This document shows, in pieces, positions 1 to 64,000 of a DNA stretch of 64,000 nt. Both the position numbers and the translations under genes were made by a program. The notes beneath the pieces were generated by a model. That model was given only the letters and a program-made list of their open reading frames with translations, was not told the DNA's origin and searched no databases. Source of the DNA: a virus; the IMG/VR virus record IMGVR_UViG_3300021963_000049, positions 52,689-116,688 of that record. One strand, written 5' to 3'. How positions within the stretch are numbered: the stretch's first letter is position 1; each line of letters opens with the position of its first letter.

Positions 1-311
1 TCATCTTTGCTGCAGTCTTTAAAAGATTTACACTCTTCCATTCCATCTATGATATAGCATAGTCCAGAATGCTTTTTAACAAGAGTCTTCATCTCTTCAA
101 ATGTATAACCAGATTCTTTAGCCAATTCTCTAATACAAGCATGCACTTTTGCTAACTGTGCTAGACTATGATCTGAATCAGCTATGTTAATATACATCTC
201 TACTTTCTGACCTTCTTTAATTTTATCAGAAAATATCTGGTAAGCTACTTTATCTTTAGGATGTTCATATGTAAGCTTACCATTCTTCTTAATTAGTTTT
301 ACTGTAACCAT
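1..311 (-). CDS. NinB-like/recombination-associated phage protein (3' end runs off the window)
   Basis: Hand translation from ATG at 311: MVTVKLIKKNGKLTYEHP...SLAQLAKVHACIRELAKESGYTFEEMK...KSFKDCSKD, open to position 1; SLAQLAKVHACIRELA resembles the NinB-type RSxxQNxxxH helix. Confidence 0.55.
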   Translation of the reverse strand, partial: MVTVKLIKKNGKLTYEHPKDKVAYQIFSDKIKEGQKVEMYINIADSDHSLAQLAKVHACIRELAKESGYTFEEMKTLVKKHSGLCYIIDGMEECKSFKDCSKD

Positions 312-550
312 GTTGTAGTAAGTTGTTTTAACATCTCAATACTCTGCCGGTCTCTAATCCTAGCACCTAACCAGTCAAAGTTTTTTACTTCCCAGTTATT
401 ATTATGAGCTACATCATTCTCATTAGAAACTAATACTAACTCATCCATTAATTTTAGCTGGTAATAATAATAGTCATAGCCATTTTGGCTATCTGCATCT
501 AGGACATCAATCTTTTGAAATCCTAGATCAATTAAATCTTCTTCTGTCAT
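299..550 (-). CDS. hypothetical protein
   Basis: 83 aa ORF tightly overlapping its neighbours. Confidence 0.7.
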   Translation of the reverse strand: MTEEDLIDLGFQKIDVLDADSQNGYDYYYYQLKLMDELVLVSNENDVAHNNNWEVKNFDWLGARIRDRQSIEMLKQLTTTWLQ

Positions 551-1131
551 TTATTTATTGGTTTTAAAAATATATCCTGAGATAGTATTTTAACTGGATA
601 ATCTTTTTGTATCTCTGCATACTTAGAGTTATCTTCAGAGTATGCACCAAGTTCTTTTACTCGGGTGCTTCTCAGAGTCTTCATAGCAAGATATACTAAG
701 TTAAAATTGTCTCTATCTTCTGAATTCAACATGTTCCACATGTTCTCTATCTCTTCAGCTGTTATATAACCAGTTTCTCTTAGTAATTGCATTTCTGCCA
801 TTAGTATAAATGGTTTATATTCTCCAGCTTTAGTTCCTCTTTTATATAGAAACCAGAGATAGTTTAGATTATTATCTACAGTTTTTGTCATCTCAAAATG
901 TTCATCCACAATTTCAGATATAAATACCTCAAATCCTTTTAGTTTTTCCATAATCTCATCAATTTTAAATAAGTACATAAGAGTATCCATGTTCATAGAA
1001 TCATCTTGTACATAGTAACCTTTACTTTCTAATTGATTTAAAGCATCTTTTGGATATCCAGGATACATGGGAGTATTCCATGTTTCATAAGGCCTTCTAT
1101 TGTATACAGACCTTGTTAAATAGTTTGTCAT
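547..1131 (-). CDS. hypothetical protein
   Basis: 194 aa ORF with coupled start/stop overlaps. Confidence 0.75.
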   Translation of the reverse strand: MTNYLTRSVYNRRPYETWNTPMYPGYPKDALNQLESKGYYVQDDSMNMDTLMYLFKIDEIMEKLKGFEVFISEIVDEHFEMTKTVDNNLNYLWFLYKRGTKAGEYKPFILMAEMQLLRETGYITAEEIENMWNMLNSEDRDNFNLVYLAMKTLRSTRVKELGAYSEDNSKYAEIQKDYPVKILSQDIFLKPINK

Positions 1132-1208
1132 CAGTCTAATTTTTTATATAGACAGGAGATTACTGCTATAAAAATAAAACTGCCAATTTGCTCACATAAC
1201 TTCTTCAT
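1131..1208 (-). CDS. 25 aa hydrophobic microprotein
   Basis: MKKLCEQIGSFIFIAVISCLYKKLD*; ATGA overlap upstream and TGATG overlap downstream. Confidence 0.5.
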   Translation of the reverse strand: MKKLCEQIGSFIFIAVISCLYKKLD

Positions 1209-1288
1209 TTTTCAAAGTAGTTAATTATTATTGCTATTGCAATATAAACAAGAATTGCTGTTCCAATAATTATAAGTGTACCTAACAT
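1205..1288 (-). CDS. 27 aa single-TM microprotein
   Basis: MLGTLIIIGTAILVYIAIAIIINYFEK*; fills the gap between coupled genes exactly. Confidence 0.55.
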   Translation of the reverse strand: MLGTLIIIGTAILVYIAIAIIINYFEK

Positions 1289-1289
1289 T

Positions 1290-1508
1290 TTATTTATTAT
1301 TTCTTTGTTTATCTTCTTTGTAGCTTATCCAAAAACCTATAGCTACAATTATATTCATACCAAAGGAAGCAATAAATTCATAAATATCCTCATATATGTT
1401 AGTCATTAAGTGAAAATGACCTAACATCCAGAAAGGTATAGATAAGTTTTGACTTACCCATACCACCAGATATTTTATAAAATGTTTCACTGTAAACTTT
1501 CTAGGCAC
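1290..1508 (-). CDS. small membrane protein
   Basis: 72 aa, two hydrophobic segments. Confidence 0.65.
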   Translation of the reverse strand: MPRKFTVKHFIKYLVVWVSQNLSIPFWMLGHFHLMTNIYEDIYEFIASFGMNIIVAIGFWISYKEDKQRNNK

Positions 1509-1903
1509 TTATCTGCCCATTTTGTACTCCACCAGCAAAATGCATCACCTAAATACATCTTTACATTTCTAGAAAAATATGTAACTTGTACAGTCTGTCC
1601 TGCAAATGTAACTGTCTTATCTTCTTTAGTCTCTATAACATCCTTAACTAAGTTAAAAAAGTCTATCATATCTTGTTTAGATGTAAAACTTACTGTCTCA
1701 TATACACTAATCTGTTGGTACTGGCAGTCTTTAAATACAATAGAGTAGCTGTATGAAGAATCAGAAGCTATAGACTTATACAAAGAATGAAAACCCATAG
1801 AGTGCCTATATACTAATTCTGATTCTGGTGTATTTTCTACTGTAATCTGTGCAGATGCATTAATCCCTAATGCTAATACTGCTAAAAATAAAATTTTCTT
1901 CAT
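1487..1903 (-). CDS. secreted/periplasmic protein with Bacteroidota-type signal peptide
   Basis: MKKILFLAVLALGINASAQ: Sec signal with A-x-A/Q cleavage. Confidence 0.75.
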   Translation of the reverse strand: MKKILFLAVLALGINASAQITVENTPESELVYRHSMGFHSLYKSIASDSSYSYSIVFKDCQYQQISVYETVSFTSKQDMIDFFNLVKDVIETKEDKTVTFAGQTVQVTYFSRNVKMYLGDAFCWWSTKWADKCLESLQ

Positions 1904-1933
1904 GTTTTTAAGTTTAAAAATTAATCACCTTCT

Positions 1934-2197
1934 TCATTGTTTATCCCTTTTTCTCTGTTCTTTTTTTGCTTCTTTATAGTACTGCGTGAACTCTCTTGTA
2001 ATTTCAGATACCTTTGCAATCTCTCCTGAATTCTCTGATTCAAATTGCTGTTGTCTATCTTTCTCTTGTTGCTGCTCATATTCTTTCCATTCAAATATTT
2101 GTAATTCTTGCATTCTTCTTAGATCAGCTATTGTAGCTTCTCCTGGTATATTACCATTTTGCATAATATCCATGTAAAGATCTTTCATTCTTCCCAT
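1934..2197 (-). CDS. hypothetical protein
   Basis: 87 aa ORF, MGRMKDLYM start typical of small phage proteins. Confidence 0.7.
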   Translation of the reverse strand: MGRMKDLYMDIMQNGNIPGEATIADLRRMQELQIFEWKEYEQQQEKDRQQQFESENSGEIAKVSEITREFTQYYKEAKKEQRKRDKQ

Positions 2198-2622
2198 AAT
2201 TTCAAGCTTTTTTCTATAAACAATTTGATTGTTTCTCTTATATCTTCATGGCCTAATATAGATCCGGCAGTTTTTAGTTTATTAATCACTTTAATATCAA
2301 GATCTAGCTGTATACTTCTTATTTTGTTAACAGCTTTAGTCCTTTCTATTACACTAAAATCAAATGGAAAACTAACTGAGTAAACATAAACATTCTTTTT
2401 GTACATAGCATCTTTGTAAAAATCCAAAGCAATAGTCTTATTATGATTAATAGTAAATCTATTTATACCAGTTAAATTAGCAATTTGATGCTCAGACATC
2501 ATGAATCTATAAGCTAAAATAGCAATTAGATAACTTCTTTGATCTACAAGTACTCTTTTCCTAGATTTCTTATCTAAAGAAGAAAGTGCTTTTAAGACAT
2601 CTTCCTTTGTATAATCTTCCAT
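2185..2622 (-). CDS. DNA-binding protein (DnaA C-terminal/HTH-like)
   Basis: VDQRSYLIAIL...SEHQIANLTGINRFTINH resembles a DnaA domain IV-type HTH. Confidence 0.55.
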   Translation of the reverse strand: MEDYTKEDVLKALSSLDKKSRKRVLVDQRSYLIAILAYRFMMSEHQIANLTGINRFTINHNKTIALDFYKDAMYKKNVYVYSVSFPFDFSVIERTKAVNKIRSIQLDLDIKVINKLKTAGSILGHEDIRETIKLFIEKSLKLWEE

Positions 2623-2625
2623 ATC

Positions 2626-2802
2626 TTAAATAAAAAATGGGAAAAGCAATCCCTTAATTTCACATACAAATGGAGCTATAATAATAGTGCTTAAGAATCC
2701 ACTATCTTGAGCCCATAAATACCAAAAATAAAAAGTGTAAAAGTGAGCAATTATTAGGTAAATAGCAAGACTTACACTTAATAAGTTTAAGTTATTGAAC
2801 AT
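2626..2802 (-). CDS. 58 aa membrane protein
   Basis: Hand translation MFNNLNLLSVSLAIYLIIAHFYTFYFWYLWAQDSGFLSTIIIAPFVCEIKGLLFPFFI*. Confidence 0.55.
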   Translation of the reverse strand: MFNNLNLLSVSLAIYLIIAHFYTFYFWYLWAQDSGFLSTIIIAPFVCEIKGLLFPFFI

Positions 2803-2819
2803 AAATAAATATATTAAGT

Positions 2820-3092
2820 TTATACTAAATCTAATTCTGCTTCTTTAACTTCTTCAGATTCTAAAACCACTTCTTCAAATGGAACAAATCTATCAGCAGA
2901 ATAGTATTCATATGGAAATGAGTCAGGACTTAGTTGTACTTCTTTAAGTAAAAAGCCTAATTTTCCAGGAGTAAGTGCCATATTTACAAACTCTGTAACT
3001 GTATACACTTCACCTTCTTTTATCCATTCATGTGCTGGAATTCTAGAAGGTTTGTTTTTAGCATCAATGCATATGACTTTCATTAATCTCAA
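2820..3092 (-). CDS. hypothetical phage protein (small beta-barrel-like)
   Basis: MKVICID...IKEGEVYTV...ADRFVP pattern common in phage small proteins. Confidence 0.7.
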   Translation of the reverse strand: MRLMKVICIDAKNKPSRIPAHEWIKEGEVYTVTEFVNMALTPGKLGFLLKEVQLSPDSFPYEYYSADRFVPFEEVVLESEEVKEAELDLV

Positions 3093-3318
3093 TTTCAGAT
3101 ATTATACCAAGAGAGTCTAGAATAGTGCTCATTTCATATACTTCATCAAAGGCACCAGATTTTACATGGCATTTACCATTATGATGTGCTATAGTAGCAC
3201 ATTGTTCAGCTTGTATTGGATCATGGCCACATTTCCTAATTAAACAAGCTATTATATAATGGAATGAATTCTCATCATCATTATACATTATTAGTTTATA
3301 TGGTTTATTCTCTTCCAT
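3064..3318 (-). CDS. clpS: ClpS-like ATP-dependent Clp protease adaptor
   Basis: YKLIMYNDDENSF..IIACL...QAEQCATIAHHNGKCHVKSG matches the ClpS signature (LxNDD...AxxxxxxxHxxG). Confidence 0.85.
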   Translation of the reverse strand: MEENKPYKLIMYNDDENSFHYIIACLIRKCGHDPIQAEQCATIAHHNGKCHVKSGAFDEVYEMSTILDSLGIISEIEINESHMH

Positions 3319-3338
3319 ACTCCAATATATAAAAAATT

Positions 3339-4445
3339 CTACATATTATCCAGATTTATATTATAGTCTTTCCAGATAATTTTACTTTGATCAAAGTCTT
3401 CAAGAGCTTCTTTTACCCATTTTTCATCTACTGTACCTACATAACATAGTATATGCACAATAGCTTTGTCATCTGGATTTAACCGGAGCAACCGACCAAT
3501 TCTCTGAGAACTTTTTCTCTCATTACCATAAGCATGCATGATGATACCTTGTTTAAGATTAGGAATATTAACACCCTCATTTAACTGCAATACAGCAGAG
3601 AGTTTATTAATTTCTCCATTCTTAAACATCAACAGATTCTCTTCAGAATTAGTATTACCACTATGGTAGCTATGGTTACACAATTTATCAGCCTGAGCCT
3701 GTGTATTTGCAAACAGAATACACTTTCCTTCTATGCTATTGAACAATATGCGGGCATATTTCTCTTTACTAGGATATTCCATAAGAGCTTTCATTCTCAT
3801 TATCCTAATAATATGCACACCAGATGTTGCTACATCTAGCCTTCTTGTCCAATAACTATAGTTTAAATACTCAGAAGTCTTAAACTTTTTCTTTTGCATT
3901 TCTACTTCATAGTCTTTAACTTCACTAAGCTGTAGCATATGCACAATAATCTGATAGTCATTTAGTATTCCATTTTCTATAGCATCATCAGCTTTAAATG
4001 TATATACTATTGGACAGAATTCATTTACCAGCTTACCTTTCTCAGAGTGCTTATATTTTGGCGGAGTACCAGTCAATCCTAGTATCACACCTTTGTAATT
4101 ATATAAAAAACCTCTGTGGGAGTCAAGCAAGCTGTGCACCTCATCCAGATATATAATATCATAATCATTAGGATTATGCTTATTAAGACTTAGATAAGTT
4201 GTAAAAGTAATTCTACCAAGTAAGTGATGCTTATCAAATTTCTCCGCATCATCTTTCCAAGATTGATAAATTGCTTTCTTTGGAGCAACAACCAGGCATC
4301 TCATTAGAGCTGTGCTATTTTTCTCCAGGTGAGTAAGACCAACTAAAGTTTTACCCACACCGGTTCCAAGAACTACACTGCATCTCTTGTGTCCTTCAGT
4401 TGCTTCAATAGCTTTTAACTGTATTTCATCTTTAGTCATAATCAA
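3339..4445 (-). CDS. superfamily II (DExH) helicase
   Basis: Walker A GTGVGKT, DEVH, TGT motif III, LNEGVNIP, QRIGRLLR motif VI. Confidence 0.9.
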   Translation of the reverse strand: MIMTKDEIQLKAIEATEGHKRCSVVLGTGVGKTLVGLTHLEKNSTALMRCLVVAPKKAIYQSWKDDAEKFDKHHLLGRITFTTYLSLNKHNPNDYDIIYLDEVHSLLDSHRGFLYNYKGVILGLTGTPPKYKHSEKGKLVNEFCPIVYTFKADDAIENGILNDYQIIVHMLQLSEVKDYEVEMQKKKFKTSEYLNYSYWTRRLDVATSGVHIIRIMRMKALMEYPSKEKYARILFNSIEGKCILFANTQAQADKLCNHSYHSGNTNSEENLLMFKNGEINKLSAVLQLNEGVNIPNLKQGIIMHAYGNERKSSQRIGRLLRLNPDDKAIVHILCYVGTVDEKWVKEALEDFDQSKIIWKDYNINLDNM

Positions 4446-4853
4446 TTATTTTAACCATCCCATTAATCTAGCATCTCCTGGATTTGCATGAATCCAATCA
4501 TGGCAGTTCCGGCATGCTCCTTTCCAAGTACTTTGAACTAAATAAAAAGCATCTCTGTTGGATCCAGCATATGTATGATGTATATCAGTTGCATTATGTG
4601 TACAACCTCCTACTTTAATCATACATAATGGATTCTCTGTAAGATATCTTTCTCTTAGTTTGCTGTACTCAGCATCTTTCTTTGCTCTTTTAGCAGAAAC
4701 GCGGGGGATAACAGATTGTGTTGGTTTCTGTGTATCATTATCTTTGCTTTTGTGGCAACTCCAGCAGTATTTACAATACAATAATCCCCCGGTTCCACTA
4801 CTCTTCCATATTGGTTTTTCTTCACCACATATATCACAAATTTTTACTTTCAT
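4446..4853 (-). CDS. HNH nuclease with N-terminal Zn ribbon
   Basis: CDIC..CKYC, then C..C..ATDIHH...CRNCHDWIH. Confidence 0.8.
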   Translation of the reverse strand: MKVKICDICGEEKPIWKSSGTGGLLYCKYCWSCHKSKDNDTQKPTQSVIPRVSAKRAKKDAEYSKLRERYLTENPLCMIKVGGCTHNATDIHHTYAGSNRDAFYLVQSTWKGACRNCHDWIHANPGDARLMGWLK

Positions 4854-4873
4854 ACTTAAACTTTTACTTTAAC

Positions 4874-5743
4874 TCAGAATATGTATCTTATTGTATTCCA
4901 AGGTATTATCTTATCATGCAATTCTACAAACTGCTTAATATAATCTGCTTTTCTATTATGCTCATACCTAATATTTTTACCTCCATACTGTGATACTTTT
5001 CCTTCTTGTATTTTAGGTACCCATAATAGTTCTTCTCCAGGAAGTTTATGTGCTAGATTATACTTGTGCTTGTCTTCATTATGAGTTAAAAATATTACTT
5101 CAGCTTTGACAGAATTTTGTGGCCAATGATGTATATAACAGTGCTTTCCTATTATATCAAATAAGAACTCATATTCTATTAACCAATTATCATGAACTAT
5201 TACAGGACTAAAATTTAAATGGACATCATAACCTGCATCAAGAAAATCTGAAACAGAACGGAGTCTTTCATCAATAGAAGATGTATTAGGTTCAAGTATC
5301 TTTCTCCACCTTTCAGGCATTATACTAAATCTAATTCTAATTTTACCTTCAGGATTAAACATTAAAAGTTCTGGATTCACATATTTAGTAGCAAATGAAC
5401 CCATAGCAAGTGGATGATCCCGGAAGAAAGCAAATATCTTCTCCCATTCATGATACTTAGCATGTAGTGCAAAATCTTCATTACAAGAGATATCATAAGT
5501 AATAAACTCCCCGGTCTGATTAGGCTTCTCTACATCAGCAAACCATACATGTGAATTAATTTCTGTCAGGATGTCCATAGTATTAGATGCTATAGATAGT
5601 CCTTCCGGCTTATGCCTCTTCATGTAGCAGTAACTACAATTATATAAACACCCATGTCCAAAACTTGGAGAGATAAAATCTGTAGATCTACCAGATGGCC
5701 TAATTATCATAGACTTCCTAGTAACTTTCTCTACCAGACTCAT
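4874..5743 (-). CDS. splB: spore photoproduct lyase family radical SAM protein
   Basis: GCLYNCSYCY (CxxxCxxC), YDISCNED (conserved SPL Cys region), FATKYVN, KIRIRFS, EPNTSSIDERL, HLNFSPVI. Confidence 0.85.
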   Translation of the reverse strand: MSLVEKVTRKSMIIRPSGRSTDFISPSFGHGCLYNCSYCYMKRHKPEGLSIASNTMDILTEINSHVWFADVEKPNQTGEFITYDISCNEDFALHAKYHEWEKIFAFFRDHPLAMGSFATKYVNPELLMFNPEGKIRIRFSIMPERWRKILEPNTSSIDERLRSVSDFLDAGYDVHLNFSPVIVHDNWLIEYEFLFDIIGKHCYIHHWPQNSVKAEVIFLTHNEDKHKYNLAHKLPGEELLWVPKIQEGKVSQYGGKNIRYEHNRKADYIKQFVELHDKIIPWNTIRYIF

Positions 5744-5916
5744 TTCTTTAAGTATTTTTTCTCAAACTTTTCCCAGCCTTCAAAATTAGCAATCATCAAG
5801 TCTAAAGTAATCTCTTCTTGATGTTCTGAACACATTCCTATTCCTGCTAGATCTAAGTCAGGTTTATATACTCTATAAGCAGGCTTACCACACTTAATAC
5901 ATGTTTCTTTGCTCAT
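5740..5916 (-). CDS. 58 aa putative Zn-binding protein
   Basis: Hand translation MSKETCIKCGKPAY...GMCSEH...; overlaps the splB start (ATGA). Confidence 0.6.
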   Translation of the reverse strand: MSKETCIKCGKPAYRVYKPDLDLAGIGMCSEHQEEITLDLMIANFEGWEKFEKKYLKK

Positions 5917-5927
5917 TCTATTCTGAT

Positions 5928-6185
5928 TTAAAGTTCATCAAATTGTTTCTGTAACTCATCTAGTTCAACAGTTACTAACTCTATCTCTTTTTCAATAGCT
6001 TCCTGCATTATACTTTCATTTCTAAAATATAAGTCATCCAGTATATTGTGTGGACCAACTCTGAACTCTAATTTTATTTTTGACAAGTTACAACCTTTAG
6101 CATGATGTAGTTTATTTCTATAAGTATAGAGTGAATTATATTTTTCTTTTAACTCTTTAGCTTTATTAAATATATTGTCTTCCAT
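5928..6185 (-). CDS. hypothetical coiled-coil protein
   Basis: ORF track 5928..6233; likely start MEDNIFNK just after the upstream stop. Confidence 0.6.
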   Translation of the reverse strand: MEDNIFNKAKELKEKYNSLYTYRNKLHHAKGCNLSKIKLEFRVGPHNILDDLYFRNESIMQEAIEKEIELVTVELDELQKQFDEL

Positions 6186-6186
6186 T

Positions 6187-6429
6187 CTATTCTGATTTAA
6201 AGGTTTTGTTATAGTAGTTTTCTGATTCATCATTTTCTTTTAAGAATGGAATAAAATAAGTATCAGAATCTAAATCACCAGCATTGAAAGCATCTCTTAT
6301 TTGTTCCTTCTCCATTTCTTTGGCTTGTTCAATTAACTTATTAAATACCAATACATTTTCTAAATTTAACGGTAAATTAGTTTGTAATATAATTTCTTGT
6401 TGCAACCATTCTACTGCTGTCTGTTTCAT
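6187..6429 (-). CDS. small phage protein (KQTAVEWL...AKEMEKEQI family)
   Basis: Paralog of the adjacent gene. Confidence 0.7.
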   Translation of the reverse strand: MKQTAVEWLQQEIILQTNLPLNLENVLVFNKLIEQAKEMEKEQIRDAFNAGDLDSDTYFIPFLKENDESENYYNKTFKSE

Positions 6430-6659
6430 TGTTCTTGTTGTTTAAAGGTTTCGTTGTAATAATCTTCACCATATCTCCATATACTCAACATAGGACTTAC
6501 ACCCATAGTATATGCTTTACATATTTGCTCTTTCTCAATTTCTTTGGCTTTATCCCAACAATTACGATTGTGTTCAAAATCCTTTTCTGAATATGGTTCT
6601 GTATTTAGATTTTCTAATAACCAATCTACTGCTGTTAACTGTTTTTCCATTCCTTCCAT
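6426..6659 (-). CDS. small phage protein (TAVDWL...AKEIEKEQI family)
   Basis: Paralog of 6187..6429, both end YYNxTFK. Confidence 0.7.
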   Translation of the reverse strand: MEGMEKQLTAVDWLLENLNTEPYSEKDFEHNRNCWDKAKEIEKEQICKAYTMGVSPMLSIWRYGEDYYNETFKQQEQ

Positions 6660-6784
6660 GTATCAAAGTCTTTAAGTTTTTCCATTTGTTCCTGCATCCA
6701 TTTAGCACCTGCTATAAACATATTAAATTCATCAGTTGTACTTGCTAATCTTTCAGCAGCTTCTTCTAGTGTTTCTTTTTCCAT
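6635..6784 (-). CDS. small phage protein (ETLEEAAE...FIAGAKWMQE family)
   Basis: Hand translation MEKETLEEAAERLASTTDEFNMFIAGAKWMQEQMEKLKDFDTWKEWKNS*. Confidence 0.6.
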   Translation of the reverse strand: MEKETLEEAAERLASTTDEFNMFIAGAKWMQEQMEKLKDFDTWKEWKNS

Positions 6785-6928
6785 ATCAAATCTTTTTAAG
6801 TATTGCTTTCATCTTCTAATTCTTTAAGTATTCTTTCTATTTTATCAAGTTTACTTTCTAGTATATACCCAACAACACCTACCATTATAATTACCATAAT
6901 AGCAGATGTATATATAGCTCCAATCATA

Positions 6929-7243
6929 TTACTTAGTTTTAGTTAATACTTTATATTTATATCTTCTGTGGTCTCTTTGAGTAGCAGCCCACTCTTCACC
7001 ACCTTTGTAGTATATCATAGTACCACCTCTGGCAGCTCTGTTTGCTAAATCTCTTTCTTTCTTCTTAGGATCCTGTATAAAAGTGATTAGTCTCCTGGAT
7101 ACTTTAAACATCTTGGCTAGCTTCCTCTGACTCAGCCCTTGTTTAGTCCAGTATAAGACCATCTCTCTTTGACAAGGAAGAAGCTTAACTCTCCTGTCTA
7201 AGAATGGAGAATCAAGCTTCATTTTATCTGTCTTATAAGGCAT
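6929..7243 (-). CDS. helix-turn-helix DNA-binding protein
   Basis: GLSQRKLAKMFKVSRRLITFI HTH. Confidence 0.75.
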   Translation of the reverse strand: MPYKTDKMKLDSPFLDRRVKLLPCQREMVLYWTKQGLSQRKLAKMFKVSRRLITFIQDPKKKERDLANRAARGGTMIYYKGGEEWAATQRDHRRYKYKVLTKTK

Positions 7244-7245
7244 TG

Positions 7246-7611
7246 TTATTTTACATAGTAATGATACCTATAGCATGTTTCATCATAAATAATAGCAAGG
7301 AAAAATCTCCCCTTATTATCTGATAGAGATACTAAACATTCTTTACCATTCTGATCTGTAGCATTCCATGTAATATTATGTCTTCTATCCATCAACTCTG
7401 ATGTTAATGTATAGGTATTTAGATTAGAGTATATCTTACCCTGCTCTATTTTGAACACTTCATAACTAAATGCAGGTTCCGGATCATATTTCCAGGCTTT
7501 TTTCTTTGCTTGCCAGTGACCAGTCTCCATTAAATAAGTCTTTAATGTGTCTTGTGAATGTGTTACTAATGCTCCCAGCACAAATAACACTGATAATACA
7601 GTTGTCTTCAT
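7246..7611 (-). CDS. secreted protein with signal peptide
   Basis: MKTTVLSVLFVLGALVTHSQ signal peptide. Confidence 0.7.
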   Translation of the reverse strand: MKTTVLSVLFVLGALVTHSQDTLKTYLMETGHWQAKKKAWKYDPEPAFSYEVFKIEQGKIYSNLNTYTLTSELMDRRHNITWNATDQNGKECLVSLSDNKGRFFLAIIYDETCYRYHYYVK

Positions 7612-7625
7612 AAATTAAAAATTAA

Positions 7626-7648
7626 AGGCTCCCTATTACAGGAGCCTG
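7626..7648 (-). terminator. intrinsic terminator hairpin
   Basis: aggctcc-ctattaca-ggagcct, followed on the minus strand by TTTAATTTT. Confidence 0.55.
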
Positions 7649-7656
7649 GTTATTAC

Positions 7657-7881
7657 TTAGTCTTCAAGAAATTCTATCATACTTGGTGCACCAGTTAATT
7701 TCTTATACATTAATTGCACTTTAGCAGCATTTACAGCTCCATTATATGATTTTAAAGCTAATTCTGCTGCTTTAAGATCATTTGTTTCTTCATATACACT
7801 TGCTGTAGAATCAGCAATATTTAATAACTGTGTTCTAACTTCACTAATTGTTTGTGTTTTTAGCTTCTTTACTCTTGACAT
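7657..7881 (-). CDS. hypothetical helical protein
   Basis: 74 aa ORF coupled to the upstream gene. Confidence 0.65.
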   Translation of the reverse strand: MSRVKKLKTQTISEVRTQLLNIADSTASVYEETNDLKAAELALKSYNGAVNAAKVQLMYKKLTGAPSMIEFLED

Positions 7882-8620
7882 ACCTATAAAATTTAAGTTG
7901 TTTTCTTTTTAATTCTAATATTTCTTGTGGAACATCTTCCAATTTAAAACCTAATCTGTTAGCAATAAATCCATCATTCATATGTTCAGATTGCATTTTA
8001 AGGACTACAGATTTTGGTAATTTATCCACATTCTTATACTCTTCTGGATAATCATACTTTCTATTAGCTTTAGTTTTTTCTAACCATCTTTTTTTCCATT
8101 CTTCTTGATAAGTCTCAAGATCATAACCTTTAGCAAATACTTTTATGTATTTAGCTTTTTCTTTTTTAGTAGAACCTTCAGGATAATTATACTTTAGATT
8201 TTTCTTACCAGCTGTTAGTTTATTATTCATTTTAATAGCTTTCAGTTCTTCTTCAGTAGAAACTCCATATTTAATCATAAGCTTTTTATCTTTTCTTTGC
8301 ATTGTCATTAGACCATTGCACTTTTTGCAAACATGTCTAAAACTAATAGAATCAGCAGATAAAGGCTTACCCTTAACAATAGTTCCCTTTTTAGTAACTT
8401 TTTTATAAAAGTATTCCCCAGTTAAAGGGAATACTTCTTTGCAGTTACTACAGGCTTTCTCAGTTTTCTTTGGTACTAAAACTACTCTACTATTTGCATA
8501 TGCCCGAGAGCAGGTTATACACATAGATCTCAAACCATATTTACCTCTTTTTTGAACATGAAAATTATTTCTTGTAGCAGGTAAATTAGTATTACACTTG
8601 GTACAAACTTTATAATTCAT
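7844..8620 (-). CDS. basic protein with two CxxC...CxxC zinc fingers of the type found on homing endonucleases
   Basis: CTKC..CITC and CSNC..CKKC; similar to the N-terminus of 39824..40243; no clear catalytic HNH motif. Confidence 0.65.
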   Translation of the reverse strand: MNYKVCTKCNTNLPATRNNFHVQKRGKYGLRSMCITCSRAYANSRVVLVPKKTEKACSNCKEVFPLTGEYFYKKVTKKGTIVKGKPLSADSISFRHVCKKCNGLMTMQRKDKKLMIKYGVSTEEELKAIKMNNKLTAGKKNLKYNYPEGSTKKEKAKYIKVFAKGYDLETYQEEWKKRWLEKTKANRKYDYPEEYKNVDKLPKSVVLKMQSEHMNDGFIANRLGFKLEDVPQEILELKRKQLKFYRYVKSKEAKNTNN

Positions 8621-8622
8621 AA

Positions 8623-9114
8623 TTATGCTTTAGTTCTTAGTCTAGGTAACTGATTTGGATCTGTTGTTAAACTTAAAAAGTTTTTAGGTAACACTCCTTC
8701 TTGAATAAAGATAGTGATTATATCCTCTTTGGATATATTTAAATCTTTAAAAGTTAAAGTATTCTTGAACTTTTCATCAACTTCAGAATTATCTAGAAAG
8801 AATGCTGTTATTGGACTCTTTGGGAAAAAAGATTCAAACAAAATATTAGTATATTTTATAGTAAGCTCCTGTTTGTATTTATTTATTACAGCTTGGGCTT
8901 TCTTATATACATTTATTATTCTCTGCTTCTTTTTACTGCACATTTGTTCCAATTCTTGTGCACCAAGTGACTCTAATCCATATAGAGCTCTCTTGTACAA
9001 ATAATTTTGATATTGAGTATAGTTATCAGTTTCATACTGCATCACCAGTTTTTCATTCTTTAACTGGTATTTACCATTATACTCAAGACTCTGTTTTAAT
9101 TTTTGCTTTTCCAT
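8623..9114 (-). CDS. hypothetical protein
   Basis: 163 aa ORF in the arm orientation. Confidence 0.75.
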   Translation of the reverse strand: MEKQKLKQSLEYNGKYQLKNEKLVMQYETDNYTQYQNYLYKRALYGLESLGAQELEQMCSKKKQRIINVYKKAQAVINKYKQELTIKYTNILFESFFPKSPITAFFLDNSEVDEKFKNTLTFKDLNISKEDIITIFIQEGVLPKNFLSLTTDPNQLPRLRTKA

Positions 9115-9189
9115 GTTATCATATACAATTAATCATTACTAAAAAAATAAAGGGAGCATTTCTGCCCCCTTTACTACTATCTGTTAATA

Positions 9190-9669
9190 CTATCCTCCAA
9201 TAGAGAAATCTGCATTAGGCTGAATAGCTTTTGCTTTTGCACTTTGTGCTGCATAAGCATTGCGCAATTCATCTACATTATCATGCTTAATAAGCATATC
9301 TTCTGCATTACCAGCAAATGAGAACTTAGTTCTGCGGTAGATTGGAAGACCTCCAAGAGTACATACTACTCCTGTCTCACCAGCAATTTTAAGATCTCTC
9401 TCTGGAGTTTTGTTATTGAATGGCTCAAGAGCTTCTTCAATTACAATTTTACCATCAAGTTGTTGACCAGCATAGAATCCAGATTCTTTTAGCTCAGCTA
9501 CAGTACCAGGAATTAATGCTGACACAGGTTTTCTTCTTAAGAAACCATTATCATCTATAAGTGTTCTTACTTGTTGCACACGGATGAAACCATAATCTGA
9601 ATTGTTTTCAGATACATTAACAACAGCTCCAGTTGTTTCATCAGCTAATACAGTTACTTTTGAGTTCAT
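9190..9669 (-). CDS. hypothetical protein, possibly OB-fold ssDNA-binding
   Basis: beta-rich 159 aa protein with its own terminator (9141-9172); function is inference. Confidence 0.6.
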   Translation of the reverse strand: MNSKVTVLADETTGAVVNVSENNSDYGFIRVQQVRTLIDDNGFLRRKPVSALIPGTVAELKESGFYAGQQLDGKIVIEEALEPFNNKTPERDLKIAGETGVVCTLGGLPIYRRTKFSFAGNAEDMLIKHDNVDELRNAYAAQSAKAKAIQPNADFSIGG

Positions 9670-9793
9670 AATCTCAGTTTTTAAAAGTTAATAAATAAAT
9701 AATTAAATAGATGTTTGTGAGTAGATGTGTACTATATCTTCAGTTACTCAGTCTGAATGATAAGTTAAATAGTATTCTATTGCAAGTCAAATA

Positions 9794-10066
9794 CTATGTA
9801 TCCAGTGGGCCCATAAGGTCAATGATATCATCAAATGGTTCATCATCTGATATTATATCATTTACATTTTCATCATCTGTGGCCAGATAATCAAAATCAT
9901 AATACTTCTCTTTGGTGTTTTCTACAACAGCAGAATCAGAAAAAGGATTTATAATGTGTTCACCATAATCTATGGACATCAGATACTGAATGTCCTCATC
10001 TGTAAGATCAAGATATTGTTCAAGTGTAATATAAATTACTTTACCATTAGGTAACTGGTATAACAT
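9794..10066 (-). CDS. very acidic small protein (possible DNA mimic)
   Basis: 90 aa, D/E-rich C-terminus. Confidence 0.65.
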   Translation of the reverse strand: MLYQLPNGKVIYITLEQYLDLTDEDIQYLMSIDYGEHIINPFSDSAVVENTKEKYYDFDYLATDDENVNDIISDDEPFDDIIDLMGPLDT

Positions 10067-10150
10067 TATAAATACATAAAGATTAGTAAATGTATGATAA
10101 TAAGTTTAACCAGTATAAGTGTAAAGTTTAAATTTTGACATTATATAGCT

Positions 10151-10181
10151 AATAAAGGGGAATAGCCTAGACTACTCCCCA
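10151..10181 (-). terminator. intrinsic terminator
   Basis: ggggaatagcc-taga-ctactcccc inverted repeat with a T-tract on the minus strand. Confidence 0.6.
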
Positions 10182-10222
10182 GTATTACTGTTCAGGAAAA
10201 GCATATCTACAGATATACTATT

Positions 10223-10642
10223 TTAAAATTCCTCTATAATCTCTAATTCATTAGTGCTTAAATAAGTAGCATCATCTTTTGTAGTACCATTATCTAACAC
10301 ATTTTTATATGAAACTTGGTACTGAGAATACTCATGGTAGCCTCTAAATTGTCTTACAGTTACAATTACTTTGTCTTCATCATCTGCAAATCTTTCCCGG
10401 ATTCCTTCTTTGTTACTACCATAACCTAATCTTTCAACTTTAACTTTACATAAAGTCCCATCAGGTATGATATCTGGTAGCTTATTACCAAGCATAAGCT
10501 TAAAGAAATAATCTACAGCTGATGAATTACTACAGATCATGGGAGTAAGTAACTTAACAAACTCCTGTGAATTTGGGTCTTTAATTACCTTTTCTAATGC
10601 TTTTGCAACATCAGAGTCATCATATGTTACAGATATTCTCAT
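10223..10642 (-). CDS. hypothetical protein
   Basis: 139 aa ORF. Confidence 0.7.
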   Translation of the reverse strand: MRISVTYDDSDVAKALEKVIKDPNSQEFVKLLTPMICSNSSAVDYFFKLMLGNKLPDIIPDGTLCKVKVERLGYGSNKEGIRERFADDEDKVIVTVRQFRGYHEYSQYQVSYKNVLDNGTTKDDATYLSTNELEIIEEF

Positions 10643-10644
10643 GC

Positions 10645-10863
10645 TCAGTCATTAATTCTTCTATAATCTAATACTTTAGCTAACAGAGCTTCATTAAAGT
10701 TTGTAAAGAACTTTTTATCAATCATCTTGTGATTAATTACTGGCTCCTCACAGCTATAGCATGTAGACTTGATACCTGTCTTAATTATTTCTCCTTCCGG
10801 AGTCATAATATCTCTCTTAAGATTAAATCCTAAGACTGATGTAATTAAATAACTATCATTCAT
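10645..10863 (-). CDS. hypothetical protein
   Basis: ORF track 10645..10893; likely start MNDSY. Confidence 0.6.
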   Translation of the reverse strand: MNDSYLITSVLGFNLKRDIMTPEGEIIKTGIKSTCYSCEEPVINHKMIDKKFFTNFNEALLAKVLDYRRIND

Positions 10864-11179
10864 GGCTTCCAAATAAATTAGACATAATCTCACTAACAGT
10901 AGACTCCTTCCTGTGGTGGTCTACTATCTTTTGAAATATTAACATACTCATTGCAATTTCATTCTCATGTTTGCAGTAATTTATTATTTTTTCTAGCATA
11001 AGATGTAACTCTGAGTTACCATCAAATGCCTCTGCTGTGTTCTTTAGCAATTCTTTTACTCTATCCTCAGAGATCCCAAGAATTTCATGCATAAGTTCAC
11101 TGTTATCATCAATAAATAATAACTTAAATTTCCCATCTGTTGGGCATGCTTTTTTTCTTCTGAACAGTTTCATAATCAT
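10856..11179 (-). CDS. hypothetical protein
   Basis: The ORF track start (11263) lies inside the tRNA; likely start MIMKLF/MKLF. Confidence 0.6.
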   Translation of the reverse strand: MIMKLFRRKKACPTDGKFKLLFIDDNSELMHEILGISEDRVKELLKNTAEAFDGNSELHLMLEKIINYCKHENEIAMSMLIFQKIVDHHRKESTVSEIMSNLFGSHE

Positions 11180-11231
11180 AATTTTAAGATGTAATTTACT
11201 AAATATTTGAGTTATACACAAAAGTGCATAG

Positions 11232-11303
11232 TAGTTCCACCTGGACTCGAACCAGGAATACAAGCTTAGAAGGCTAGTGTTATATCCCTTTAACTATAGA
11301 ACT
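11232..11303 (-). tRNA. tRNA-Arg (anticodon UCU, reads AGA)
   Basis: Minus strand: AGTTCTA-TA-GTTA AAGGGATA TAAC-A-CTAGC CTTCTAA GCTTG-TATT-CCTGG TTCGAGT CCAGG-TGGAACT-A; full cloverleaf, one mismatch in the anticodon stem, no encoded CCA. Confidence 0.92.
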
Positions 11304-11325
11304 AAAAACAGGGTAGAACACCCTG

Positions 11326-11565
11326 TTAGATAAATAAAAATATAAGTGTAATAGTATAGATTATTGCCAGACAAATAGCACCAGCTATTATTATTTTTGG
11401 TCTTCTTTGTGTTTTATAATCCTCAATATTGCTTAATATTCTAACAATATTGTACTCTACTTCAGAAAGAAGTTCATCCTTTAATATTTTAGGCATACCG
11501 GATCTTTTTACTTCAATCCGGTAATTCTGCCAATATCTAAGTTCTTTCTTTAAATTTCTCATGAT
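11326..11565 (-). CDS. small protein with C-terminal TM helix
   Basis: ORF track 11326..11586; C-terminal IIIAGAICLAIIYTITLIFLFI; start approximate. Confidence 0.55.
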   Translation of the reverse strand: MMRNLKKELRYWQNYRIEVKRSGMPKILKDELLSEVEYNIVRILSNIEDYKTQRRPKIIIAGAICLAIIYTITLIFLFI

Positions 11566-11648
11566 ACAAATGCTGCTAGTGTGCATATTGCTGCAAAGTA
11601 AATTAAAATAATCAGATTTGTTGTTTTCATAATCATAAATTTTAAGTA

Positions 11649-11846
11649 TTAGTATCTAACAGCACATGCTCTATTTCTTTTCTTAATGAGTCTTGCTCTT
11701 TTTCTACTGTAGTGCTTCTTGTAATTGTATCCCTTAGATTTTTTCTTAACTCCATCTCCAGGACCAATCTCAGTAGTTACAGACTCAGAAACTAGAGTAG
11801 CTTCATTAGAAGAAAGGCATAATGCCATAATCATAATTTTAATCAT
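11649..11846 (-). CDS. small basic protein with hydrophobic N-terminus
   Basis: 65 aa ORF. Confidence 0.55.
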   Translation of the reverse strand: MIKIMIMALCLSSNEATLVSESVTTEIGPGDGVKKKSKGYNYKKHYSRKRARLIKKRNRACAVRY

Positions 11847-11878
11847 TGTTTATTTATTTATTTGTTTTGGTTACTAAT

Positions 11879-12139
11879 TTAATTGTTGCTGTCATCAGCA
11901 TATATTCTTGCATAGAATTCTCCATATGTTTCACCTGGTAAAGGTCTTCCATACTTAGCTTCAAATTCTTCAGCAGAGTATTCATCTTCATCTGGCTCCG
12001 GATTATCAAATATGTACTCTTCATGTGATATACAGTCAAAGCACTTGTTGTACTTGCTATTATCATAGTGATCAGTAGCAATTACATAGCTTTCTGTAAT
12101 CTCATTGTTACATACTCCACATATTGGCATGTTCTCCAT
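11879..12139 (-). CDS. small Zn-finger/acidic protein
   Basis: CGVC...CFDC. Confidence 0.65.
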   Translation of the reverse strand: MENMPICGVCNNEITESYVIATDHYDNSKYNKCFDCISHEEYIFDNPEPDEDEYSAEEFEAKYGRPLPGETYGEFYARIYADDSNN

Positions 12140-12145
12140 AAGTTC

Positions 12146-12415
12146 TTATTTAAGTTCACTAACTTTTTTCATTATATCTGTAACTTCTTCCGGTGTTAAA
12201 TGCCCAATAACATCATTAGTAATTGGTGTATTATAGCATATCTGAGAGTACTTATCACCCGGTGCCATGTATATAATTGCCAATTCATATAATCCTTGTC
12301 TACCACCATAGGTATAAAGACCGCGGATTACTGAGACACCATAATGGTTAGGAAATATGTGATGAGCATTCTCTCCCATCTCATCATGCTCAAATTTTAA
12401 ATCTTCAAAGGTCAT
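12146..12415 (-). CDS. conserved small phage protein
   Basis: FPNHYGVSVI...YGGRQGLYELAI...TPITNDVIGHL motif widespread in phages. Confidence 0.75.
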   Translation of the reverse strand: MTFEDLKFEHDEMGENAHHIFPNHYGVSVIRGLYTYGGRQGLYELAIIYMAPGDKYSQICYNTPITNDVIGHLTPEEVTDIMKKVSELK

Positions 12416-12589
12416 AAGTTTAGTTTTAAGTTCTTAATTAAGTTTCTATAAGTTAATAACCCCTCTGCACTCAGTTGTAATACTTCATAGCCTATAGACC
12501 ACAAATAAATTGTGTATGGAATAATTCTTACATACTTCATATTACAACTGCTCACCCTTGGGAAGTGAGAATGGTGCATTAATAAATAG

Positions 12590-13245
12590 TGTTGGCTCTC
12601 AGATCTTTTCAGCCCCGCACTATAAACGGACAATCTTTTTATTTGCATAACAATTCGGGTAACTCACATCCCTAGGTAGGTCGGTACTAAGAGTTATAAT
12701 TGTACCTAGTTAAATATGCATGCCTCTTTCATGGTCACATGCTCCCAAATATAAATTAAGCTCTCAGAGGTGCAATTACAATAAGCCATACTGATACATC
12801 AGTCAATATGATGGTTCTTGTAAGCTTCCAGAGAGCTTAATTAATAAGTTTACCTTGCATACTCTTACAAGGATTAGTTATTTCTGTCTTCCAGCGGTAC
12901 TTCTACCTGCAATTATATTACTCCAATTGCATAAATTACTTTAAGTATAAAGCTTTCGCATTTCACTTATGCCTTTCTTACAAAGATGATTAGTCTTCTC
13001 AACCCTTACAGAGGTCTAGTTAGGAGTTACATGCAGCTAACAAGTCATCATCTTGTTTCTTATAATCCTACTGTAATAAGATTAAATCACTGATTTAAAT
13101 AGTACTCTCACAAGGTTGCAACCCTTGAGGCTCATGTTGGCATATACGGGCTACTAATACCGGTTTACCTGCAATTGGATGAGAGTAAATAAACAGTTTG
13201 GCTTTCATACTTTCTCAGCCCCGACTGTTAACGGACAGTATTATA
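12590..13245 (-). ncRNA. cluster of putative structured non-coding RNAs
   Basis: No credible ORF; several long inverted repeats, a duplicated pseudoknot-like motif and a tRNA-like element (see findings). Confidence 0.6.
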
Positions 13246-13249
13246 CTAT

Positions 13250-13435
13250 TTAATAAAATTCATAGAACTCCGGATACAGGTATTCTCCAAGTCCCATAAG
13301 AAGAGAAGACCTCTCTCCTTCTAATTCTTCTATAGTAGAATTATCAAGTTCTTCTAGTTGATCTTTAGACATCTCTTCCTGATTCAGTCTTAAGTACAGA
13401 TCTTTGATCTCTTCAATCAGATTCTTTCCAATCAT
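13250..13435 (-). CDS. small acidic protein
   Basis: 61 aa ORF with an A-rich leader. Confidence 0.6.
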   Translation of the reverse strand: MIGKNLIEEIKDLYLRLNQEEMSKDQLEELDNSTIEELEGERSSLLMGLGEYLYPEFYEFY

Positions 13436-13453
13436 AATCTTTGGTTTTAAAAT

Positions 13454-13636
13454 TTATAAATCTTCATTGTACACAAACTCATCTGTTTTAATCCAGTTGA
13501 GTATTTCTTCTTTGTAGGCATACTCTATAGTTATTTGATTAGTAATAACTGTGTAAGTAGTTCTGCCATCTACATTGTCCTGTGGAGTAACAACTCCTAT
13601 CCATAAATAAATCTGGAATATTAATTTGCTAAACAT
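13454..13636 (-). CDS. hypothetical protein
   Basis: 60 aa ORF. Confidence 0.55.
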   Translation of the reverse strand: MFSKLIFQIYLWIGVVTPQDNVDGRTTYTVITNQITIEYAYKEEILNWIKTDEFVYNEDL

Positions 13637-14006
13637 ATTTCCCGGAGTCTTTAACTGTGAAACACTAAATGGATAATAGTAAGTATAGCAGTAATGCCTA
13701 TAATAGCATATACTAAGAGTAAGTCTTGCTTTTGTTTGTTCATAGCTATATATTTAAGTTAATTGTGAGTGAATATTCTTATTCTGAGCCTGTTGTTAGA
13801 GTTTAGTTATAGTGGAGAGTTTGATTCTCTACTTTAAGTAAACACACTTAACTGTCTAGTTTCCAGCAACTTATAAGTTTATTTTTAAGTAATTTGTGGG
13901 AATACTAAGCTTCATTATATCATAGTATTACACATTACTTAAGCTTCTATGTCTTAAGTATTAAGTATTAAAGAGTAAGTATTTAGTATTAAGTATTAAG
14001 TACACA

Positions 14007-14103
14007 ATTCCCACTTGGTCAAAATTCACACCGGCAGAATAGTTACAAATTCCCACTTGGGTATATACTATACTATATATACTATACACATATTCCCACT
14101 TGG
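14007..14103. repeat. three direct repeats ATTCCCACTTGG (iteron-like), candidate replication origin
   Basis: Copies at 14007, 14049 and 14092 (42 and 43 bp apart), next to an AT-rich TAAGTA-repeat tract. Confidence 0.65.
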
Positions 14104-14241
14104 GTATGTATTTAGTACTAATTACTAAAAAATAAAAAAGCAATGCTTTAGCATTGCAACTCAATTGCAGTAAAGGGTTAGAAAAAAGAGGAATCTAATT
14201 ACTAAAAAAAAGAAATGGGGTTTATCCCCATTTCCTTATTA

Positions 14242-14679
14242 TTACATTTCTGTAATGTTTGCATCTGTTCCATCAGATACTGGTTCTGCAAATAATGCAT
14301 TAACAGCCTTATTGCTTGCAACTGGTCCCATAACTTTGTCAAGGACTCTTGATGCAAACTGAGCTTCCAATGCAGGAGATATTTTTGCAAGAGCATCAAT
14401 CCTGCTTATATCCTTACGGCTCTCTGAGCCATCCAATGTATAATTACCATCTTGCTTCTTATACAATGGCAACTCATCTCTTAATGCATCCATATACATT
14501 GTTCTAAACTGCGGAGTTCCATCTGGTGCATTAGTTGGATACTTCTTGAATTGCGGGCTATTAATATAATCCTGCATTTCTTCAGCACTACCATACACAT
14601 TATACAAATGGAAAGTTTGTCCTTTACCTGCTCCTTCTTTTCTTTGGATGTAATTTCCAACATAAACTGCTTTAATCAT
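14242..14679 (-). CDS. early protein, hypothetical
   Basis: 145 aa ORF with its own terminator (14203-14235) and an upstream CTAACCCT motif. Confidence 0.8.
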   Translation of the reverse strand: MIKAVYVGNYIQRKEGAGKGQTFHLYNVYGSAEEMQDYINSPQFKKYPTNAPDGTPQFRTMYMDALRDELPLYKKQDGNYTLDGSESRKDISRIDALAKISPALEAQFASRVLDKVMGPVASNKAVNALFAEPVSDGTDANITEM

Positions 14680-14763
14680 AACTTTTGTTTTTAATTTATT
14701 AATAAATAATCATATCAATTCCAGTGTAGGGTTAGTAAAAAGAGGAAAAAGAAAAAAGAGAGT

Positions 14764-14997
14764 TTATCTCTCTTTTGGGATTGCAGATTTAAAAGCTTCC
14801 TGCATATCCATTTTATGTATAGCATCTATACATAGCTTATTTATATAACCTTTGGTATTTACTGCTTTTCCATACCATTCAGATTCAGCCTGCTTGGTTT
14901 CTTCTATTTCTGCTATTATGCTATTATACACATCTGCATATTCAGGATTTTGCCTCATTCTTTCCAGGCCATCTATTATATAAAATATCTTTCTCAT
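14764..14997 (-). CDS. early protein, hypothetical
   Basis: 77 aa ORF preceded by CTAACCCT. Confidence 0.7.
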   Translation of the reverse strand: MRKIFYIIDGLERMRQNPEYADVYNSIIAEIEETKQAESEWYGKAVNTKGYINKLCIDAIHKMDMQEAFKSAIPKER

Positions 14998-15063
14998 ATT
15001 ATATAGTTTTAATTTATATTAAGTTTAGGGTTAGTTAAATAAAAAAAGAGAGCTTGTCTCTCT

Positions 15064-15270
15064 TTATTCTAGCCCTTTTCTGATTATATCTAAACATACT
15101 GCCCATGCATGATATTCATTTTTATCAGATTCAAGTTCAGTGTTTATATACTCATGGGCAAGTTTATTTAGCATATGTTCTATATCTTTAACAAGTTTGC
15201 CATGTGTTACATCTTTGTCCATAAGATTTAGAAATACTTTTTCTAAAACTTTTTTTTCTATTGCATCCAT
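15064..15270 (-). CDS. early protein, hypothetical
   Basis: 68 aa ORF preceded by CTAACCC. Confidence 0.7.
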   Translation of the reverse strand: MDAIEKKVLEKVFLNLMDKDVTHGKLVKDIEHMLNKLAHEYINTELESDKNEYHAWAVCLDIIRKGLE

Positions 15271-15339
15271 ATTATAAATTTTAATTTATCATCAGTCTTG
15301 GGTTAGAAAGAAGAGGAAAGAAAAAAAGAAGAGTCATGA

Positions 15340-15591
15340 CTATTTAGTCATGATCTCTTCGGCACCACAGATGAAGATGGCTTCATAGCCTGCTTCATTT
15401 GTGTAAAGCTTGTAGCTTATTTTATAAAGGCCTTCAGACTTTATATAATTAGCAACAGCTTTCTTACTGACTTTGGGAAGCCATAGCTTATCAGAGTCAG
15501 TATTGACTTTCTTTATATTATAAAGGAAGTCATGGGATTTGTTAGACATGATGCTCACCAGAGCATCTTGGAATGGCAAAGACTTTTTCAT
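15340..15591 (-). CDS. early protein, hypothetical
   Basis: 83 aa ORF preceded by CTAACCCT. Confidence 0.7.
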   Translation of the reverse strand: MKKSLPFQDALVSIMSNKSHDFLYNIKKVNTDSDKLWLPKVSKKAVANYIKSEGLYKISYKLYTNEAGYEAIFICGAEEIMTK

Positions 15592-15629
15592 ATGATAAAT
15601 TTTTAATTTATCTCAAGTTTAGGGTTAGT

Positions 15630-15775
15630 CAGCATGCAAGAGCAAGCAAGCTTTTTTTGACAGAGGAAAAAAAAGTGCAGCGCAGTTCTGCATGAGCAAG
15701 GCCACCTGAGAAAGCAGGGGGGTACCACCTGCGGCTTGAGGGGTGGGGGTGGCCGCGCTGGGGGATCCTCACAAA
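15630..15775. other. GC/G-run-rich island at the strand switch; candidate packaging site or genome terminus
   Basis: G runs at 15717-22, 15740-43, 15745-49 and 15760-64 in an otherwise AT-rich genome. Confidence 0.5.
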
Positions 15776-15888
15776 CTCCAGTATAATATTTGGTTACTAC
15801 CGGTAAAGTATTATATTTGTATTTCATTCTCTACCAAAATAAAAAGTCCCCGGAACTACAGGCTGGGGGTTTTTTATTATATTATAGT

Positions 15889-16071
15889 ATGAGGATTTAT
15901 ATTATAAAGTCCGGGAAAGAGTATGAGGCTAGCATATCAGACCCAGATCCAGATACACAACAGGTTATGTATTTGGTAGAGAAAATTGTAAGCATGATGA
16001 ATCTGCCAAAGCAAGAGGTAGATGATTATATATTAGGATGGGCTGAAGAGATTAAACAAGTATTGAAATGA
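15889..16071 (+). CDS. hypothetical protein
   Basis: Likely start MRIYIIK at 15889, downstream of the terminator at 15847-15875. Confidence 0.6.
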   Translation: MRIYIIKSGKEYEASISDPDPDTQQVMYLVEKIVSMMNLPKQEVDDYILGWAEEIKQVLK

Positions 16072-16511
16072 AGAAAGTAGATATGGGTAAGTATGTACTC
16101 CTTGCTGGTAAGGATGCAACAGAGATATTTGATTATTATGATGTACCTGAGATGCATGGTCTCAACCGTGATGATGCTCAGGCAGAAGAAGTAGATAAGA
16201 CTTCTGGCAATGGAGTTTATATTTATGGTTGGACTAACTATGATCCAGCTGACAAGAAGCTTACAGCAAAGGCTCCTTACAAACCATTCTTGTTTATTAA
16301 CCTTGGTACTTTTAAAAAGTATTCTCTTACAGAAAAAGCTACAGCTGTTATGCATGAAACTATGCATATGAGTTTGTTACTTAATAACTGGAACATCAAG
16401 GATAAAGAAGAAGAGGCAATTGGTTTTGCTGAAGAACAAGCTAATAAGATTATTGATATGCTAGGATTTGGTACTAAAGAACAACCTAAGAAAGGGTTCT
16501 TTAAAAAATAA
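16068..16511 (+). CDS. zincin-like metallopeptidase
   Basis: AVMHETMH (HExxH) followed by EEEA third-ligand helix. Confidence 0.7.
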   Translation: MKKVDMGKYVLLAGKDATEIFDYYDVPEMHGLNRDDAQAEEVDKTSGNGVYIYGWTNYDPADKKLTAKAPYKPFLFINLGTFKKYSLTEKATAVMHETMHMSLLLNNWNIKDKEEEAIGFAEEQANKIIDMLGFGTKEQPKKGFFKK

Positions 16512-16514
16512 TAT

Positions 16515-17147
16515 ATGGCACATATAGAACACAATTTTTTTCCTCTTAAAGTATTTGTTAGGAATGAGTACATGTACCAGAATAAGAAAGGTCAAGGTGA
16601 ATTTACTCCAGGGGTAGTTATTTCAGTAAGATGCATGCCAGGGCAAGCTGCACTGTTTCAGGTACTCCTTGAGAATGGAGTACTTAGAGATAAGCTACCC
16701 TCACATGCGTTGCTTACTAAACCAGAGCTACCTAAACCGGATCTTCCTTTTCATCATCTGCAGATATGGAACTGTTTTTCTTATAATTTTACTGTGCTTC
16801 ATTTATCATATCTTTATGATACCCCAGTAGAAGTGTATATGAAAGATAGAAAGTTTTACCCTGGTAAATATCATGCTACTATTAATTGGGGATCTAATGA
16901 TCTTAACACAGATTTATCTTTGGCTGAGGATGCTCTAGAGCATAAGTCTCACCATATTATATTATTAGATAATGGGCAGATTGCTCTACAACCTAACAAT
17001 AGAATTAAATGGTCGGAGCCAAGTTTTGTTACTAAACCATTCCCTGAGAAACCAGATTATCTGGTTAATACAGATTATTATAACTGTGAAGGGTTTGATA
17101 AATGGCATACAGAAGATTCTGATAGAATGTTCTATGATACTGAATAA
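16515..17147 (+). CDS. conserved aquatic phage protein, unknown function
   Basis: QIWNCFSY...EHKSHHIILLDNGQIALQPNNRI. Confidence 0.75.
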   Translation: MAHIEHNFFPLKVFVRNEYMYQNKKGQGEFTPGVVISVRCMPGQAALFQVLLENGVLRDKLPSHALLTKPELPKPDLPFHHLQIWNCFSYNFTVLHLSYLYDTPVEVYMKDRKFYPGKYHATINWGSNDLNTDLSLAEDALEHKSHHIILLDNGQIALQPNNRIKWSEPSFVTKPFPEKPDYLVNTDYYNCEGFDKWHTEDSDRMFYDTE

Positions 17148-17149
17148 TA

Positions 17150-17335
17150 CCCCACCAGTATGTAAATACTGGGACCTCATGGTGATACTGTTGCCATGAT
17201 ATATGTACCAGACAGCATACCGTAAGATCTGCTCACTACACTGGTCTTTTTGGTTACTGGGAAAGCAGAGATCTGTATAACTAGTAACAACCCCAGATAA
17301 GTTTCTTTGGCCAAGAAGTACTATCTGGGTTTTTT
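17150..17335 (+). ncRNA. putative multi-hairpin ncRNA ending in a terminator
   Basis: Consecutive stems ccagta/tactgg, catgg/ccatg, accag/ctggt, gttactgg/ctagtaac, then cccagata/tatctggg plus a T tract. Confidence 0.55.
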
Positions 17336-17486
17336 ATTATATTTGCTTTGTAATGTTCAAGTATTTAAATTTAGAGTATTTAGATTTAGACATTAATTTT
17401 GACGAAGCTGAAAGCCCTAGATATTTTTCTAGGGTTTTTAGTTTAAACAAAAAAAGTTTTTATATTTGCTAACCAACAAATTGTGT

Positions 17487-17681
17487 ATGAGTGAGAAGAC
17501 AGTTCTGCATATTACCATAGATGAAGATGATAACATCAAAGTGGATGTAAATGTAAAGGAGTTTGATATACTAGCTCTTGTAGGTTTAATGGAGCAAATT
17601 AAACTTGATATATTTAAAGAGAATCTCCCATTGACAAAGGAGATAATTACTAAACTTCCAAATAATAACTATGATGCATAA
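17487..17681 (+). CDS. hypothetical protein
   Basis: Likely start MSEKTV at 17487, downstream of the TATATTTG promoter. Confidence 0.65.
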   Translation: MSEKTVLHITIDEDDNIKVDVNVKEFDILALVGLMEQIKLDIFKENLPLTKEIITKLPNNNYDA

Positions 17682-17925
17682 GTATGTAAAAAAGCCTGTG
17701 GTTATAGAGGCTATGCAATGGACTGGAGATAATACAAAAGAAGTTTTAGAATTTTGCCCGGACTGTTTTACTTATGAAAGAAATAATAAAGATGTATTTG
17801 TAGTATCTACATTAGAAGGTAATATGAATGCATCTCTAAATGATTATATCATCAAAGGTATCAAGTCTGAGTTCTATGCTTGTAAGCCAGATGTGTTTAA
17901 TCTCACATATGATAAAGTAGATTAA
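17671..17925 (+). CDS. conserved phage protein (KKPVVIEA...CKPDVF family)
   Basis: KYVKKPVVIEAMQW...TLEG...DYIIKG..EFYACKPDVF. Confidence 0.8.
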   Translation: MMHKYVKKPVVIEAMQWTGDNTKEVLEFCPDCFTYERNNKDVFVVSTLEGNMNASLNDYIIKGIKSEFYACKPDVFNLTYDKVD

Positions 17926-18037
17926 GGTGACAAAGCAAGAGTTGGACATATGGAGAGCTGTGACCAATTTCACTAAGGGCCAGGAAGGAGCCAACTTAAA
18001 AGCAAGAGAATTATATGAACAATTAAAAACCAACAAT

Positions 18038-18295
18038 ATGGAAAATAAAGATGCAGTAGTTATAGAAGAAAAAATCTTTTCATTTGGAGAGATTCTAGTA
18101 GGTATAGAATTTAATCCATCTAATGATGAGAAAGTATTTCAAGTAAAACAAAAGTTTGCAGAGATAGCTAATCTATTAAAGGATGAGTATAATAATAGTG
18201 CTAAGTCTCCTGTAAAGAGTTTGGTATTTGATCATGCAATAGGTGAAATCCTAAATGCTCAAATGTCAGTAGTTAAATTAATAACAATGAAGTAA
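18038..18295 (+). CDS. Acb2/Tad1-like cyclic-nucleotide sponge (putative anti-defence protein)
   Basis: FGEILVGIEFNPS...KQKFAEI...AIGEILNAQMSVVKLIT resembles the Acb2 helical hairpin (AxTxxxxAxMWAVK); likely start MENK at 18038. Confidence 0.6.
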   Translation: MENKDAVVIEEKIFSFGEILVGIEFNPSNDEKVFQVKQKFAEIANLLKDEYNNSAKSPVKSLVFDHAIGEILNAQMSVVKLITMK

Positions 18296-18570
18296 TGGTA
18301 GTAAGAGGAAAAAGGTTACTGGTTACAGTACCAGAATTAAAAAAGACATCTGTTGAGTTATCAGCTAAGGATGAAGAAATGAGAATGCAAGATGCAATCA
18401 AGCTGTGGACAAAACTAGAAGTATTTGCAGTAGGTAATGAAGTAGAGGGAATTAACCCGGGAGATAAAGTGTATATCCAAACATATGCATTAGAATCTGC
18501 AGAAAGAATTGAAGTAGATGGAGTAATAAAATTATTAATTCCAGACCAGGCTGTTGCAATTATATATTAG
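18295..18570 (+). CDS. groES: GroES-like co-chaperonin
   Basis: GKRLLV...EVFAVGNEVEGINPGDKVY...IEVDG..LLI. Confidence 0.75.
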   Translation: MVVRGKRLLVTVPELKKTSVELSAKDEEMRMQDAIKLWTKLEVFAVGNEVEGINPGDKVYIQTYALESAERIEVDGVIKLLIPDQAVAIIY

Positions 18571-18776
18571 TATATTTGTATCTGCTTTAAGTTCATAATA
18601 ATAGTTAGATGGTAAAAGTTCTCAGGTCATATTTGGTCTGAGAATTTTTTTTATATTTGTATATCCAAGCAAACAAGCAATAGTGATAGGTAAGAAGATC
18701 CTCAGATTTATTTCTGGGGATTTTGTTTTTTAAAATATTTTACTTATATTAAGTATGTAATATATTATTTGTAATC

Positions 18777-19457
18777 ATGGATATTCTAAATTTTTTAAAC
18801 TTAAGAACGCAGCGTCTAGTAAAGACAACTGCTAATAATCCTGAAACAGACTTAATAGTGCTAGGCGCAGATGTAGGTTTTCAGAAAAGAGATGATAGGT
18901 ACCAAACCTATGCTATGCCTTTGGCAGATGCAGTAAAGGCTGGATCTATTGCTAATAACACTTTTGAAACTACTACTTATGATATATTTCCATTTGTAAT
19001 AACTCCTTTTATAAATAAGTCAGACTATGCAATAATTGACACAAATACAGGAAGTACATTGCAAGCATGGACTATACAAGGTACTATTCTTTTAACTGGA
19101 TATAATAGTTATGCAGAGCCTCTTGGAACTATAGTAATAGAAGGAGGAGCATCATCAGATATTCAAAACTGGAAAACAAGTGGTGCAGTTTCATTTGATA
19201 GTTTCTTACCAGGTGTAACTGAGTCACAACCATTAGGATTAATAAACTTATTAGAGGACAGTGTGGGTGGTGCTGATTATGCACAGATTTCAATAGGTCA
19301 ATTCCCAACAGTAGTAGGTGCAAATCTTGAGATTGATGTAGTTATGTTTGTTGGATCTTGTCCAATAACAGCTGGTCCTGCTGGTACTTTTGAAGGTGAG
19401 GTTTCTTTTCAAATAGAATTTTTAGCAGATGCTAATTATAATGTTACACTTAACTAA
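18777..19457 (+). CDS. structural/decoration protein
   Basis: N-terminal ~55 aa paralogous to 19603..20172; beta-rich C-terminus. Confidence 0.7.
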   Translation: MDILNFLNLRTQRLVKTTANNPETDLIVLGADVGFQKRDDRYQTYAMPLADAVKAGSIANNTFETTTYDIFPFVITPFINKSDYAIIDTNTGSTLQAWTIQGTILLTGYNSYAEPLGTIVIEGGASSDIQNWKTSGAVSFDSFLPGVTESQPLGLINLLEDSVGGADYAQISIGQFPTVVGANLEIDVVMFVGSCPITAGPAGTFEGEVSFQIEFLADANYNVTLN

Positions 19458-19471
19458 ATAAACTTAGAGTC

Positions 19472-19600
19472 ATGGCAAAGAAGAAAACAGCAAATCCAAA
19501 AGTTTTAGAAAAACAGGCTAAATTTAATAAATTAAGAAAGCAACCTTCAGAAAGAGTTGCTGCTTTAATAGCACAGTATAATGCGCAAAAAAATAGATAA
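19472..19600 (+). CDS. 42 aa basic protein
   Basis: MAKKKTANPKVLEKQAKFNKLRKQPSERVAALIAQYNAQKNR*. Confidence 0.6.
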   Translation: MAKKKTANPKVLEKQAKFNKLRKQPSERVAALIAQYNAQKNR

Positions 19601-19602
19601 TC

Positions 19603-20172
19603 ATGGATATTTTAAATTGGCTCTATATAAAAAAAGAGCAGTTAATAAGAACAAAAGCTAATAATCCTGACACGGACTTAGTAGCACTTGGTGCTAATGT
19701 AGGTTTTAATAAGAGAGATGATCAATATCAAACTTATGCAATGCCACTTAAAGATCTTGTTCAAGCTGGTAATGAAGGTAATACTAAACATTATGAGTTA
19801 GATATGACTGTAACAAATACAGTTACAGTAGATACTCCAAGAGGTATTATTGATATTACTGGAATGGGTACTGCACCTTTTTTAACTCCTGATCCAGCAT
19901 TTGCTTTTCAAACACCTTTTTATATTAATAATCCAGATCTAGATCTTACAGTAGCTAATAGAGATAATGTATATTTACAGTACTCTGTATATTATGCATT
20001 TGCTCCTACAGATGACAATGCTATTCCATATCTTATTTCTACAGGATTTATAATTCCAAATGGTGTAGGATTTAATCTATATAATGCTAATCCAGCAGCT
20101 GCACCTGTTGCACCAAACAACCAATGGACCGGAGCCTTGTATGTTTACTATGAACTTTATACAATTAACTAA
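19603..20172 (+). CDS. structural/decoration protein
   Basis: Shares MDILN...ANNP.TDL..LGA.VGF.KRDD.YQTYAMPL.D with 18777. Confidence 0.7.
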   Translation: MDILNWLYIKKEQLIRTKANNPDTDLVALGANVGFNKRDDQYQTYAMPLKDLVQAGNEGNTKHYELDMTVTNTVTVDTPRGIIDITGMGTAPFLTPDPAFAFQTPFYINNPDLDLTVANRDNVYLQYSVYYAFAPTDDNAIPYLISTGFIIPNGVGFNLYNANPAAAPVAPNNQWTGALYVYYELYTIN

Positions 20173-20174
20173 TT

Positions 20175-20555
20175 ATGTCAGTAGGAAATTTAAAAGACTA
20201 TGGTAACAAAGGAAATAATTTTCCTTTCCAGCTTAAAGTATTAGAAGGATTACAGGCTATTCTAGATGGTAACTGTTGTGAAGATATACTTCTTGCACTA
20301 GCTGATATAGATACTAAATTAAAGTCAAATCCCAGAACTCCAAAAATTATATCTAGTTCAACAACTGGAGCAACAATAGCTGGCTGGTATAGTTTTTCTA
20401 TAGCAAATGTAGGAGCTGCAGCAGGACTTGTAGATGGAGTTTCAATTCCTGCAGGAACTACTCTTAACTTTGATGCTGGAGTATTAAACAATACACTTGG
20501 AAGTTTACCATATGATGCAACAGGTACTACATTTATTATTACATATGTAGCTTAA
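20175..20555 (+). CDS. structural protein
   Basis: 126 aa; coiled N-terminus and G/T/A-rich beta C-terminus. Confidence 0.65.
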   Translation: MSVGNLKDYGNKGNNFPFQLKVLEGLQAILDGNCCEDILLALADIDTKLKSNPRTPKIISSSTTGATIAGWYSFSIANVGAAAGLVDGVSIPAGTTLNFDAGVLNNTLGSLPYDATGTTFIITYVA

Positions 20556-21112
20556 TGAGTACAACTATTTATCTTAATTCTTCTTTTGTACCAGTTACAA
20601 TTAATTATGGATTATTTGCTCAAACAGCAAACAGTATCCCTATTACAAATACTACTGTAGAAACATCTTTAATAAATGGAGGTGTAGGTACACTATCAGT
20701 TCCTGCTAATGGATTTAAAGTAGGAGATAGCTTTAGAGCAGTAATTGCTGGAGTATTAAATGTTACTAATAATCAAACTATACAAATAAGAGTAAAGGAT
20801 GGAACTTCAATACTAGTAGATAGTGGACCTAAATCTATCTCAAATATTACAGGAGATATCTTTTCTCTAAATATAGACTTTACTATAAGGCAGTTAGGAG
20901 CAGCTGGTGTAGCATCTATTGTAACTTTAGGCACCTTTCATTATACTAAAACATCAAACGGTGTCAATGAAGGTTTTGCATTTAATGCAGTCAATAACAC
21001 CACATTTGATACTACAATAAGTAATACATTAGATGTAACTGTACAATGGGGAGCTGCTAATCCAGGTAATAGTATATATAGTGATATATTTGTTTTAAAT
21101 AAGATATATTAA
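20555..21112 (+). CDS. structural (fibre-associated) protein
   Basis: 185 aa, T/N/G-rich beta protein. Confidence 0.65.
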   Translation: MSTTIYLNSSFVPVTINYGLFAQTANSIPITNTTVETSLINGGVGTLSVPANGFKVGDSFRAVIAGVLNVTNNQTIQIRVKDGTSILVDSGPKSISNITGDIFSLNIDFTIRQLGAAGVASIVTLGTFHYTKTSNGVNEGFAFNAVNNTTFDTTISNTLDVTVQWGAANPGNSIYSDIFVLNKIY

Positions 21113-21702
21113 TGAGTACTAGAATAGAATTAAAATCACAATCTACACCACCTGTTGGAGCTACATTAATGAAGACAGGTCAAACTATATCCACTAATAC
21201 TGGGGATGATGGTGCTACACAGAGAGGAAGACTGTTAGACTTTTTAACATTAAATAGTAATAATCCATTTGGAAATACTAATAGATTTACAGATAAATCT
21301 GGTAATCAAACATATACTAATTCAGTAGCTTTTGACTGGTCTACATATGATGGTTCTACAGTACTTGCTTATTATTATGGTGATAATACAACTAGACCTT
21401 GGGCAGATCAACTTACTCAACATACAGGAGCTACATTTGATGGTTTAACAGGATGGTATTTAACCAACTTTGTTGAAATGATTAATATCATGAACTTTGG
21501 ATTAATGGCTAACTACCAATTAAACTACGCCCCTTTTAATACAACAAGAAGATATTTTTGGATATCAACTCAAGTAACTGGAACTGGTGGATGTCTTACT
21601 GATTTAGCTGGTGTAAACCCATTTACTCAAACAGGTAAACAAAATGCTTTTTGGGGTATTTGGGTAAGAGTATGTAATGTTTCAGGAACAACAATAACTT
21701 AA
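21112..21702 (+). CDS. DUF1566/C-type-lectin-like receptor-binding protein
   Basis: KTGQT...GDDG.TQRGR, W...GLTGWYL.N..EM..I, YFWIST. Confidence 0.55.
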   Translation: MSTRIELKSQSTPPVGATLMKTGQTISTNTGDDGATQRGRLLDFLTLNSNNPFGNTNRFTDKSGNQTYTNSVAFDWSTYDGSTVLAYYYGDNTTRPWADQLTQHTGATFDGLTGWYLTNFVEMINIMNFGLMANYQLNYAPFNTTRRYFWISTQVTGTGGCLTDLAGVNPFTQTGKQNAFWGIWVRVCNVSGTTIT

Positions 21703-21712
21703 AATATAAATT

Positions 21713-21949
21713 ATGCCAACATATGCATTTCCACAATTTGATGTAGAGATAGTTGACCCTACAGTTACTATTGATATGAATACTATATCTGATAAAGCAA
21801 TAGATAAGCTTTTAGCTGTAAATGTTTTACTTACTACAGATACAGCTAAGTTTGGAGTAAGATTAGAAGATATGCCTTATAATCCATCTTGGGAAGATTC
21901 AGATGTACCAGGAATGGTAGATTTAAAACTGCAAGAATATATTGTATAA
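21713..21949 (+). CDS. small fibre-associated protein/chaperone
   Basis: 78 aa acidic ORF in the fibre cluster. Confidence 0.6.
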   Translation: MPTYAFPQFDVEIVDPTVTIDMNTISDKAIDKLLAVNVLLTTDTAKFGVRLEDMPYNPSWEDSDVPGMVDLKLQEYIV

Positions 21950-22249
21950 ATGGCTTATATAAATGTACAAGGAACTACTGCAGGTACTCAGATAATATAT
22001 GAAGCACCTGAAGAAATTACATCTTGTATAGTTGTATATATTAGACTTAACAATCCTAATGCATACACTATAACATTATCTAGGTATGAGGCATCAACCG
22101 CATCAACAGTAAATTTATATACAAATACATTAGCTGCCGGAGATAGTGTAATTGATACAACTACATATGTATTATATCCTGGGGATAAAATAATTTTAAC
22201 TACTACATCTCCTGGAACTGTATATTTAGCATTAATAAGTAGTTTATGA
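21950..22249 (+). CDS. small structural beta-sandwich protein
   Basis: IYEAP...L.N...TLAAGDS......L.PGDKI pattern. Confidence 0.6.
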   Translation: MAYINVQGTTAGTQIIYEAPEEITSCIVVYIRLNNPNAYTITLSRYEASTASTVNLYTNTLAAGDSVIDTTTYVLYPGDKIILTTTSPGTVYLALISSL

Positions 22250-23841
22250 AACAATTAGTTGATGCAAATGGTAATATATTTGGCACATCTACAGTCCAAA
22301 TTATAGGTTCAGATGGCAAACCTAAAACAACAGGTGGATCTGGAGGTACACCATCAGGCCCGGCAGGAGGAGACTTATCTGGTACATATCCTAATCCAGC
22401 GGTAATATGGACAAATGGTTTACCTACATATAATTTATCTTATTATCCATTAGCATCAAATCCAGCAGGATACTTAACATCATTAGCATTATCACCATAT
22501 TTAACAATTACTTCTGCAGCATCAACATATTTACCAATTGGTGGTGGATCAATGACAGGTTTTTTAACATTAAATGCAGATCCTACTTCTTCCTTACATG
22601 CTGCTACAAAACAATATGTAGATAACTTGTCAGGTGGTATTAACTTTCACGCACCTGTGCACGCAGCCACTACAGCTAATTTATCAGCTACATATTCAAA
22701 TGGAGTATCTGGTGTAGGAGCAACATTAATAGCTACATTAAATGGAGCCATAGTAGTTGATACTCATACCTTAGCTGCTGGAGAAAGAGTATTAGTATGG
22801 CAACAATCTGCCGGATTAGAAAATGGTATCTATGATGTTACCAATACAGGATCACCATCTACACCATTTATACTTACTAGATCAGCTGATGCAGATAACT
22901 CACCTACAGGAGAATTACAAAATGGAGACTTTTGTTTTGTACAACAAGGAGCAACATATGGTGGATTTGGTTTTATACTAAATACAACGGGAACTATAAC
23001 TGTAGGAACAACAGCAATTAATTATGTACAGTTTAACGCTGCACAAGCAGTAGCTGCTGGATATGGTTTACAGGAGTTATCTCCAAATATACTTTCAGTA
23101 GATACCTCTTTAATTGCAACTATTACTAGCTTAGGATCATATCTTACAACAGCATCTGCTGCAGCAACTTATTATCCTCTAACAAATCCTGCAGGGTATA
23201 CATCTAACACAGGTACAGTAACTTCTATAGCTACGTCAGCTCCTATTACAGGAGGAACTATTACTGGATCAGGCACTATTGGTATAACACAGGCAACAAC
23301 ATCAACAGATGGGTATCTGTCTTCAACTGACTGGAATACATTTAATAATAAACAAAATAGTCTAACAGCTGGGTATGGTATTACTGGCATTCCAACTCCT
23401 GCAGTATCATTAACATCAACTCAAGTATTTGCTACAGCAACAACTTCCATAAATGCAGCTACATATATAGATATAACTGGATGTAGTGTATCATTAGCCG
23501 CAGGGACATGGTTAATAACAGGTTTTGTAGTTGGAGCAGCAGCTAACTTAATTATACAATGTTTTGTTGCAATTAGAGATGGATCAAATAATGTTATTGC
23601 TGCAGCAGCAATGTCAAGACCTGCCTCTGGTACAGCATCATTAAACTCCCCAATTTCAGTATCTTGGTCAGCACTTGTTACACCAGCAGCAACTACAACG
23701 TATAAGCTAAGTGCAGCTAGAGGATTAACAACACATACTTCAACTTGGACTGTGTATGATGGAACAGGTTATAATACTTCCAACCATGCTACAGATAACT
23801 CTGACAAAGGCACTAATATATTAGCAATAAGAATTGCCTAA
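22246..23841 (+). CDS. tail fibre protein
   Basis: GPAGGDLSGTYPNP, ADPT...HAATKQYVD, ERVLV..Q....ENGIY, DGYLSSTDW.TFN.KQ fibre motifs. Confidence 0.85.
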   Translation: MKQLVDANGNIFGTSTVQIIGSDGKPKTTGGSGGTPSGPAGGDLSGTYPNPAVIWTNGLPTYNLSYYPLASNPAGYLTSLALSPYLTITSAASTYLPIGGGSMTGFLTLNADPTSSLHAATKQYVDNLSGGINFHAPVHAATTANLSATYSNGVSGVGATLIATLNGAIVVDTHTLAAGERVLVWQQSAGLENGIYDVTNTGSPSTPFILTRSADADNSPTGELQNGDFCFVQQGATYGGFGFILNTTGTITVGTTAINYVQFNAAQAVAAGYGLQELSPNILSVDTSLIATITSLGSYLTTASAAATYYPLTNPAGYTSNTGTVTSIATSAPITGGTITGSGTIGITQATTSTDGYLSSTDWNTFNNKQNSLTAGYGITGIPTPAVSLTSTQVFATATTSINAATYIDITGCSVSLAAGTWLITGFVVGAAANLIIQCFVAIRDGSNNVIAAAAMSRPASGTASLNSPISVSWSALVTPAATTTYKLSAARGLTTHTSTWTVYDGTGYNTSNHATDNSDKGTNILAIRIA

Positions 23842-23910
23842 GTAGTTATACGTAATTTGTAAAATTTTTTGTATATTATATATATATTTATAATTATAAT
23901 AACAATAGAA

Positions 23911-24192
23911 ATGGATTCAGCAACAATAAGTATGTACGGCATAGGAGCAATAGTAGCAGTAATAGGCTACTTTTTAAGAATGACTCATATGGACCTTAAA
24001 AAAGTTATGGATAACCAAGTCAAAGTACTTGAAGACCAGGGTAAATTAAAAGGTAAAATAGAACTTGTAGAACAAGAATCTAGACTAAAATATCAGGCAC
24101 TTGCTGAATCAACACAGTTAGAGATAAAAAACTTAGCAAGAAATGTAAGTGAACTATCAACAGCTGTAAAAGAATTAATTATAAACAGATGA
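23911..24192 (+). CDS. holin-like/lysis membrane protein (N-terminal TM plus coiled coil)
   Basis: Likely start MDSATIS at 23911; upstream of the endolysin. Confidence 0.6.
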   Translation: MDSATISMYGIGAIVAVIGYFLRMTHMDLKKVMDNQVKVLEDQGKLKGKIELVEQESRLKYQALAESTQLEIKNLARNVSELSTAVKELIINR

Positions 24193-24371
24193 TGAATAGA
24201 TATTATAGACCCACACCAATTAAGTGGAGAAAAGTAGGTGATGCTCTTTTAGCAGCAAGCACTACTATAACTACATTTGCAATCTATGAGCAAGTGGAAT
24301 GGTTAGCATATGTAGCTCTAATAACTGGTGTTGTGGGTAAATTCTTAACTAACTTGTTTGTAAGGAAGTAA
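24189..24371 (+). CDS. putative holin
   Basis: PTPIKWRKVGD plus two TM segments; lysis context. Confidence 0.65.
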   Translation: MMNRYYRPTPIKWRKVGDALLAASTTITTFAIYEQVEWLAYVALITGVVGKFLTNLFVRK

Positions 24372-24400
24372 CAAGTTTAATATAAATCAAAATCAACAAC

Positions 24401-24697
24401 ATGGCAAAGAAAAAAGTAAATGTTGATGTAACTGTAGAGACAGAAAAGTCAAAGGTTACTGTACAGAAAAAAGAAAAGAAGGTTAAAGTAGCAGTAGATA
24501 CTCCTAATGTGGATGTTACTTATAACCAAGAAGATGAAAGTAACAAAGAATTTGTACTAGATAGTAAAAATCTTGATGTTACAGTAAAAAAAGAAGCTGA
24601 CAAAACTACAGTAGAAGTAAAGTCAGAAAAAGGCTTTCTTAAGCAAGTAGGCAAAGTTCTTTCTAAAGTAGTTCTTAAAAGATTCAAAAAGAATTAG
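24401..24697 (+). CDS. K/V-rich beta-repeat protein
   Basis: Repeated (V/L)DVTV..E units. Confidence 0.65.
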   Translation: MAKKKVNVDVTVETEKSKVTVQKKEKKVKVAVDTPNVDVTYNQEDESNKEFVLDSKNLDVTVKKEADKTTVEVKSEKGFLKQVGKVLSKVVLKRFKKN

Positions 24698-24699
24698 TC

Positions 24700-25380
24700 A
24701 TGTCAGCATTAGATATATCAAAGATTAAACAGTACCCTCTTAAAGAAACACAGTATGTGAAAGAGGATACCACTAAGAGACAGATAGTGCTTCATCATAC
24801 AGCAGGAAACTCTTCTGCATTAAATACCATGATTAACTGGAATAATGATGATAGAGGTAGAATAGCAACATGTGTAGCTATTTCCGGTAAAGGTGCTACT
24901 AATTCTTATGACGGTGAAATAGTACAAGGATTTCCATCTAAGAACTGGGCATACCATTTAGGAGTTAAACAAGAAGTGTTTGCAGCATATGGTGTAACAT
25001 ATCAGAACCTAGATAAACTTTCTATAGGTATAGAAATTTGCAACTGGGGCCCTCTTACTAAGAAAGGTACTAAGTTCTATAACTATGTAGATAGAGAAGT
25101 TCCAAGAGACCAAGTATGTACATTAGATACAGCTTATAAAGGATATAAACACTGGCATGCTTATACAGATGCTCAGATAGAAGCAGTAAGACAGTTGCTT
25201 GTATACTGGAAAGGTATACACAATATTGATATTAAATATAAAGAAGCTGATATGTGGAATGTGTCCAAACCAGCTTTAAGTGGTGTGCAAGGAGTCTATA
25301 CACATAACTCTTACAGAAATGATAAGACAGATGTATCTCCTCAACCTAAGTTGATAGCAATGCTTAAAACTTTAGTATAA
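24700..25380 (+). CDS. endolysin, N-acetylmuramoyl-L-alanine amidase (Amidase_2)
   Basis: IVLHHTAG, WAYHLG, SIGIEICNWG, YTDAQ, THNSYR.DK.D.SP. Confidence 0.9.
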   Translation: MSALDISKIKQYPLKETQYVKEDTTKRQIVLHHTAGNSSALNTMINWNNDDRGRIATCVAISGKGATNSYDGEIVQGFPSKNWAYHLGVKQEVFAAYGVTYQNLDKLSIGIEICNWGPLTKKGTKFYNYVDREVPRDQVCTLDTAYKGYKHWHAYTDAQIEAVRQLLVYWKGIHNIDIKYKEADMWNVSKPALSGVQGVYTHNSYRNDKTDVSPQPKLIAMLKTLV

Positions 25381-25538
25381 TGAAATTAAGAAATAACTGG
25401 AGAGCAAAAAATAAACAGTGGGATAAATTTATTATAAAGCTCCGCATAAGTACTGTAGACATATTTAGCTTAGAGATTGATATCTCTAGAGAGTTTTATA
25501 TGATTACACTTTTAAATTTATGTATAAAAAATAGATAA
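25380..25538 (+). CDS. 52 aa hypothetical protein
   Basis: MKLRNNWRAKNKQWDKFIIKLRISTVDIFSLEIDISREFYMITLLNLCIKNR*; TAATG overlap with the amidase. Confidence 0.6.
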   Translation: MKLRNNWRAKNKQWDKFIIKLRISTVDIFSLEIDISREFYMITLLNLCIKNR

Positions 25539-25540
25539 CA

Positions 25541-25819
25541 ATGAGAACAGCAAGTAAAAAAATGCAAATGGGTGGTACAAAACAAGCAAAAAAGATTGTT
25601 AAAAAAGTAACATCAATGGCAAAAGCAGGCAAAGCTCCTGCAATGAAAAAAATGCAAAATGGAGGTGCTAACACAGATCCTCTTAGTGGTAAAGGTAGAT
25701 GTAAAATGGGTGAATGTGGACCATCAGCAGGTGGTTCAAGAGGAGCAGCAAGACAAAAATCATCATCAGCAAGATCTTTTAGCAAACCTAAATTTAAAAG
25801 AACAAAAGTTAGGTTTTAA
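25541..25819 (+). CDS. highly basic protein with MQxGG motifs
   Basis: KKMQMGG and KKMQNGG; K/R-rich; terminator at 25839-25870. Confidence 0.7.
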   Translation: MRTASKKMQMGGTKQAKKIVKKVTSMAKAGKAPAMKKMQNGGANTDPLSGKGRCKMGECGPSAGGSRGAARQKSSSARSFSKPKFKRTKVRF

Positions 25820-25930
25820 TACTTAAAGTAAAACTTTAACCCAGGCTATCTAACAGTCTGGGTTTTTTTGTTTTAAATATTTTTAGTTTAAACTTTTATT
25901 ATATATTTGTATAAATTAAAAAAATATAAA

Positions 25931-26218
25931 ATGGAAAACCAACAAGAAGAAATGAACCTAAGTCCAGAGGAATTAGCAGAAAGAAAAGAAGAAATGAAAA
26001 AGTTCTTTGATGAGTCTATTCCTTATTTAGAATCTCAAGCACAGTATGAAAAGCTTATGACTGAGATTGAGGAAGCTAGATTTAAAAGAGCTACTTTTCA
26101 GTATCAGTTTACTATGATGATGCAGAATACACAAGGGCCTGAAGAAGGATCTGAAGTAGAAAAGGATGACTTTCCAATTCCACCACCATCAAAAGAAAGA
26201 AAACTTAAAAAAGGCTAA
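25931..26218 (+). CDS. hypothetical coiled-coil protein
   Basis: Likely start MENQQ at 25931, after the promoter at 25902. Confidence 0.7.
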   Translation: MENQQEEMNLSPEELAERKEEMKKFFDESIPYLESQAQYEKLMTEIEEARFKRATFQYQFTMMMQNTQGPEEGSEVEKDDFPIPPPSKERKLKKG

Positions 26219-26220
26219 CA

Positions 26221-26601
26221 ATGGCTTTAGTAAATCAAGTACAGAAAAAAGTTAAAATGCCCAAATGGGATGTTGTAAAGTATCAGATATTAACTCACTG
26301 TTATATTAACCGCATAACAGTGAGTGAGTCTGATCTTAACTGTCTTACTTTACTAAGTTTCAATCAGCCAATTGAGTTAACTAATTTTTGTTTAGATGCA
26401 TCTTCAGAAGAGGACTGGATTTTTAAATCTCCTCAGACTGTAAGAAACTGCATTAATAAAGCTGAGAAAAATAAGTTAGTAATAAAAGACAGCAACAATA
26501 AAAAACTAATTATGCTAAACCCAAATTTGAAAATTCAAACAGAGGGTACTATTTTATTAGACTATAAATTCTTAGGCTATGATACCGAAGAAAGTAAATA
26601 G
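26221..26601 (+). CDS. winged-helix-like protein
   Basis: SPQTVRNCINKAEKNKLVIK...LNP. Confidence 0.55.
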   Translation: MALVNQVQKKVKMPKWDVVKYQILTHCYINRITVSESDLNCLTLLSFNQPIELTNFCLDASSEEDWIFKSPQTVRNCINKAEKNKLVIKDSNNKKLIMLNPNLKIQTEGTILLDYKFLGYDTEESK

Positions 26602-26965
26602 ACTATATAAACAAGCTGCTGAAGACTTAAATGTTGATGAATCACTAATAGAAAACTTATCAGATTTTTTTTATAAAGAACTTAAAAATGCCTTATCAAA
26701 TCTTAGTCACCCAAGAATTAATGCAGATGGTCTAGGACATTTTGTAGCTAAAAAAAGTGCAGTAAGAAAAGCAATACCAAAGTATAGTGAAAAACTAGAA
26801 GACCATGACACATCAACATTTGGTGCTTATCACAATAAGAAGCAAATGGAATCTAAACTTGAGTTACTCATTAACTTAGATAAAATGATAACTGAAGAGG
26901 AAGAATTTAAACAAGAATTTAAAAATAAAAAGTATGGCAACACTAAAGGAAATTTGGAAGAATAG
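26579..26965 (+). CDS. IHF/HU-like DNA-binding protein
   Basis: AEDLNV...IE...FFY.EL...L....PRINADGLGHF. Confidence 0.65.
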   Translation: MIPKKVNRLYKQAAEDLNVDESLIENLSDFFYKELKNALSNLSHPRINADGLGHFVAKKSAVRKAIPKYSEKLEDHDTSTFGAYHNKKQMESKLELLINLDKMITEEEEFKQEFKNKKYGNTKGNLEE

Positions 26966-27224
26966 AAAACAAATCTTTGAAGGTATTACTAACTCAATAA
27001 TTAAAGATGCTGTAGTAGAGCAAGTAGCAGACTTAAGATATGAGATCTGTTATACTTGTGAACACAAGGGTAGAAAGTGTGCAGTAAAAGGAACAGCTCC
27101 TTGCTGTAACTTATGTGGATGTTCTCTTGCATTTAAAACAAGAGCCTTATCTACAGAGTGTCCGGATGGCAGATGGAAAGCAATTATTTCTGAGAAAGAA
27201 GAAGAAAGGCTAGATGAGTTATGA
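26934..27224 (+). CDS. Cys-rich Zn-binding protein
   Basis: R..IC..C...C..CGC.L..KTR....CP.G.W. Confidence 0.7.
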   Translation: MATLKEIWKNRKQIFEGITNSIIKDAVVEQVADLRYEICYTCEHKGRKCAVKGTAPCCNLCGCSLAFKTRALSTECPDGRWKAIISEKEEERLDEL

Positions 27225-28054
27225 GTATAGTATTTAATGCACAGGACCATAGTTATAAAAGTTTAGATGGTGAATCAATAGACTGGATAAGTGTTACTAC
27301 ACTTGTTTCACATTTTAAGAAACCATTTGATGCTAAAAAAATAGCTGAAAAAGTTTCTAAAAATAAAAAGTCTAAATGGCATGGAATTGAGCCGGCTATT
27401 ATTCAACAGATTTGGACTAATGAGTCAGACAGATCTACCACTCTGGGAACATGGTATCATAACCAAAGAGAGTCTGATATATGTTCCTTTGCTTCTATAG
27501 AAAGAGAAGGTATAACTGTTCCTGTATTTAAACCAACTGAAGTTAAAGAAGGAATTAAAATAGCTCCTCCACAAAAGCTTGAAGCAGGAGTTTATCCTGA
27601 GCATATGGTTTATCTTAGATCAGCCGGTATATGTGGCCAATCAGATTTAGTAGAGATAGTAAATGGTAAAGTAAATATCATAGACTATAAAACAAACAAA
27701 GAAATTAAAAGGGAGTCTTATGTAGACTGGGATGGCAAATCTGAAAAGATGTTACCACCAGTAGATACATTAGATGACTGCCACTTTTATCACTATGCTT
27801 TACAGTTGAGCATTTATATGTATATTATATTAAAGCATAATCCTAAACTTAAACCAGGAAGAATATTTATACACCATGTTATATTTGAAGTAGAAGGAGA
27901 AGATAGCTGGGGATATCCTATAACTAAAAAAGATTCAAATGGTGATCCAGTAGTAAAAGAAGTTATACCAATTGCAATACCATATTTAGTTGATGAAGTA
28001 ATAGCAATAATTCACTACCTTCATGACAACAGACACAAACTAAAAAAGAAATGA
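27221..28054 (+). CDS. PD-(D/E)XK nuclease
   Basis: SVTT, GTWYH, E...ICGQSDL...IIDYKT, YALQLSIY. Confidence 0.85.
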   Translation: MSIVFNAQDHSYKSLDGESIDWISVTTLVSHFKKPFDAKKIAEKVSKNKKSKWHGIEPAIIQQIWTNESDRSTTLGTWYHNQRESDICSFASIEREGITVPVFKPTEVKEGIKIAPPQKLEAGVYPEHMVYLRSAGICGQSDLVEIVNGKVNIIDYKTNKEIKRESYVDWDGKSEKMLPPVDTLDDCHFYHYALQLSIYMYIILKHNPKLKPGRIFIHHVIFEVEGEDSWGYPITKKDSNGDPVVKEVIPIAIPYLVDEVIAIIHYLHDNRHKLKKK

Positions 28055-28566
28055 TAGTTAAACTATTTGACATACAGAATAACAAGATAGTTCCAACAGA
28101 ACACTGTTATACTTTAAAAGCACTAAAGGATATAATGGAAAACTATCCTGAAGATTATCTAAAGATTTATCAGTACTTGTTTTACATGACCTGTCCTAAT
28201 CCAGATATGAATCCTTTTTTCCATACCCCAGATATAGATAAGGAGTCATTAATATTACAACAAATAGAAGCTGAGTTTTCTCCAGAAGATGATGATATAT
28301 TTGTTGCTCTTCAGTTTTGCCAGAGAATGTATGAAACACCTACATCCAGAGCATATAAAGGAATTGCATCTATGTTAGATAGATTAGGAAGATACATGGA
28401 GACTACACCAATTAGTCATGGTAGAGATGGAAATATTACTGCTCTTGTAAATGCTGCTAAAAACTATGAAGCAATTAGAAACTCTTTTAAAGGGGCCTAT
28501 AAAGATCTTCAAGAAGAACAGCAAAGTAGAGTAAGAGGTGGTTTAGGAATGGCATATGACATGTAA
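28051..28566 (+). CDS. conserved crAss-like protein upstream of terminase (possible small subunit)
   Basis: Helical protein directly coupled to terL, C-terminal RVRGG. Confidence 0.6.
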   Translation: MIVKLFDIQNNKIVPTEHCYTLKALKDIMENYPEDYLKIYQYLFYMTCPNPDMNPFFHTPDIDKESLILQQIEAEFSPEDDDIFVALQFCQRMYETPTSRAYKGIASMLDRLGRYMETTPISHGRDGNITALVNAAKNYEAIRNSFKGAYKDLQEEQQSRVRGGLGMAYDM

Positions 28567-30767
28567 TGAGTGCAATATTTGAAGATATACCAACTTGGGA
28601 TAATGGATCCTGGACAATGACAAGCTTTGCTTCAAGAGAAGAATTTTCTTCTTTTGTTGCTAATATATTTAAAGAACCTGGTAAATATAAATTTGATGAA
28701 ACAAGTAAGTTATTTAATGAAGAAGCCACAAAGTTCAGAACAAATGGATACTACTGTGAAGCTGTCTTTAAATCCAAAGACTTCATCAACTACTGGGATG
28801 ATCAAAAGCAAAGATGCAAAAGAGGAGTTATATTTAAATCCGGAGACAACATCTGGTACATTACCAGAGAATATTATATGTGGCTTAACTTCTTGCCCAT
28901 ATTTGATAAAGAACAACAGCTATTTGACTTTGCTAAAATCAGGGATGCACAGTACCACATGGCCATTTATGAATTACTGGCAGAGCTCAACTACAAACAT
29001 GTTGCAATTCTCAAAAAGCGACAGATAGCATCCTCATATTACCATATGGGTAAGCTAATAAACCAACTATGGTTTGAGCCTGGAGTTACACTTAAAATGG
29101 GTGCCAGTCTAAAAGACTATATTAATGAGAAAGGTTCTTGGAAGTTCTTAGATGAATATGCTGCATTCTTAAATGAACACACTGCTTGGTATAGACCAAT
29201 GAATCCACAGAAAGTAATGATGTGGCAACAGAAGATTGAGGTTAGAAAAGGAGATAGAAAAAATGAAGTAGGTCTCAAAGGTACTATCCAAGGTATGTCA
29301 TTTGAGAAAGACCCAACCAATGGTGTCGGTGGACCAGTTAAATACTTCTTTCATGAGGAAGCAGGTATTGCTCCTAAAATGGATCAGACATATGAGTATA
29401 TGCGCCCGGCCATGAGATCTGGACTTATTACAACTGGTATGTTTATAGCAGCAGGATCAGTGGGTGACTTATCACAGTGTCAACCACTTAAGGATATGAT
29501 CTTAAATCCTACATCAAAAGATGTATATGCTGTAGAAACAGACTTGGTAGATGATAAAGGCACTATAGGTTTATCAGGTTTATTTATTCCTGAACAATGG
29601 TCTATGCCTCCATATATTGATCAATATGGTAACTCACTTGTAGAAGAAGCACTAAAGGCTTTAGATGATCAGTTTGAAAAATGGAAAAAAGAACTAGCTC
29701 CGGAAGATTATCAGTTAAGAATATCTCAGCATCCAAGAAATATTAAAGAAGCTTTTGATCATAGAACTGTATCTGTATTTCCACCACATCTTCTTGCAGC
29801 ACAAGAAAGAAGAATAAATGATAAAGATTATGGATATGAGTTTTTGGATATATCTACTGATGAAAATGGTAAACCAAAAGTTACACCAACAAGTAAAAGA
29901 CCAATTTCAGAATTTCCTATTTCTAAAAAGACAGAAGATAAAACAGGAGTTTTAGTAGTTTGGGAAAGACCACCTAAAGATCCTGAGTTTACAACATATT
30001 ATGCATCTATTGACCCCGTGTCAGAAGGTAAGACAACTACCTCAGAATCACTATGTTCCATCTATGTAATGAAAGCTCCAGTTCAAGTAAGTAAGGTTAA
30101 TGGTACTGAAACTGAGACATATATAGAACAAGGTAAAATTGTAGCTGCATGGTGCGGTAGATTTGATGATATAAATAAAACACACCAGAGACTTGAGCTT
30201 ATTATAGAATGGTATAATGCCTGGACAGTAATAGAGAATAACATCTCTCTCTTTATCCAGTATATGATATCCAGAAAGAAACAAAAATATTTGGTACCTA
30301 AGAGCCAGATCATGTTTCTTAAAGACCTTGGATCTAACAACAATGTATTCCAAGAATATGGTTGGAAAAATACTGGAACATTATTTAAGAATCACTTGCT
30401 CAGTTATGCTATTGAATACACTAAAGAAGAAATAGATCAAGAGACCAAATCAGATGGTACTATTGTAAGAACAAAATATGGTATAGAAAGAATACCGGAT
30501 CCCATGCTTATTAAAGAGATGAGAGAATATGCAGATGGAGTCAATGTGGATAGGTTAGTATCTTTTGCTGCACTTGTTGCATTTATGAAAATACAGCACT
30601 CTAATAGAGGCTATCTTAAAAAAACAATTATGGATGATGCGGCTAAAAACTTGCAAAAGTCAGAAAATTTATATAAATTAAATAATAGTCCATTCCGACA
30701 CATGGGAAGGACTCAACTCAGAAATGGTCAAAGCTTTAAGAGATCACCATTTAAACACTATAAATAA
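28566..30767 (+). CDS. terL: terminase large subunit
   Basis: LKKRQIASSY Walker A variant, FFHEEAG Walker B, IDP...D nuclease, NVDRL. Confidence 0.9.
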   Translation: MSAIFEDIPTWDNGSWTMTSFASREEFSSFVANIFKEPGKYKFDETSKLFNEEATKFRTNGYYCEAVFKSKDFINYWDDQKQRCKRGVIFKSGDNIWYITREYYMWLNFLPIFDKEQQLFDFAKIRDAQYHMAIYELLAELNYKHVAILKKRQIASSYYHMGKLINQLWFEPGVTLKMGASLKDYINEKGSWKFLDEYAAFLNEHTAWYRPMNPQKVMMWQQKIEVRKGDRKNEVGLKGTIQGMSFEKDPTNGVGGPVKYFFHEEAGIAPKMDQTYEYMRPAMRSGLITTGMFIAAGSVGDLSQCQPLKDMILNPTSKDVYAVETDLVDDKGTIGLSGLFIPEQWSMPPYIDQYGNSLVEEALKALDDQFEKWKKELAPEDYQLRISQHPRNIKEAFDHRTVSVFPPHLLAAQERRINDKDYGYEFLDISTDENGKPKVTPTSKRPISEFPISKKTEDKTGVLVVWERPPKDPEFTTYYASIDPVSEGKTTTSESLCSIYVMKAPVQVSKVNGTETETYIEQGKIVAAWCGRFDDINKTHQRLELIIEWYNAWTVIENNISLFIQYMISRKKQKYLVPKSQIMFLKDLGSNNNVFQEYGWKNTGTLFKNHLLSYAIEYTKEEIDQETKSDGTIVRTKYGIERIPDPMLIKEMREYADGVNVDRLVSFAALVAFMKIQHSNRGYLKKTIMDDAAKNLQKSENLYKLNNSPFRHMGRTQLRNGQSFKRSPFKHYK

Positions 30768-30772
30768 ACACT

Positions 30773-33517
30773 ATGCAAATATATAATGCATTACAGTTAA
30801 AGAAAGGAGCTAAAAGTGAGCATAATAGGATGGGTAGTATTACTCAACCTTTACAATTTGTTCCTAAAAAAGATAAAGATGAAGAGTGGGCAGCTTGGAA
30901 CTTAGACTGGTTAGAGTGGAATGGTCTTAAACAGATCAGAAGAAATGCCCGCAGACTTATGAAAAACTATAAGCTAGCTAAAGGTATTATAGATAAGTCA
31001 GATTATATTATTGAAGAAGATAATGAGTATAGAGATATAGTAGAGGTTTTAACTAGAGAAGACCAGTCTGCTTTAGAATTAAAGTTCTATCCTATTATTC
31101 CAAATGTTATTAATGTTCTAGTAGCTGAATTTGCTAAGAGATCAACCAAACTTACATACAGAGCCATTGATGAGTTCTCATATAATGAGATGATGGAGCA
31201 AAAAAGAAAAATGGTTGAGGATACATTAATGGCAGATGCTCAAACAAAAATTGTTGCTGCATTATTAGAACAAGGGATGGATCCAAATACTCCTGAGTTC
31301 CAACAGCAAATAGATCCAAATCAGCTTAAGTCATTGCCAGAAATAGAAAACTTCTTCAAAAAAGATTATAGATCTATGATGGAGCAGTGGGCAACTCATC
31401 AGCATAAAGTAGATATAGAAAGATTTAAAATGGATGAGCTAGAGGAAAGAGGTTTCCGTGACATGCTTATTACAGATAGAGAGTTCTGGCACTTTAGAAT
31501 GATGGAGGATGACTATGAAGTAGAGCTTTGGAATCCACCAGTTTGCTTTTATCATAAATCTCCGGATGCAAGATATATATCTCAAGGAAACTGGGTAGGA
31601 AAAATTGATATGTTAACTGTAGCTGATGTTATAGATAAATTTGGATACTTGCTTACTGAAGAACAACATGAAGCTTTAGAAGCAGTATATCCTATTAGAT
31701 CAGCTGGATATATTGTGGGAGGATACCAAAATGATGGAACATACTATGATGCTACAAAGTCTCATGACTGGAATGTTAATATGCCTTCTCTTGCTTATAG
31801 ACAATACACAACAATGATGGCTGGTTCTGTCTATGATGGCGGAGATATCATTAACCAAATCTTATCTGAAGGAGAAGACTATTTTGATCAAGGTACTGCT
31901 TACTTATTAAGAGTAACAACAGCTTACTGGAAGTCACAAAGAAAAGTAGGTCACTTAACTAAAATACTTGACACAGGTGAAGTAGTTAATGAAGTAGTAA
32001 CTGAAGATTATAAAATTACTGATAAGCCAATATATGACACCAGACTCTTTAAGAATAAAAATAAAGACAATCTTATTTTTGGAGAGCATATAGACTGGAT
32101 CTGGATTAATGAAGTATGGGGTGGTGTAAAGATTGGACCAAATTTACCAAGCTTCTGGGGTATGAATAATCCAGGAGGATTTTCTCCTATCTATATTGGA
32201 GTAGATAAGAACCACATTGGTCCATTAAGATTCCAGTTTAAAGGAGACTCAAGTTTATATGGTTGTAAACTTCCGGTTGAAGGAGCTGTATTCTCAGACA
32301 GAAATACAAAGTCTACAGCACTCATTGACTTAATGAAACCATACCAAATTGGATATAACATTGTCAACAATCAGATTGCAGATATACTAGTAGATGAACT
32401 AGGTACTGTAATTATGCTTGACCAAAACTCTTTACCAAGACATTCACTTGGAGAAGACTGGGGGAAAGGAAACTATGCTAAAGCATATGTGGCAATGAAG
32501 AACTTCCAGATTCTTCCACTTGATACATCTATTACAAATACTGAGAATTCATTAAACTTCCAGCACTTCCAGAAACTTGATCTAGAGCAGACCAATAGAT
32601 TAATGTCAAGGATTAACTTAGGAAACTATTTTAAGCAGCAAGCATATGAAGTAATAGGAGTTAACCCACAAAGAATGGGTCAGCAAATTTCACAGCAAAC
32701 TGCAACCGGTGTTGAACAGGCACTTAATGCTTCTTATGCGCAAACAGAAATGTACTTTATACAGCACTGTGATTATCTAATGCCAAGGGTGCACCAGATG
32801 AGAACAGACTTAGCACAGTTTTACCACTCTACAAAGCCATCTGCGAGGTTAACTTATATAACCTCTGCAGATGAGAAAGTAAACTTTGAGATTAATGGTA
32901 CAGATATGCTATTAAGAGATCTTAATATATTCTGTACTACAACTGCAAATCATAGAGCAGTCTTAGAGCAATTAAAGCAGATGGCTGTACAGAATAATAC
33001 TACTGGTGCTTCTATCTATGACTTAGGTAAAGTTATTCAGTCAGATTCAATTGCTGAACTTAATAATGCTCTTAAATCTTCTGAAGATAAAACACAACAG
33101 CAAAAACAAGCTGAAATGCAACAACAACAGCAAATGCAACAAGAACAACTTCAAAAACAACAAGAGTTAGAGAAGATGAAGATTGATGCACAAGCTATGG
33201 AGAAAGAGAAAGATAGACAAAGAGATATCTTGGTTGCAGAAATTAGAGCTGCTGGTTATGGATCTATGGCTGATGTTAATCAAAATCAAATGTCAGATTA
33301 TGCAGATGCTATGAAAGATATTAGACAGACAGAACAGTATCAAGAGCAAACAAATCTTCAGAGAGAAAAAGAAGTTAACAGAATGAATGCTGAGTCTCAG
33401 AAGAATGAAATTGAGAGAGAAAAGATAGCTGCACAAAGAGAGATTGCTAATAGACAGTTACAAATTGCTCAGGAAAACAAAAACAAGTATGACAAAAAGA
33501 ATGATAGTGGGGAATAG
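30773..33517 (+). CDS. portal protein
   Basis: 914 aa after terL; YPIIPNVINVL.AE, GVNPQRMGQ, Q-rich C-terminal coiled coil typical of crAss-like portals. Confidence 0.85.
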   Translation: MQIYNALQLKKGAKSEHNRMGSITQPLQFVPKKDKDEEWAAWNLDWLEWNGLKQIRRNARRLMKNYKLAKGIIDKSDYIIEEDNEYRDIVEVLTREDQSALELKFYPIIPNVINVLVAEFAKRSTKLTYRAIDEFSYNEMMEQKRKMVEDTLMADAQTKIVAALLEQGMDPNTPEFQQQIDPNQLKSLPEIENFFKKDYRSMMEQWATHQHKVDIERFKMDELEERGFRDMLITDREFWHFRMMEDDYEVELWNPPVCFYHKSPDARYISQGNWVGKIDMLTVADVIDKFGYLLTEEQHEALEAVYPIRSAGYIVGGYQNDGTYYDATKSHDWNVNMPSLAYRQYTTMMAGSVYDGGDIINQILSEGEDYFDQGTAYLLRVTTAYWKSQRKVGHLTKILDTGEVVNEVVTEDYKITDKPIYDTRLFKNKNKDNLIFGEHIDWIWINEVWGGVKIGPNLPSFWGMNNPGGFSPIYIGVDKNHIGPLRFQFKGDSSLYGCKLPVEGAVFSDRNTKSTALIDLMKPYQIGYNIVNNQIADILVDELGTVIMLDQNSLPRHSLGEDWGKGNYAKAYVAMKNFQILPLDTSITNTENSLNFQHFQKLDLEQTNRLMSRINLGNYFKQQAYEVIGVNPQRMGQQISQQTATGVEQALNASYAQTEMYFIQHCDYLMPRVHQMRTDLAQFYHSTKPSARLTYITSADEKVNFEINGTDMLLRDLNIFCTTTANHRAVLEQLKQMAVQNNTTGASIYDLGKVIQSDSIAELNNALKSSEDKTQQQKQAEMQQQQQMQQEQLQKQQELEKMKIDAQAMEKEKDRQRDILVAEIRAAGYGSMADVNQNQMSDYADAMKDIRQTEQYQEQTNLQREKEVNRMNAESQKNEIEREKIAAQREIANRQLQIAQENKNKYDKKNDSGE

Positions 33518-33605
33518 TTAGCTATATAATGCAAAAAAAGATTGCAGCCTATCTAAATTTCTGAAGTTTATTTTGTATATTAAAGTATAAACAAAAACCA
33601 ACAAA

Positions 33606-34883
33606 ATGGAAGATTTAAACAAAAAGCTTGATGATCAAGTTCAAGACTCTACTGTTGTAGAGCAGCTTGATATCAATGTTGATGAAATCTTTGGAATGCC
33701 AGGAGCAGAAAATGTGATGTTACCTGACTCTGGCAAAGAAGAAGAAAAAGCTAAATCTGTTTTTTCAAAGGAAGCAACAGATTACACGTTCCTTGATAAC
33801 TCAGCTAAATCTCCTCAAGAAAGGGAAGAGGCAGCTGAAAAGAAAGCAGAAGTTGAAGAAACTATTGCTGAACTAGATGGTCTTATTTCACAAGAAGAAG
33901 ATGCTGGTAATAAAGGTAGACCAAAGGTTGATAAATCAGGTCTACTAGAACTAGCAACTAAAATGCTTGAAGATGGTCTCTTATTTCCTTTTGATGATGG
34001 CAAGCCTATTGAGGAGTACACAACAAAAGACTTTAGAGAATTATTTGAGGCTAACTTTCAAGAGAGAGAAGCTGCTTTAAGAGAAAATACTCCAAAAGAA
34101 TTTTTTCAAGCTCTTCCAGAAGAACTACAAATTGCTGCAAAATATGTAGCAGATGGTGGTCAAGATCTTAAAGGTTTGTTTAGAACTCTTGCTCATGTTG
34201 AAGAGATGAGAGATTTAGATCCTACAAGTGAAAGAGATCAAGAAGAAATAGTAAGGCAGTATCTTTATGCAACTGGTTTTGCTGATGGAAATCCTGAAGA
34301 GATTGAGGAAGAAATCAGAGATTGGGCTGACATGGATAAATTAGAACAAAAAGCCAGACAGTTCAAACCAAAATTAGATAAGATGCAGGAAGAGATTGTT
34401 GCTAGACAACTTGCAGAGCAAGAACATAGAAAGCAACAACAGGCTCAACAAGCAAAAGCTTACCAAGATAATGTATATAGTACATTAGCACAAGGTGAGT
34501 TAGGAGGACTAAAACTTGATAGAAAAACTCAAGGGTTACTTTACTCCGGACTTGTTCAGCCAAGTTATCCTTCAATTTCTGGTAAACCTACAAACTTACT
34601 TGGTCACTTATTAGAGAAGTATCAGTTTGTACAACCAAGACATGATTTAATTGCTGAAGCACTTTGGTTACTTGCAGATCCGGAAGGATACAAAGGTAAA
34701 GTAAGAGAGATAGGTGGTAAAGCAGCTACAGAAAAAGTAGTAAAGCAATTAAAAACAGAAGAAGGTAGAAAGCTAGCATCTTCATATGGTGGAACAAATA
34801 CAGACAATGAGCCAAGAAGACAACCAGCAAGTAAACCAGCAAGAACAGTTTCTAGACCAGGAAATATGTTCAAAAGATTTTAA
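33606..34883 (+). CDS. acidic scaffold-like capsid assembly protein
   Basis: Acidic and helical, between portal and MCP. Confidence 0.65.
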   Translation: MEDLNKKLDDQVQDSTVVEQLDINVDEIFGMPGAENVMLPDSGKEEEKAKSVFSKEATDYTFLDNSAKSPQEREEAAEKKAEVEETIAELDGLISQEEDAGNKGRPKVDKSGLLELATKMLEDGLLFPFDDGKPIEEYTTKDFRELFEANFQEREAALRENTPKEFFQALPEELQIAAKYVADGGQDLKGLFRTLAHVEEMRDLDPTSERDQEEIVRQYLYATGFADGNPEEIEEEIRDWADMDKLEQKARQFKPKLDKMQEEIVARQLAEQEHRKQQQAQQAKAYQDNVYSTLAQGELGGLKLDRKTQGLLYSGLVQPSYPSISGKPTNLLGHLLEKYQFVQPRHDLIAEALWLLADPEGYKGKVREIGGKAATEKVVKQLKTEEGRKLASSYGGTNTDNEPRRQPASKPARTVSRPGNMFKRF

Positions 34884-34911
34884 GTAGTAACTAATAAACA
34901 AACAAATAAAA

Positions 34912-36531
34912 ATGGCAACTCCAGTTTTAAACAATGGTATCTTTCTACGGGATACAGCCTATGCGGCAACTTCACACGTAGATTCTTACCACTTGGTTAA
35001 CATGTTGAAGGATGCAGAACCAATGGACTTAGGTCCAGTAGACCTTTGGGCAATGGCTCAGAAGGTGGAAATGCCTCTTTACCAAATGTCTAGCTTTGGT
35101 GGTAAAAATGTAATTATGGTTGACAATGCTCGCGGTGAGTATAAGTGGCAGACTCCAGTATCTGTGGATCTTCCTTATATCATTGAGGATATTGAACCAG
35201 ATAATAGCTTCAAAGGTGTAGATGGTACTACTTTCCGCATCAAACTTAGCAGAAGAGAATTTGGACATGGGGATATTATTACCTATGACAAATACAATGG
35301 GGCTGAGATGTACATTGTACCAACTGAAGATATTTTACCAGTTAATGATGGATTTATCTATACTGTTCAGTTAGTAGACAATGACAACAACCGTTTCTTA
35401 GATAACAAGTATTTATCAAATGGAACTAAGGTATTTAGAAAAGGTTCTGCTAGAGGTGAGTATGGTGAGAGATTCTCTGACATCCAAACAAGAACTGGTT
35501 TCCGTGAATTCTACAACTTTGTAGGTGGAGCTGAAGCACATGTTCATTACTCTATTTCTTCTAGAGCTGATTTGATGATCAAAGGTGGTATGAATGCAGA
35601 TGGTACAGTTCCTGTAACTGAGATCTGGAGAAACTTTGGTGCAACTAATGATCCTTCTATCACTTCATTAGAAGACATGGTTAAGGTAATGGGTAAAGAC
35701 AAAGTAAAGAAAGCATTTGATAATGGAGACTTATCAAGAACTTTCTTGACTACTATGGAAGCTGCTCACTTAACTAAAATTGCTACTGATATTGAGACTT
35801 ACTTAATGTGGGGACAAGGAGGTAGAGTTAAGCAAGATGGTCCAGATGATCTAAGATTATCAGTAGGTCTTTGGAAGCAGTTGGATAACTCTTTCAAAAG
35901 AGTATACAACAAGAATAACTTTACACTTGATTTGTTCCGTGGAGAAATCTACAACTTCTTCAATGGTAAGGTTGAGTTCCAAGGTCCAGATCCAAAGAGA
36001 TCTTTGATTGTACAAACTGGTATGGGTGGAATGAGAATGGTAAATGAAGCAATTAGGAGAGAAGCAGTATCTTCTGGTCTTTTGATTCAAGCTGCAGATA
36101 TCGGTGCTATCACTGGTAAAGGTATGGACTTGAACTTTGGATTTGCTTATACTTCATATGTAATTCCATTCTTGGCAAATGTTAAGTTTGTTCTTAACCC
36201 AGCATTTGACAATGTTCATACTAATGATATTGAGAACCCAATCATAGATGGTTTCCCATTATCTTCTTACTCATTCATTATCTTTGATATCACAGATAAT
36301 ACTAATGATAACATCTTCTTATTAAAGTTATCTTGGGATAACCAACTTAAGTGGTGGTATCAGAATGGTACAATGGACTATATGGGCCGTACTCAAGGGT
36401 TCCAGTCTTCTGGCCAATTCAATGGTTACCGTGTTATGATGTCTCAAACAATGCCAGCTATCTGGGTTAAGGATCCAACTAAAGTCCTTAAGATTGTTAT
36501 GAGAAACCCAATCACTGGTGGATCATTCTAA
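34912..36531 (+). CDS. major capsid protein
   Basis: 539 aa, highly biased codon use, position after portal/scaffold, followed by a terminator (36544-36580). Confidence 0.85.
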   Translation: MATPVLNNGIFLRDTAYAATSHVDSYHLVNMLKDAEPMDLGPVDLWAMAQKVEMPLYQMSSFGGKNVIMVDNARGEYKWQTPVSVDLPYIIEDIEPDNSFKGVDGTTFRIKLSRREFGHGDIITYDKYNGAEMYIVPTEDILPVNDGFIYTVQLVDNDNNRFLDNKYLSNGTKVFRKGSARGEYGERFSDIQTRTGFREFYNFVGGAEAHVHYSISSRADLMIKGGMNADGTVPVTEIWRNFGATNDPSITSLEDMVKVMGKDKVKKAFDNGDLSRTFLTTMEAAHLTKIATDIETYLMWGQGGRVKQDGPDDLRLSVGLWKQLDNSFKRVYNKNNFTLDLFRGEIYNFFNGKVEFQGPDPKRSLIVQTGMGGMRMVNEAIRREAVSSGLLIQAADIGAITGKGMDLNFGFAYTSYVIPFLANVKFVLNPAFDNVHTNDIENPIIDGFPLSSYSFIIFDITDNTNDNIFLLKLSWDNQLKWWYQNGTMDYMGRTQGFQSSGQFNGYRVMMSQTMPAIWVKDPTKVLKIVMRNPITGGSF

Positions 36532-36610
36532 TATATAAAAAATGGGAGAGGGGCAGCAGTGTCCTTCTCTCTTTTTATTTTAACCAACAAATATAAAAAC
36601 CAACAAAAAA

Positions 36611-37633
36611 ATGGAAAGTACAAGTTTTACAATGGTAGAAACAGGTAAGGGTTCAGTGAAGAAAACTTCAATTGCAATCCGCCCGTTCTTTGACAGCACA
36701 AGTTCTAACATGGGGTTAGAAGAATATGGAATGACTTTATTTGATGGAGTTACTCATACAGAACAATTAGCTTGTTTAGAAAATAATGGAGTAGTAAGAT
36801 ACTTAACTGGACTAAATGAATTTGCTCCAGAAATTAGACTTATGGATCCAGAAACTAAAGAAGCAAAAGTTAGACAAATAAGAGAAGCAGTAGCAGAACT
36901 AGAAAAAGAATTAGCTGCTAATGTTATTGAAGTAGAAGACACACAATTTTGGAATAAGGTAAAACTTCTAAAACCAGACAATGCAGATTTTTGGAATAAG
37001 ATCTTTTTATCATGTGGAAATGAGCCAGTATACCTAAGCACATTAGATCCATATGATAGAATTAAACTTTATGCTATAGAAGCCGGAGGGTTTTCTATTG
37101 TAGCTAAAAGCTATGATGATGCTAGATCAAAATCAGTTCCGCCTAAGTTTTACTTAGATAAAGAAGAAGAAACTGTAATGATCAGAACTGAATACAAGAA
37201 GATGCGGAACAAAGCACTTTCTGAACTTCAGAAATTATTTGACAAAAATAGTACTAAGCTATTCTACATTGCAAAAGTTGTAGATATTAATAGTACACAA
37301 TATAGAAAGTCTACACCAAATGATCTAATATATGAGAATATGGACATGTATATTAATGGTGAAGGTGGAGAAAGCAACAAAGAAAGAGCTGCCAAATCTT
37401 TTATGGAAGCAGCAAATACAGATATGGAAACACTAAAAATTAAATCAATTGTTAGAGATTCCGTATTTTTTAAGTATATTATTAATAAGGCAGATGGATA
37501 TATATACCATTCCAAGTCTAATGCATTACTTGGAAGAAATGTATCTGATGTTGTAGAGTATTTAAAGAATCCTTTAAATGAGGATATTTTAAAAGATCTT
37601 AACATAGCCTGTGAGAAGTATTGGAATTCTTAA
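36611..37633 (+). CDS. conserved crAss-like protein downstream of MCP
   Basis: YLTGLNE...FWN...DPYD.IK...IEAGGF; position matches the crAss-like capsid block. Confidence 0.7.
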   Translation: MESTSFTMVETGKGSVKKTSIAIRPFFDSTSSNMGLEEYGMTLFDGVTHTEQLACLENNGVVRYLTGLNEFAPEIRLMDPETKEAKVRQIREAVAELEKELAANVIEVEDTQFWNKVKLLKPDNADFWNKIFLSCGNEPVYLSTLDPYDRIKLYAIEAGGFSIVAKSYDDARSKSVPPKFYLDKEEETVMIRTEYKKMRNKALSELQKLFDKNSTKLFYIAKVVDINSTQYRKSTPNDLIYENMDMYINGEGGESNKERAAKSFMEAANTDMETLKIKSIVRDSVFFKYIINKADGYIYHSKSNALLGRNVSDVVEYLKNPLNEDILKDLNIACEKYWNS

Positions 37634-37648
37634 CTTAAAAAAATAAAA

Positions 37649-38083
37649 ATGAAAAAGTATGCTGCGGGCGGTAAAACAGATCCTGCCAAGAAAAAAGCAA
37701 GATTAGAAAAAAGAGCTAATAAAGTAATGGGAAGAGCCCAAAGAACTTATGCTGAGTCATTAGGTGCAATTGAAGATGCAAAAAAGTCTGGTACAAAGGC
37801 TGATTATGCTGGAGCTGAACAGTTGCAAAATAGATCGCTAAGACAAGAAGCAAAAGCTAAAAGACTTAAAGCTAAAGCAACTAGTATGAAAACTGGTGGT
37901 ATGGTTAATTCTAATGCTAAAGTTTCTGCGCTTAAATCTGCTGGCTCTAAAGGAGTTAAGTCAGGTGTTAATCCAAAAGCTTCTGCATCTAAAGTTGCTA
38001 AAGGTAGATCAGGGGGAACTTCTAAAGCTCCTAAAACTGCTACACCTAAAGCTATGTATGGAATGTCAATGAGAAGAAAATAA
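37649..38083 (+). CDS. highly basic K/A-rich protein (histone H1-like composition)
   Basis: YAAGG and MKTGG motifs. Confidence 0.7.
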   Translation: MKKYAAGGKTDPAKKKARLEKRANKVMGRAQRTYAESLGAIEDAKKSGTKADYAGAEQLQNRSLRQEAKAKRLKAKATSMKTGGMVNSNAKVSALKSAGSKGVKSGVNPKASASKVAKGRSGGTSKAPKTATPKAMYGMSMRRK

Positions 38084-38421
38084 TGCCAAAAGATTCTTGT
38101 TATCATAGTGTCAAATCCAGATATGCAGTCTTTCCTTCAGCAAGGGCTTCTCAAGCTATTGCCAAATGTAGAAAAAAATCTGGCAAGGTAAGAAAGACTG
38201 AGAAAGGTACAGAGCTTAAAAGATGGCAAGCAGAAAAGTGGCAAGATACTAAATCAGGGAAACCTTGTGGGGCCGGTGGAAAGAATGAATACTGCCGCCC
38301 CACTAAAAGGGTTTCTAGTAAAACACCAAAAACCAAAAGTGAAATTACTCCTTCTAAACTTAGAGCTAAAAAGGCTGAAAAGTCTAGAGTAGGTATGGGA
38401 AGAAGAGTTAAAAAAGTATAA
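38083..38421 (+). CDS. highly basic small protein
   Basis: FPSARASQAIAKCRK, LKRWQAEKW.D.K.GKPCG, YCRP.KRVS.KTPKT. Confidence 0.75.
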   Translation: MPKDSCYHSVKSRYAVFPSARASQAIAKCRKKSGKVRKTEKGTELKRWQAEKWQDTKSGKPCGAGGKNEYCRPTKRVSSKTPKTKSEITPSKLRAKKAEKSRVGMGRRVKKV

Positions 38422-38436
38422 TTAAAATTTATTATC

Positions 38437-38823
38437 ATGAAGAAGGTTGCAAAAGTTGCTAAAAAATCTTTAAAAAAAGCACAAGATGGTACTGTGCAAG
38501 GACCATTTACAGAAAAAACAGCAAAGTACTTAGATGAAAAATATCCTGGAACATCAATGAAATATCCTGGACCATATAATGCAGAAACCATAAAGGATAT
38601 GAAAGATAGAGTTGCTCAAACATATGGTGCAACATCATGGGGTAGACCATCTGATCTTGAAAAAAGTTTAAGAAAAGATGAAGAAAAATACATAAGAAGT
38701 AATTCAGAAACAATGGCTGATGATTATAGTATGTACCAAAAAGGTGGTAAAGTATTAAATGGAAAGTCATTTAGAAGAGGGTCTTTTACAAGTGGTTTAA
38801 GAACAAGCAGAAAACATAAATAG
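38437..38823 (+). CDS. basic protein with AQDG/YQKGG motifs
   Basis: 128 aa ORF. Confidence 0.65.
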   Translation: MKKVAKVAKKSLKKAQDGTVQGPFTEKTAKYLDEKYPGTSMKYPGPYNAETIKDMKDRVAQTYGATSWGRPSDLEKSLRKDEEKYIRSNSETMADDYSMYQKGGKVLNGKSFRRGSFTSGLRTSRKHK

Positions 38824-38825
38824 TT

Positions 38826-39083
38826 ATGGCAATTAAAAAAACAACAACTGCAAAAAAATCAACTCCTGCTAAGAAATCAAGTTCTAAATCTTCTTCAGTA
38901 GGTATCTCTATTATGGGCGGTAACAAAGCTGAGATGAGAAAGTGGGAAGTTGAATCTGCTATGTCTACATTAAAAAGAGCAGCAGAGATTCAGAAAGATG
39001 CTAAGCTTATGTCAGATGTAAAGAAAATGGCACAAGAGCAAGTAAGAATGTTTAGTAATCTTGCTAATGGCAAAATGAAATAA
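38826..39083 (+). CDS. basic small protein
   Basis: K/S-rich N-terminus; KWEVE.AM.TL.RA.EI.KD. Confidence 0.7.
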   Translation: MAIKKTTTAKKSTPAKKSSSKSSSVGISIMGGNKAEMRKWEVESAMSTLKRAAEIQKDAKLMSDVKKMAQEQVRMFSNLANGKMK

Positions 39084-39085
39084 TC

Positions 39086-39562
39086 ATGGTAAAGTCACCG
39101 GCTTGGCAAAAATGTATTGAATGTAACCGTGAGGGTGACAAAAATTTATTTGCTAAAGGTGGAAATGGTAGATGCAACAGATGTAGTAAAATAGAATGGG
39201 AAAAGAATAATCCTGATAAAGTAAGAGCTCAAAGACTAAGAGGAAATGCAGGTAAGAGAGCAAAAACAATGGTATGGCCTGAACCAGATTTTGATACAAG
39301 TTGGATATATGATAAAATTAAAAATGGATATTGTGAAGTAACAGGAATTAAATTTGATTTAGAAACAGAAGTTAGATCATCTGCTCATGCAAAAAATCCT
39401 TGGGTACCTTCAATAGATAGAATAGATAGTTCTAAGCCTTATTTAAAAGACAATGTTCAAATAGTAGTTTTTATGTACAATGTTTGCAAGTCAGAATTTA
39501 CACATGATGATGTGATTAAGTTTTGTAATGCAATTAAAATAAAAGAAGATGGCAACTCATAA
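39086..39562 (+). CDS. free-standing homing endonuclease (HNH-like, SIDRID family)
   Basis: CEVTGI.F...PSIDRIDSSKPY..DNVQ.V...YN..K. Confidence 0.8.
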   Translation: MVKSPAWQKCIECNREGDKNLFAKGGNGRCNRCSKIEWEKNNPDKVRAQRLRGNAGKRAKTMVWPEPDFDTSWIYDKIKNGYCEVTGIKFDLETEVRSSAHAKNPWVPSIDRIDSSKPYLKDNVQIVVFMYNVCKSEFTHDDVIKFCNAIKIKEDGNS

Positions 39563-39836
39563 AAGTCCAAGCTGGCAAAGAAAAGAAGGGAAGAATCCAG
39601 AAGGAGGGCTTAATGCTAAAGGTGTTGCTAGTTATAGAAGAGCTAATCCAGGAAGTAAACTTAAGACAGCTGTAACTACTAAACCATCAAAACTTGATCC
39701 GGATAGTAAAGCTGCAAAAAGAAGAAAAAGCTTTTGTGCTAGGATGTCAGGTCACAAAAAAAAGAATACATCTGCTAAAACAGCAAATGATCCAAATAGT
39801 AGAATAAATAAAGCATTACGCAAATGGAATTGCTAA
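39549..39836 (+). CDS. basic small phage protein (WQRKEGKNP.GGLNAKG...RRKSFCARM...KWNC family)
   Basis: Recognisable conserved basic phage protein. Confidence 0.8.
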   Translation: MATHKSPSWQRKEGKNPEGGLNAKGVASYRRANPGSKLKTAVTTKPSKLDPDSKAAKRRKSFCARMSGHKKKNTSAKTANDPNSRINKALRKWNC

Positions 39837-40243
39837 ATAAAACATGTACAAAATGTAAAGTAGATAAACCATTATCTGCTGAATATTTTCCATTGCATAA
39901 TAAAACTAAATCTGGGTTTGATAGTTGGTGTAGAAACTGTAGATCAACATACAGAAGTGAAACTAGAAGAGGTAACTACAGAGATATGATATCTGATAAA
40001 CTTTTAAAGGATATTGTTGAATCTGTTACAGAGTGTGTAATATGTGGTTCTGAAGAAAAATTAGTTGTAGATCATTGTCATACTACTAATCAAATAAGAG
40101 GAATGCTTTGCAATCATTGTAATAGAGGTTTAGGTCATTTTAGAGATAATCCTGAATTATTAGAATTTGCAAGGATTTATTTATTATCTTATACTAAAGA
40201 TACTTCTGAAGCTGAAGAATATTTAGAAAAGTGGAATTGTTAA
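39824..40243 (+). CDS. endonuclease VII-like homing endonuclease
   Basis: CVICG...LVVDHCH.T..IRGMLCNHCNRGLG.F.D. Confidence 0.85.
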   Translation: MELLNKTCTKCKVDKPLSAEYFPLHNKTKSGFDSWCRNCRSTYRSETRRGNYRDMISDKLLKDIVESVTECVICGSEEKLVVDHCHTTNQIRGMLCNHCNRGLGHFRDNPELLEFARIYLLSYTKDTSEAEEYLEKWNC

Positions 40244-40253
40244 TTTATATATC

Positions 40254-40793
40254 ATGAAAAAGATGGCCTGTGCTCAATGTGGCGGAGCAAAAATGAAGAA
40301 AGGTGGTACATCACCTAATAAGAAAATGCAAAAAGGAGGTTCTATAGGTATTGTAGGCATGCCTAAGTATGGTAACAATCCTATGACTGATGAAGGTAGA
40401 ATGCTTCAAAAAGGTGGCTCTTTTGCTCCTAACCGTGCAGTACAGTCTTCTTGTAAGAATGGTAGGGTTAGAGATGAGAAAGGAAGATGTGTTATGGCTA
40501 GAAAAATGGCCAAAGGAGGATCTTCAGATTTTGGTATGTTATCAGTAAAAGCTGGAGTAGACAAAAATCCTAATCCAACACAGGCAGATAGAATAGCCGG
40601 TGCTAAAATGCAAAAAGGTGGTAACTGGATTCAAGGTGCAATTAAAAAACCTGGAGCTTTAAAAGCATCTCTTGGAGTTAAGAAAGGTGAAAAAATACCT
40701 AAAGGTAAACTTGCTGCTGCTGCAAAGAAAGGTGGTAAACTTGGACAAAGAGCTAGACTTGCTATGACTCTTGGTAAAATGAGAAAAAAGTAA
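40254..40793 (+). CDS. highly basic protein with repeated MxKGG motifs
   Basis: MKKGG, MQKGG, LQKGG, MAKGG, MQKGG; C-terminal WIQGAIKKPGAL...GQRARLA.TL. Confidence 0.75.
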   Translation: MKKMACAQCGGAKMKKGGTSPNKKMQKGGSIGIVGMPKYGNNPMTDEGRMLQKGGSFAPNRAVQSSCKNGRVRDEKGRCVMARKMAKGGSSDFGMLSVKAGVDKNPNPTQADRIAGAKMQKGGNWIQGAIKKPGALKASLGVKKGEKIPKGKLAAAAKKGGKLGQRARLAMTLGKMRKK

Positions 40794-40799
40794 TAAGAC

Positions 40800-41498
40800 A
40801 TGACTAATAGTGCAATTACAATAAAGATGAAACAAAGGCTGAACAAATTGGACAGCCAAGACTTTGACAACATTGAATGTTGGCAAGTTGTTGAGTCTTT
40901 TAATAAAGCTCAAGTAGAGTGGTCAAGAAGGCAATTGCATGGTATTAATGTTGTCAAGGAAGGTGATGAGCAATCTACCAGAAGAAAAGATGACATGCAA
41001 GTTTTATTAACTACCGGAGATTTACCAGTAGCTCCAAAAGATGTTTACTACTTTGGAGATATACCAGCAGATTATTTACAATGGAAAAGAGTAGATGTTT
41101 TTGCAAACAAAGAATGCTGTGATAAGAGAAGAATGACAGTATACTTAGCTGAAGAAGGTAATGTTAATTTATTACTTAGAGATAAAGCTAAGCAACCTAA
41201 TTTTGAATGGGCAGAAACATTTGCAACTCTAATAAATAATAGAGTTCATATCTATACTAATAATGAGTTTGCAATACAAAGTGCAGACTTAATATACTAT
41301 AGACAACCTAGAAAAATACAAATTCTTGGTTGTGTTGATCCATATACAGGAGTTCAATCTACTGCAGAAGTACAAAGTGAATTCAAAGATGATATAATAG
41401 AATTAATAATTGATGAGGCTGTAGCAATACTAGCAGGAGATATTGAGTCAACAAACCAATATGCTAGAAACTCAGAAACAGCTGAAAGAAATAACTAA
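40800..41498 (+). CDS. head-tail ring/adaptor protein
   Basis: FNKAQ...L.YYRQP...EF.D.I.E.IIDEAV pattern of crAss-like ring proteins. Confidence 0.65.
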   Translation: MTNSAITIKMKQRLNKLDSQDFDNIECWQVVESFNKAQVEWSRRQLHGINVVKEGDEQSTRRKDDMQVLLTTGDLPVAPKDVYYFGDIPADYLQWKRVDVFANKECCDKRRMTVYLAEEGNVNLLLRDKAKQPNFEWAETFATLINNRVHIYTNNEFAIQSADLIYYRQPRKIQILGCVDPYTGVQSTAEVQSEFKDDIIELIIDEAVAILAGDIESTNQYARNSETAERNN

Positions 41499-41503
41499 AA
41501 ATA

Positions 41504-41992
41504 ATGGAATCAAAACCTAGAATGTTAAAAAGACCTGAAGCAGTTGTAACACAACCTAAGTCTGAACCATCAAAAGCTCAACCTACTCCTGACACAGGTG
41601 TTGGAGGAAGCTCATTAGATACTATGACTGCAGCTTGTGTATCTGAACTTATGAATGCAAGAACAAGTTTTCATAAGCTTCATTTAAAAGTAAAAGGAGA
41701 TGGATCATATGCAGCACATAAAGCTCTTAATGAATTATATGATGCATTACCAGATCATGCAGATTCTCTTATAGAGGGTTATCAAGGTGCAGCAGAAAAG
41801 TTACTTTCTTATACTGAAGTAGCACCAAGAACTCTTGATACAGTATCTGATGCAGTAAGTTACTTAAGAGATTTAACTGCTATGGTAACTAAATTACAAG
41901 GTAAGATGCCTTACTCAGAAATAGTAAATTCACTTGATACAGTTAAAGATACATTTAACTCTGCTAAGTATAAATTACTTTTCTTAAAATAA
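41504..41992 (+). CDS. ferritin/Dps-like protein
   Basis: HKLHL...SYAAHKALNELYD.....D.LIE.YQG...KYKL four-helix signature. Confidence 0.8.
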   Translation: MESKPRMLKRPEAVVTQPKSEPSKAQPTPDTGVGGSSLDTMTAACVSELMNARTSFHKLHLKVKGDGSYAAHKALNELYDALPDHADSLIEGYQGAAEKLLSYTEVAPRTLDTVSDAVSYLRDLTAMVTKLQGKMPYSEIVNSLDTVKDTFNSAKYKLLFLK

Positions 41993-42055
41993 TTTGGAAG
42001 ATTAAAAATCTTTGATTATATTATATATATGTTTATAAATTAAAAAATAAAAAAA

Positions 42056-43738
42056 ATGGCTTATTTTAATCATGCGTTTAGAAAAACCTTTTTAGGTACA
42101 GGAGCAGATGTATCTGGCTTCACTGTATCTGTATTAGGTGGAACTACTGTATCAGTTAATACTGATGGTGGTTTTGTAACTTCAGATGGTATGCCTACTT
42201 ATGGTTTGAATCAACTTTCACAAGATGCTGAAAGTTTCTTTGGTTCTTATGAAAGTGGGTATTTTGGATTCTTTGATCCAAAAACTAATTTATCAATAGG
42301 TGAACCTAGAAACTGTTGTCCTTTATATCTTGCTGGTTCAGCAATTTATTCAAGTGATAAAATTGGACCTTTCCATGGTGGTTATCAAGAGACTAACAAG
42401 TCTAAAATAATTAACCCTCGCTATGTGTCTAGATTCTATTCAGTTGATCCATGTGAACCACAGAATGAAGTATTACATGTTGGTTCTACATACTATACAT
42501 TAGGTGCTGGTGCAGTAGTTGCGGTAGGTGGTGTATTAACTGGAAGTATTACAACTCCAGGTGCAGGATATACTGATACAGCTACTGCAGTTGTAGCTAC
42601 AACTTCAACTGTTTCAGGAACTGGAACTGGACTTACATTGTTTATCACTGTAGCTGCTGGAGTACCAACAGTAACAGGTATAGCAAGTCTTGGTAAAGGT
42701 TATGCAGTTGGAGATACTGTAACAATTACTGATTGGGATGGTGCTACACCAGGAACATTAGCAGTATTTGAAATAGATACAATTGCATCAACAGGTGTTG
42801 ATCCTATTACAGGTTCAGGTGGTGCAGCATGTTGTAAAGAGTTTTTATGTGGTGAGACATATACTTTGCGTTTAGATATCAAAGGTTCTCCAGCATTAAG
42901 ATACTTAAACCACAATGCTTACTACATTGCATCTGCATACACAGGATGTTGTCCTGATGGAGCAATTGCACCTACTCCAGTAGATTCAACTGATGTATTT
43001 ATTCAGTGGGCAAATGCTATCTTAAATTCACCAATTGTTAATCCATTTGTACAAATTATAGTACAAGATCAAACAGGTGTTCTTTGGTATGCTCCAGGAA
43101 CTTCTGCTGCATTCCTTGCTTCAGTAGGTGGTGATACTTGGAATAACTATGTATCTCCAGGATATATTACTGGTGCATGTGCAGGTATGATCTTAAATGG
43201 TGCTTATGTAGATACTAAATTTGGTGATTGTACATTCCAAATCTCTGACTTCTATGAGAAAGAGCCAGTTAAACTTTATGTTTCTGAGTTAGATTTCAAT
43301 GGAGATCCTTGTGCATTTGATGGTATTTGTGTAGTTCATGAATGTTTAGCTACTCAAGCTAATGGTCTTGGAGAAACAATTCTTAGAGATCTTCAGTTAT
43401 CTGAAGCTTACAGACAAAACTTCTTACATTCTGATTTCAGAATTAGAGAGATTACTCAAGGAAACCAGATTATACAAGCAATTAATAGAAATGGTTTGTA
43501 CTTCTCTTATTTCTTGCAACACAGTGTTCCGCGTCATAATAATCCAACTGGTACATTTGACTCAGATCAGTACTTATTACAGATTGTATCTCAAAATTCT
43601 TTGAATAGATTTGTTACTAATACAGTTGAGTGGTTAGAAGGATGTGGAGTATGTGAAATTGATGAGTTCAATTGTGTTTCTTCATGTGAAGTTCCAATTG
43701 AATTTTACACAACAACACCAAGAACACCAGTACTTTAA
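42056..43738 (+). CDS. abundant structural protein (auxiliary capsid/decoration-like)
   Basis: Own promoter motif and terminator (43757-43800); internal G/T-rich GxGYxxGD beta insert. Confidence 0.65.
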   Translation: MAYFNHAFRKTFLGTGADVSGFTVSVLGGTTVSVNTDGGFVTSDGMPTYGLNQLSQDAESFFGSYESGYFGFFDPKTNLSIGEPRNCCPLYLAGSAIYSSDKIGPFHGGYQETNKSKIINPRYVSRFYSVDPCEPQNEVLHVGSTYYTLGAGAVVAVGGVLTGSITTPGAGYTDTATAVVATTSTVSGTGTGLTLFITVAAGVPTVTGIASLGKGYAVGDTVTITDWDGATPGTLAVFEIDTIASTGVDPITGSGGAACCKEFLCGETYTLRLDIKGSPALRYLNHNAYYIASAYTGCCPDGAIAPTPVDSTDVFIQWANAILNSPIVNPFVQIIVQDQTGVLWYAPGTSAAFLASVGGDTWNNYVSPGYITGACAGMILNGAYVDTKFGDCTFQISDFYEKEPVKLYVSELDFNGDPCAFDGICVVHECLATQANGLGETILRDLQLSEAYRQNFLHSDFRIREITQGNQIIQAINRNGLYFSYFLQHSVPRHNNPTGTFDSDQYLLQIVSQNSLNRFVTNTVEWLEGCGVCEIDEFNCVSSCEVPIEFYTTTPRTPVL

Positions 43739-43812
43739 TAAAACAATAACTTAAGAAAAGGGAGAGTGAGAGTTTATATTTCTCCTCTCCTTTTCTTTTT
43801 ATATAACATCTC

Positions 43813-44355
43813 ATGGCAAATCATGTCCTAAGTTTAGAAGTACCTACAGTTATGAACCCTTGTATTCTAAAAATATTTGATACAAGTGTTTACAGCAATC
43901 TTATTTCTATAAGTTGTCCTATACTAAACATAACTGTGCCCGGATTTGGTTATTCAAATCAAATTGATGTTACTCCAAATTTTGCAGAAACATTAACTGC
44001 TTGTGATTTACAACTGCAAACTACAGATTGTGGAACTACTTACTGGAATATTCCTGATGGAATATATATTATTAAGTATAGTGTAGAACCAAAAGACTTA
44101 GTATATGTAGAGTACAATCATTTAAGAATAACAGAAGCACTAAATAAATATTATAATGTTCTATGTGATATAGATGCTAATGCTTGTGATCCACCAGCAA
44201 AAGTAAAAAAGCAACTTGAAGAATTAAGATTAATTTATATGTATCTTCAAGCTGCAAAAGCAAAAGTAGAAACTTGTCATGAGCCACAGAAAGGCATGAG
44301 CTTATACAATTATGCTTTAAAGCTTTTAAATAAAATGTCTTGTACAAATTGTTAA
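43813..44355 (+). CDS. structural protein (tail hub-like)
   Basis: IPDGIY.IKYSV.P motif. Confidence 0.6.
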   Translation: MANHVLSLEVPTVMNPCILKIFDTSVYSNLISISCPILNITVPGFGYSNQIDVTPNFAETLTACDLQLQTTDCGTTYWNIPDGIYIIKYSVEPKDLVYVEYNHLRITEALNKYYNVLCDIDANACDPPAKVKKQLEELRLIYMYLQAAKAKVETCHEPQKGMSLYNYALKLLNKMSCTNC

Positions 44356-44376
44356 AAAAATTAAAACCAACAAATT

Positions 44377-44568
44377 ATGGCAATATGTCCAAACTGCGGA
44401 ACTGCTATGTCTTGCGGATGTCAAAAGAGAGTAGTTAATGGAGTGAATGGGTGTAGTAAATGTTTAAATAATGCACCTAAGAAAACAATACAAAGAAACC
44501 AACCAATACAAAACCAAGCTGTCTGGGGTAAAGACAGATATAATAACTTAAGTAAGTTTACAAAATAA
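44377..44568 (+). CDS. small Cys-rich protein
   Basis: CPNCG..MSCGCQ...CSKC. Confidence 0.65.
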   Translation: MAICPNCGTAMSCGCQKRVVNGVNGCSKCLNNAPKKTIQRNQPIQNQAVWGKDRYNNLSKFTK

Positions 44569-46349
44569 TGAGTGCTATAGTATATTCTTTTGTTCCTTGT
44601 TGTGATCCAACTGCTGATCCAATTCAGTTTAATACTCATGGAGTATTTTTACCAACTGTTCCTGGAACATACTTATATACAGATTTACCATTGAATGGTT
44701 TAGAAGATGGTCAATGTTATAGTGTAACTGAAACAACAGGTGGATTACCAAATCCGGCATTACCATATTTAAATAGCATAGCTGGTTTTGAACTCATAGC
44801 TGGTGGCTGTGAAGATGAACAATGTTCATGTGGAGATCAGTGCTATATACTTACAAGCTGTGATAGTTTTGTAATATACTCTGATTCTGATCTAGCATTA
44901 TATGTAGATCAGTTTGTGAGTTTAGTAGAATATCCTGGAGAATGTTTTTATGTTGAACTAGGTCAACCAGGAGGATGCGGCCCAAGTCCAATAGCAGTTA
45001 ATGTAGATCCAGATATACCATGCAGTTGCCCATGTAATTGTTATATAATAACCGGATCTGGTACAGTAAGTTATATAGCATGTGATGGAACTAAATCTAC
45101 AGCATTTGCTCCGGCACAATTTTGTTCTGTATCATATCCAGAAATTACTTCTGGTATAGGTTCATTAGAAATATTTGACAATGGCTTATGTGATGACATC
45201 ACTGGTTGTCCAGAAAAGTGTTTCTTACTAACCAACTGTGATCCAAGTATTACAGAAACAATAACTTCAAATACTTTTACATTACTGCAATATGCTTTAA
45301 ATAATCAAATAATAACTATTTCTGGTTATGAGGGATGTTGGACAGTAGAAGAAACTGAAGTGTGTGATTGTGCTGTACCAGTTACTATAATTCAAAGTTT
45401 TAGTAGTTGTGAAACATGTTCACCTCCACCTGCTTATAAACTTATTAATTGTGATAATGCTTCACAGATAATATATACTTATCAAGATCTTTCTGCATAT
45501 ATTGGCAAAGTTTTATCATTAGATTGCGGAGGATGTTGGATTGTTGAACTATTAACAATTCCTCCACCAAGTACACAAGTAGTAACAGTACTTTTTGAGT
45601 TTGATACTTGTGAGTTGTGTAAAGCTACATATTATAGACTAACAGACTGTGCAGGTTTTAAGGATGAAGTTATAACTACTACAGATTTATCAGCTTATCT
45701 TGGTGATGTAATACAAATAAAGTTTTGTGATGATACTTGTTGGACAGTAAATCAAACAGATCCTGAACCATCAGATGGTGAAGTTACAGTTTTACAATCT
45801 TTTGGTAGAGCATGTCAACCATGTTTAGTAGCAATTGCTACTCCAAAATGTGTAGTATTTACTAATCTTACTAATAACCCTGTATCATTTGGATATGTAA
45901 CAGCAGAAGGAACAGTAATTAAAGCAACATTGCTGGCAAATGAATCTACAGAAAAAGCTTGTTATTTGTCATGGGATGTAAATCAAAGTATACAAGTTAC
46001 AGAGTATGGTGACTGTGTTGATGGGTTATGTCCAGAAGTTCCAAGACCAAAAAGAAAAGTAAAACCAGGGTACAGTGTTCCAGTATGTAGTACTGAAAAG
46101 TATGAGAAAATAACATGCAGAGCATCTGAGATATATTATAAAATGGTCTTAGAAAAAAGATATGGTATTGGTAATTGCTGTGATGATCTGAGTGATAAGT
46201 GGTTACTTAAAAAAGAAATTATAGATTTACAAGGACTAATAGATCCAGATTATACATGCACAGTAATTACAAGCTGTTGTAATCAGCCTATTAATACATG
46301 CGGGTGCGGCTGCAACAGCACACCAACTATTAGAACTTGCAATTCTTAA
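44568..46349 (+). CDS. Cys-rich repeat structural protein
   Basis: Repeated C(Y/F)xLTxC...DLSAY.G....C..CW.V units. Confidence 0.75.
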   Translation: MSAIVYSFVPCCDPTADPIQFNTHGVFLPTVPGTYLYTDLPLNGLEDGQCYSVTETTGGLPNPALPYLNSIAGFELIAGGCEDEQCSCGDQCYILTSCDSFVIYSDSDLALYVDQFVSLVEYPGECFYVELGQPGGCGPSPIAVNVDPDIPCSCPCNCYIITGSGTVSYIACDGTKSTAFAPAQFCSVSYPEITSGIGSLEIFDNGLCDDITGCPEKCFLLTNCDPSITETITSNTFTLLQYALNNQIITISGYEGCWTVEETEVCDCAVPVTIIQSFSSCETCSPPPAYKLINCDNASQIIYTYQDLSAYIGKVLSLDCGGCWIVELLTIPPPSTQVVTVLFEFDTCELCKATYYRLTDCAGFKDEVITTTDLSAYLGDVIQIKFCDDTCWTVNQTDPEPSDGEVTVLQSFGRACQPCLVAIATPKCVVFTNLTNNPVSFGYVTAEGTVIKATLLANESTEKACYLSWDVNQSIQVTEYGDCVDGLCPEVPRPKRKVKPGYSVPVCSTEKYEKITCRASEIYYKMVLEKRYGIGNCCDDLSDKWLLKKEIIDLQGLIDPDYTCTVITSCCNQPINTCGCGCNSTPTIRTCNS

Positions 46350-46383
46350 GAATTATTTGTATATTATAATATAAGAAACATAT

Positions 46384-48096
46384 ATGAAGCCTTTAAATCT
46401 AGATAATAAACCTTGTAGTCCAATATCAAGCAACTGTGTTATTTGGCAAGGTCCTGATATTCCATGTATTAAATTATGTACAGGAGATACAATATCTGAT
46501 GTAGTATTTAAACTTGCTACTGAATTATGTACTATTATGGATCAGTTAAATATATCTAACTATGATCTATCATGCTTTAACTTAGCAGCTTGTCCACCTC
46601 AAGATTTTCAACAACTTATTCAATTTTTAATTGATCAAATCTGTATAGCACAAGGAATTACTCCAACAGATACTAAAGTAGCTGGATGTCCAGATTGTTT
46701 AGTTACAATTGCTCCTTGTTTTATAACAGGTACTCAAACTACTATGCAATTAGTAGATTATGTTCAAATGATTGCAGAAAGAGTTTGTAGCATTATAGAT
46801 CAGATTCAAGTAATAAATAATCAAATACAAAACTTACAGGTAAGAGTAGAGATATTAGAAAATACTCCTCCTCCAGTTTTTACACTTCCATCAATTGATA
46901 CTGGTTGTTTAGCACCTTATATGGGTGGAGCAGTTAGTGCACAAATTGATGCAGTACTAGACACATTACTTAATGATCCAACAATTGGATATTGTCAGCT
47001 TATTGGAGCAACTGGTTTACCAGCAGATTTAATCTCTGCAGTAGCAAGTCAATGTATTGATTCAACTGATGATTCTTTGGCTAATCCAGGTGAAACAATG
47101 GGAACTGCATATTTTCCTAATTGGGTAAATACACCAACAACTGTTGCAGATGCTATAACTAATTTATGGTTGTCTGTTTGTGATATTTATAACTATTTAT
47201 CCGGAGCACCTACTATAAATGTTGTAGATACAACAACTGTCAATTTAACATATACTTCTGGTACATTACAAGCTGATGTTCAAGATACTGGTTGGGTAGA
47301 TTTATTAGGATTTGATTTTTATTCTACTGATCCTACAATGACAATACCAAGACCACAATGTAGAAGAATTGGTAATGTAGTACATTTTAGAGGTCAAGTA
47401 ACAATACCTTTACAAGTATCTGGTTCTCCAGGACTAGTTAGAACATATCTTTATGGTGGTGGCCAAGATACATATTTAGGAGGCACTGCACCAAATAATG
47501 TTATTACACCTTATCAAGGTAATGGCGGAGTAAGATTAGATTCATCAGGATTTATAGAATTTAATTCAAATGGTATTACTGCACAAAGTGTAATTCCTAC
47601 AAGTGTTATACCTGGGGGGTATGTACTAGATGGTAGGTATCAAAATGATGGATGGAAACTTGCTTATAGAGTTGTTGATACAGGTTCAAATACAACTATA
47701 CTTACAACTTTCTTTAGCCCAGTAATTACAGAAAATGGTGTTTTAACTTTTGGTTTAATAAAGAATGCAGAAGAAGGTATTGTTGGAGGAGGCGGTTCAG
47801 TAGCATGGGATACATGTCCAATAAATAATGTTATATCTCATGTTCTTTCTGGTTACGCTGTTCCTAAATATGACAATGGTTTACCAGCTGCAGCAACAAA
47901 TGTTTTACATGATGGTGGAGGAGCTACAGGTATGCAAACTAGACAAGTTTACTACAGTACTACTGAAGAATATCCATTTTCATGTAATGCTAATGATGAA
48001 AATGATGTTGGTGGTTTCCATTTAAGAATAGATGGTTTAACAGCATTTATTAGCCCTTGTGTAACAACAATACCAACTCCAACACCTTGTTCTTAA
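46384..48096 (+). CDS. Cys-rich fibre-like protein
   Basis: SNCVIWQGPDIPC N-terminus, coiled coil, DTGWVDL...RRIGNVVHFRG. Confidence 0.75.
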   Translation: MKPLNLDNKPCSPISSNCVIWQGPDIPCIKLCTGDTISDVVFKLATELCTIMDQLNISNYDLSCFNLAACPPQDFQQLIQFLIDQICIAQGITPTDTKVAGCPDCLVTIAPCFITGTQTTMQLVDYVQMIAERVCSIIDQIQVINNQIQNLQVRVEILENTPPPVFTLPSIDTGCLAPYMGGAVSAQIDAVLDTLLNDPTIGYCQLIGATGLPADLISAVASQCIDSTDDSLANPGETMGTAYFPNWVNTPTTVADAITNLWLSVCDIYNYLSGAPTINVVDTTTVNLTYTSGTLQADVQDTGWVDLLGFDFYSTDPTMTIPRPQCRRIGNVVHFRGQVTIPLQVSGSPGLVRTYLYGGGQDTYLGGTAPNNVITPYQGNGGVRLDSSGFIEFNSNGITAQSVIPTSVIPGGYVLDGRYQNDGWKLAYRVVDTGSNTTILTTFFSPVITENGVLTFGLIKNAEEGIVGGGGSVAWDTCPINNVISHVLSGYAVPKYDNGLPAAATNVLHDGGGATGMQTRQVYYSTTEEYPFSCNANDENDVGGFHLRIDGLTAFISPCVTTIPTPTPCS

Positions 48097-48107
48097 TTAA
48101 TTAAATC

Positions 48108-48668
48108 ATGGCAACAACAAAATGTAAAAAATGTGGGTGTGAAGATAGCTTTTTAATAAGTCCTCCACCATGTCCAACTCCAGAAGGATGTCCGGATCCA
48201 GAACCATGTTCAGAAGTATTTGACGCACAATGTGTAGTATATACAGGTCCAAATTTACAATGTGGTTTAGATAATGTTGTACTTACAAACAGTGCTCTTA
48301 ATATTGCATTAGAAGATATAATTGGTTATTTCTGTCAAGAGATAACTGCTTTGCCTACATATGATGTTGTAGCTGGACAAGGAATTACTGTTACTGAAAA
48401 TACAGTAGGTACAGCAACTACATTTACAGTTACTAATAATGGAGTAAAAAAATATACTAATTCAGCTATGTTTGTTCCCGCAACACCAACTAATGTAGTT
48501 CACAATTTAAATACAATTTTTGTAACTCTATCAATTGTAACAAGTTCAGGTTTGCCATATACAGCATATGTGCATGGCACTGACTATACATATACTATTA
48601 TTGACCCAAATACAATATCAGTAAATCTAGTACCGGGAGGTGCAGCTAATGTAACTGTTATTGGTTAA
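48108..48668 (+). CDS. Cys-rich fibre-like protein
   Basis: CVVYTGPNL.C N-terminus (paralogous to 46384), VHNLNT domain. Confidence 0.7.
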   Translation: MATTKCKKCGCEDSFLISPPPCPTPEGCPDPEPCSEVFDAQCVVYTGPNLQCGLDNVVLTNSALNIALEDIIGYFCQEITALPTYDVVAGQGITVTENTVGTATTFTVTNNGVKKYTNSAMFVPATPTNVVHNLNTIFVTLSIVTSSGLPYTAYVHGTDYTYTIIDPNTISVNLVPGGAANVTVIG

Positions 48669-48673
48669 AGAGT

Positions 48674-48740
48674 GTCGCAGTTTGTTGGTTTCTGTGGCTA
48701 ACAAAAGCAAAGCCCCTACACTTGTGGGGGTTTTGTTTTA
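48674..48740 (+). ncRNA. 3'-UTR hairpin with anti-leader loop plus intrinsic terminator
   Basis: GTCGCAG-TTTGTTGGTTT-CTGTGGC, then gcccctaca/tgtgggggt plus a T tract. Confidence 0.6.
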
Positions 48741-48789
48741 TTCATACATTTGTTACTCTCATTTATTTTTAGTATATTAAATATATGGT

Positions 48790-49371
48790 ATGAAGGAATT
48801 TAAAAAACCAGATGTAAAAGCTCCTAGATTTAGACCAAGAAAGTATAGTGTCTTAAACAAAGAGTTCTTTGAAAAATTTAAAAAAAAGTATCCAAAGTAT
48901 AAAGACTTAGAGGATAAATATTTAAGACAAGTCATGAAAGACTTTAATAAAATAATTTATCAAACAGTTATAGATACTAGAGATGGAGTACAACTTCCTG
49001 AACTAATTGGATGGCTTTTTATAGGTACATGTGAGCAAAGTAAAAAACAGAATGTAGACTTTGCAAAATCAAAAAAGTATGGTGTGACAGTTACAAATAA
49101 AAATTGGGAAACAGATGGTAAGCTGGCTAAGATATTTTTTAGTAACTATGCACCAAAGCATAAAATGAGAAACAGGGAGTTCTGGGGATTTACTGCATGT
49201 AGAGAATTTAAAAGAGCTGTGGCAAGATCATATCCAGAAAACTGGAACATGTATTTAACAGCATATAATAATAAGCAAATAAAGCTCACCTATCAAAAAG
49301 TCTTTGTAAAAGACTTGAGAGAAAAAAATACTGAAAGAGCTTTAAAAACATATAATGAGTTTGATATATGA
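48790..49371 (+). CDS. IHF/HU-like protein
   Basis: GVQLPELIGWLFIG...F.ACREFKRAVA; position matches the crAss-like IHF gene before the tail genes. Confidence 0.65.
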   Translation: MKEFKKPDVKAPRFRPRKYSVLNKEFFEKFKKKYPKYKDLEDKYLRQVMKDFNKIIYQTVIDTRDGVQLPELIGWLFIGTCEQSKKQNVDFAKSKKYGVTVTNKNWETDGKLAKIFFSNYAPKHKMRNREFWGFTACREFKRAVARSYPENWNMYLTAYNNKQIKLTYQKVFVKDLREKNTERALKTYNEFDI

Positions 49372-50039
49372 CAACAATAGGGGAAGCAATATCAAGAGTG
49401 AGGAATACACTCAAAGCAGTTAAAGAGGATCCTTTTTTAACTGATAGAGTTATTTATTTCTCTTTAATAAAATATGGGCAAACTCTTTTGAAGAGAGAAG
49501 ACAATCAGTTTAGACTAATGAAAATTAGCTCAATATTTTCTGTGCTTCCTTATGTAGAATTAATTGATGTAGATAAAGTAGAAGCAGGTTGTACAGGTAT
49601 TTACTCTGGATGTTATTTTAAAAGATCAAAAGAAAAGCTGCCAACAATACTCGATGGTGCAATGGGACCAATTATCAGAACTGTGTCATCTATTGATAGT
49701 TCAATAGAAATGTTTAGAACAGATCCAGGAACTTGGACATCAATGACAAGAACAACTACTTTTAAATATAATATGAATAAATACTTTTGGTATTTAAATG
49801 GATACTTATATGCACCAAATATTGATTGGGATGCAATAAGAGTTGAAGCAATTTTTGAAGGAGATAGAGCTGAGTATTTATGTGATAAGGCTGATGCATG
49901 TGAGATTAGGCAAGACCAGCCACTTCCATTTCCAGAATATCTATTTTCAGAGATAGAACAGTATGTAATAAAAGAATTAACCATGATAGCATCTGTTCCA
50001 ACTGATGGGGCTGATGATAGCCAAAATGTATTTAGATAA
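49368..50039 (+). CDS. tail ring/tubular protein
   Basis: TDR.I, Y.WY.NGYLY, V.A.FE pattern. Confidence 0.65.
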   Translation: MTTIGEAISRVRNTLKAVKEDPFLTDRVIYFSLIKYGQTLLKREDNQFRLMKISSIFSVLPYVELIDVDKVEAGCTGIYSGCYFKRSKEKLPTILDGAMGPIIRTVSSIDSSIEMFRTDPGTWTSMTRTTTFKYNMNKYFWYLNGYLYAPNIDWDAIRVEAIFEGDRAEYLCDKADACEIRQDQPLPFPEYLFSEIEQYVIKELTMIASVPTDGADDSQNVFR

Positions 50040-51079
50040 TGGATTTTAACTACACACTCAAGTATAGAACATTTAACCAGTTGCTGGAGGATGTTACTAT
50101 TGATCTTAATACTTTTGCTCTTGAAAATATGATTGAGCCACAGCAGTTAATTAAACTTGCTAAGAAACTTAATTATGAATTAGGCTTAAGAATTAATCAA
50201 ACAAAAGAAGTAGTTCTAGAAGTATGTCATGGTAAAGTAAAATTACCAGATGATTTCTATGTATGGAACTATGGTTTAGTTTGTTTAGACAGAGAAGAAA
50301 GAATTGGATATGGTGGTATGCAAGGTGGAACTAATATTCAAGAGGTTCCATATCAAGAAGTACCAAGTACTGTAAATCCATGTGCTCCCGCTACTGTAAA
50401 CTGTAGAACATGTAATTCTAATCCATGTAATCAAACTGCAGCTTGTGATCTTAATCATCCTGTAGTAGATCCAATACCTACTGTATATGATCCTAATAAT
50501 CCATATGGAAATACATGTGTTCCACCAAGAGTTTTTATGAACTGTAAAGGAGAGCAGTATGAATTAGTTCAAGTAATTAATCCAGGTCTTACAAGAACAT
50601 ATAGAACTCTTGCTCCATTAAGAATGAAGAACAGTCAAGAGATAGATTGTGAGTGTCCAAATCTTTATTATAATAGTGCAAATGAAGGTTGGCTTAAGGA
50701 TGGTTATTTATATACAACCTTTGAAACCGGAAATGTATATATCAATTATCAAGGAGCAATGGAAGATGCAGATGGCAACTTACTTGTTCCAGATCATGAT
50801 TTATTAAATGAGTACTATGAGTATGCTTTTAAACAAAGAATACTTGAGAACTTATTTATTAATGGAGAAGATGTTGCTCAAAGAATGCAAATAATTGAGC
50901 AGAGAATAAGACCAGCTAGAAACTTAGCATTATCATTAGTTAACACTCCTAACTTTAAAGAGATGGAGAAAATGTGGTGGACTAATAGAAGAGCCATGTA
51001 TGCAAAATACTATGATATGTTTAAGTCATATACATATGGTAATTATGCTAGGAGAATGTATAATACTAGAGTTATATAA
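50039..51079 (+). CDS. tail tubular/ring protein with Cys-rich insert
   Basis: KVKLP.DF, YT.FETG.VYINY.G...D.DG.LLVPD. Confidence 0.65.
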   Translation: MDFNYTLKYRTFNQLLEDVTIDLNTFALENMIEPQQLIKLAKKLNYELGLRINQTKEVVLEVCHGKVKLPDDFYVWNYGLVCLDREERIGYGGMQGGTNIQEVPYQEVPSTVNPCAPATVNCRTCNSNPCNQTAACDLNHPVVDPIPTVYDPNNPYGNTCVPPRVFMNCKGEQYELVQVINPGLTRTYRTLAPLRMKNSQEIDCECPNLYYNSANEGWLKDGYLYTTFETGNVYINYQGAMEDADGNLLVPDHDLLNEYYEYAFKQRILENLFINGEDVAQRMQIIEQRIRPARNLALSLVNTPNFKEMEKMWWTNRRAMYAKYYDMFKSYTYGNYARRMYNTRVI

Positions 51080-51081
51080 TT

Positions 51082-54000
51082 ATGGCAGAAAATAATTTAC
51101 AAGATACCAGTAAATTAATTACTAATACATTTGTTAAGGGTTTAAATAAAGATTCAGATCCTTCATATGTGTCTGAAGGTATGTGGACACATGCTGTAAA
51201 TGCTGTTAATAATAGTGTAGAAGGTGATGTAGGTTCATTATCTAATGAAGTTTCAAATTATTTATGTGCAACGGCAGGTGAGACTATGCCACTAAATATT
51301 GCAGAAAAATATATAATAGGAGCAATATACTTATACTCTGATAAATGGGCAATATTTACTGCAGGTCACAATGCATTAGGACAACCTGTTATGTCAGAGA
51401 TTGGACTTCTTGAAGAAGATAGATGTATATATAGACCAATAGTACAAGACATCTGTTTAAGATTTGATAAAAGATATCTTATATCCGGGGCTTCTAGAGA
51501 AAAAGAAGATTGCACCTGGCAAGTATATTGGGCTGATGGAAAAAATCCAGATAGATATTTAAATATAGGAGATCCTAAAACTTGGCCACCTAGTGATTTT
51601 TCATGGTTAGGTGGTGGTGCTTCTTCTATGAACTATTATTCAAATGGTACACAGCAAATGCTTTGGCCAGGAGTTGCATGGAATCAGGATTGTGAACTTG
51701 TAGATAATTGTAACATATGTACAGATCTTAATTCACTTGACTGTGACCAAACAAGATTAGCAAGATTAATGGAAACACCTTGTCTTAATTTAAGACTTGG
51801 TAATCAAGGTGGAACACTAGCAAATGGAACTTATTTTGCAGTTATTACATATACTATAAAAGGTCAAAAAGTAACTGATTATTTCTCACAAAGTAATAAT
51901 CAATTTATATATACTGTTAATGATCTAGAAGGATCTTTAAACTTAGAAGTTTCTGCGGACTCTGAAAACTTTGATGAGTTTGAGTTAGTAATTGTACAAA
52001 ATATAAATCAAGGTACAGTTGCAAAAAGAATGGGTGTTTACTCTACTAAGACTACTTCAATTTCTATAGATCAAATAGATCCGACAAACATTACTGTACC
52101 AATAGAACAATTACCAATTCAAACTCCTGTTTATGAGAAGTCAGATCAAATAACAGAAGTTAATGAATATTTACTTAGAGTTGGTCCTACATCTAAATTT
52201 GATTTTAATTATCAACCTCTTGCTAATTTGATTAGATCAAGATGGGCATCTGTTGAGTATCCAGCTGATTATTACATAAAAGGTGGTAATAAAACAAACT
52301 ATCTTAGAGATGAAGTTTATTGCTTTTTTATAAGATGGGTGTATGATACTGGAGACAAGTCTTCATCATATCATATCCCAGGTAGAGCACCAAGAGATTT
52401 TACTATTCCTTTAACCGGAGCTTTAGTAAGTGAAACACAATCTTTAGTAAATCCAAATACACTAACTCCAGGAGAATCAGTATTTCAAGTATATAATACT
52501 GCAAATACATTATCAAGTCCACTGATTGGTTCTAACACAGATGATGGTGGAACAGTCATAGCAACTGGAGAAATGGGCTATTGGGAATCATCAGAATCTT
52601 ATCCAGATAATAGACCTGATATATGGAACTCATCAAATTACTGCTGGACTAATGTTCCAGTAGATCCAGTAACTAGTCTTCCTATACCTAATACAAATTA
52701 TGATTTGTGTGGTCAAAAAATTAGACACCATAAGTTTCCAGAAAACTATATAAATAATAATAGTACAACTAATGTTATTCACTTTAGAAGAAATGTAAAC
52801 TCAAGTACTACAGGGCCTCAAAACTTTATTAGAATACTTGGAGTATATTTTGAGAATATAATATTACCAAAGGATAATGATGGTGAAGATATTCCGGGGA
52901 TTGTAGGCTTTGAAATATTAAGAGGTTCTAGAGAAGGTAATAAAACTATTATTGCCAAAGGAATGGTCAATAACTTAAGAAGTTATGAAATAAGAGGTGG
53001 TAGCAAAAAAGGAAGAATTGGTTTATATCCAAACTATCCATTTAATACTATCTATCCACTTAATAACCAAAGCACAAACCCAGGTCTTCATAACTTTAGT
53101 TATAATGATCCATATATAAAAAATGAAAAGACTAATGGTGATTATGTAAATCAAATAGTTCCAAAAGATGTATTTACATTTCACTCACCAGATACAATGT
53201 TTAGAACTCCTTTCTTATCTACAAGTGAGTTTAAAATATATGGTCACTTAAAAGGATATGCTGAACAACAGTTTTTGTTTCCAGACAAGCATCCAAAGTT
53301 TAAGCTTCTATCAAATCTTGCAATACTTCCTATGATTATCACTGGGGTTGCCCAAGGTATTATTTCAATGCTTGGTAAGAAAACAGTAAACCAACCTGAT
53401 ATATTAGGAGCTAGTGGTGTTTCAGATGCAGCAGGTGTTGCAGCAGCTACTTATACAACTGCAGCAACAGCATTAGGACTTCCAGTAACTGGACCATTAG
53501 CACTTTATAATACATTTGTAAATAACTATTATTCATCTGGTACAGCATTATTAGATGTAGCAGCAGAATTTATACCTTTTGTACCAACAGCAGCAGTTAC
53601 TGCAGAAAATACACTTATTACAGCATTAAATGCAAGTGCTATTGCTCAAGTAAATGCTCCAGTAATTAGAACTGGCGCAATAGAATTACCAGACTTTGCA
53701 TATTTACCCGGAGCCGTTAAAACATTAGGAGCTATAAATCAGTTAGCATTTTATTTTTCAGAAGGTGCAGAGATAGCTTTAAGAATATTATATGCAGTAG
53801 TTACATATAAGCAATATGCATTACAGAGTATGTCATATGGTTTCTATGATAATATGAATAGTAATCCGGTTTCAGAAATATTTAGATTTAAAATCCAAGA
53901 TAGTTTTTATATAAGAGATAATATTCAAGAAGTTAATAGGTATCAAACAAGCTCCGGTGTCTGGACTTCTTATATGATAAACAACTTAAAGAGATCAGAT

Positions 54001-56562
54001 GCCGTTGTAGTAAGAACAGTAAATGGAGCAGATGTAACAGATGGTCCTAGCTTCATTGGTGTTCCAACTAATGCTTCAGGTTTTCCAACAGGTAATCAAT
54101 TATCTGGACTTGATAAATCTCTTGTAACATTAGGGTCACTAAATCAAAGTTACTATGGAGCTAACTCTTCTGCTTCAATACTAGCTCCCGGTGGTTTTCC
54201 TAATTTTCAAAATCCAGATACATCTTTTGGTTTACCAATTGGAAGTCATTATGGGGCCCTCAAAGGAAGAGTTGTAAACCAATATGGTCAGCTTGAATCA
54301 GTAAGGCAAATAGTAATTACTCCATGTGAGCAAAAACTAAATACTTATTTGCTCAGCAATATTGGTCCATTTAATTGTGGCGGATTAGCATACACACAAA
54401 GAAAAGTTATATCAACACCAGTATTCTTTAATGGAGATACTTACATAAATAGATATACTGAAAAGAATAACATGATGTTCTTCTATGACTGGTTATATGA
54501 TCAGCCAGATGGCTTTGAGTATAATTACTATCTAAGGAACATGATTTCATCAACAAGGTTTGTTGTTAACAGCCAGTTGTATGAACCAGCAAATCTTTCA
54601 GGTTTAATAGATATAGCAAGTGTTGTTGCACCATCAACAGGTAGTGGAGCATATCCAGGAGAGTTTTATAATCTTGATTTCTATATTGATCCAACAAGAT
54701 ATTATAATTATGGGATTGATCAAAATATGGGTCCCCTTGGGCCATTCCCATTTAACTTAATCTTTGATGGTTATAGAGGTACTTTTAGTGTAAAGCAAGC
54801 CTACTTCTATTTAGCTAATTCATCTATAAGAGATTTCTTTGTTGAGTCAGATGTACTAATAGACTTTAGACAACAAGGGTTACTAGATGGGGAGAAGCAC
54901 TATGATCCATATAGATTTACTAACTATCAGGTTATGTTCAGCATGAATCCTGATGTGATGGGTAGAAATAGTATCTATGCATATGACTATTCTTTAAGTG
55001 TTTCTAAATTATATAACCAATACTTTTCTGCTGGTAACTTACAGTCTAGATACTATGATCCAAATGTAGCAGAACTATGCTATACTTATTATCCGGATAG
55101 AGTAATATACTCACTACCTCAGCAAATTGAATCTATAAAAGATAGCTGGTTTGTATACTTAGTTAACAACTATAAAGAGTTTAAGTCTCAGATTAGTGGA
55201 GTTAAATCTATAAACAAAAGTGGTATTATAATTACTTTTAAGAATGATAGTCCATTAATGTATCAAGGTGTAGATACACTTGAAACAGATCTTGGTACAA
55301 AAATTACAATTGGAGATGGTGGTTTATTTAGCCAGCCTCAACAATCTATATCCAATGCTGATAAGTCCTATGAGTATGGATCATCTCAAAACAGATTGTC
55401 TGTTATTTCAACTCCTGTGGGAATATTCTACATGTCACAAAACCAAGGTAAGATATTTAACTATGGTCAAGGACTTACTGAAATTTCTCAAGCTGGATTA
55501 AAATGGTGGTTTACTTTGTATTTACCATATAAGTTAACAGAAGATTTTCCAGAATATCCATGGCAAGATAATCCAGTAGTAGGTATTGGTTGTCAGTCAG
55601 TATATGATAATACCAGCAGTTTACTTTATTTCTGTAAAAAAGATTATAAGCTTAAAGCTCAGTATAAAGGTAAAGTAACTTATGTACCTATTACACCAAA
55701 AGGACAAGGAGATTACTTTACATTAAGTTCAAATCCAGGCTCAAGATATAAATTAGGTGATCCAGATATATTTGATAATGCATCTTGGACAGTAAGTTAT
55801 GATCCTAAGAATCAGTTCTTTATATCATTCCATGACTGGCATCCAGATTTACTAATACCAACTAAAGATACTTTCTTAAGTACAAAAAGAAATGGTATGT
55901 GGAAGCATAACTTTTTATGTAATGACTTCTGCCAGTTCTATGGTCAAAGATATCCATTTGAGGTAGAGATACCAATTATTACTGGACAGACTGTAATGAC
56001 TACAAGATCTATAGAATACATACTTGAGTGTTATAGAAGAAGCAGTACAAGCTGTATAGATCAACACAATGTAGCAGATTATAATTTTGATCAAGCTATT
56101 GTATATAACGCAGAGCAAGTATCCGGGTACTTAAACTTAAACCTATTCCCAAAGAACAATATAACATTAAGCTTACAGTATCCTAAGTTAAATGCTAACT
56201 TGTCCTCATATGATATATTATTTTCTAAAGAGGAAAACAAATATAGGTTTAACCAGTTCTGGGATATAACTAGAGATAGAGCTGAGTTTCCTATTGGGTC
56301 AGACTATCCTCCTACTGGACCTGTAATACCAGGTAGTACTATTCTTCAAGGTAACTATGATTCTCAAAATACATGGGTAACAGGTCCTGATGGTTATAAT
56401 AGAATTCTTAATCCAAACAACATGAACTATAATAAGGAATTGTTGCAGAGAAAAAAGTTTAGGCATTACTTAAACTACTTAAACTTAAGAAGAAATGTAT
56501 CTACAGATGTAAACATGATCCTTAAAATAGTAAATAGTAAAAATCAATATTCCCCTAGATAA
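51082..56562 (+). CDS. tail stabilisation/muzzle protein
   Basis: 1826 aa; F.KGLNKD N-terminus, YLRDEVY.F.IRW, IRHHKFP, F.SFHDW.P. Confidence 0.8.
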   Translation: MAENNLQDTSKLITNTFVKGLNKDSDPSYVSEGMWTHAVNAVNNSVEGDVGSLSNEVSNYLCATAGETMPLNIAEKYIIGAIYLYSDKWAIFTAGHNALGQPVMSEIGLLEEDRCIYRPIVQDICLRFDKRYLISGASREKEDCTWQVYWADGKNPDRYLNIGDPKTWPPSDFSWLGGGASSMNYYSNGTQQMLWPGVAWNQDCELVDNCNICTDLNSLDCDQTRLARLMETPCLNLRLGNQGGTLANGTYFAVITYTIKGQKVTDYFSQSNNQFIYTVNDLEGSLNLEVSADSENFDEFELVIVQNINQGTVAKRMGVYSTKTTSISIDQIDPTNITVPIEQLPIQTPVYEKSDQITEVNEYLLRVGPTSKFDFNYQPLANLIRSRWASVEYPADYYIKGGNKTNYLRDEVYCFFIRWVYDTGDKSSSYHIPGRAPRDFTIPLTGALVSETQSLVNPNTLTPGESVFQVYNTANTLSSPLIGSNTDDGGTVIATGEMGYWESSESYPDNRPDIWNSSNYCWTNVPVDPVTSLPIPNTNYDLCGQKIRHHKFPENYINNNSTTNVIHFRRNVNSSTTGPQNFIRILGVYFENIILPKDNDGEDIPGIVGFEILRGSREGNKTIIAKGMVNNLRSYEIRGGSKKGRIGLYPNYPFNTIYPLNNQSTNPGLHNFSYNDPYIKNEKTNGDYVNQIVPKDVFTFHSPDTMFRTPFLSTSEFKIYGHLKGYAEQQFLFPDKHPKFKLLSNLAILPMIITGVAQGIISMLGKKTVNQPDILGASGVSDAAGVAAATYTTAATALGLPVTGPLALYNTFVNNYYSSGTALLDVAAEFIPFVPTAAVTAENTLITALNASAIAQVNAPVIRTGAIELPDFAYLPGAVKTLGAINQLAFYFSEGAEIALRILYAVVTYKQYALQSMSYGFYDNMNSNPVSEIFRFKIQDSFYIRDNIQEVNRYQTSSGVWTSYMINNLKRSDAVVVRTVNGADVTDGPSFIGVPTNASGFPTGNQLSGLDKSLVTLGSLNQSYYGANSSASILAPGGFPNFQNPDTSFGLPIGSHYGALKGRVVNQYGQLESVRQIVITPCEQKLNTYLLSNIGPFNCGGLAYTQRKVISTPVFFNGDTYINRYTEKNNMMFFYDWLYDQPDGFEYNYYLRNMISSTRFVVNSQLYEPANLSGLIDIASVVAPSTGSGAYPGEFYNLDFYIDPTRYYNYGIDQNMGPLGPFPFNLIFDGYRGTFSVKQAYFYLANSSIRDFFVESDVLIDFRQQGLLDGEKHYDPYRFTNYQVMFSMNPDVMGRNSIYAYDYSLSVSKLYNQYFSAGNLQSRYYDPNVAELCYTYYPDRVIYSLPQQIESIKDSWFVYLVNNYKEFKSQISGVKSINKSGIIITFKNDSPLMYQGVDTLETDLGTKITIGDGGLFSQPQQSISNADKSYEYGSSQNRLSVISTPVGIFYMSQNQGKIFNYGQGLTEISQAGLKWWFTLYLPYKLTEDFPEYPWQDNPVVGIGCQSVYDNTSSLLYFCKKDYKLKAQYKGKVTYVPITPKGQGDYFTLSSNPGSRYKLGDPDIFDNASWTVSYDPKNQFFISFHDWHPDLLIPTKDTFLSTKRNGMWKHNFLCNDFCQFYGQRYPFEVEIPIITGQTVMTTRSIEYILECYRRSSTSCIDQHNVADYNFDQAIVYNAEQVSGYLNLNLFPKNNITLSLQYPKLNANLSSYDILFSKEENKYRFNQFWDITRDRAEFPIGSDYPPTGPVIPGSTILQGNYDSQNTWVTGPDGYNRILNPNNMNYNKELLQRKKFRHYLNYLNLRRNVSTDVNMILKIVNSKNQYSPR

Positions 56563-59500
56563 TGAGTGTTAAAGTTTCTAAATCTAAAATTCCAGGTGCT
56601 GGTAAAGGTTTATTTACTACTAAGCCTTTTGCAAAAGGTGAGTTAATAGGTCTAGCACACAAAGATGGTCAACCGGTTGGTAACATTGGAAAAATGCATA
56701 ATCACTCTGAAGAGCCAACTGCATATAGTGTAAAGCTTGGAAATAAAAGGTTTGTATATGCTAATAGAGATCTTGATAAAGGAGAAGAGATAACTACTGA
56801 TTACAGAATGCAGCCGGAGCTTGAGCAACCAGATGATTTTAAAAAAGGTGGTTCAGTTCCTAAACTACCAAAAAAGAAAAATGCTAAAGCTTGGTCAAGA
56901 AGTATAGAAGCAACAAATAGGTTGTTTACAAAGAATCCATTATTTGAACAACCTAAGTCTAGGAAGAATAAAGTATATGATCCAAAGGCTAAATACTATC
57001 AAGATGGTGGAGAACTTCCAGATGACTATCAAGAGTTCTTAGATTACTCAGCAACTGCTCCAGAAAATAGACAACCTGGACCAGATTATTTTTATGGTAA
57101 TCCTGATGATTATGATCACTATGGTATGTGGGATGCATTAGGTAAGCCTAAGAATTTTGAAGAGGCATTGCAAATGAATCCAGACTGGACACCAGATGAA
57201 TATGATGGTATGTATCATGGTTTCAGTGTTAATCCTAACACAGGAGTATTTCTTAAAGCTGGTAAACCAGGTGGTATAAAAGAAGGGGATACTACATGGA
57301 TGGAAATAGCTGGACATTATCTAAGTCCAAGAGCTCAAGTTGACACACCAGTATTTGATATTGATTTACAAAGATTTAAATATATACCAAATAAACAAAA
57401 TGGTGGTAGCAAGCTAGGACCTATATTACTAAACTCTGGTAGATTTGCTGCTAAGAAATATCCATTTGGTAAATTCTCAGGAGTATTTAAAAAACAAGAA
57501 GGAGGAGAACCAGAATATAACAACCTACCACCTACATATCTAACTGCATTAAGAAACTTTATATATCCTAATGTAGTAGCTGATCCTAGAAGAACAGGAC
57601 ATAATGCATTAACAAATACTATTTCTTATGACCCAGAGAGTCCAATAGAAAATGTAAACAATGACTGGTGGATGGAGCATGAGTTATTTCATGAGCTCCA
57701 GAATCAAGCCGGGGGATTAAGTACCTCTGGTATAGTTGGTGAAAGACCAAATCAGTATGTTGCATCTGATCAAGCTATACAATCTTATTATGATAGAAGA
57801 GATGCTGATGTGAATAGAGTAGTAGATCAGATGATTGCAGAAAATCCAGAGCTTCAATTTATACCAAGAGAAAGGTTAATTGAAGGCAGCCCTGCTTTTG
57901 TTGGAGCTGAGTCTCTTCAATATGGAGATCCTACTACACTAGAGGGTGAGGCAAGACAGTATGAGCAATATATAGAAGCTGGTAATCCATCTATCTTTCC
58001 ACAAGGTCCAGATAATTATGTAGAACTAGAACTTACTCCAGAAGAAATTGATCAGTATGCAAAAGGTGGATACATAGTAGAAGATATCTCTGTACCTTCA
58101 TTAACTAGATTTCAGAAGGGAGGTAAGAAAAAGAAAAAGCTAAATAGGGATAACTATAAGTACTATAAACATCCTTCTGCTCCAGGTAGAACATTTGCTA
58201 AAGACAGCAAAGGTAATTGGAAAGAAGTAGTTAATAATGAACTTAGAGAAATTGGTTATGATCCAAATTATTATTTAACACCACATGTCAAAGAATTAAC
58301 TGAAGAAGAGAAAAAGATAGCTTTATCTCCTGGAATGAGTCAGTATAATCCAAAAGATTTAAAAGAAGTACAAATAAAAAGACAGCCTACGCAAATGGAG
58401 CTGTATCTGAAAGAATATGAAGATATGAATGGATATGATTCATATATGAGTAATAGAGCAGAAAGATATTTTAAAAATAGTGCTTATCCAGGACTTGATA
58501 GGGCATTTGGGTATAGAGATTTAGAAAGTCTTTCACAAAAAATTAAAGATAAATGGACTGCAGAATACAACCGTAATAAAAATACTTATGCTACTGAAAG
58601 ATATTTAAGAGATTATTTAGGTGTAGATCCAGATAAAAGAGGTCAATGGGTTGATAAAGTAAGTGATACATCTTCATATGAAGGAAAAAAGATATTGAGA
58701 ACAATAGCTAATTCAGAATATGGATATAAACTAAAGCCAAATCTTTTTGCAAGATTTGTTGGTGGTTTAACAGAAACATTAAACTGGATTAATCCTATTA
58801 ATGCTGCTCAAAATGCTTATGAGTATGTTACAGGTACAGATTATTATAATCCAACTGAGATAGGTAATGTACTACCAGATTATCTATCTGAAAAAGAATT
58901 TGAAGAAATTACTCCATTAGATGTTTTTGCTCCAGCAGAATATATACCTAGAGTAATTTTAAATTCAACTATAGAGGCATTAGATCCAAATACTGATGTT
59001 AGTTTAAATACTATTAGTGGTTATAGAAATCCTAATATTAGAGATGAAGATGAAGCAGTTGCAAATATAGTAAGTGGAGTTGTACAAGCTCCTGCATTAG
59101 TAGCATCTTTGCCTAGTATGGTTAAATCAGGAGCCAATGTTGCAAAAAAACTTTTATCATCAACTGATGATGCGGGTAAATTAATTGCACAAACAGAAAA
59201 TGTAGCTGAAGCAGCTTCAGATGTAAGAGCATTAAATAAAGTAGATGAATTACCGGGATCTGTTAATTCTAATGCTGGAGTTAGTAATATAAAAGTACAA
59301 TCTAATGCTACACCAACAAATGGTAGTCCTGGTGTATTAAATTCTGTAAGCAAAACAGTTTCAGAAAAACCAGTAATAACAACAAATAATACAACAACCT
59401 TTACTAATTCAGAAGATTATTTAAATGATCTAATGACTAAATATCCAATTTCTGAAGAAGAAGCAGTTAAGTTTATTCAAGAATATAGCAAAACTGTAGG

Positions 59501-60902
59501 AGATCCATATCAAGCTTATAATATGTTAGGTCATGGATTTGTTGGATCAACAAAAACAGCAGGTTCAGATATTCAAAAATTAGCAACTGCATTAAAGTAT
59601 AATGCTAAAGCTCCGGTAGGAGAATATTTATATCATGGTACTTCCTCAAGTAATTTAGATAATATTTTAAAAAATGGTTTAGATAACTCACTAGGAGCAC
59701 CAACTAATACAGGCGGTACAATGCCTGATGTATTAGGTGCTGGACAAACAACTGCAACTGGTGATTTAAACTATGCAAAAAATTTCTCAGATATATCATC
59801 ACAGTCATCTGGTGGAAACCCTGTATTAATAAGATTTAAAAATACTGAAGGATTAGATGTAGGATATATAGGTGCAAATAAAGCTGTTCCCGCAAAAGAA
59901 ATAGAATACAGTTTAGATGGAGGTAATACTTGGGTTAAGTCAGATGCATTAGATAATACTACATCAACTATTAAATCAGATGGTACAGCTGTAGTAGATA
60001 ATAAAACTCCTACATTTAAATCAGAAATAGATTGGGCTAAATGGAACCCTGACACTCCTAAGTACCCAGAGCTTATTAATGAATATAATGCAATAGAAGA
60101 GTCTACCAAGAAAGCTGGTACATGGATGAAAAATCCAGACGGTTCTACATTTCAAGGAACTCCAGAACAGTTTGTACAACAGCAAAGCAGTTGGTTTAAA
60201 AAAGCTTTTGGTGAATCAAAACTCATAGGCCCTGAAGGTAGTCCTATGTTTTTGTATCATGGTTCTGCTAAAAAGTTTGACACATTTGATCCTTCTAAAT
60301 TTCAATTAGGAGATGCAGGATATTCTGGAGCTGGTATATATACAACTCCTTCAAAAACAACAGCTAATAGTTATGCCACATCATCTGCCAAATTTCATTC
60401 TGGTGATATAGAACCTACAGTGTATCAACTTTATGGACAAGGTAATAGACCAATTAAATCATCTGATTTAATAAAAGAAAATCAAGGCAGAGATTTATTT
60501 AATTTTTACAGAGATAGAAACTGGAAAGGAGAACTATCTCCTTATGAAAGCTTAAGAGAATATGATGTAGCAGTATCTGATCAATTACCTAATGTTCAAA
60601 ACATTAGACCTTTGTATGATGCAAGAGAAATAGTTTTTCCAACAAACACACAACTTAAATCAGCAGTAGGTAATGTAGGATTTTTTGACATGACAAATCC
60701 TAATATTTATAAAAGTGTATTGCCATATATAATTGGTACTGGTGCTGCAGGAACACTATTAAATTCTAATGAGCAAACTGTTTCACCAAGTTATCAAGAA
60801 GAGGTACCAGGATTTAAAAGAGGAGGTTCAATAGTTTTAGAACTTACAGATAAAGAAATAGAGGAATATAAAAGAAAAGGTTACATAGTAGAAGAATACT
60901 AA
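56562..60902 (+). CDS. polyvalent cargo protein: SET domain + HExxH metallopeptidase + two ADP-ribosyltransferase-like domains
   Basis: SKIPGAGKGLF...NHS.EP...ANRDL.KGEEITTDY; MEHELFH; YLYHGTSS.NL..ILKNGL; FLYHGS.KKFDTFD...G..G.GIYTTP....A..YA. Confidence 0.8.
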   Translation: MSVKVSKSKIPGAGKGLFTTKPFAKGELIGLAHKDGQPVGNIGKMHNHSEEPTAYSVKLGNKRFVYANRDLDKGEEITTDYRMQPELEQPDDFKKGGSVPKLPKKKNAKAWSRSIEATNRLFTKNPLFEQPKSRKNKVYDPKAKYYQDGGELPDDYQEFLDYSATAPENRQPGPDYFYGNPDDYDHYGMWDALGKPKNFEEALQMNPDWTPDEYDGMYHGFSVNPNTGVFLKAGKPGGIKEGDTTWMEIAGHYLSPRAQVDTPVFDIDLQRFKYIPNKQNGGSKLGPILLNSGRFAAKKYPFGKFSGVFKKQEGGEPEYNNLPPTYLTALRNFIYPNVVADPRRTGHNALTNTISYDPESPIENVNNDWWMEHELFHELQNQAGGLSTSGIVGERPNQYVASDQAIQSYYDRRDADVNRVVDQMIAENPELQFIPRERLIEGSPAFVGAESLQYGDPTTLEGEARQYEQYIEAGNPSIFPQGPDNYVELELTPEEIDQYAKGGYIVEDISVPSLTRFQKGGKKKKKLNRDNYKYYKHPSAPGRTFAKDSKGNWKEVVNNELREIGYDPNYYLTPHVKELTEEEKKIALSPGMSQYNPKDLKEVQIKRQPTQMELYLKEYEDMNGYDSYMSNRAERYFKNSAYPGLDRAFGYRDLESLSQKIKDKWTAEYNRNKNTYATERYLRDYLGVDPDKRGQWVDKVSDTSSYEGKKILRTIANSEYGYKLKPNLFARFVGGLTETLNWINPINAAQNAYEYVTGTDYYNPTEIGNVLPDYLSEKEFEEITPLDVFAPAEYIPRVILNSTIEALDPNTDVSLNTISGYRNPNIRDEDEAVANIVSGVVQAPALVASLPSMVKSGANVAKKLLSSTDDAGKLIAQTENVAEAASDVRALNKVDELPGSVNSNAGVSNIKVQSNATPTNGSPGVLNSVSKTVSEKPVITTNNTTTFTNSEDYLNDLMTKYPISEEEAVKFIQEYSKTVGDPYQAYNMLGHGFVGSTKTAGSDIQKLATALKYNAKAPVGEYLYHGTSSSNLDNILKNGLDNSLGAPTNTGGTMPDVLGAGQTTATGDLNYAKNFSDISSQSSGGNPVLIRFKNTEGLDVGYIGANKAVPAKEIEYSLDGGNTWVKSDALDNTTSTIKSDGTAVVDNKTPTFKSEIDWAKWNPDTPKYPELINEYNAIEESTKKAGTWMKNPDGSTFQGTPEQFVQQQSSWFKKAFGESKLIGPEGSPMFLYHGSAKKFDTFDPSKFQLGDAGYSGAGIYTTPSKTTANSYATSSAKFHSGDIEPTVYQLYGQGNRPIKSSDLIKENQGRDLFNFYRDRNWKGELSPYESLREYDVAVSDQLPNVQNIRPLYDAREIVFPTNTQLKSAVGNVGFFDMTNPNIYKSVLPYIIGTGAAGTLLNSNEQTVSPSYQEEVPGFKRGGSIVLELTDKEIEEYKRKGYIVEEY

Positions 60903-60960
60903 ACTTTATAAGTTTACCCATTATTCTAAAATTTATTATATTTAATATATAACCAGTTGT

Positions 60961-63900
60961 ATGGATAAGAAAAAAGTAAGAATTTATAAAGCCCCAGATG
61001 GTAAAGGTAAATTCATAAACAAGACTGCAAAGTTTTTACAAAAGGCGCAGATAGGAGCTGAAGTTCAAATATCTGAGGAAGAACAATTGAATCAATATTT
61101 TAGTTATGCATATGAAAGACTAAAGAGAAATATAAAACCTGAAGTTGTATATTCTGATCTTATACAGTCTGGTGTATCACAGCAAGTTGCATATAATGTT
61201 CTTACAGAAACCATAAAGCAAATGGTTAACAGAGGTGAGCTTGATCCAGATTATATGGAAGAAGAAGAGCAACCTCAAGGTGAACAACAGCCACAAGCTA
61301 CTGGAGAAGAACAGCAAATGGCAAGTGATGAGGAAGCACAAAGAGCTCAACAAGATCAAGAACAGCAAGAGCTTATGCAATCAAACTCAGGATACTATGG
61401 TGAAGAAGAAGAGTATGCTGGAGATGATTCTTATTTAGATCAATCTTTTCAAGATGGTGGTTATACTCAATCACTAATGAATCAGTATGCTATGCAAAAT
61501 CAGGAGGCACAGCAATCTCCTAGCATGGAGGAACTTGTAGCAAAAACTCCGGGTATTCAAGAAGGTTTAGTATTTCCAGGAATAGAAGAATATTTACCAA
61601 ACTACAGTCCAATGGACTGGCAGAGCTTTGATGCTTTACAATCATCTTCTCAAGAAATGAAAAAGGGAGGAGCTACAAAGAAAAACTTTGTAAAGAATGT
61701 AATGGATCTTGTAAAGAAGCAAAGAGGTGGTGAAGAGGAAGCTCAATCTAAAACACATGGTAAGGGTAAAAGAATGGATACTCTAACCAATGATGTAGAG
61801 AAAAGAAAAACAAGTTTTGTAAATACATTAAGAGATGATGCTACTAAGGCTGCATCTGAAGAAATGTATGATCTAATGATGCAGAGTGGTAATCCAAAAT
61901 TAATGCAGATTGCAATGTCACCGGATGCCTCTCAGCAAGAGGCTCCTGAACAAATGATGCAGAGAGGAGGAGTACCAGGAATACCAACACCAAGAGAATA
62001 TAGAAAAGCTTATAGGCAAATGAAAAGAATGGTGCCTAGAGGTATTGATATATCAAGAGCAAATATTGGTACTGGATATTATGGTAGAAACCAAATGCCA
62101 GGATTCACTAGACCATATACTCAACAAGACATGATGGGCTTGCTTGGTTCTACTGCTGGTTCTATGGGATTACCTACTGGATCTATGATGGCTCCATCAG
62201 TATATGTTCAAGACACAGATTGGAGAGGAAGACCTAAACAATATATCATTGACTATACAGGTCAAATGGTTTCTAATATGAAACCTACTGGAGATGTAGT
62301 AAGAGAAGTAGCTAAAGAAGTAAACTCTCAAGCAGATCCTAGTGAGCCAGTTAATGCTAAAGATTCTGAGATCCTAAAGAATAATCCAAAAGAAACAAGT
62401 GTTGCTACTCAAGCAGATGCTGTTGTGTTACCTTTAGTAAAAAAAGATTTAACACCTCAAGATGTTCTTGCGCTAGATCCACTTAAACAAGCAAGACTTA
62501 ATGATGATATTGTTGAAACTATAGGAAAAAAAATCAGAAGAGGAGATGAAGCTGTTAAATCTAGTGTAGAACCAACTTCTCTTTCACAAGCTGAAATATC
62601 TTATACTCAACCATATTATGAATGGAGTGCACCATTTACACGCAGTGAATATGCTAATGCAGCAAAAAAATATGAAGGGTTTATAAATGCTTTAAGGCAT
62701 AAAGAAAACTTTGGTAAATATGATGAATTCTATGGTATTTATGATAATGACACATATAAGGCTTATAAAGATGCTAATATTAAAGAAGGTACTGAAGAGT
62801 ATGAAAAATTTTTATTAGATAAAGGGATTATTACTCCAAAAGAATTAGAAATTTATAAAGCTGGTGAAGCATACCTTACTAAAGATCCGGAAACTGGCTA
62901 TGAATATTCAGTTAATCCTGCTTATCAGTCTGGATTTATTGATAAAGGTGCAGCTGCATCATTACTTTCTCCAGCAAGCTTAGATAAATATAATCAAGCA
63001 CAACAGGCAACACAAAATTATTTTAATCAAGCAATTATATATGATATGTTCTCACCTGGAGAATTTGAACTTCTTCCAAATTTACCAATTAGACCTGTAG
63101 AACAATTTCCAATTGCAGAAAGACCAGAAATAATAAAAAGACAATATGGCGGTGCTAGCTCAGAAATGGGAGGTTTTGTAAGTCAGGAAAATCCATTATA
63201 TAAATTCATCTATGGAGGTGATGATGTTATGATGCCATATGATGACCAAGATCTACCAATGGCACAAAATGGTGGTGAAGAAGATGGTTTACCAGCATGG
63301 GCATCACCTCAGCAAAAAATGGATTATTATCAAAAATTACAAGGTGATTTAATAGAATCTTCTAATTATGATTATGAAACATATGAGAATACGGATGATG
63401 GTACAGGTACAGTAGTACTCCAAGGACCTGCAGGTGATCAAGATTATTATAAATCTTTACTTGATAAAGGCTGGGATAATCTTACTCAAAAAGAACTAGA
63501 AGAGTTAATGGAGGCAGGTGATTTAAAATCTTATACAAAAGATGGTAAAAAATATGAATATGTACAAAGTCCTAATGCAGGACTTTTTGAGGGCATTCCT
63601 GATATAGATTTAAGAAATAAACTTATGGGTTATAATGATTTATATTATTATAATCTACATCAAAATGAAGGTAATTATGCTCCAGGCTATAAATACACTT
63701 CAGGAGATATAACTTCAAAAGATGTTGAGTTGTACAATAAAATAATGCAAAATCAACCTGTTGAAGATAATAGTCTAGGTGATCAATCTGTGACAGATGA
63801 AACAGAAGTTTCAGAAGATTCAAAAGAAGTTTCAGAAGATGCAAAAAAAGAATCAGGAGTAGCCACAAGAAAAGCCCAGTTAAACTATGTACCTAGATAT

Positions 63901-64000
63901 AGAACAACTTCAGGTGGTTTATTTAGAACATTAGCTCCTTGGAATCCAATTGCAGGATATGCTGGATCTTGGGCAAAACAAATGACATTGCCATATATGG
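60961..64000 (+). CDS. large low-complexity cargo/ejection protein (runs off the window)
   Basis: Starts MDKKKVRIYKAPDG; frame checked at several points to the end; FQDGG, MKKGG, KQRGG, MQRGG, RQYGG, FIYGG, AQNGG motifs. Confidence 0.8.
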   Translation, partial: MDKKKVRIYKAPDGKGKFINKTAKFLQKAQIGAEVQISEEEQLNQYFSYAYERLKRNIKPEVVYSDLIQSGVSQQVAYNVLTETIKQMVNRGELDPDYMEEEEQPQGEQQPQATGEEQQMASDEEAQRAQQDQEQQELMQSNSGYYGEEEEYAGDDSYLDQSFQDGGYTQSLMNQYAMQNQEAQQSPSMEELVAKTPGIQEGLVFPGIEEYLPNYSPMDWQSFDALQSSSQEMKKGGATKKNFVKNVMDLVKKQRGGEEEAQSKTHGKGKRMDTLTNDVEKRKTSFVNTLRDDATKAASEEMYDLMMQSGNPKLMQIAMSPDASQQEAPEQMMQRGGVPGIPTPREYRKAYRQMKRMVPRGIDISRANIGTGYYGRNQMPGFTRPYTQQDMMGLLGSTAGSMGLPTGSMMAPSVYVQDTDWRGRPKQYIIDYTGQMVSNMKPTGDVVREVAKEVNSQADPSEPVNAKDSEILKNNPKETSVATQADAVVLPLVKKDLTPQDVLALDPLKQARLNDDIVETIGKKIRRGDEAVKSSVEPTSLSQAEISYTQPYYEWSAPFTRSEYANAAKKYEGFINALRHKENFGKYDEFYGIYDNDTYKAYKDANIKEGTEEYEKFLLDKGIITPKELEIYKAGEAYLTKDPETGYEYSVNPAYQSGFIDKGAAASLLSPASLDKYNQAQQATQNYFNQAIIYDMFSPGEFELLPNLPIRPVEQFPIAERPEIIKRQYGGASSEMGGFVSQENPLYKFIYGGDDVMMPYDDQDLPMAQNGGEEDGLPAWASPQQKMDYYQKLQGDLIESSNYDYETYENTDDGTGTVVLQGPAGDQDYYKSLLDKGWDNLTQKELEELMEAGDLKSYTKDGKKYEYVQSPNAGLFEGIPDIDLRNKLMGYNDLYYYNLHQNEGNYAPGYKYTSGDITSKDVELYNKIMQNQPVEDNSLGDQSVTDETEVSEDSKEVSEDAKKESGVATRKAQLNYVPRYRTTSGGLFRTLAPWNPIAGYAGSWAKQMTLPYM

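Follow-up and report, generated by a model that had tools for sequence, protein, structure and literature searches.

Comparison of homologues shows that a motif present twice on the minus strand of a crAss-like phage genome folds independently as an RNA of about 52 nt, with the same sense as the genes around it. Judged by these homologues, it is a well-supported new RNA family and fold, for whose activity a candidate only can be named. As the best explanation, we tentatively propose a 3′-boundary module, which would cap an upstream RNA beside a cut or termination site. An earlier note, made from the letters of this DNA, had already reported the duplication; its observation is confirmed and its interpretation partly supported. 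Natural RNA folds with this much comparative support are uncommon, and a length of about 52 nt suits bench work, crystallography and cryo-EM.

The motif locus

The window, i.e., the whole stretch of 64,000 nt that was analysed, forms the right-hand 64 kb of a virus record of 116,688 nt whose completeness is put at 99%. Its 539-codon ORF at 34912–36531 matches the Crassvirus major capsid family, and the phage is therefore crAss-like. The motif locus (G+C about 30–38%) lies within a series of small minus-strand ORFs. Along that strand, a 61-codon ORF comes first, then copy B with about 550 ORF-free nt behind it, then copy A, which 125 non-coding nt separate from an 89-codon gene; a tRNA-Arg(TCT) lies 1.3 kb beyond this gene:

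13250..13435, minus strand: 61-codon ORF immediately upstream of copy B, with its TAA at 13252-13250
13192..13242, minus strand: copy B, full element of 51 nt (covariance-model match, 60.6 bits, E = 2.2e-13)
12638..13191, minus strand: non-coding block between the copies, with conserved RNA modules
13186-13104, minus strand: domain of the block closed by ACUCUCA/UGAGAGU, followed by the middle part
12748-12716, minus strand: conserved 33-nt stretch within the block
12586..12637, minus strand: copy A, full element of 52 nt (covariance-model match, 80.2 bits, E = 1.3e-18)
12455..12580, minus strand: second conserved structured RNA module, beginning 5 nt after copy A
12412..12648, minus strand: 78-codon ORF overlapping copy A and the second RNA module, with no family match
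12146..12415, minus strand: 89-codon gene, phrog_4074 (function unknown; PHROG match, E = 5.4e-18), downstream of copy A and the second module

Copy B begins 7 nt after the TAA of the 61-codon ORF, which belongs to no PHROG family and has no relative in the viral contigs. The metagenome locus L223 holds a near-identical version of copy B in the same context, and the ORF upstream of that copy clusters with the 61-codon ORF. The phrog_4074 gene has relatives in seven viral loci, one of which (L133) carries the motif. No ORF of at least 40 aa lies wholly inside the non-coding block, which is touched by the 78-codon frame only. This ORF is probably not a gene, since in relatives the distance from the ATG to the motif shifts the frame or meets a stop codon, as judged by inspection of the sequences. 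A coding reading of copy A through the 78-codon ORF was rejected, the frame being kept neither in copy B nor in relatives. Nor was the TATAAT that immediately precedes copy B accepted as a promoter, since neither copy A nor the relatives keep the hexamer.

Fold of the element

The pattern TGTCCG-N5-14-CGGGGCTGARAA has two matches in the window and none in 100 dinucleotide shuffles, and these two are the only ones in the entire 116,688-nt record. The duplicated motif is present on the minus strand where it had been reported, its copies 606 nt apart and not in tandem. When the copies are aligned and then folded, an element of about 52 nt with four helices is obtained. P1 (4 bp) joins the 5′ flank to the stretch after GARAAR, and P2 is CCG/CGG. 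P3 (4–7 bp) joins the P2 loop to the 3′ tail, its strands lying just before CGGGG and just after AGCCAA, and P4 is GGCU/AGCC, formed by the long connecting loop. The parts are located as follows:

12637, minus strand: copy A, nucleotide A(-1)
12636-12633 with 12604-12601, minus strand: copy A, P1
12632-12630, minus strand: copy A, J1/2 (UGU)
12629-12627 with 12617-12615, minus strand: copy A, P2
12623-12618 with 12591-12586, minus strand: copy A, P3
12614-12611 with 12597-12594, minus strand: copy A, P4
12610-12605, minus strand: copy A, J4/1 (GAAAAG)
13241-13238 with 13210-13207, minus strand: copy B, P1
13234-13232 with 13223-13221, minus strand: copy B, P2
13229-13224 with 13197-13192, minus strand: copy B, P3
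13220-13217 with 13203-13200, minus strand: copy B, P4

P1 and P2 nest, as do P3 and P4, and the two sets interleave, with the helix-strand order P1-P2-P3-P2′-P4-P1′-P4′-P3′. The topology is that of an H-type pseudoknot (P2 and P3) with the hairpin P4 in its long loop, whose own loop pairs with the 5′ flank as P1. P3, P2 and P4 are contiguous on the central strand, with no spacer nucleotide, and could therefore stack into one rod. The earlier note described an element of 45 nt in which CCG/CGG closes a variable loop; that helix is present, but its loop is a strand of P3 and the element extends to about 52 nt. The P3 strands read AUAGUG/CACUAU in copy A and AACAGU/ACUGUU in copy B, with a compensatory base-pair indel and a compensatory U:A to C:G change between them. 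Thermodynamic z-scores of the nested part of the fold are unremarkable (−0.56 and −1.36), so that support for the fold comes from sequence comparison and not from folding energy.

Homologues in viral and metagenome contigs

About 50 further copies came to light in contigs of viruses and metagenomes through pattern scans and a covariance model, and distinct versions of the motif plus its tail number 30. Going by the run labels, the motif contigs come from aquatic metagenomes. L133, the first relative, was found by synteny through the phrog_4074 gene. In the viral contigs, an improved pattern matched 41 stretches, eight of them true copies; another matched nine, all true and including the divergent L179; a third added two more copies, both with an altered P4. 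The metagenome pattern scan gave 49 stretches, of which 42 were true (L188 without the 5′ half) and seven were chance matches. The covariance model, built from 24 sequences and run against 41 sources, re-found the known copies and added a second, divergent copy in L196. Its output comprised 38 full-length matches (E ≤ 3.3e-11), the partial L188 and one spurious match at E = 0.13. Each of GGGGCUGA, AA, UG and AGCCAA was demanded by some search pattern, and part of the invariance is thus imposed; the three differently anchored patterns and the model search nevertheless returned the same core, with the P4 variant as the only deviant.

Two other scans were set aside. A first, over-loose scan of the collection returned at least 117 stretches, and those listed were GC-rich chance matches, except for the window's own record. 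A second, requiring TGA-N-AGCCA, returned 11 matches, all by chance, because the required TGA is not conserved.

A blastn search of the whole non-coding block against 50,697 GenBank phage records gave no match, and the motif alone gave two chance 23-nt matches only (E = 6). A pattern scan of 185,579 species-representative genomes gave seven matches, all by chance and without the 5′ half. No description of the motif was found in the literature covered, and an earlier one is possible in subscription journals and supplementary tables, which lay outside its scope.

Covariation and conservation

In an alignment-free test, P1 and P3 were anchored to invariant cores, and strands cross-paired between different sequences served as the control. 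All 23 distinct variants form four of four P1 pairs (eight helix versions) and 4–7 P3 pairs (14 helix versions), whereas the control means are 0.54 and 1.13 pairs, respectively. In an ungapped alignment of 22 distinct sequences, P3 and P4 pair in 92.1% of cells vs. 71.9% in shuffles. A model-based alignment of 34 distinct rows shows 97.4% of cells paired over the four helices (83.7% in shuffles) and a covariation score of 0.346 (0.107 in shuffles). None of 500 shuffles reaches the observed values, and pairing falls to 30–43% when the partners are slid by 1–3 columns. Changes on both sides are seen in all seven P3 pairs, three of the four P1 pairs and one of the four P4 pairs. P2 never varies, and for this reason covariation neither supports nor contradicts it.

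These results bear out much of what had been read from two copies. The outer helix, said to covary between them (AGAU/AUCU vs. AUAC/GUAU), does so throughout the variants as P1. The proposed GGCU/AGCC pairing is present as P4 and has a compensatory version, GGUU/AACC, in the second L196 copy, L244 and L245, where it is combined with two different P1 versions. The interlocked helices and the covariation, which none of 500 shuffles reaches, support the proposal that the RNA is structured, shows compensatory changes and has the character of a pseudoknot.

Across versions, about 24 nucleotides in the junctions do not vary. The nucleotide preceding P1 is A in 29 of 30 versions, the one after the 3′ strand of P1 is G in all of them, and the junction after P1 is UGU in 25, UAU in two, CGU in two and CAU in one. 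Two kept UGARA pentamers had suggested a double T-loop. The first is conserved in homologues; the second is UG-NN-A, with six versions among the 30 (GAA, GUA, GCA, GAG, GGG and GGA), and the double T-loop reading fails for lack of conservation in this second pentamer. The tRNA-binding module, also suggested, is not supported either, no observation having related to it.

Could the motif be a signal in DNA, such as a hairpin promoter, a recombination site or a packaging site, or even a chance repeat? Some phage polymerases recognise DNA hairpins, e.g., the N4 virion RNA polymerase, and every P1 and P3 pair in the window is Watson–Crick, as such a signal would have it. However, G–U pairs occur in P1 and P3 of the homologues on the gene-sense strand, which would be A–C mismatches on the other, and the functional strand is therefore the gene-sense one. 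Moreover, a DNA cruciform would be a senseless reading of four interleaved helices, 40 of 40 model matches examined share their strand with the neighbouring ORFs that were inspected, and chance is excluded by the shuffle tests and the covariation. A DNA-level signal or chance is practically excluded, and we give it next to no credence.

Genomic context and copy number

The window genome holds two motif copies, and four other virus records (117, 80.5, 79 and 66 kb) have one strong match each (E ≤ 1e-13); the crAss capsid is present in three of these four and absent from the 66-kb one. The copies do bracket the non-coding block, as the earlier note pointed out, but this is particular to the window genome, the four related records being single-copy. 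The processing of RNAs between copies, which the note had proposed, is likewise not general: in most relatives the motif occurs once, frequently in a plain spacer between two genes that contains no ncRNA block. In the metagenome contig L196, two copies bracket a 118-codon ORF.

Among 36 distinct contexts, an upstream stop codon lies within about 18 nt of P1 in nine, and the next ATG-ORF starts 15–71 nt after P3 in 23; in the remainder, the upstream side is non-coding for several hundred nucleotides, or the downstream side holds a conserved ncRNA module. The positions of the motif are intergenic or within a leader. The first downstream ORFs of 32 contexts spread over 24 clusters, i.e., one of seven members (a 303-codon protein), one of three and 22 singletons, which leaves the motif without a gene association. 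In contig L162, a Pistol ribozyme (6070-6132, 74.3 bits) occupies a different intercistronic spacer of the gene run that holds the motif, at a distance of 2.3 kb; the ORF before it ends at 6069, and the next ATG follows after 21 nt.

Such a setting recalls ribozymes, and a new class of small self-cleaving ribozyme is the main rival to our proposal, although we consider it rather doubtful. It would cut polycistronic phage transcripts at one junction and free the RNA that its copies flank. The element is a compact double pseudoknot of about 52 nt with invariant junctions and freely covarying helices, and twister, HDV-like and pistol ribozymes resemble it in size and style. Its intercistronic slot is of the kind taken by the bona fide Pistol of L162, and it occurs beside a hammerhead in L179 and a hammerhead-like element in the L182 group. 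One or two copies per genome and no gene association are usual for phage ribozymes, and bracketing by two copies has arisen twice independently, around the ncRNA block of the window and around the 118-codon mRNA of L196. Weinberg et al. (2015) reportedly found pistol, hatchet and twister-sister through their proximity to known ribozymes; to our knowledge, however, most conserved motifs near ribozymes proved to be non-cleaving. Against this rival also stand the lack of any match to an Rfam 15 ribozyme family, even at E ≤ 10, and a helix-strand order unlike that of the HDV-like fold.

Adjacent non-coding RNA modules

Conserved pieces of the non-coding block and of the sequence that follows copy A recur in relatives such as L133, in a different order. 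The second module, found in 15 distinct copies in related loci, consists of a stem GCAC/GUGC, a hairpin with the loop UUCCCAAGG, a hairpin of variable length and the tail AGAGGGG. Its first hairpin exists in three fully complementary versions, and its second has inserts of 29–123 nt. In 24 metatranscriptome runs, 5–11% of the sampled words of 12100–13500 are present, and contigs from all four runs compared match parts of the block and the second module at 85% or more. These contigs were assembled from relatives, have the variable inserts replaced, and neither cover the motif copies nor show ends at them; they attest to presence in RNA libraries, and not to ends or levels. In one relative's RNA contig, another sequence, which we read as a simple hairpin, precedes the second module in the place of the motif. 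Whatever its activity, the motif draws attention to an unexplored cluster of modular, expressed ncRNAs in environmental crAss-like phages, made up of the block and the module after copy A. Since the motif stands at boundaries of these modules, a role in RNA processing or nuclease blocking is reasonable.

What follows the closing helix

The closing helix P3 is short and often A/U-rich, and the promoter/terminator scan did not flag the motif as a terminator. A cut site, a stop site or the start of a module is regularly present just after it. L179 is the 66-kb phage G004, whose genome has the motif at nt 942-999. There, a type III hammerhead (36.5 bits, E = 1.6e-5, below the gathering score of 48.5), canonical in its core, starts at the nucleotide after P3, its predicted cut falling 5 nt after P3. 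The four contigs of the L182 group have an element in the same layout, with stems I, II and III, GAAAC, and CUGAUG-U in place of CUGAUGA, its one core deviation being this U at the position of A9. It received no Rfam call at E ≤ 1 and is named hammerhead-like from its layout alone. By inspection of the sequence, the last 2 nt of P3 in L182 overlap stem III of this element. The L179 and L182 arrangements may share one ancestral arrangement.

In L204, a terminator made of an 8-bp hairpin and U7 starts 2 nt after P3. In the window and several metagenome contexts, either a further conserved ncRNA module or the stem that closes the block begins 4–6 nt after P3. Other contexts have a U-rich tail, averaging 3.57 U over its first 6 nt vs. 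a coding-strand T fraction of 0.305, and 17 of the 30 versions have at least four U in the 6 nt after P3. The three lowest-U helix types of 16 are those with a hammerhead, a hammerhead-like element or a terminator next; L180 has one U only in its tail, with neither hammerhead nor terminator.

G004 has a second site of this kind, composed of a second copy of a 55-nt promoter-like repeat, a leader and a second hammerhead. Here a plain 8-bp GC-rich hairpin abuts the hammerhead, in exactly the position that the motif has in the first unit.

The variety of devices downstream of one core could also point to a riboswitch-like sensor, which would control what follows through P3 and a U-tract as terminator, through a separate terminator or through a hammerhead, i.e., as a natural allosteric ribozyme. 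The conservation pattern is aptamer-like, the U-rich tails, the L204 terminator and the L179 and L182 hammerheads vary as expression platforms do, and P3 overlaps stem III in L182. The topology resembles that of preQ1-II. Yet the downstream genes are unrelated and another ncRNA often follows, inspection revealed no convincing alternative pairing of the motif with the L204 terminator or with the L179 hammerhead, and no Rfam riboswitch family matches. We therefore regard a sensor as improbable.

Somewhat less improbable, though still unlikely, is that the motif binds a protein of the host or phage, or RNA polymerase itself, i.e., that it is an operator, an antiterminator of the nut/put type or the core of a decoy RNA. 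Invariant nucleotides across very different phages (three records with the crAss capsid and a 66-kb one without it) would fit a conserved host partner, and the single copy per genome of the four related records also speaks for a binding site. The motif positions recall lambda nutR and HK022 put: in L179 the motif comes just after the promoter-like repeat at the start of an operon, and in L204 it lies between a stop codon and the terminator that precedes the next gene. Release by the hammerhead would also free a small RNA of about 185 nt in G004, a length estimated from the promoter-like repeat. Cis-acting antiterminator RNAs, however, act while tethered to the polymerase, and a hammerhead cut 5 nt downstream would break that tether; nor is there a common neighbouring gene that could encode the partner.

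A possible 3′-boundary role

We hypothesize that the motif ends an upstream RNA, which may be an mRNA, a leader or an ncRNA array. The cut or stop would be made within a few nucleotides after P3: by the adjoining hammerhead in some phages and at the intrinsic terminator that follows in one, whereas in other phages a host endonuclease, presumably of the RNase E type, would cut the single-stranded U/A-rich tail or the point where the following ncRNA module starts. The knotted fold would then remain on the upstream product as a 3′ cap and hinder 3′-to-5′ exonucleases.

Three considerations lead us to prefer the 3′-boundary module, tentative as it is. Three unrelated 3′-end devices follow P3 in three of the four helix types without a U-rich tail. 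A simple hairpin replaces the motif at the paralogous hammerhead site of G004. Lastly, copy B would have to be read through and then separated from the block 6 nt on: the ncRNA block begins about 6 nt after it, leaving no room for a promoter, so that copy B is unlikely to be an efficient terminator, and read-through followed by processing would be required.

Part of the same evidence bears on catalysis. Next to an abutting hammerhead, the motif would hardly need to cleave as well, and at the paralogous site of G004 a plain hairpin stands in its place. Because hammerheads would make the cut in some relatives, and because of the hairpin at that site, the evidence leans slightly to a non-catalytic role as a 3′ boundary or cap. 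A ribozyme, on the other hand, explains the invariant core, the low copy number, the ribozyme-rich neighbourhood and the bracketing better, and the adjoining hammerheads worse.

Against the 3′-boundary module, about 24 invariant nucleotides and fixed helix lengths seem to exceed the needs of a simple roadblock; they are typical of catalytic or ligand-binding cores. The window phage and its relatives have many intercistronic junctions, with ordinary hairpin-plus-U terminators elsewhere, and at one or two copies per genome the motif is therefore no general-purpose mark of boundaries. With P3 short and often A/U-rich, any resistance to exonucleases would depend on topology. A reading just as novel as a new ribozyme class is that the motif may be the first RNA of a bacterial virus to block 3′-to-5′ exonucleases by topology.

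Comparison with known systems

Rfam 15 comprises 4227 models, including all ribozyme and riboswitch classes, GOLLD, ROOL and the RAGATH motifs. In the region 10500–15500, nothing overlaps either copy at E ≤ 10. At the gathering score, the tRNA-Arg is the only match in the whole window, and the 31 related loci yield only tRNAs and one Pistol elsewhere. The motif thus has no match in Rfam 15; by the earlier note, an exact match to a known family would have removed the novelty.

The motif shares with the pseudoknotted small ribozymes (twister, pistol and HDV-like) a size of about 50 nt, interlocked pseudoknots, invariant junctions and covarying short helices, as well as intergenic positions in phages, often near ribozymes, in few copies per genome. 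It may be a tenth or so natural small self-cleaving class with a fold unlike the known ones, by which aquatic crAss-like and other phages would excise an ncRNA array or a cistron, which we judge unlikely though worth taking seriously; if it does cleave itself, it would provide both a new ribozyme class and a compact tool for RNA engineering. HDV-like RNAs have the strand order P1-P2-P3-P3′-P1′-P4-P4′-P2′, a P1 of 6–7 bp that begins where cleavage occurs, and, in J4/2, a catalytic C. Minimal HDV-like forms lack P4 and retain the nested double pseudoknot, according to PMC10879173. Membership in the HDV-like or minimal (theta) group was rejected: the strand order differs, P1 is always 4 bp, and no HDV-family model matches.

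The AGAA and GUC of the motif resemble loop A of the hairpin ribozyme; this likeness was also rejected, as the G is replaced by A in three of the 30 versions, a loop B domain is lacking and Rfam gives no match. A k-turn in the GA-rich junction was considered as well and set aside. The type III hammerhead (RF00008) is a separate element that adjoins the motif in L179/G004, its stem III starting right after P3, whereas the motif itself lacks the CUGAUGA/GAAA core arrangement and is not matched by the RF00008 model.

The preQ1-II riboswitch is an H-type pseudoknot with a hairpin embedded in a long loop. The core topology of the motif is alike (the P2/P3 pseudoknot with P4 in the connecting loop), but the motif has the extra helix P1, between the 5′ flank and the P4 loop, and no sequence similarity. 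Neither preQ1-II (RF01054) nor any other riboswitch matched in Rfam, and no link to queuosine or to another gene set was seen. Membership among riboswitches was rejected, the downstream ORFs of the 32 contexts falling into 24 clusters and inspection revealing no alternative pairing. ToxI-like RNAs are tandem pseudoknot repeats of 34–45 nt beside an endoribonuclease toxin gene. A type III antitoxin RNA of this kind, or a phage mimic of one, was rejected: the copies are non-tandem (606 nt apart), and the pattern scan of the 185,579 genomes, where a host counterpart would be expected, gave chance matches only.

Flavivirus and plant-virus xrRNAs block 5′-to-3′ decay in eukaryotic hosts, and 3′ stabiliser hairpins are found at processed intercistronic sites, e.g., the RNase III sites of T7. 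The motif, like both, stands at a transcript boundary, and it has the compact pseudoknotted fold with conserved nucleotides of the xrRNAs; the presumed likeness lies in staying on one product after the cut. No homology exists in sequence or secondary structure, and a 3′-side block in a bacterial phage would be new. If the motif is indeed a 3′ cap, bacterial phages would control transcript decay with knotted RNAs, much as eukaryotic RNA viruses do on the 5′ side.

Conserved RNA modules around the double-pseudoknot motif

window 12455-12580, minus strand: conserved, structured RNA module (the second module) immediately 3′ of copy A of the motif
window 12716-12748, minus strand: conserved 33-nt stretch
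window 13104-13186, minus strand: RNA domain with a 7-bp closing stem (ACUCUCA/UGAGAGU)
related contig L188, 1746-1789, plus strand: truncated copy of the motif

The second module is composed of a GCAC/GUGC stem, two hairpins and an AGAGGGG tail. The first hairpin carries the invariant loop UUCCCAAGG, whose CCC is a possible pairing partner of the tail. We found 15 distinct copies among related contigs, with three covarying versions of the first hairpin and a variable insert of 29-123 nt in the second; L132 has two copies. The module had no match in Rfam.

The 33-nt stretch shares 97% identity with a stretch in the related contig L133, but its placement differs, since it lies ~80 nt upstream of copy A in the window and directly 3′ of the second module in L133. 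The ncRNA modules are thus arranged in a different order from one related phage to another.

In the 13104-13186 domain, a 5-bp hairpin lies immediately 5′ of the 3′ strand of the closing stem, and its 7-nt loop resembles an anticodon loop (U-UGC-A); neither ARAGORN nor the Rfam tRNA model called this domain as a tRNA. Comparison with two related loci (L133 and L223) showed that the ends and the hairpin are kept while the interior is variable.

In L188 the motif retains its 3′ two-thirds, with P4 and the 3′ sides of P1 and P3, but P1 and P2 have lost their 5′ strands. It is apparently a decayed or recombined motif.

Repeated intergenic unit

window 14161-14193, 14715-14747, 15007-15049, 15286-15318 and 15601-15643, read on the minus strand: repeated intergenic unit

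This unit, present in many copies, also in L132, and separate from the double-pseudoknot motif, reads on the minus strand as a T-rich segment, CTAACCC and an AA/TT-rich segment. It often occurs immediately 3′ of hairpin-plus-U terminators, and is probably the standard promoter or terminator junction for this phage group. Among the phage genes of the window, the ORF at 4874-5743 (minus strand) has a match to PF20903 (spore photoproduct lyase; E 5.4e-21).

Known ribozymes in related contigs

L246 760-1048 and L249 2040-2577: the two hammerhead units of the 66-kb phage record G004
L162 6070-6132, plus strand: Pistol ribozyme

In each G004 unit, a 55-nt promoter-like repeat is followed by a leader, then a type III hammerhead and small genes. 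One unit sits at the left end and the other ~4 kb short of the right end, and ACGC/TACA-type microsatellite-like repeats lie ahead of both. The Pistol ribozyme, which scored 74.3 bits against a gathering score of 34.5, lies between two cistrons in a crAss-like contig, starting at the first nucleotide past an ORF stop codon and ending 21 nt ahead of the next ATG.

Follow-up and report, generated by a model that had tools for sequence, protein, structure and literature searches.

Four promoter-terminator units and an AbiF-antitoxin-like RNA in a crAss-like phage genome: a candidate non-coding-RNA island

The genome of a crAss-like, Bacteroidota-infecting phage from freshwater (lake water; 116,688 bp, ~117 kb, estimated completeness 99%) contains four short units in which a promoter-like box is followed, with no open reading frame in between, by a terminator-like hairpin, and the question raised by this locus is whether these units are genes for small RNAs and, if so, what such RNAs act on. 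An earlier note, made from the sequence alone, had interpreted them as RNAs transcribed by the host sigma factor that block translation initiation of host or phage mRNAs; the promoter/ORF-less/terminator build was borne out by the present analysis, and the proposed antisense pairing to translation starts was not. Positions given here are those of the window, the whole 64,000-nucleotide stretch of DNA that was analysed. The best explanation, held with moderate confidence for its two parts taken jointly, is that 15.8-18.8 kb is a non-coding-RNA island, in a variable region heading the rightward gene block, in which the units specify small RNAs and a further structured RNA mimics the AbiF antitoxin. 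The features of the island are listed in Table 1.

Table 1 Features of the candidate non-coding-RNA island. ORF names give the length in aa
Feature	Position in window	Strand	Remarks
U1 promoter box TATATTTG, sigma-A -7 type	15812..15819	+	TTG 19 nt upstream
U1 predicted RNA, ~50 nt	15824..15874	+	hairpin 15848-15868, then T6
First three rightward ORFs	15889-17147		downstream of U1
ORF p210	16515-17147
Structured ncRNA, ~190 nt	17148..17337	+	terminator 17292-17329; between U1 and U2
AbiF-ncRNA-like core hairpin	17200..17258	+	AGUAC ... CCGUAAGAUC loop ... UAC bulge ... GGUCUUUU
U2 promoter box TATATTTG	17338..17345	+	8/8 match in L197 and in each of the 12 distinct family-A copies
U2 conserved single-stranded 5' segment	17347..17364	+	contains GTTCA; nearly identical in L197
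U2 predicted RNA, ~92 nt	17350..17441	+	5' segment, variable body, terminator 17415-17434, T5
Conserved linker and next TATATTTG box	17442..17468	+	mean identity 0.93; 27/27 compared with L197
Four-ORF operon, ORFs p64 to p91	17487-18570
ORF p91	18295-18570		stop codon directly before U3 box
U3 promoter box TATATTTG	18571..18578	+	immediately 3' of p91 stop codon
U3 conserved 17-nt 5' segment	18583..18599	+	predicted unpaired; 17/17 in L197, 16/17 in L204
U3 predicted RNA, ~69 nt	18583..18651	+	terminator 18620-18643, T8
U4 promoter box TATATTTG	18652..18659	+	TATATTTA in L197 and L204; intact in L198 and L200
U4 predicted RNA, ~67 nt	18664..18731	+	terminator 18699-18720, T-rich tail
U4 conserved TAGGTAAGAAG	18687-18697	+

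Anatomy of the four units

The four units (U1 to U4) are present at the positions given in the earlier note, each beginning with a TATATTTG box that is followed by 25-67 nt of further sequence and then by a terminator, made of a hairpin and its T tract, and U3 and U4 are indeed arranged head to tail, the T tract of U3 passing straight into the box of U4. The box had been called host-sigma-type, which agrees with the Bacteroidota sigma-A -7 consensus, located at -12 to -5 in the promoter description drawn on here (PMC9723704), and with the phage being a Bacteroidota phage; the -33 elements upstream of the U2, U3 and U4 boxes are poor. The window contains 17 copies of TATATTTG, compared with 8.95 +/- 2.70 in shuffled sequences (17 was reached in 2 of 100 shuffles), and ten of these are on the + strand, including five within 15812-18659 that are all intergenic. 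The predicted RNAs fold better than shuffled sequences, with z values of -2.64 (U1), -6.37 (U2), -4.32 (U3) and -4.33 (U4), and 11 terminator-like sites were found between 12 and 22 kb, compared with 4.1 +/- 1.9 expected. The whole genome (116,688 bp) was scanned in a simple way for TAnnTTTG with a hairpin and T tract lying 15-110 nt downstream of it, which returned seven places, comprising the four units, two places inside genes and one gene end with a terminator, so that outside genes the promoter-to-terminator layout was seen only in this stretch.

The units are very likely to be real transcription units. Each would stand alone, with a host sigma-A type box, no ORF and an intrinsic terminator, and would give an RNA of about 50-95 nt; U2 and U3, each with its own promoter, would be situated in the 3' untranslated part of the operon before them. 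That such units are transcribed and act in trans is suggested by their anatomy and conservation. Coding of micro-peptides by the units is barely credible. Short ATG frames do occur in single copies (e.g. 17353-17472, 39 aa), and a 3-codon ATG frame is found in L038 and L049, but the units are ORF-less in the sense of the earlier note: no ATG-started frame is common to the unit homologues, the unit of L006 is entirely without ATG, indel lengths are not multiples of three, and the frames cross terminator hairpins.

Conservation and possible targets of the units

The search of relatives for the same architecture, which the earlier note had proposed, was fruitful, giving 102 matches in 80 loci that fall into several families, and in three complete or near-complete relatives the layout matches are confined to this region. 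Units have been gained and lost among relatives. U2 belongs to family A, which follows the p210 stop codon in 17 of the 80 related loci (18 copies with the window included, 12 of them distinct) and is lacking from 63 of them; L026 is without a family-A unit. Compared with the closest relative, L197, the 5' segment and terminator of U2 are kept, and the body is deleted or diverged (13 of 43 positions identical); it forms a lineage-specific hairpin, and the predicted U2 RNA has an R1 score of 45.8 bits. The linker and box that follow U2 form, together with its terminator, a terminator/promoter cassette, of which the box at 17461 is predicted to drive the operon 17487-18570. The terminator of U3 is the sole one after that operon, and its hairpin is kept via compensatory changes in L197 and L204. 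Third codon positions of p91 are identical at 62 of 92 sites (0.67) in L197 and 43 of 92 (0.47) in L204, and the U3 17-mer and the U2 5' segment are conserved far beyond neutral expectation. Searches of IMG/VR for the exact U3 17-mer returned 32 matches, all in unrelated sequence, and none in unit context elsewhere.

What the relatives of U2 and U3 retain is confined to the box, the terminator and a single-stranded 5' segment of 17-20 nt whose common core is GUUCA. Of 55 distinct units, 12 have the motif GTTCAT no more than 28 nt from the box, compared with 0 of 73 gene-proximal TATATTTG promoters; for TTCAT[AT] the counts are 20 of 55 and 1 of 73. The copies behind these counts are not phylogenetically independent. 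The spacing from box to motif varies from 4 to 12 nt, which favours an RNA-level element over one contacting the polymerase. The unit bodies have a mean identity of 0.64, compared with 0.66 at p210 third codon positions, and in close pairs the values are 0.79-0.85 and 0.90-0.94; the bodies thus evolve as synonymous sites do, or faster, which counts against the small-RNA reading. U1 and U4 have the unit-type build with bodies that carry no sign of selection. Searches of the relatives found no homologue of U1, just its hairpin type recurring elsewhere, and in other relatives the U4 terminator lies 3' of a gene with no promoter ahead of it. The U4 hairpin may chiefly end early or middle transcription ahead of the structural genes. 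U2 and U3 are, on balance, considered to be functional RNAs.

The earlier note had read a CAT next to U-rich sequence in three units as the antisense of a leader and start codon. This combination is expected by chance in AT-rich DNA, and the CAT of U3 alone lies in a conserved segment; that of U2 (17389-17391) is within the body deleted or diverged in L197, and the 'anti-ATG' stretches of both U2 and U1 are not conserved. Pairing of the units with 126 phage start regions was no better than that of shuffled units, and near-complements of the two conserved 5' segments numbered 94 and 91 in the whole phage genome, compared with 101 and 108 in shuffles. U1 is indeed complementary to 15972-15983 over 12 nt, but 118 of 300 shuffled U1 sequences also had a 12-nt complement in the genome, and the sole unusual point of this match is its closeness, 150 nt away. 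Exact complements of the U3 segment in bacterial genomes fell in unrelated places, with 22 of 120 matches at plausible gene starts, those of unrelated proteins, and in 81 Flavobacterium genomes the complement was rarer than its reversed control (73 vs 131). It is therefore unlikely that U2 and U3 act by masking start codons. They may act in trans as small RNAs made of a seed plus a terminator, with targets that are probably host RNAs.

The closest known counterparts of U2 and U3 are the FopS/GibS RNAs of Bacteroides thetaiotaomicron, described as short and multicopy, with a sigma-A type promoter, a conserved single-stranded 5' seed and a Rho-independent terminator (PMC11697453). In the same description one FopS member is derived from a 3'UTR, a phage is noted as containing the FopS sequence too, and the RNAs pair with translation start regions, repress translation initiation and are bound by RbpB. 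Only U2 and U3 match this build, in their folds, conserved 5' segments and TATATTTG boxes. The units differ in being encoded by a lytic crAss-like phage; the seeds differ, and no match to FopS or another Rfam family was found by sequence or covariance model. With Rfam 15, nothing beyond a tRNA and chance-level matches came up when the window was searched at the gathering threshold and 15300-18900 at E <= 1. Abundant intergenic ORF-less ncRNAs without an assigned function have been reported for the crAss-like flavobacterium phage phi14:2, where the description is of long non-coding RNAs situated at the g004-g006 junctions (bioRxiv 10.1101/2020.03.07.982082); a blastn search of the phage collection found no match.

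Alternative readings of the units

The units might not be RNA genes at all but regulatory or recombination cassettes that bracket the small genes of a hyperplastic region, insulate transcription and serve as cross-over points, similar to the promoter-early stem-loop (PeSL) cassettes of T4-type phages (PMC2839356, PMC4122927). A promoter closely followed by a terminator would then be an empty slot or two abutting cassettes, the short transcript a by-product, and the conserved 5' segments cis elements such as an operator or a signal stabilizing the 3' end of an mRNA. As in the published accounts of PeSLs, composite promoter and terminator modules lie between genes of a hyperplastic region (17413-17468, 17292-17345 and 18620-18659) and indels are bounded by them, as in the variants L009, L011 and L026. 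Gene content around p210 varies widely among the 80 relatives, yet boxes, terminators and linker are common to them. Conservation is highest in the terminator-linker-box module 17413-17468 (identity 0.86 and 0.93, compared with 0.64 for the bodies), and the linker recurs in the window just twice, including at 25881-25909. Indels stop at boxes: p210 and the structured RNA (~16512-17330) are missing in L197, with the right-hand break at TTTTATTATATTTG, and L009 and L011 have their first box fused directly to the next gene, which it drives. Ordinary genes of other phages precede the U4 terminator and the U1 hairpin type, and the U4 box has decayed in L197 and L204, the two closest relatives. This is a possible but less likely account, for recombination between two cassettes leaves one cassette and not a promoter, 25-67 nt and a terminator, and the U3 17-nt segment and U2 5' segment are too strongly conserved for neutral sequence. 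GTTCAT is unit-specific, being absent from the 73 gene-proximal promoters, and neither an operator nor a polymerase-contact site would readily account for the differing distances at which it lies from the box. Family A has been retained in the equivalent position by 17 related loci that span ~40% synonymous divergence. The promoter here is the Bacteroidota TAnnTTTG, and a conserved short transcribed segment with its own terminator after the promoter is not part of the PeSL descriptions drawn on here.

Regulated leaders share the layout of promoter, conserved RNA segment and terminator, and a phage factor recruited by the 5' RNA segment would let polymerase pass the hairpins and enter the downstream genes, in a manner resembling lambda nut/N, Q with 6S RNA, or HK022 put. 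The placement of U3 and U4 just ahead of the structural gene block, and of U1 ahead of the first three rightward ORFs, is consistent with such leaders. This reading is nevertheless very improbable, as each of the gene blocks downstream carries a promoter-like motif of its own, placed after the terminator and before the start codon. The operon from 17487 is preceded by its own TATATTTG box, and a T-rich tract with TATATTA(T/A)A precedes 15889, 23911, 33606, 42056, 46384 and 48790, and in degenerate form 18777. No antiterminator homologue was found among 10 neighbouring proteins.

The structured RNA and the AbiF antitoxin

The structured RNA between U1 and U2 was not part of the earlier note. 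In an alignment of 9 sequences with 52 pairs, 25 pairs had changes on both sides (compensatory), compared with 14.6 in shuffles and 1-5 in slid controls, and 95.9% of cells were paired, compared with 83.6% in shuffles, a value reached in 0 of 500. Six relatives have the RNA with a terminator and a TAnnTTTG box of its own, the box lying 4 nt ahead of the 5' end; the window copy is without a box of its own and so must come by read-through from the upstream operon. No Pfam match was found among the proteins neighbouring the RNA.

Homology to the ncRNA upstream of abiF in Bacteroidota is highly probable from covariance models run in both directions. The model built from phage sequences only (R2), run against 30 Bacteroidota Abi_2 loci, matched 23 places in 20 of them, all on the strand of the gene; 21 stop 23-145 nt short of the Pfam match, and the remaining two each represent a second copy that is located further upstream. 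The model built from 16 bacterial core sequences only (R3) gave 12 matches with E <= 0.002 in the structured-RNA regions of phages, of which ten coincide with the aligned core and two (L113 and L105) with a second core just upstream; its match to L061 was weaker (E 0.085). Nine sister phage copies scored 24-45 bits at the core with R3, compared with 17.5 bits (E 0.15) for the window copy, so that its homology to the sister copies, clear at 187.7 bits with R2, is what connects it to the bacterial RNA. The partner of the bacterial homologues is a true AbiF, matching Pfam Abi_2 at E 4.1e-54, and the neighbouring protein in L389 matches PDB 8vz6_A over residues 22-314 (E 9.5e-62). Among 401 Bacteroidota genomes sampled, 37 carried Abi_2. 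Neither 17140-17345 of the window nor 2100-2360 of the bacterial locus L412 was matched by the Rfam abiF motif RF03085 at E <= 10.

The ncRNA upstream of abiF is described as the antitoxin of a type III toxin-antitoxin defence, in which it blocks the HEPN site (PMC13064643, PMC12737573, bioRxiv 10.1101/2025.04.15.648962), and an AbiF-ncRNA complex has been solved (PDB 8VZ6; PMC12737573). An Abi_2 gene was found in none of the phage and 4 relatives searched (0 of 5), which leaves the structured RNA an orphan and makes an antitoxin mimic its most likely reading. The phage RNA would bind the host AbiF toxin (Abi_2, HEPN RNase) during infection and keep it inhibited, by molecular mimicry, and it probably acts as such an anti-AbiF decoy. 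If so, the phage may use RNA to switch off the AbiF suicide defence. The suggestion in the earlier note of an anti-defence role for RNA in this stretch thereby receives real support, from an adjoining RNA that it had not included.

The RNA might instead be the leftover of a phage-borne AbiF module that has lost its toxin, AbiF systems being known from prophages (bioRxiv 10.1101/2025.04.15.648962), or a stable RNA that serves some other purpose, such as one processed alongside tRNAs, and shares only an ancestral hairpin with the AbiF RNA. It lies directly 3' of a tRNA gene in L027 and ahead of one in L105, it has large extra 5' and 3' domains that are missing from the bacterial RNA, and it is absent from 3 of 4 whole relatives searched and from L197, and is therefore dispensable. 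Such a role outside counter-defence is unlikely. The 25 compensated pairs and the invariant loop and bulge nucleotides are not expected of a decaying remnant, in phages whose neighbouring proteins are just 40-60% identical; the promoter and terminator kept in six relatives, the tandem double cores of L113, L105 and L073 and the lack of Abi_2 in the five phage genomes also speak against it.

A decoy of this kind would resemble a phage-carried RNA said to neutralise a type III abortive-infection toxin, the pseudo-ToxI of Pectobacterium phage phiTE, which Blower et al. reportedly presented in 2012 as a mimic of the ToxI RNA antitoxin; the toxin family there is ToxN and here AbiF. The cos-site hairpin of phage sk1 also inhibits AbiF but does not resemble the AbiF ncRNA (PMC13064643), whereas the phage RNA here is its homologue. 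Compared with the AbiF ncRNA itself (AbiFr of Prevotellaceae AbiF, PDB 8VZ6), to which the core hairpin is homologous, the phage RNA differs in its extra 5' hairpins, its 3' domain and its location, the bacterial RNA lying directly upstream of abiF. RCd22 of C. difficile is described as carrying two abiF motifs, and some of the phage copies likewise have two tandem cores.

Genomic setting and relatives

The window covers the right-hand 64 kb of one 116,688-bp contig (33 % GC); its ORFs, named here by their length in amino acids, are oriented leftward as far as 15591 and rightward from 15889 onwards. The rightward block encodes the large terminase (phrog_6681, E 7.4e-55), the portal (phrog_6547, E 2.9e-95) and the major head protein. 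The best isolated or named relatives of the terminase, at approximately 25-27 % identity, belong to crAss-like, Flavobacterium psychrophilum and Bacteroides phages and to Azobacteroides phage ProJPt-Bp1. The virus is accordingly assigned by sequence as a distant crAss-like phage from freshwater with a predicted host in the Bacteroidota. No close DNA relatives were found among isolated phages using megablast, and blastn returned short, chance-like matches only. Very large ORFs (1826, 1446 and >1013 aa) fill 51082-64000 at the end of the rightward block, which we take to be typical of crAss-like virion-packaged RNA polymerase and cargo proteins.

Features of the window discussed in the text
Feature	Position	Direction or strand	Remarks
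tRNA-Arg gene	11231-11303	(-)	anticodon TCT; leftward block
GC-rich element	15650-15790		56-59 % GC; divergent intergenic region
U1	box 15812-15819; hairpin 15848-15868		tail T6
p60	15889-16071	rightward
p147	16068-16511	rightward
p210	16515-17147	rightward	matches phrog_3704
Structured RNA	17148-17337		190 nt, p210 stop codon to U2 box
U2	box 17338-17345; hairpin 17415-17434		tail T5
p64	17487-17681	rightward
p84	17671-17925	rightward
p122	17927-18295	rightward
p91	18295-18570	rightward
U3	box 18571-18578; hairpin 18620-18643		tail T8
U4	box 18652-18659; hairpin 18699-18720		tail T-rich
p226	18777-19457	rightward
p189	19603-20172	rightward

Relatives of p210, whose family carries the label 'ferredoxin' in a cyanophage record, numbered 449 in IMG/VR, and the best 80 of the 449 loci were fetched. 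Across these 80 loci p210 is 89-93 % identical in amino acid sequence, while the neighbouring proteins are 30-88 % identical (most below 65 %) and vary in order, so the region around p210 is judged by sequence to be a mosaic. Ten closer relatives, all metagenome contigs, were obtained using p91 as query. The closest, L197 (82-87 % nucleotide identity), carries U2, U3 and a U4-like region, L204 carries U3 and a U4-like region, and in both L198 and L200 one U4-like unit lies immediately 3' of the p91 homologue. No relatives of p226 were found in IMG/VR; in tblastn, p189 and p226 both align to the same stretches of relatives, and the two are paralogue-like.

A second promoter-like motif, a T-rich tract followed by (G)TATATTA(T/A)A, occurs in the window at 15878, 18744, 23872, 33576, 42017, 46360 and 48773. 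It lies 10-40 nt upstream of p60 and of structural-block gene starts, is kept in relatives upstream of a gene whose product starts with MDILNF, and probably represents a middle/late promoter class.

Anatomy and conservation of the four units

All four box, hairpin and T-tract units described in the earlier note (U1 to U4) were found exactly where it had placed them. Their box, TATATTTG, has the form TAnnTTTG of the -7 box of Bacteroidota sigma-A, described at -12 to -5 in F. psychrophilum (PMC9723704), and the transcript start is therefore predicted about 5 nt past the box G. The window contains 17 copies of TATATTTG against 8.95 +/- 2.70 expected, and five (+)-strand intergenic copies fall inside 2.9 kb. 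The predicted RNAs of U1, U2, U3 and U4 fold with z = -2.64, -6.37, -4.32 and -4.33 relative to shuffles, and a whole-genome scan for a box, 15-110 nt, a hairpin and a T tract gave seven sites, comprising the four units, two intragenic sites and one gene end with its terminator. U2 and U3 each follow the final gene of an operon, ahead of the sole terminator behind that operon, and are thus embedded in 3' untranslated regions. The description of the units as ORF-less was borne out: no ORF is conserved, the ATG frames of homologues differ or are absent, and indels are not multiples of three. Two antisense candidates were also rejected. The minus-strand ORF at 15603-15827 (74 aa), which starts at the 'CAT' of U1, was dismissed as a gene, being a Cys/Pro-rich junk translation of the GC-rich element, and an antisense ORF starting from the complement of GTTCATA is not general, since units of family E are not adjacent to p210.

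The same architecture was sought in relatives and recovered, with 102 box-to-terminator matches across the best 80 of the 449 loci, falling into several sequence families. Family A lies 3' of the p210 stop codon in 17 of these 80 loci (18 copies with the window, 12 distinct), and U2 belongs to this family, its body being longer (45.8 bits with R1, the family A model). When R1 was run on the whole genomes of five relatives, matches were obtained in three and were confined to this region. The mean identity of family A bodies (0.64) is close to that of p210 third positions (0.66); terminators reach 0.86 and the linker with the next box 0.93.

Between the window and L197, where synonymous positions are 0.63-0.80 identical, U2 retains its box (8/8), a nearly identical 5' segment (15/20 in a fixed window owing to one gap), its terminator (28/29) and the following linker and next box (27/27), and its body matches at 13/43 with a 24-nt indel. 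U3 retains its box (8/8), with 7/15 in the body and 20/35 in the terminator, the hairpin being kept. In U4 the box has one change (7/8, G to A; it is also mutated in L204), the body matches at 10/28, and TAGGTAAG with the terminator at 36/45. A 17-mer at the 5' side of U3 (18583-18599) is identical in L197 (17/17; p91 third positions 62/92) and nearly so in L204 (16/17; 43/92), for which the neutral chance by our arithmetic is ~1e-3 and ~5e-5, respectively. In IMG/VR this 17-mer occurred in 32 stretches, all in unrelated sequence, one of them near a TAnnTTTG box by chance.

The conserved 5' segments are predicted to be unpaired, and they share a motif. GTTCAT within 28 nt of the box is present in 12/55 distinct units and 0/73 gene-proximal TATATTTG promoters, and TTCAT[AT] in 20/55 and 1/73, comparisons whose Fisher p values exaggerate the contrast because the unit copies are related; by these counts the short GTTCAT-type motif is specific to the units. 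Most copies of families A and E have it beginning right at the predicted +1; in U2, U3 and others it lies 5-12 nt past the box.

Small RNAs, cassettes or origin primers

The arrangement of promoter, unpaired conserved 5' segment, freely evolving spacer and terminator is that described for the FopS/GibS sRNAs of Bacteroides, a family with one 3'UTR-derived member and a sequence also found in a phage (PMC11697453), and abundant intergenic RNAs without ORFs are reported to be expressed by the crAss-like phage phi14:2 (bioRxiv 10.1101/2020.03.07.982082). Given this shared build and the phi14:2 precedent, U2 and U3 are rated probable sRNA genes, with confidence a little above even. For U2 and U3 the sRNA claim is plausible, and for none of the four units is it proven; none of them matches Rfam.

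The terminator-linker-box modules also resemble the PeSL cassettes of T4-type phages (PMC2839356, PMC4122927). They are the best conserved non-coding parts, and indel ends coincide with them: in L197, p210 and the structured RNA are missing with the break at a box, in L009 and L011 the first box is joined to the next gene, and in L026 the unit is absent. PeSL-like cassettes account for such movement and loss and may fully explain U1, for which no homologue was found among the relatives, and U4, but they leave unexplained the selection on the 5' segments in U2 and U3, and for these two units the sRNA reading is kept. In other relatives the U4-type terminator simply comes after a gene and before the T-rich TATATTA-type motif and the MDILNF gene, the product of which is resembled by the N-termini of p226 and p189. 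As a further alternative, the units might be origin primers, an idea whose sole support is the position of the strand switch together with a cumulative GC skew minimum near 15.2 kb. The GC-rich element nearby has at least four G runs and approximately 69 % identity in L007, L010 and L028, where it lies beside a homologue of the leftward 83-aa ORF (15340-15591); an origin, a G-quadruplex or a regulatory site are candidate roles.

The earlier note had further proposed that the units mask translation starts, and this mechanism found no support. No excess of pairing to 126 phage start regions was detected (RNAduplex against shuffles), the sole strong match being a unit's own antisense pseudo-ORF at 15603-15827, and the whole genome contains 94 and 91 ungapped near-complements of the conserved 5' segments, where shuffles average 101 and 108. 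The 12-nt match of U1 to 15972-15983 exists and is not significant genome-wide (118/300 shuffles equal it). In bacterial genome contigs the exact complement of the U3 17-mer fell at unrelated places, in at least 120 stretches from many phyla; among the matches listed, 22 were at plausible gene starts of unrelated proteins and four, from Flavobacterium, lay within a single conserved coding region but in a different frame. In 81 Flavobacterium genomes the complement of a 15-mer from the U3 segment (up to one mismatch) occurred at 73 places, fewer than its reversed control (131). A target among host RNAs is compatible with these null searches. By eye, the unit seeds showed no complementarity to conserved single-stranded regions of the structured RNA.

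A structured RNA related to the AbiF antitoxin

The strongest result of the analysis concerns the neighbouring structured RNA between U1 and U2, which is conserved in other loci, with a full or partial copy in 13 of the best 80 of the 449 p210 loci and further copies among the matches listed from an IMG/VR pattern scan. In a nine-sequence alignment 25 of the 52 pairs show compensatory changes, against 1-5 compensated pairs in slid controls, and 95.9 % of cells are paired compared with 83.6 % in shuffles, a value reached by 0/500 shuffles. Six other loci have their own TAnnTTTG box 4 nt upstream of the 5' end; the window copy has none, and would therefore require read-through from the upstream operon. 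No Rfam match was found to this RNA. The stretch 16515-17337 (p210 and the structured RNA), absent from L197, behaves as a mobile cassette.

A covariance model built from the phage sequences only (R2) gave matches in 4/151 sampled Bacteroidota genomes, and the two best were directly upstream of Abi_2 (PF07751) genes on the same strand. Abi_2 genes were present in 37/401 sampled Bacteroidota genomes, and in 30 fetched Abi_2 loci R2 gave 23 matches in 20 loci, all on the strand of the gene; 21/23 end 23-145 nt upstream of the Pfam match and the other two are second copies further upstream. The Abi_2 protein of locus L389 matches PDB 8vz6_A (E 9.5e-62), the solved AbiF-ncRNA complex (PMC12737573). 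Conversely, R3, a model from 16 bacterial core sequences only, matches the phage RNAs at the aligned core, with 45.3 bits in L072, 24-45 bits in L081, L049, L069, L038, L065, L056, L027 and L147, and E 0.085 in L061; the window copy (17200-17258) is weak alone (17.5 bits, E 0.15). Phage and bacterial RNAs have in common AGUAC, a CCGUAAGA(A/U)C loop, a 3' bulge ending in AG and GUCUUUU, their stems differ in a compensatory way, and the phage form has extra domains. The Rfam abiF motif RF03085 matches neither the phage nor the bacterial version, and no Rfam 15 model detects the RNA upstream of Bacteroidota abiF (L389, L390, L393-L422), which appears to be an unrecorded variant family.

AbiF is described as the abortive-infection toxin, a HEPN RNase, in a type III toxin-antitoxin system and as the proposed ancestor of Cas13, and the ncRNA upstream of abiF as binding AbiF and blocking its active site (PMC13064643, PMC12737573, bioRxiv 10.1101/2025.04.15.648962). 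No Abi_2 gene was found in the phage genome (estimated 99 % complete) or in four relatives, and as a folded, covarying antitoxin homologue without a toxin gene the phage RNA is, on comparative grounds, most plausibly a decoy antitoxin against AbiF. In this proposed role it is the AbiF counterpart of the pseudo-ToxI that phage phiTE reportedly carries. The cos-site hairpin of lactococcal phage sk1 is described as inhibiting AbiF and as unlike the ncRNA (PMC13064643). The earlier suggestion that RNAs of this region act against host defence thus gains a specific form from this neighbour; its start-codon mechanism is unsupported.

CrAss-like phages are among the most abundant phages known, and to our knowledge almost nothing has been established on how they deal with host defences or on the RNA regulators they encode. 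Translation in Bacteroidota is not led by Shine-Dalgarno sequences, and the sRNA biology of the phylum is young. A tentative and rather doubtful wider reading is an RNA-only counter-defence island in freshwater crAss-like phages, in which the orphan, elaborated antitoxin copy would disarm the host AbiF toxin by mimicry and seed-bearing sRNAs of the U2 and U3 families, with a common 5' GUUCA core, would silence further host transcripts. If true, a widespread uncultured phage group would counter host immunity chiefly by non-coding RNAs, and the phage RNA would naturally inhibit, in trans, a nuclease of the AbiF/Cas13 lineage. The units are concrete and conserved candidates for phage sRNAs in Bacteroidota. 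Of greater importance is the AbiF-antitoxin-like RNA, since an antitoxin homologue borne by a phage would serve as a natural means against AbiF. This RNA might also aid host prediction, as hosts should carry matching AbiF systems, and it defines an RNA family, in phages and Bacteroidota alike, that Rfam 15 does not detect.

R3 also detected second, tandem cores in L113 (9464-9524), L105 (135-203) and L073 (4240-4285), which recall the pair of abiF motifs in RCd22; these cores lie just upstream and are more bacteria-like. In two bacterial abiF loci, L404 (695-869, 1259-1373) and L405 (697-879, 1259-1373), the upstream RNA is present twice in tandem. Between the AbiF-like RNA and p210, the relatives L049 (1008-1115), L050, L027 (2861-2968) and L081 carry an additional conserved element, absent from the window, which is ~120 nt long, has a terminator of its own and may represent one more non-coding RNA. 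The AbiF-like RNA of some phages adjoins a tRNA gene, after or before it (L027, 2526-2599; L105, ~560-640), an adjacency which suggests co-transcription and processing with tRNAs.

Follow-up and report, generated by a model that had tools for sequence, protein, structure and literature searches.

Two unrelated free-standing endonuclease genes probably each invaded one end of a small phage gene, DUF6321, and supplied it with a substitute end

In a window of 64 kb (64,000 nucleotides, the whole stretch of DNA analysed), part of a phage genome of 116,688 bp, the small gene DUF6321 has very probably been invaded by two unrelated free-standing homing-endonuclease genes, one at each of its ends. Sequence comparison suggests that this took place with neither intron nor intein, and that each nuclease gene came with a substitute for the end it entered. 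The original prediction held that the nucleases inserted at conserved DUF6321 termini, took the native start or stop and left replacement ends. Nuclease-free relatives and both nuclease families support it. The comparisons establish the anatomy of the locus, its polymorphism among close relatives and the assignment of native and foreign copies.

The invaded host gene (39549-39836, plus strand, as are all features described here) is intact and encodes a basic protein of 95 aa. This protein matched PF19846 over residues 14-93 (E 5.3e-20, 72.3 bits against a curated cut-off of 28.5) and also matched the C-terminal end of several larger PHROG families. We found DUF6321 in 530 of 50,697 phage records. 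It was intact in nearly all loci occupied by a nuclease, with the exception of L034, where it is truncated. Conservation by 15-nt block, taken over 63 distinct nuclease-free genes, was highest in the last 15 nt (0.89) and in TGGCAACGAAAAGAAGG (0.85). These blocks adjoin the two insertion points.

At the upstream end, a free-standing gene for a putatively PacI-like HNH (beta-beta-alpha-metal) endonuclease of 158 aa (39086-39562) is fused to the native DUF6321 start. The first 25 nt of this ORF (39086-39110) are a captured head of DUF6321, comprising the start codon and eight codons (M-V-K-S-P-A-W-Q-K). As first described, the HNH ORF starts MVKSPAWQK and the 95-aa ORF starts MATHKSPSWQRKEG, both at the places given. 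The head with which DUF6321 now begins (39549-39579), probably borne by the cassette, contains a new ATG, extra codons, a recoded K-S-P-S and TGGCAAA. The extra codons hold the HNH stop TAA (39560-39562), and TGGCAAA is common to the substitute and the captured head. Further, we compared both heads with relative L015, which has no HNH gene and whose DUF6321 starts MAKSPAWQRKEGK and ends LRKWNC*. The 25 nt at the 5' end of the HNH gene were identical to the start of the L015 allele at 22 of 25 positions. In the working head only 4 of the 12 nt before TGG matched, as against 91.7% DNA identity between the W codon and the stop. From these values the copy held by the HNH gene looks native, and the working head looks like a diverged copy. 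Homologous substitute heads were present 3' of the HNH gene in L003-L008.

The HNH protein matched phrog_3322 ('endonuclease', E 6.7e-22) and phrog_3118 ('HNH endonuclease', E 1.6e-10). There was no match in Pfam even at E 10, and searches of NCBIfam, and of PDB with the single sequence, gave nothing useful. The name 'HNH endonuclease', borne by its language-model neighbours, is only a lead. The family profile aligned with PacI (3ldy, 3m7k) over nearly the whole chain (profile 12-142, chain 2-119 of 142 in 3ldy), which is a weak, single profile match (E 7.9e-4). The alignment takes in the N-terminal CxxC...CxxC and the block D-R-x-D-S...Y...N...N..K-S. In PacI, cleavage is started by a tyrosine. 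In the HNH family, residues D111-R112-x-D114-S115...Y119...N123...N132 were invariant in 62 sequences. We therefore give the gene as a predicted carrier of a nuclease domain with its catalytic residues. PacI itself is a restriction enzyme rather than a homing enzyme. 'PacI-like' HNH genes are described as a recognised class in lactococcal phages in the relevant part of one report (PMC12724721).

At the downstream end lies a free-standing gene for an endonuclease of 139 aa with the EndoVII motif (DHHRN; 39824-40243). Its protein matched PF02945 (E 3.4e-15) and has C71-x2-C74, D83, H84, H86, R92, C96-x2-C99 and N100, so this gene too is predicted to carry a nuclease domain with catalytic residues. 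Its first 13 nt overlap the end of DUF6321, stop included, and its own end is the native DUF6321 stop. The substitute tail of DUF6321 ends in CGC and AAATGGAATTGCTAA (39819-39836). Its K-W codons give the EndoVII gene its ATG (39824-39826), which was correctly placed within the replacement end AAATGGAATTGCTAA (39822-39836) from the outset. The shared downstream end was likewise as first described: DUF6321 ends LRKWNC*, and the EndoVII ORF ends EKWNC* (AAGTGGAATTGTTAA, 40229-40243). The native tail remnant in the EndoVII frame reads Y-L-E-K-W-N-C-stop (40220-40243), the assignment being firm for the last 15 nt, 40229-40243. It is followed by a native AT-rich spacer (40244-40253), which in nuclease-free relatives comes directly after the DUF6321 stop, and by the next gene, dn179 (40254-40793), which follows the spacer in those relatives too.

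We compared both tails with the EndoVII-free allele L102. The tail held by the EndoVII gene was identical in 15 of 15 nt. The similarity may reach 24 nt (40220-40243), with 21 of 24 positions identical and three differences. The working tail matched in 13 of 15 nt, and just upstream of it CGC replaces AGA and GCA replaces TCT. In L102 and L169, both free of the EndoVII gene, an AT-rich spacer and a dn179-like gene come after K-W-N-C-stop; L015 and L016 show this arrangement after the EndoVII tail. The copy held by the EndoVII gene therewith looks native and the working tail diverged, as judged by these alignments. The remnant in the window is short, 15 to 24 nt, and the conserved Y-L-x-K immediately preceding it may belong to the nuclease itself.

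In other contigs the remnants of the displaced end were 8 to 38 residues long. Of the longer ones, those of L078, L083, L091 and L094 were in frame and those of L019, L025, L029 and L073 out of frame. In L083, L025, L029 and L073 the working tail is of a different subtype than the remnant after the nuclease; in L083 and others the remnant is of type A and the working tail of type B. The full-size order of substitute C-terminus, endonuclease ORF and native C-terminus was seen in L025, L029, L073 and L083. An A before TGG, which gives the ATG, was found in 48 of 55 EndoVII-linked genes as compared with 44 of 85 EndoVII-free genes. Mismatches between the window gene and EndoVII-free relatives, counted in bins, did not clearly increase in the 3' direction; the gene is too short and the relatives are too distant.

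The CGC codon (39819-39821) precedes the first tail copy and is rare, as first described: it accounts for 6 of 417 Arg codons, against 361 of 417 for AGA, in the 28 plus-strand ORFs of at least 150 aa in the window. EndoVII-linked alleles of the window lineage (window, L015, L016) have CGC or CGT at this position. Among EndoVII-free relatives it is AGA in L102, L163, L169, L004 and L100 and CGT in L096. However, CGN made up 32 of 69 Arg codons at this position in EndoVII-free alleles. Since CGN is common there in EndoVII-free genes of other phages, the rare CGC is not specific to recoding, and we dropped it as evidence.

Both nuclease genes are present or absent at the same site among otherwise close relatives. 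L015 and L016 lack the HNH gene, and L003 and L004 have the HNH gene and no EndoVII gene. In all 80 of the DUF6321 loci L095-L174 neither nuclease was adjacent. It had been expected that relatives without the inserts would carry an uninterrupted gene, and this was observed in L015 at the head and in many of the 80 nuclease-free loci. The loci compared are a sample among those listed, and L015 is outside one such listing.

The association with DUF6321 extends to both nuclease families. DUF6321 was directly downstream of the HNH gene in 11 of the 12 loci listed, the twelfth having no flank, and in 22 of 22 loci examined (of 33 listed) for a second HNH subfamily. It was directly upstream of the EndoVII gene in 77 of 80 loci listed, and 63 of these had the same 13-nt overlap. 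Among 120 representatives of the HNH family, 68 start M-[APG]-[KR]-[ST]-[PA], the DUF6321 head, and decayed versions of it are present in others (MAKTPTLQK, MATAALQK). Of 120 EndoVII representatives, 110 start [MV]-E-[LVM]-L, which is a shifted reading of W-N/K-C-stop, and 29 have a W-x-C end. Such an end was absent from 42 of 60 distinct EndoVII proteins, so tail capture is not universal. On a tree of these 60 proteins, built with the tail left out, W-x-C ends required at least eight changes, long tails four and out-of-frame remnants four; starred branches force at least three changes in each of the three characters. These repeated changes would fit a remnant derived from each new recipient. 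Both nuclease families appear to be specialised on a single small gene found in aquatic phages. As they are large (182 database clusters for HNH; 1132 for EndoVII at E 1e-20 or better), the arrangement seems to be common in nature and not a one-off.

We propose that the 288-nt DUF6321 gene is the target of two cassettes. The upstream cassette would consist of the putatively PacI-like HNH ORF from codon 10 on and of the new DUF6321 head. Its insertion point would be behind nt 25 of the native gene, and the start codon of the host gene would thus serve to translate the HNH nuclease. The DUF6321 ATG is 11 nt upstream of the HNH stop, which suggests coupled translation. The downstream cassette would consist of the substitute DUF6321 tail and the EndoVII-motif ORF, which would run into the remaining native tail and make use of the native stop, spacer and downstream gene. 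Each enzyme would cut DUF6321 alleles that lack the nucleases, close to where its own gene inserts; repair of the break would copy the cassette in (homing), and the substitute ends would escape cutting. Translation of nuclease and DUF6321 would be coupled at both ends. Region 38000-41000 contained no match to an Rfam family, introns included, at E up to 1. Relative to the DUF6321 body, the nuclease ORFs either have a different frame or stop ahead of it, which is not the arrangement of a group I intron or an intein.

The same insertion history can be combined with a different origin of the substitute ends, in which they are the unselected co-conversion tract of a diverged donor, and protection comes from the insertion that splits the site. 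We consider this possible, but on the doubtful side. The substitute ends are explained just as well by a donor segment of foreign origin that diverged neutrally as by immunity to cutting. Tails of type B exist also in genes without the EndoVII nuclease (L003, L163, L169), EndoVII-free alleles share the CGN codons, and the fungal mitochondrial cases are interpreted, in the part of the source dealing with them, as horizontally acquired C-termini (PMC3630166). However, the head diverges within a very short stretch, with 8 of 12 nt differing beside a gene that is otherwise 91.7% identical. The two HNH subfamilies altered the same few codons before TGG differently (K-S-P-S-W and K-T-E-A-W), and Ser before W was found in 9 of 27 distinct HNH-linked genes and in none of 124 HNH-free ones. 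These observations speak against an unselected tract.

It is very unlikely that the fragments held by the nucleases are leftovers of an additional DUF6321 gene in tandem, most of which each nuclease replaced. DUF6321 is a shuffled module that is also fused inside larger proteins (L001, L095, L131, L133), and in L019 a DUF6321 fragment lies about 220 nt beyond the nuclease, both of which would agree with a tandem gene. Against it, none of 80 nuclease-free loci had a second DUF6321 match within approximately 2.5 kb, and DUF6321 is present in a single copy in the 116,688-bp genome. Further, L102 and L169 have the same spacer and next gene behind their single DUF6321 gene as the window has behind the EndoVII tail, and the head held by the HNH gene has a start codon positioned as the start of the single gene in L015.

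We also assessed whether the shared ends recur by chance. The degenerate K-W-N-C-stop pattern AARTGGAAYTGYTAA had exactly two matches on both strands of the 64-kb window, which are the two gene ends. In shuffled sequences 0.00 matches were expected, and 0 of 100 shuffles reached two. The K-S-P-[A/S]-W-Q pattern AARWSNCCNDSNTGGCAAA also had exactly two matches (39092-39110 and 39561-39579), with 0.01 expected and 0 of 100 shuffles reaching two. The pair of tails (spacing 407) is one among 14 short direct-repeat families in an AT-rich 1.3 kb. The tail repeat by itself is therefore unremarkable, and the weight rests on position and on the comparisons. That the three genes form a fixed functional operon of packaging or resolution nucleases, with termini shared through overlap constraints or chance, is hardly credible: start/stop overlaps are common in phage operons and distant HNH homologs lie between terminase subunit genes in LUZ100 and DU_RP_I, where they have no DUF6321 head, but both nuclease genes come and go among close relatives, displaced remnants reach 38 aa, the captured head decays in some relatives, and both patterns occur twice against these near-zero expectations.

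Insertion at both ends with substitute ends, our preferred reading, has its closest known kind in the mobile endonuclease ORFs (mORFs) of fungal mitochondria. Such mORFs with a duplicated gene C-terminus are described for atp6 of Allomyces macrogynus and for atp6, atp9, cox2 and nad3 of Glomus in the relevant sections of PMC3630166. According to these sections, the 3' part of a coding gene is entered by a free-standing endonuclease ORF that arrives with a C-terminus of foreign origin, in frame, as a substitute; downstream of the ORF the native C-terminus persists, more like that of relatives than the inserted copy is, and the ORF may share the reading frame of this native end (PMC3630166). The window has the same elements, namely a substitute tail to 39836, an ORF at 39824-40243 and a remnant at 40229-40243. 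The fungal nucleases are of LAGLIDADG or GIY-YIG type, whereas the present ones, of HNH and EndoVII type, occupy a phage gene. In contrast to the fungal mORFs, the remnant here is often cut to the last codons and serves as the nuclease's own stop, and the same gene has a mirror-image 5' version, which takes the start codon and adds a substitute start. In the literature searched, intron-free invasion of a coding sequence via a substitute end was found described only for fungal mitochondria. We found the same arrangement in no phage in that literature, from which most subscription-journal papers were missing.

In phage T4, the cassette of mobA and gene 60 is a case in which a nuclease gene enters a coding sequence free of intron and intein and the function of the host gene survives; the host gene is left as two cooperating pieces. 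Here, in contrast, a full-length gene is restored by the carried end, and the nuclease keeps a short scrap. The intronless homing of the T4-like seg and mob genes is similar in that free-standing phage nuclease genes lie beside conserved genes, as the passages of PMC2988022 on these genes describe. Their starts overlap the upstream ORF by 11 bp (segF), 20 bp (segC), 23 bp (mobA) and 24 bp (mobC), and their translation is thought to be limited by coupling (PMC2988022). However, they are sited between genes, and those passages do not mention duplicated or substitute gene ends (PMC2988022). The EndoVII protein of the window has CX2C, D-H-x-H, R, CX2C and N in common with the F-CphI (DHHRN) family, and its motif is in the C-terminal half (positions 71-100 of 139), as the text of PMC6083498 on this family gives for its 'endonuclease clade'. 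Like F-CphI, it is encoded by a free-standing gene of an aquatic phage that adjoins its presumed target (PMC6083498). In F-CphI, compared here by motifs, an intron protects the phage's own genome in collaborative homing (PMC6083498, same section), whereas none was detected in our locus.

The locus indicates that a homing endonuclease may live within a protein-coding gene of a phage with no intron, intein or split gene if it carries a spare end, and that this would work at the 5' end, where the start codon is taken, as well as at the 3' end. The N-termini of such nucleases, like the two ends of the host gene, are chimeric, which misleads gene calling, clustering and phylogeny. The pairs of native and substitute ends offer a natural guess at the recognition site of each nuclease and its resistant variant. 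Only tentatively, we suggest that 'terminus-swapping' cassettes are an unrecognised general route, in which a nuclease takes a start or stop, supplies a resistant coupled end and keeps the scrap as an outer homology arm. If so, both arms would lie within the 288-nt target, which would let a cassette spread among unrelated aquatic phages regardless of the genes on either side. It could also excise cleanly between the flanking repeats, and the nucleases would drive part of the unusual DNA-level conservation of DUF6321 and of the shuffling of this module across cyanophages and pelagiphages.

We also compared the two nuclease families with each other. Profile-profile comparison showed no relation between them (probability 1.2%), and we treat them as unrelated, although both match phrog_1035. 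In the Synechococcus phage S-SRM01, an EndoVII homolog with 46% identity is located 48 nt after a DUF6321 module.

The window, the 3'-terminal 64 kb of a virus record of 116,688 bp (estimated 99% complete, 33% G+C), contains three overlapping ORFs on the + strand. They encode a 158-aa PacI-like HNH protein (39086-39562), a 95-aa DUF6321 protein (39549-39836; PF19846, E 5.3e-20) and a 139-aa Endonuclease_7 (EndoVII) protein (39824-40243; PF02945, E 3.4e-15). The ORFs are sited in the head module, together with a homolog of the major head protein (34912-36531), the run of small basic proteins that follows it and a virion structural protein homolog (40800-41498). The original prediction was that two nucleases had taken the N- and C-termini of the DUF6321 gene. 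All details it reported for the three ORFs and their shared ends were correct, and its observation on both ends of the gene was confirmed. The coding patterns K-S-P-[A/S]-W-Q and K-W-N-C-stop each occurred exactly twice in the 64 kb, at the sites described, while shuffled sequences gave expectations of 0.01 and 0.00, respectively. The CGC codon was indeed rare (6/417 Arg codons in long + strand ORFs). The structural reading drawn from these ends is supported by the comparisons described below, which widen it to two large nuclease families.

The upstream ORF had no match in Pfam, NCBIfam or PDB in single-sequence searches. In PHROG it matched two endonuclease families, phrog_3322 (E 6.7e-22) and phrog_3118, 'HNH endonuclease' (E 1.6e-10). 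Further, a profile of 62 family members aligned with almost the entire chain of PacI, an HNH restriction enzyme (E 7.9e-4), including the block that is invariant within the family. These similarities point to an HNH-type nuclease, hence the name PacI-like HNH. Comparison of the HNH and EndoVII families detected no relationship between them.

Close relatives of the HNH gene were present at 12 loci in IMG/VR, and DUF6321 lay directly downstream in 11 of them; the 12th stops at the match. For a second HNH subfamily (166 aa), DUF6321 was directly downstream in 22/22 loci examined, of 33 collected. L015, a 113-kb contig of the window's phage lineage without the HNH gene, provided the intact native start that had been predicted: its DUF6321 begins MAKSPAWQRKEGK. 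The DUF6321 DNA of L015 and the window was 91.7% identical between the W codon and the stop (22 mismatches in 264). Over its first 25 nt (39086-39110), the window's HNH ORF matched the L015 DUF6321 start at 22/25 positions, and the head with which the window's DUF6321 now begins matched it at just 4/12 positions before TGG. This working head has extra codons behind its new ATG (T-H-K in the window, Y-K in L003-L008), and the HNH stop codon sits within them. In the second subfamily DUF6321 restarts at TTG with the head A-K-P-K-T-E-A-W, and the stop likewise falls within the extra codons. Ser stood directly before W in 9/27 distinct HNH-linked genes vs 0/124 HNH-free genes (Fisher p = 5e-8). Among the 120 listed HNH representatives, of 182 found, 86 began with M-[APG]-[KR] and 68 with M-[APG]-[KR]-[ST]-[PA]. 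The codon at which the head joins the nuclease's own zinc ribbon differed by subfamily, and some relatives had decayed heads (MAKTPTLQK, MATAALQK, MAEELRRK). The distant homologs of LUZ100 (a Pseudomonas phage) and DU_RP_I (a Ralstonia phage), sited between terminase genes, begin right at the zinc ribbon. Therefore the head is DUF6321's own, captured by the HNH gene. In one contig (L117, about 2501-2515), a nuclease-free DUF6321 carries a stop, TAG, at precisely the position of the conserved W codon in A-A-W-Q-R-K-E-G-K, adjoining the HNH insertion point; either the gene is broken or the target site is altered.

At the downstream end, K-W-N-C-stop in the EndoVII-free lineage relatives L102 and L169 leads into an AT-rich spacer, next to which lies a dn179-like gene; this spacer and gene come after the EndoVII tail in L015, L016 and the window. 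This tail was identical to L102 at 15/15 nt (21/24 across a longer stretch), whereas the working DUF6321 tail differed at 2/15 nt and was directly preceded by GCA and CGC, as opposed to TCT and AGA in L102. Among the best 80 of 245 EndoVII loci, 11 had a second, partial DUF6321 match behind the nuclease. Of these remnants, the ones in L083, L091 and L094 have 18-24 aa and the one in L078 has 8 aa, all in frame; those of L025, L029 and L073 span about 28 aa out of frame, and the one in L019 lies further from the nuclease. In L083, L025, L029 and L073 the working tail and the remnant were of different natural subtypes; therefore the working tail came from elsewhere. W-x-C ends were found in 18 of 60 distinct EndoVII proteins and other ends in 42. 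On a tree of the first 118 residues, which excludes the tail, the minimum number of changes was 8 for W-x-C ends, 4 for long tails and 4 for out-of-frame remnants; the starred branches alone force at least 3 for each. Such repeated changes would be expected if the remnant were each new recipient's own and decayed later.

The EndoVII ORF has every DHHRN residue (C71-x2-C74, D83, H84, H86, R92, C96-x2-C99, N100) by the criteria set out for F-CphI in PMC6083498. DUF6321 was directly upstream in 77 of the best 80 of 245 loci, and in 63 of these 77 the ATG of the nuclease fell within the K/A-W codons and the two genes overlapped by 13 nt. No DUF6321 hit was obtained at the other three loci, two for want of flank and the third being L068. 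An A preceded TGG, giving ATG, in 48/55 distinct EndoVII-linked vs 44/85 EndoVII-free genes (p = 1e-5). Among 120 listed representatives, of 1132 found, 110 began with [MV]-E-[LVM]-L, a shifted reading of W-N/K-C-stop, and 29 ended with W-x-C. About two dozen members (database proteins P0121-P0240) end with -Y-I-N-C or -Y-M-N-C and not -K-W-N-C, which may be a decayed captured tail. The EndoVII gene of the three contigs L035-L037 (about 2831-3405), which belong to the window's lineage, has an added N-terminal zinc-finger domain and starts just past the DUF6321 stop, not within it; it nonetheless ends E-K-W-N-C. One contig (L025) has three EndoVII-motif genes inside 3 kb (434-616, 2180-2401, 3001-3423).

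Both nucleases flanked one DUF6321 gene only in the window and in L007 (L208 is the same contig), whose EndoVII gene shares just 51% identity and does not end W-x-C. In 63 distinct nuclease-free DUF6321 genes, conservation was highest in two 15-nt blocks, one being the 3'-terminal 15 nt and the other beginning at the W codon. Each enzyme probably recognises conserved DNA at its own end of such genes. Repair of a break at this position, with an occupied genome as template, would copy in the nuclease and its substitute end, keep DUF6321 whole and leave the native scrap with the nuclease. DUF6321 was intact in every nuclease-linked locus seen except L034 (about 2559-2760), where it is truncated past about residue 65 and the EndoVII gene follows 31 nt on with no substitute tail; this resembles an insertion that failed or has decayed. 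From these sequences we infer cutting, homing and immunity of the substitute ends. For the origin of the substitute ends alone, neutral donor flank is a live alternative. The overlaps of the HNH stop with the DUF6321 start, and of the DUF6321 stop with the EndoVII start, suggest coupled translation across the three ORFs, as proposed for overlapping T4 seg and mob genes (PMC2988022).

Mobile endonuclease ORFs are described in fungal mitochondria (Allomyces atp6; Glomus atp6, atp9, cox2 and nad3), where an inserted foreign C-terminus is followed by the ORF and then the native C-terminus (PMC3630166); the window's 3' arrangement is alike. In phages, free-standing nucleases are well known, as is their overlap with the genes upstream, and so is one gene that works although split. 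Neither substitute nor duplicated gene ends in a phage, nor the 5' mirror form, turned up in the incompletely covered literature searched or in the passages considered of PMC2988022, PMC10448857, PMC12724721 and PMC8351571. The cultured freshwater cyanophage Synechococcus phage S-SRM01 (L209, MW015081, 1186-1902) is a possible laboratory system. Its EndoVII-motif gene (46% identical) begins 48 nt past a protein of 610 aa that closes with a DUF6321 module of 85 residues, the end of which reads R-W-N-C.

The basic-protein run (37649-40793) encodes 144-aa, DUF5872, 128-aa, 85-aa, DUF6321 and 179-aa proteins, all small and very basic. Its gene order varies among related contigs, and in other phages such modules are joined in one protein 450 to 1000 aa long, e.g. 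DUF5872 with DUF6321 (phrog_727); the contigs compared with the window here are L001, L095, L131, L133 and L147. Inside the structural module, a 162-aa protein (41504-41992) matched phrog_858, the Dps-like 'starvation-inducible transcriptional regulator' (E 3.3e-22). A weak match (8498-8611, - strand; 34% over 38 aa, E 0.004) to the zinc ribbon at the N-terminus of the EndoVII-motif protein may mark a further nuclease gene.
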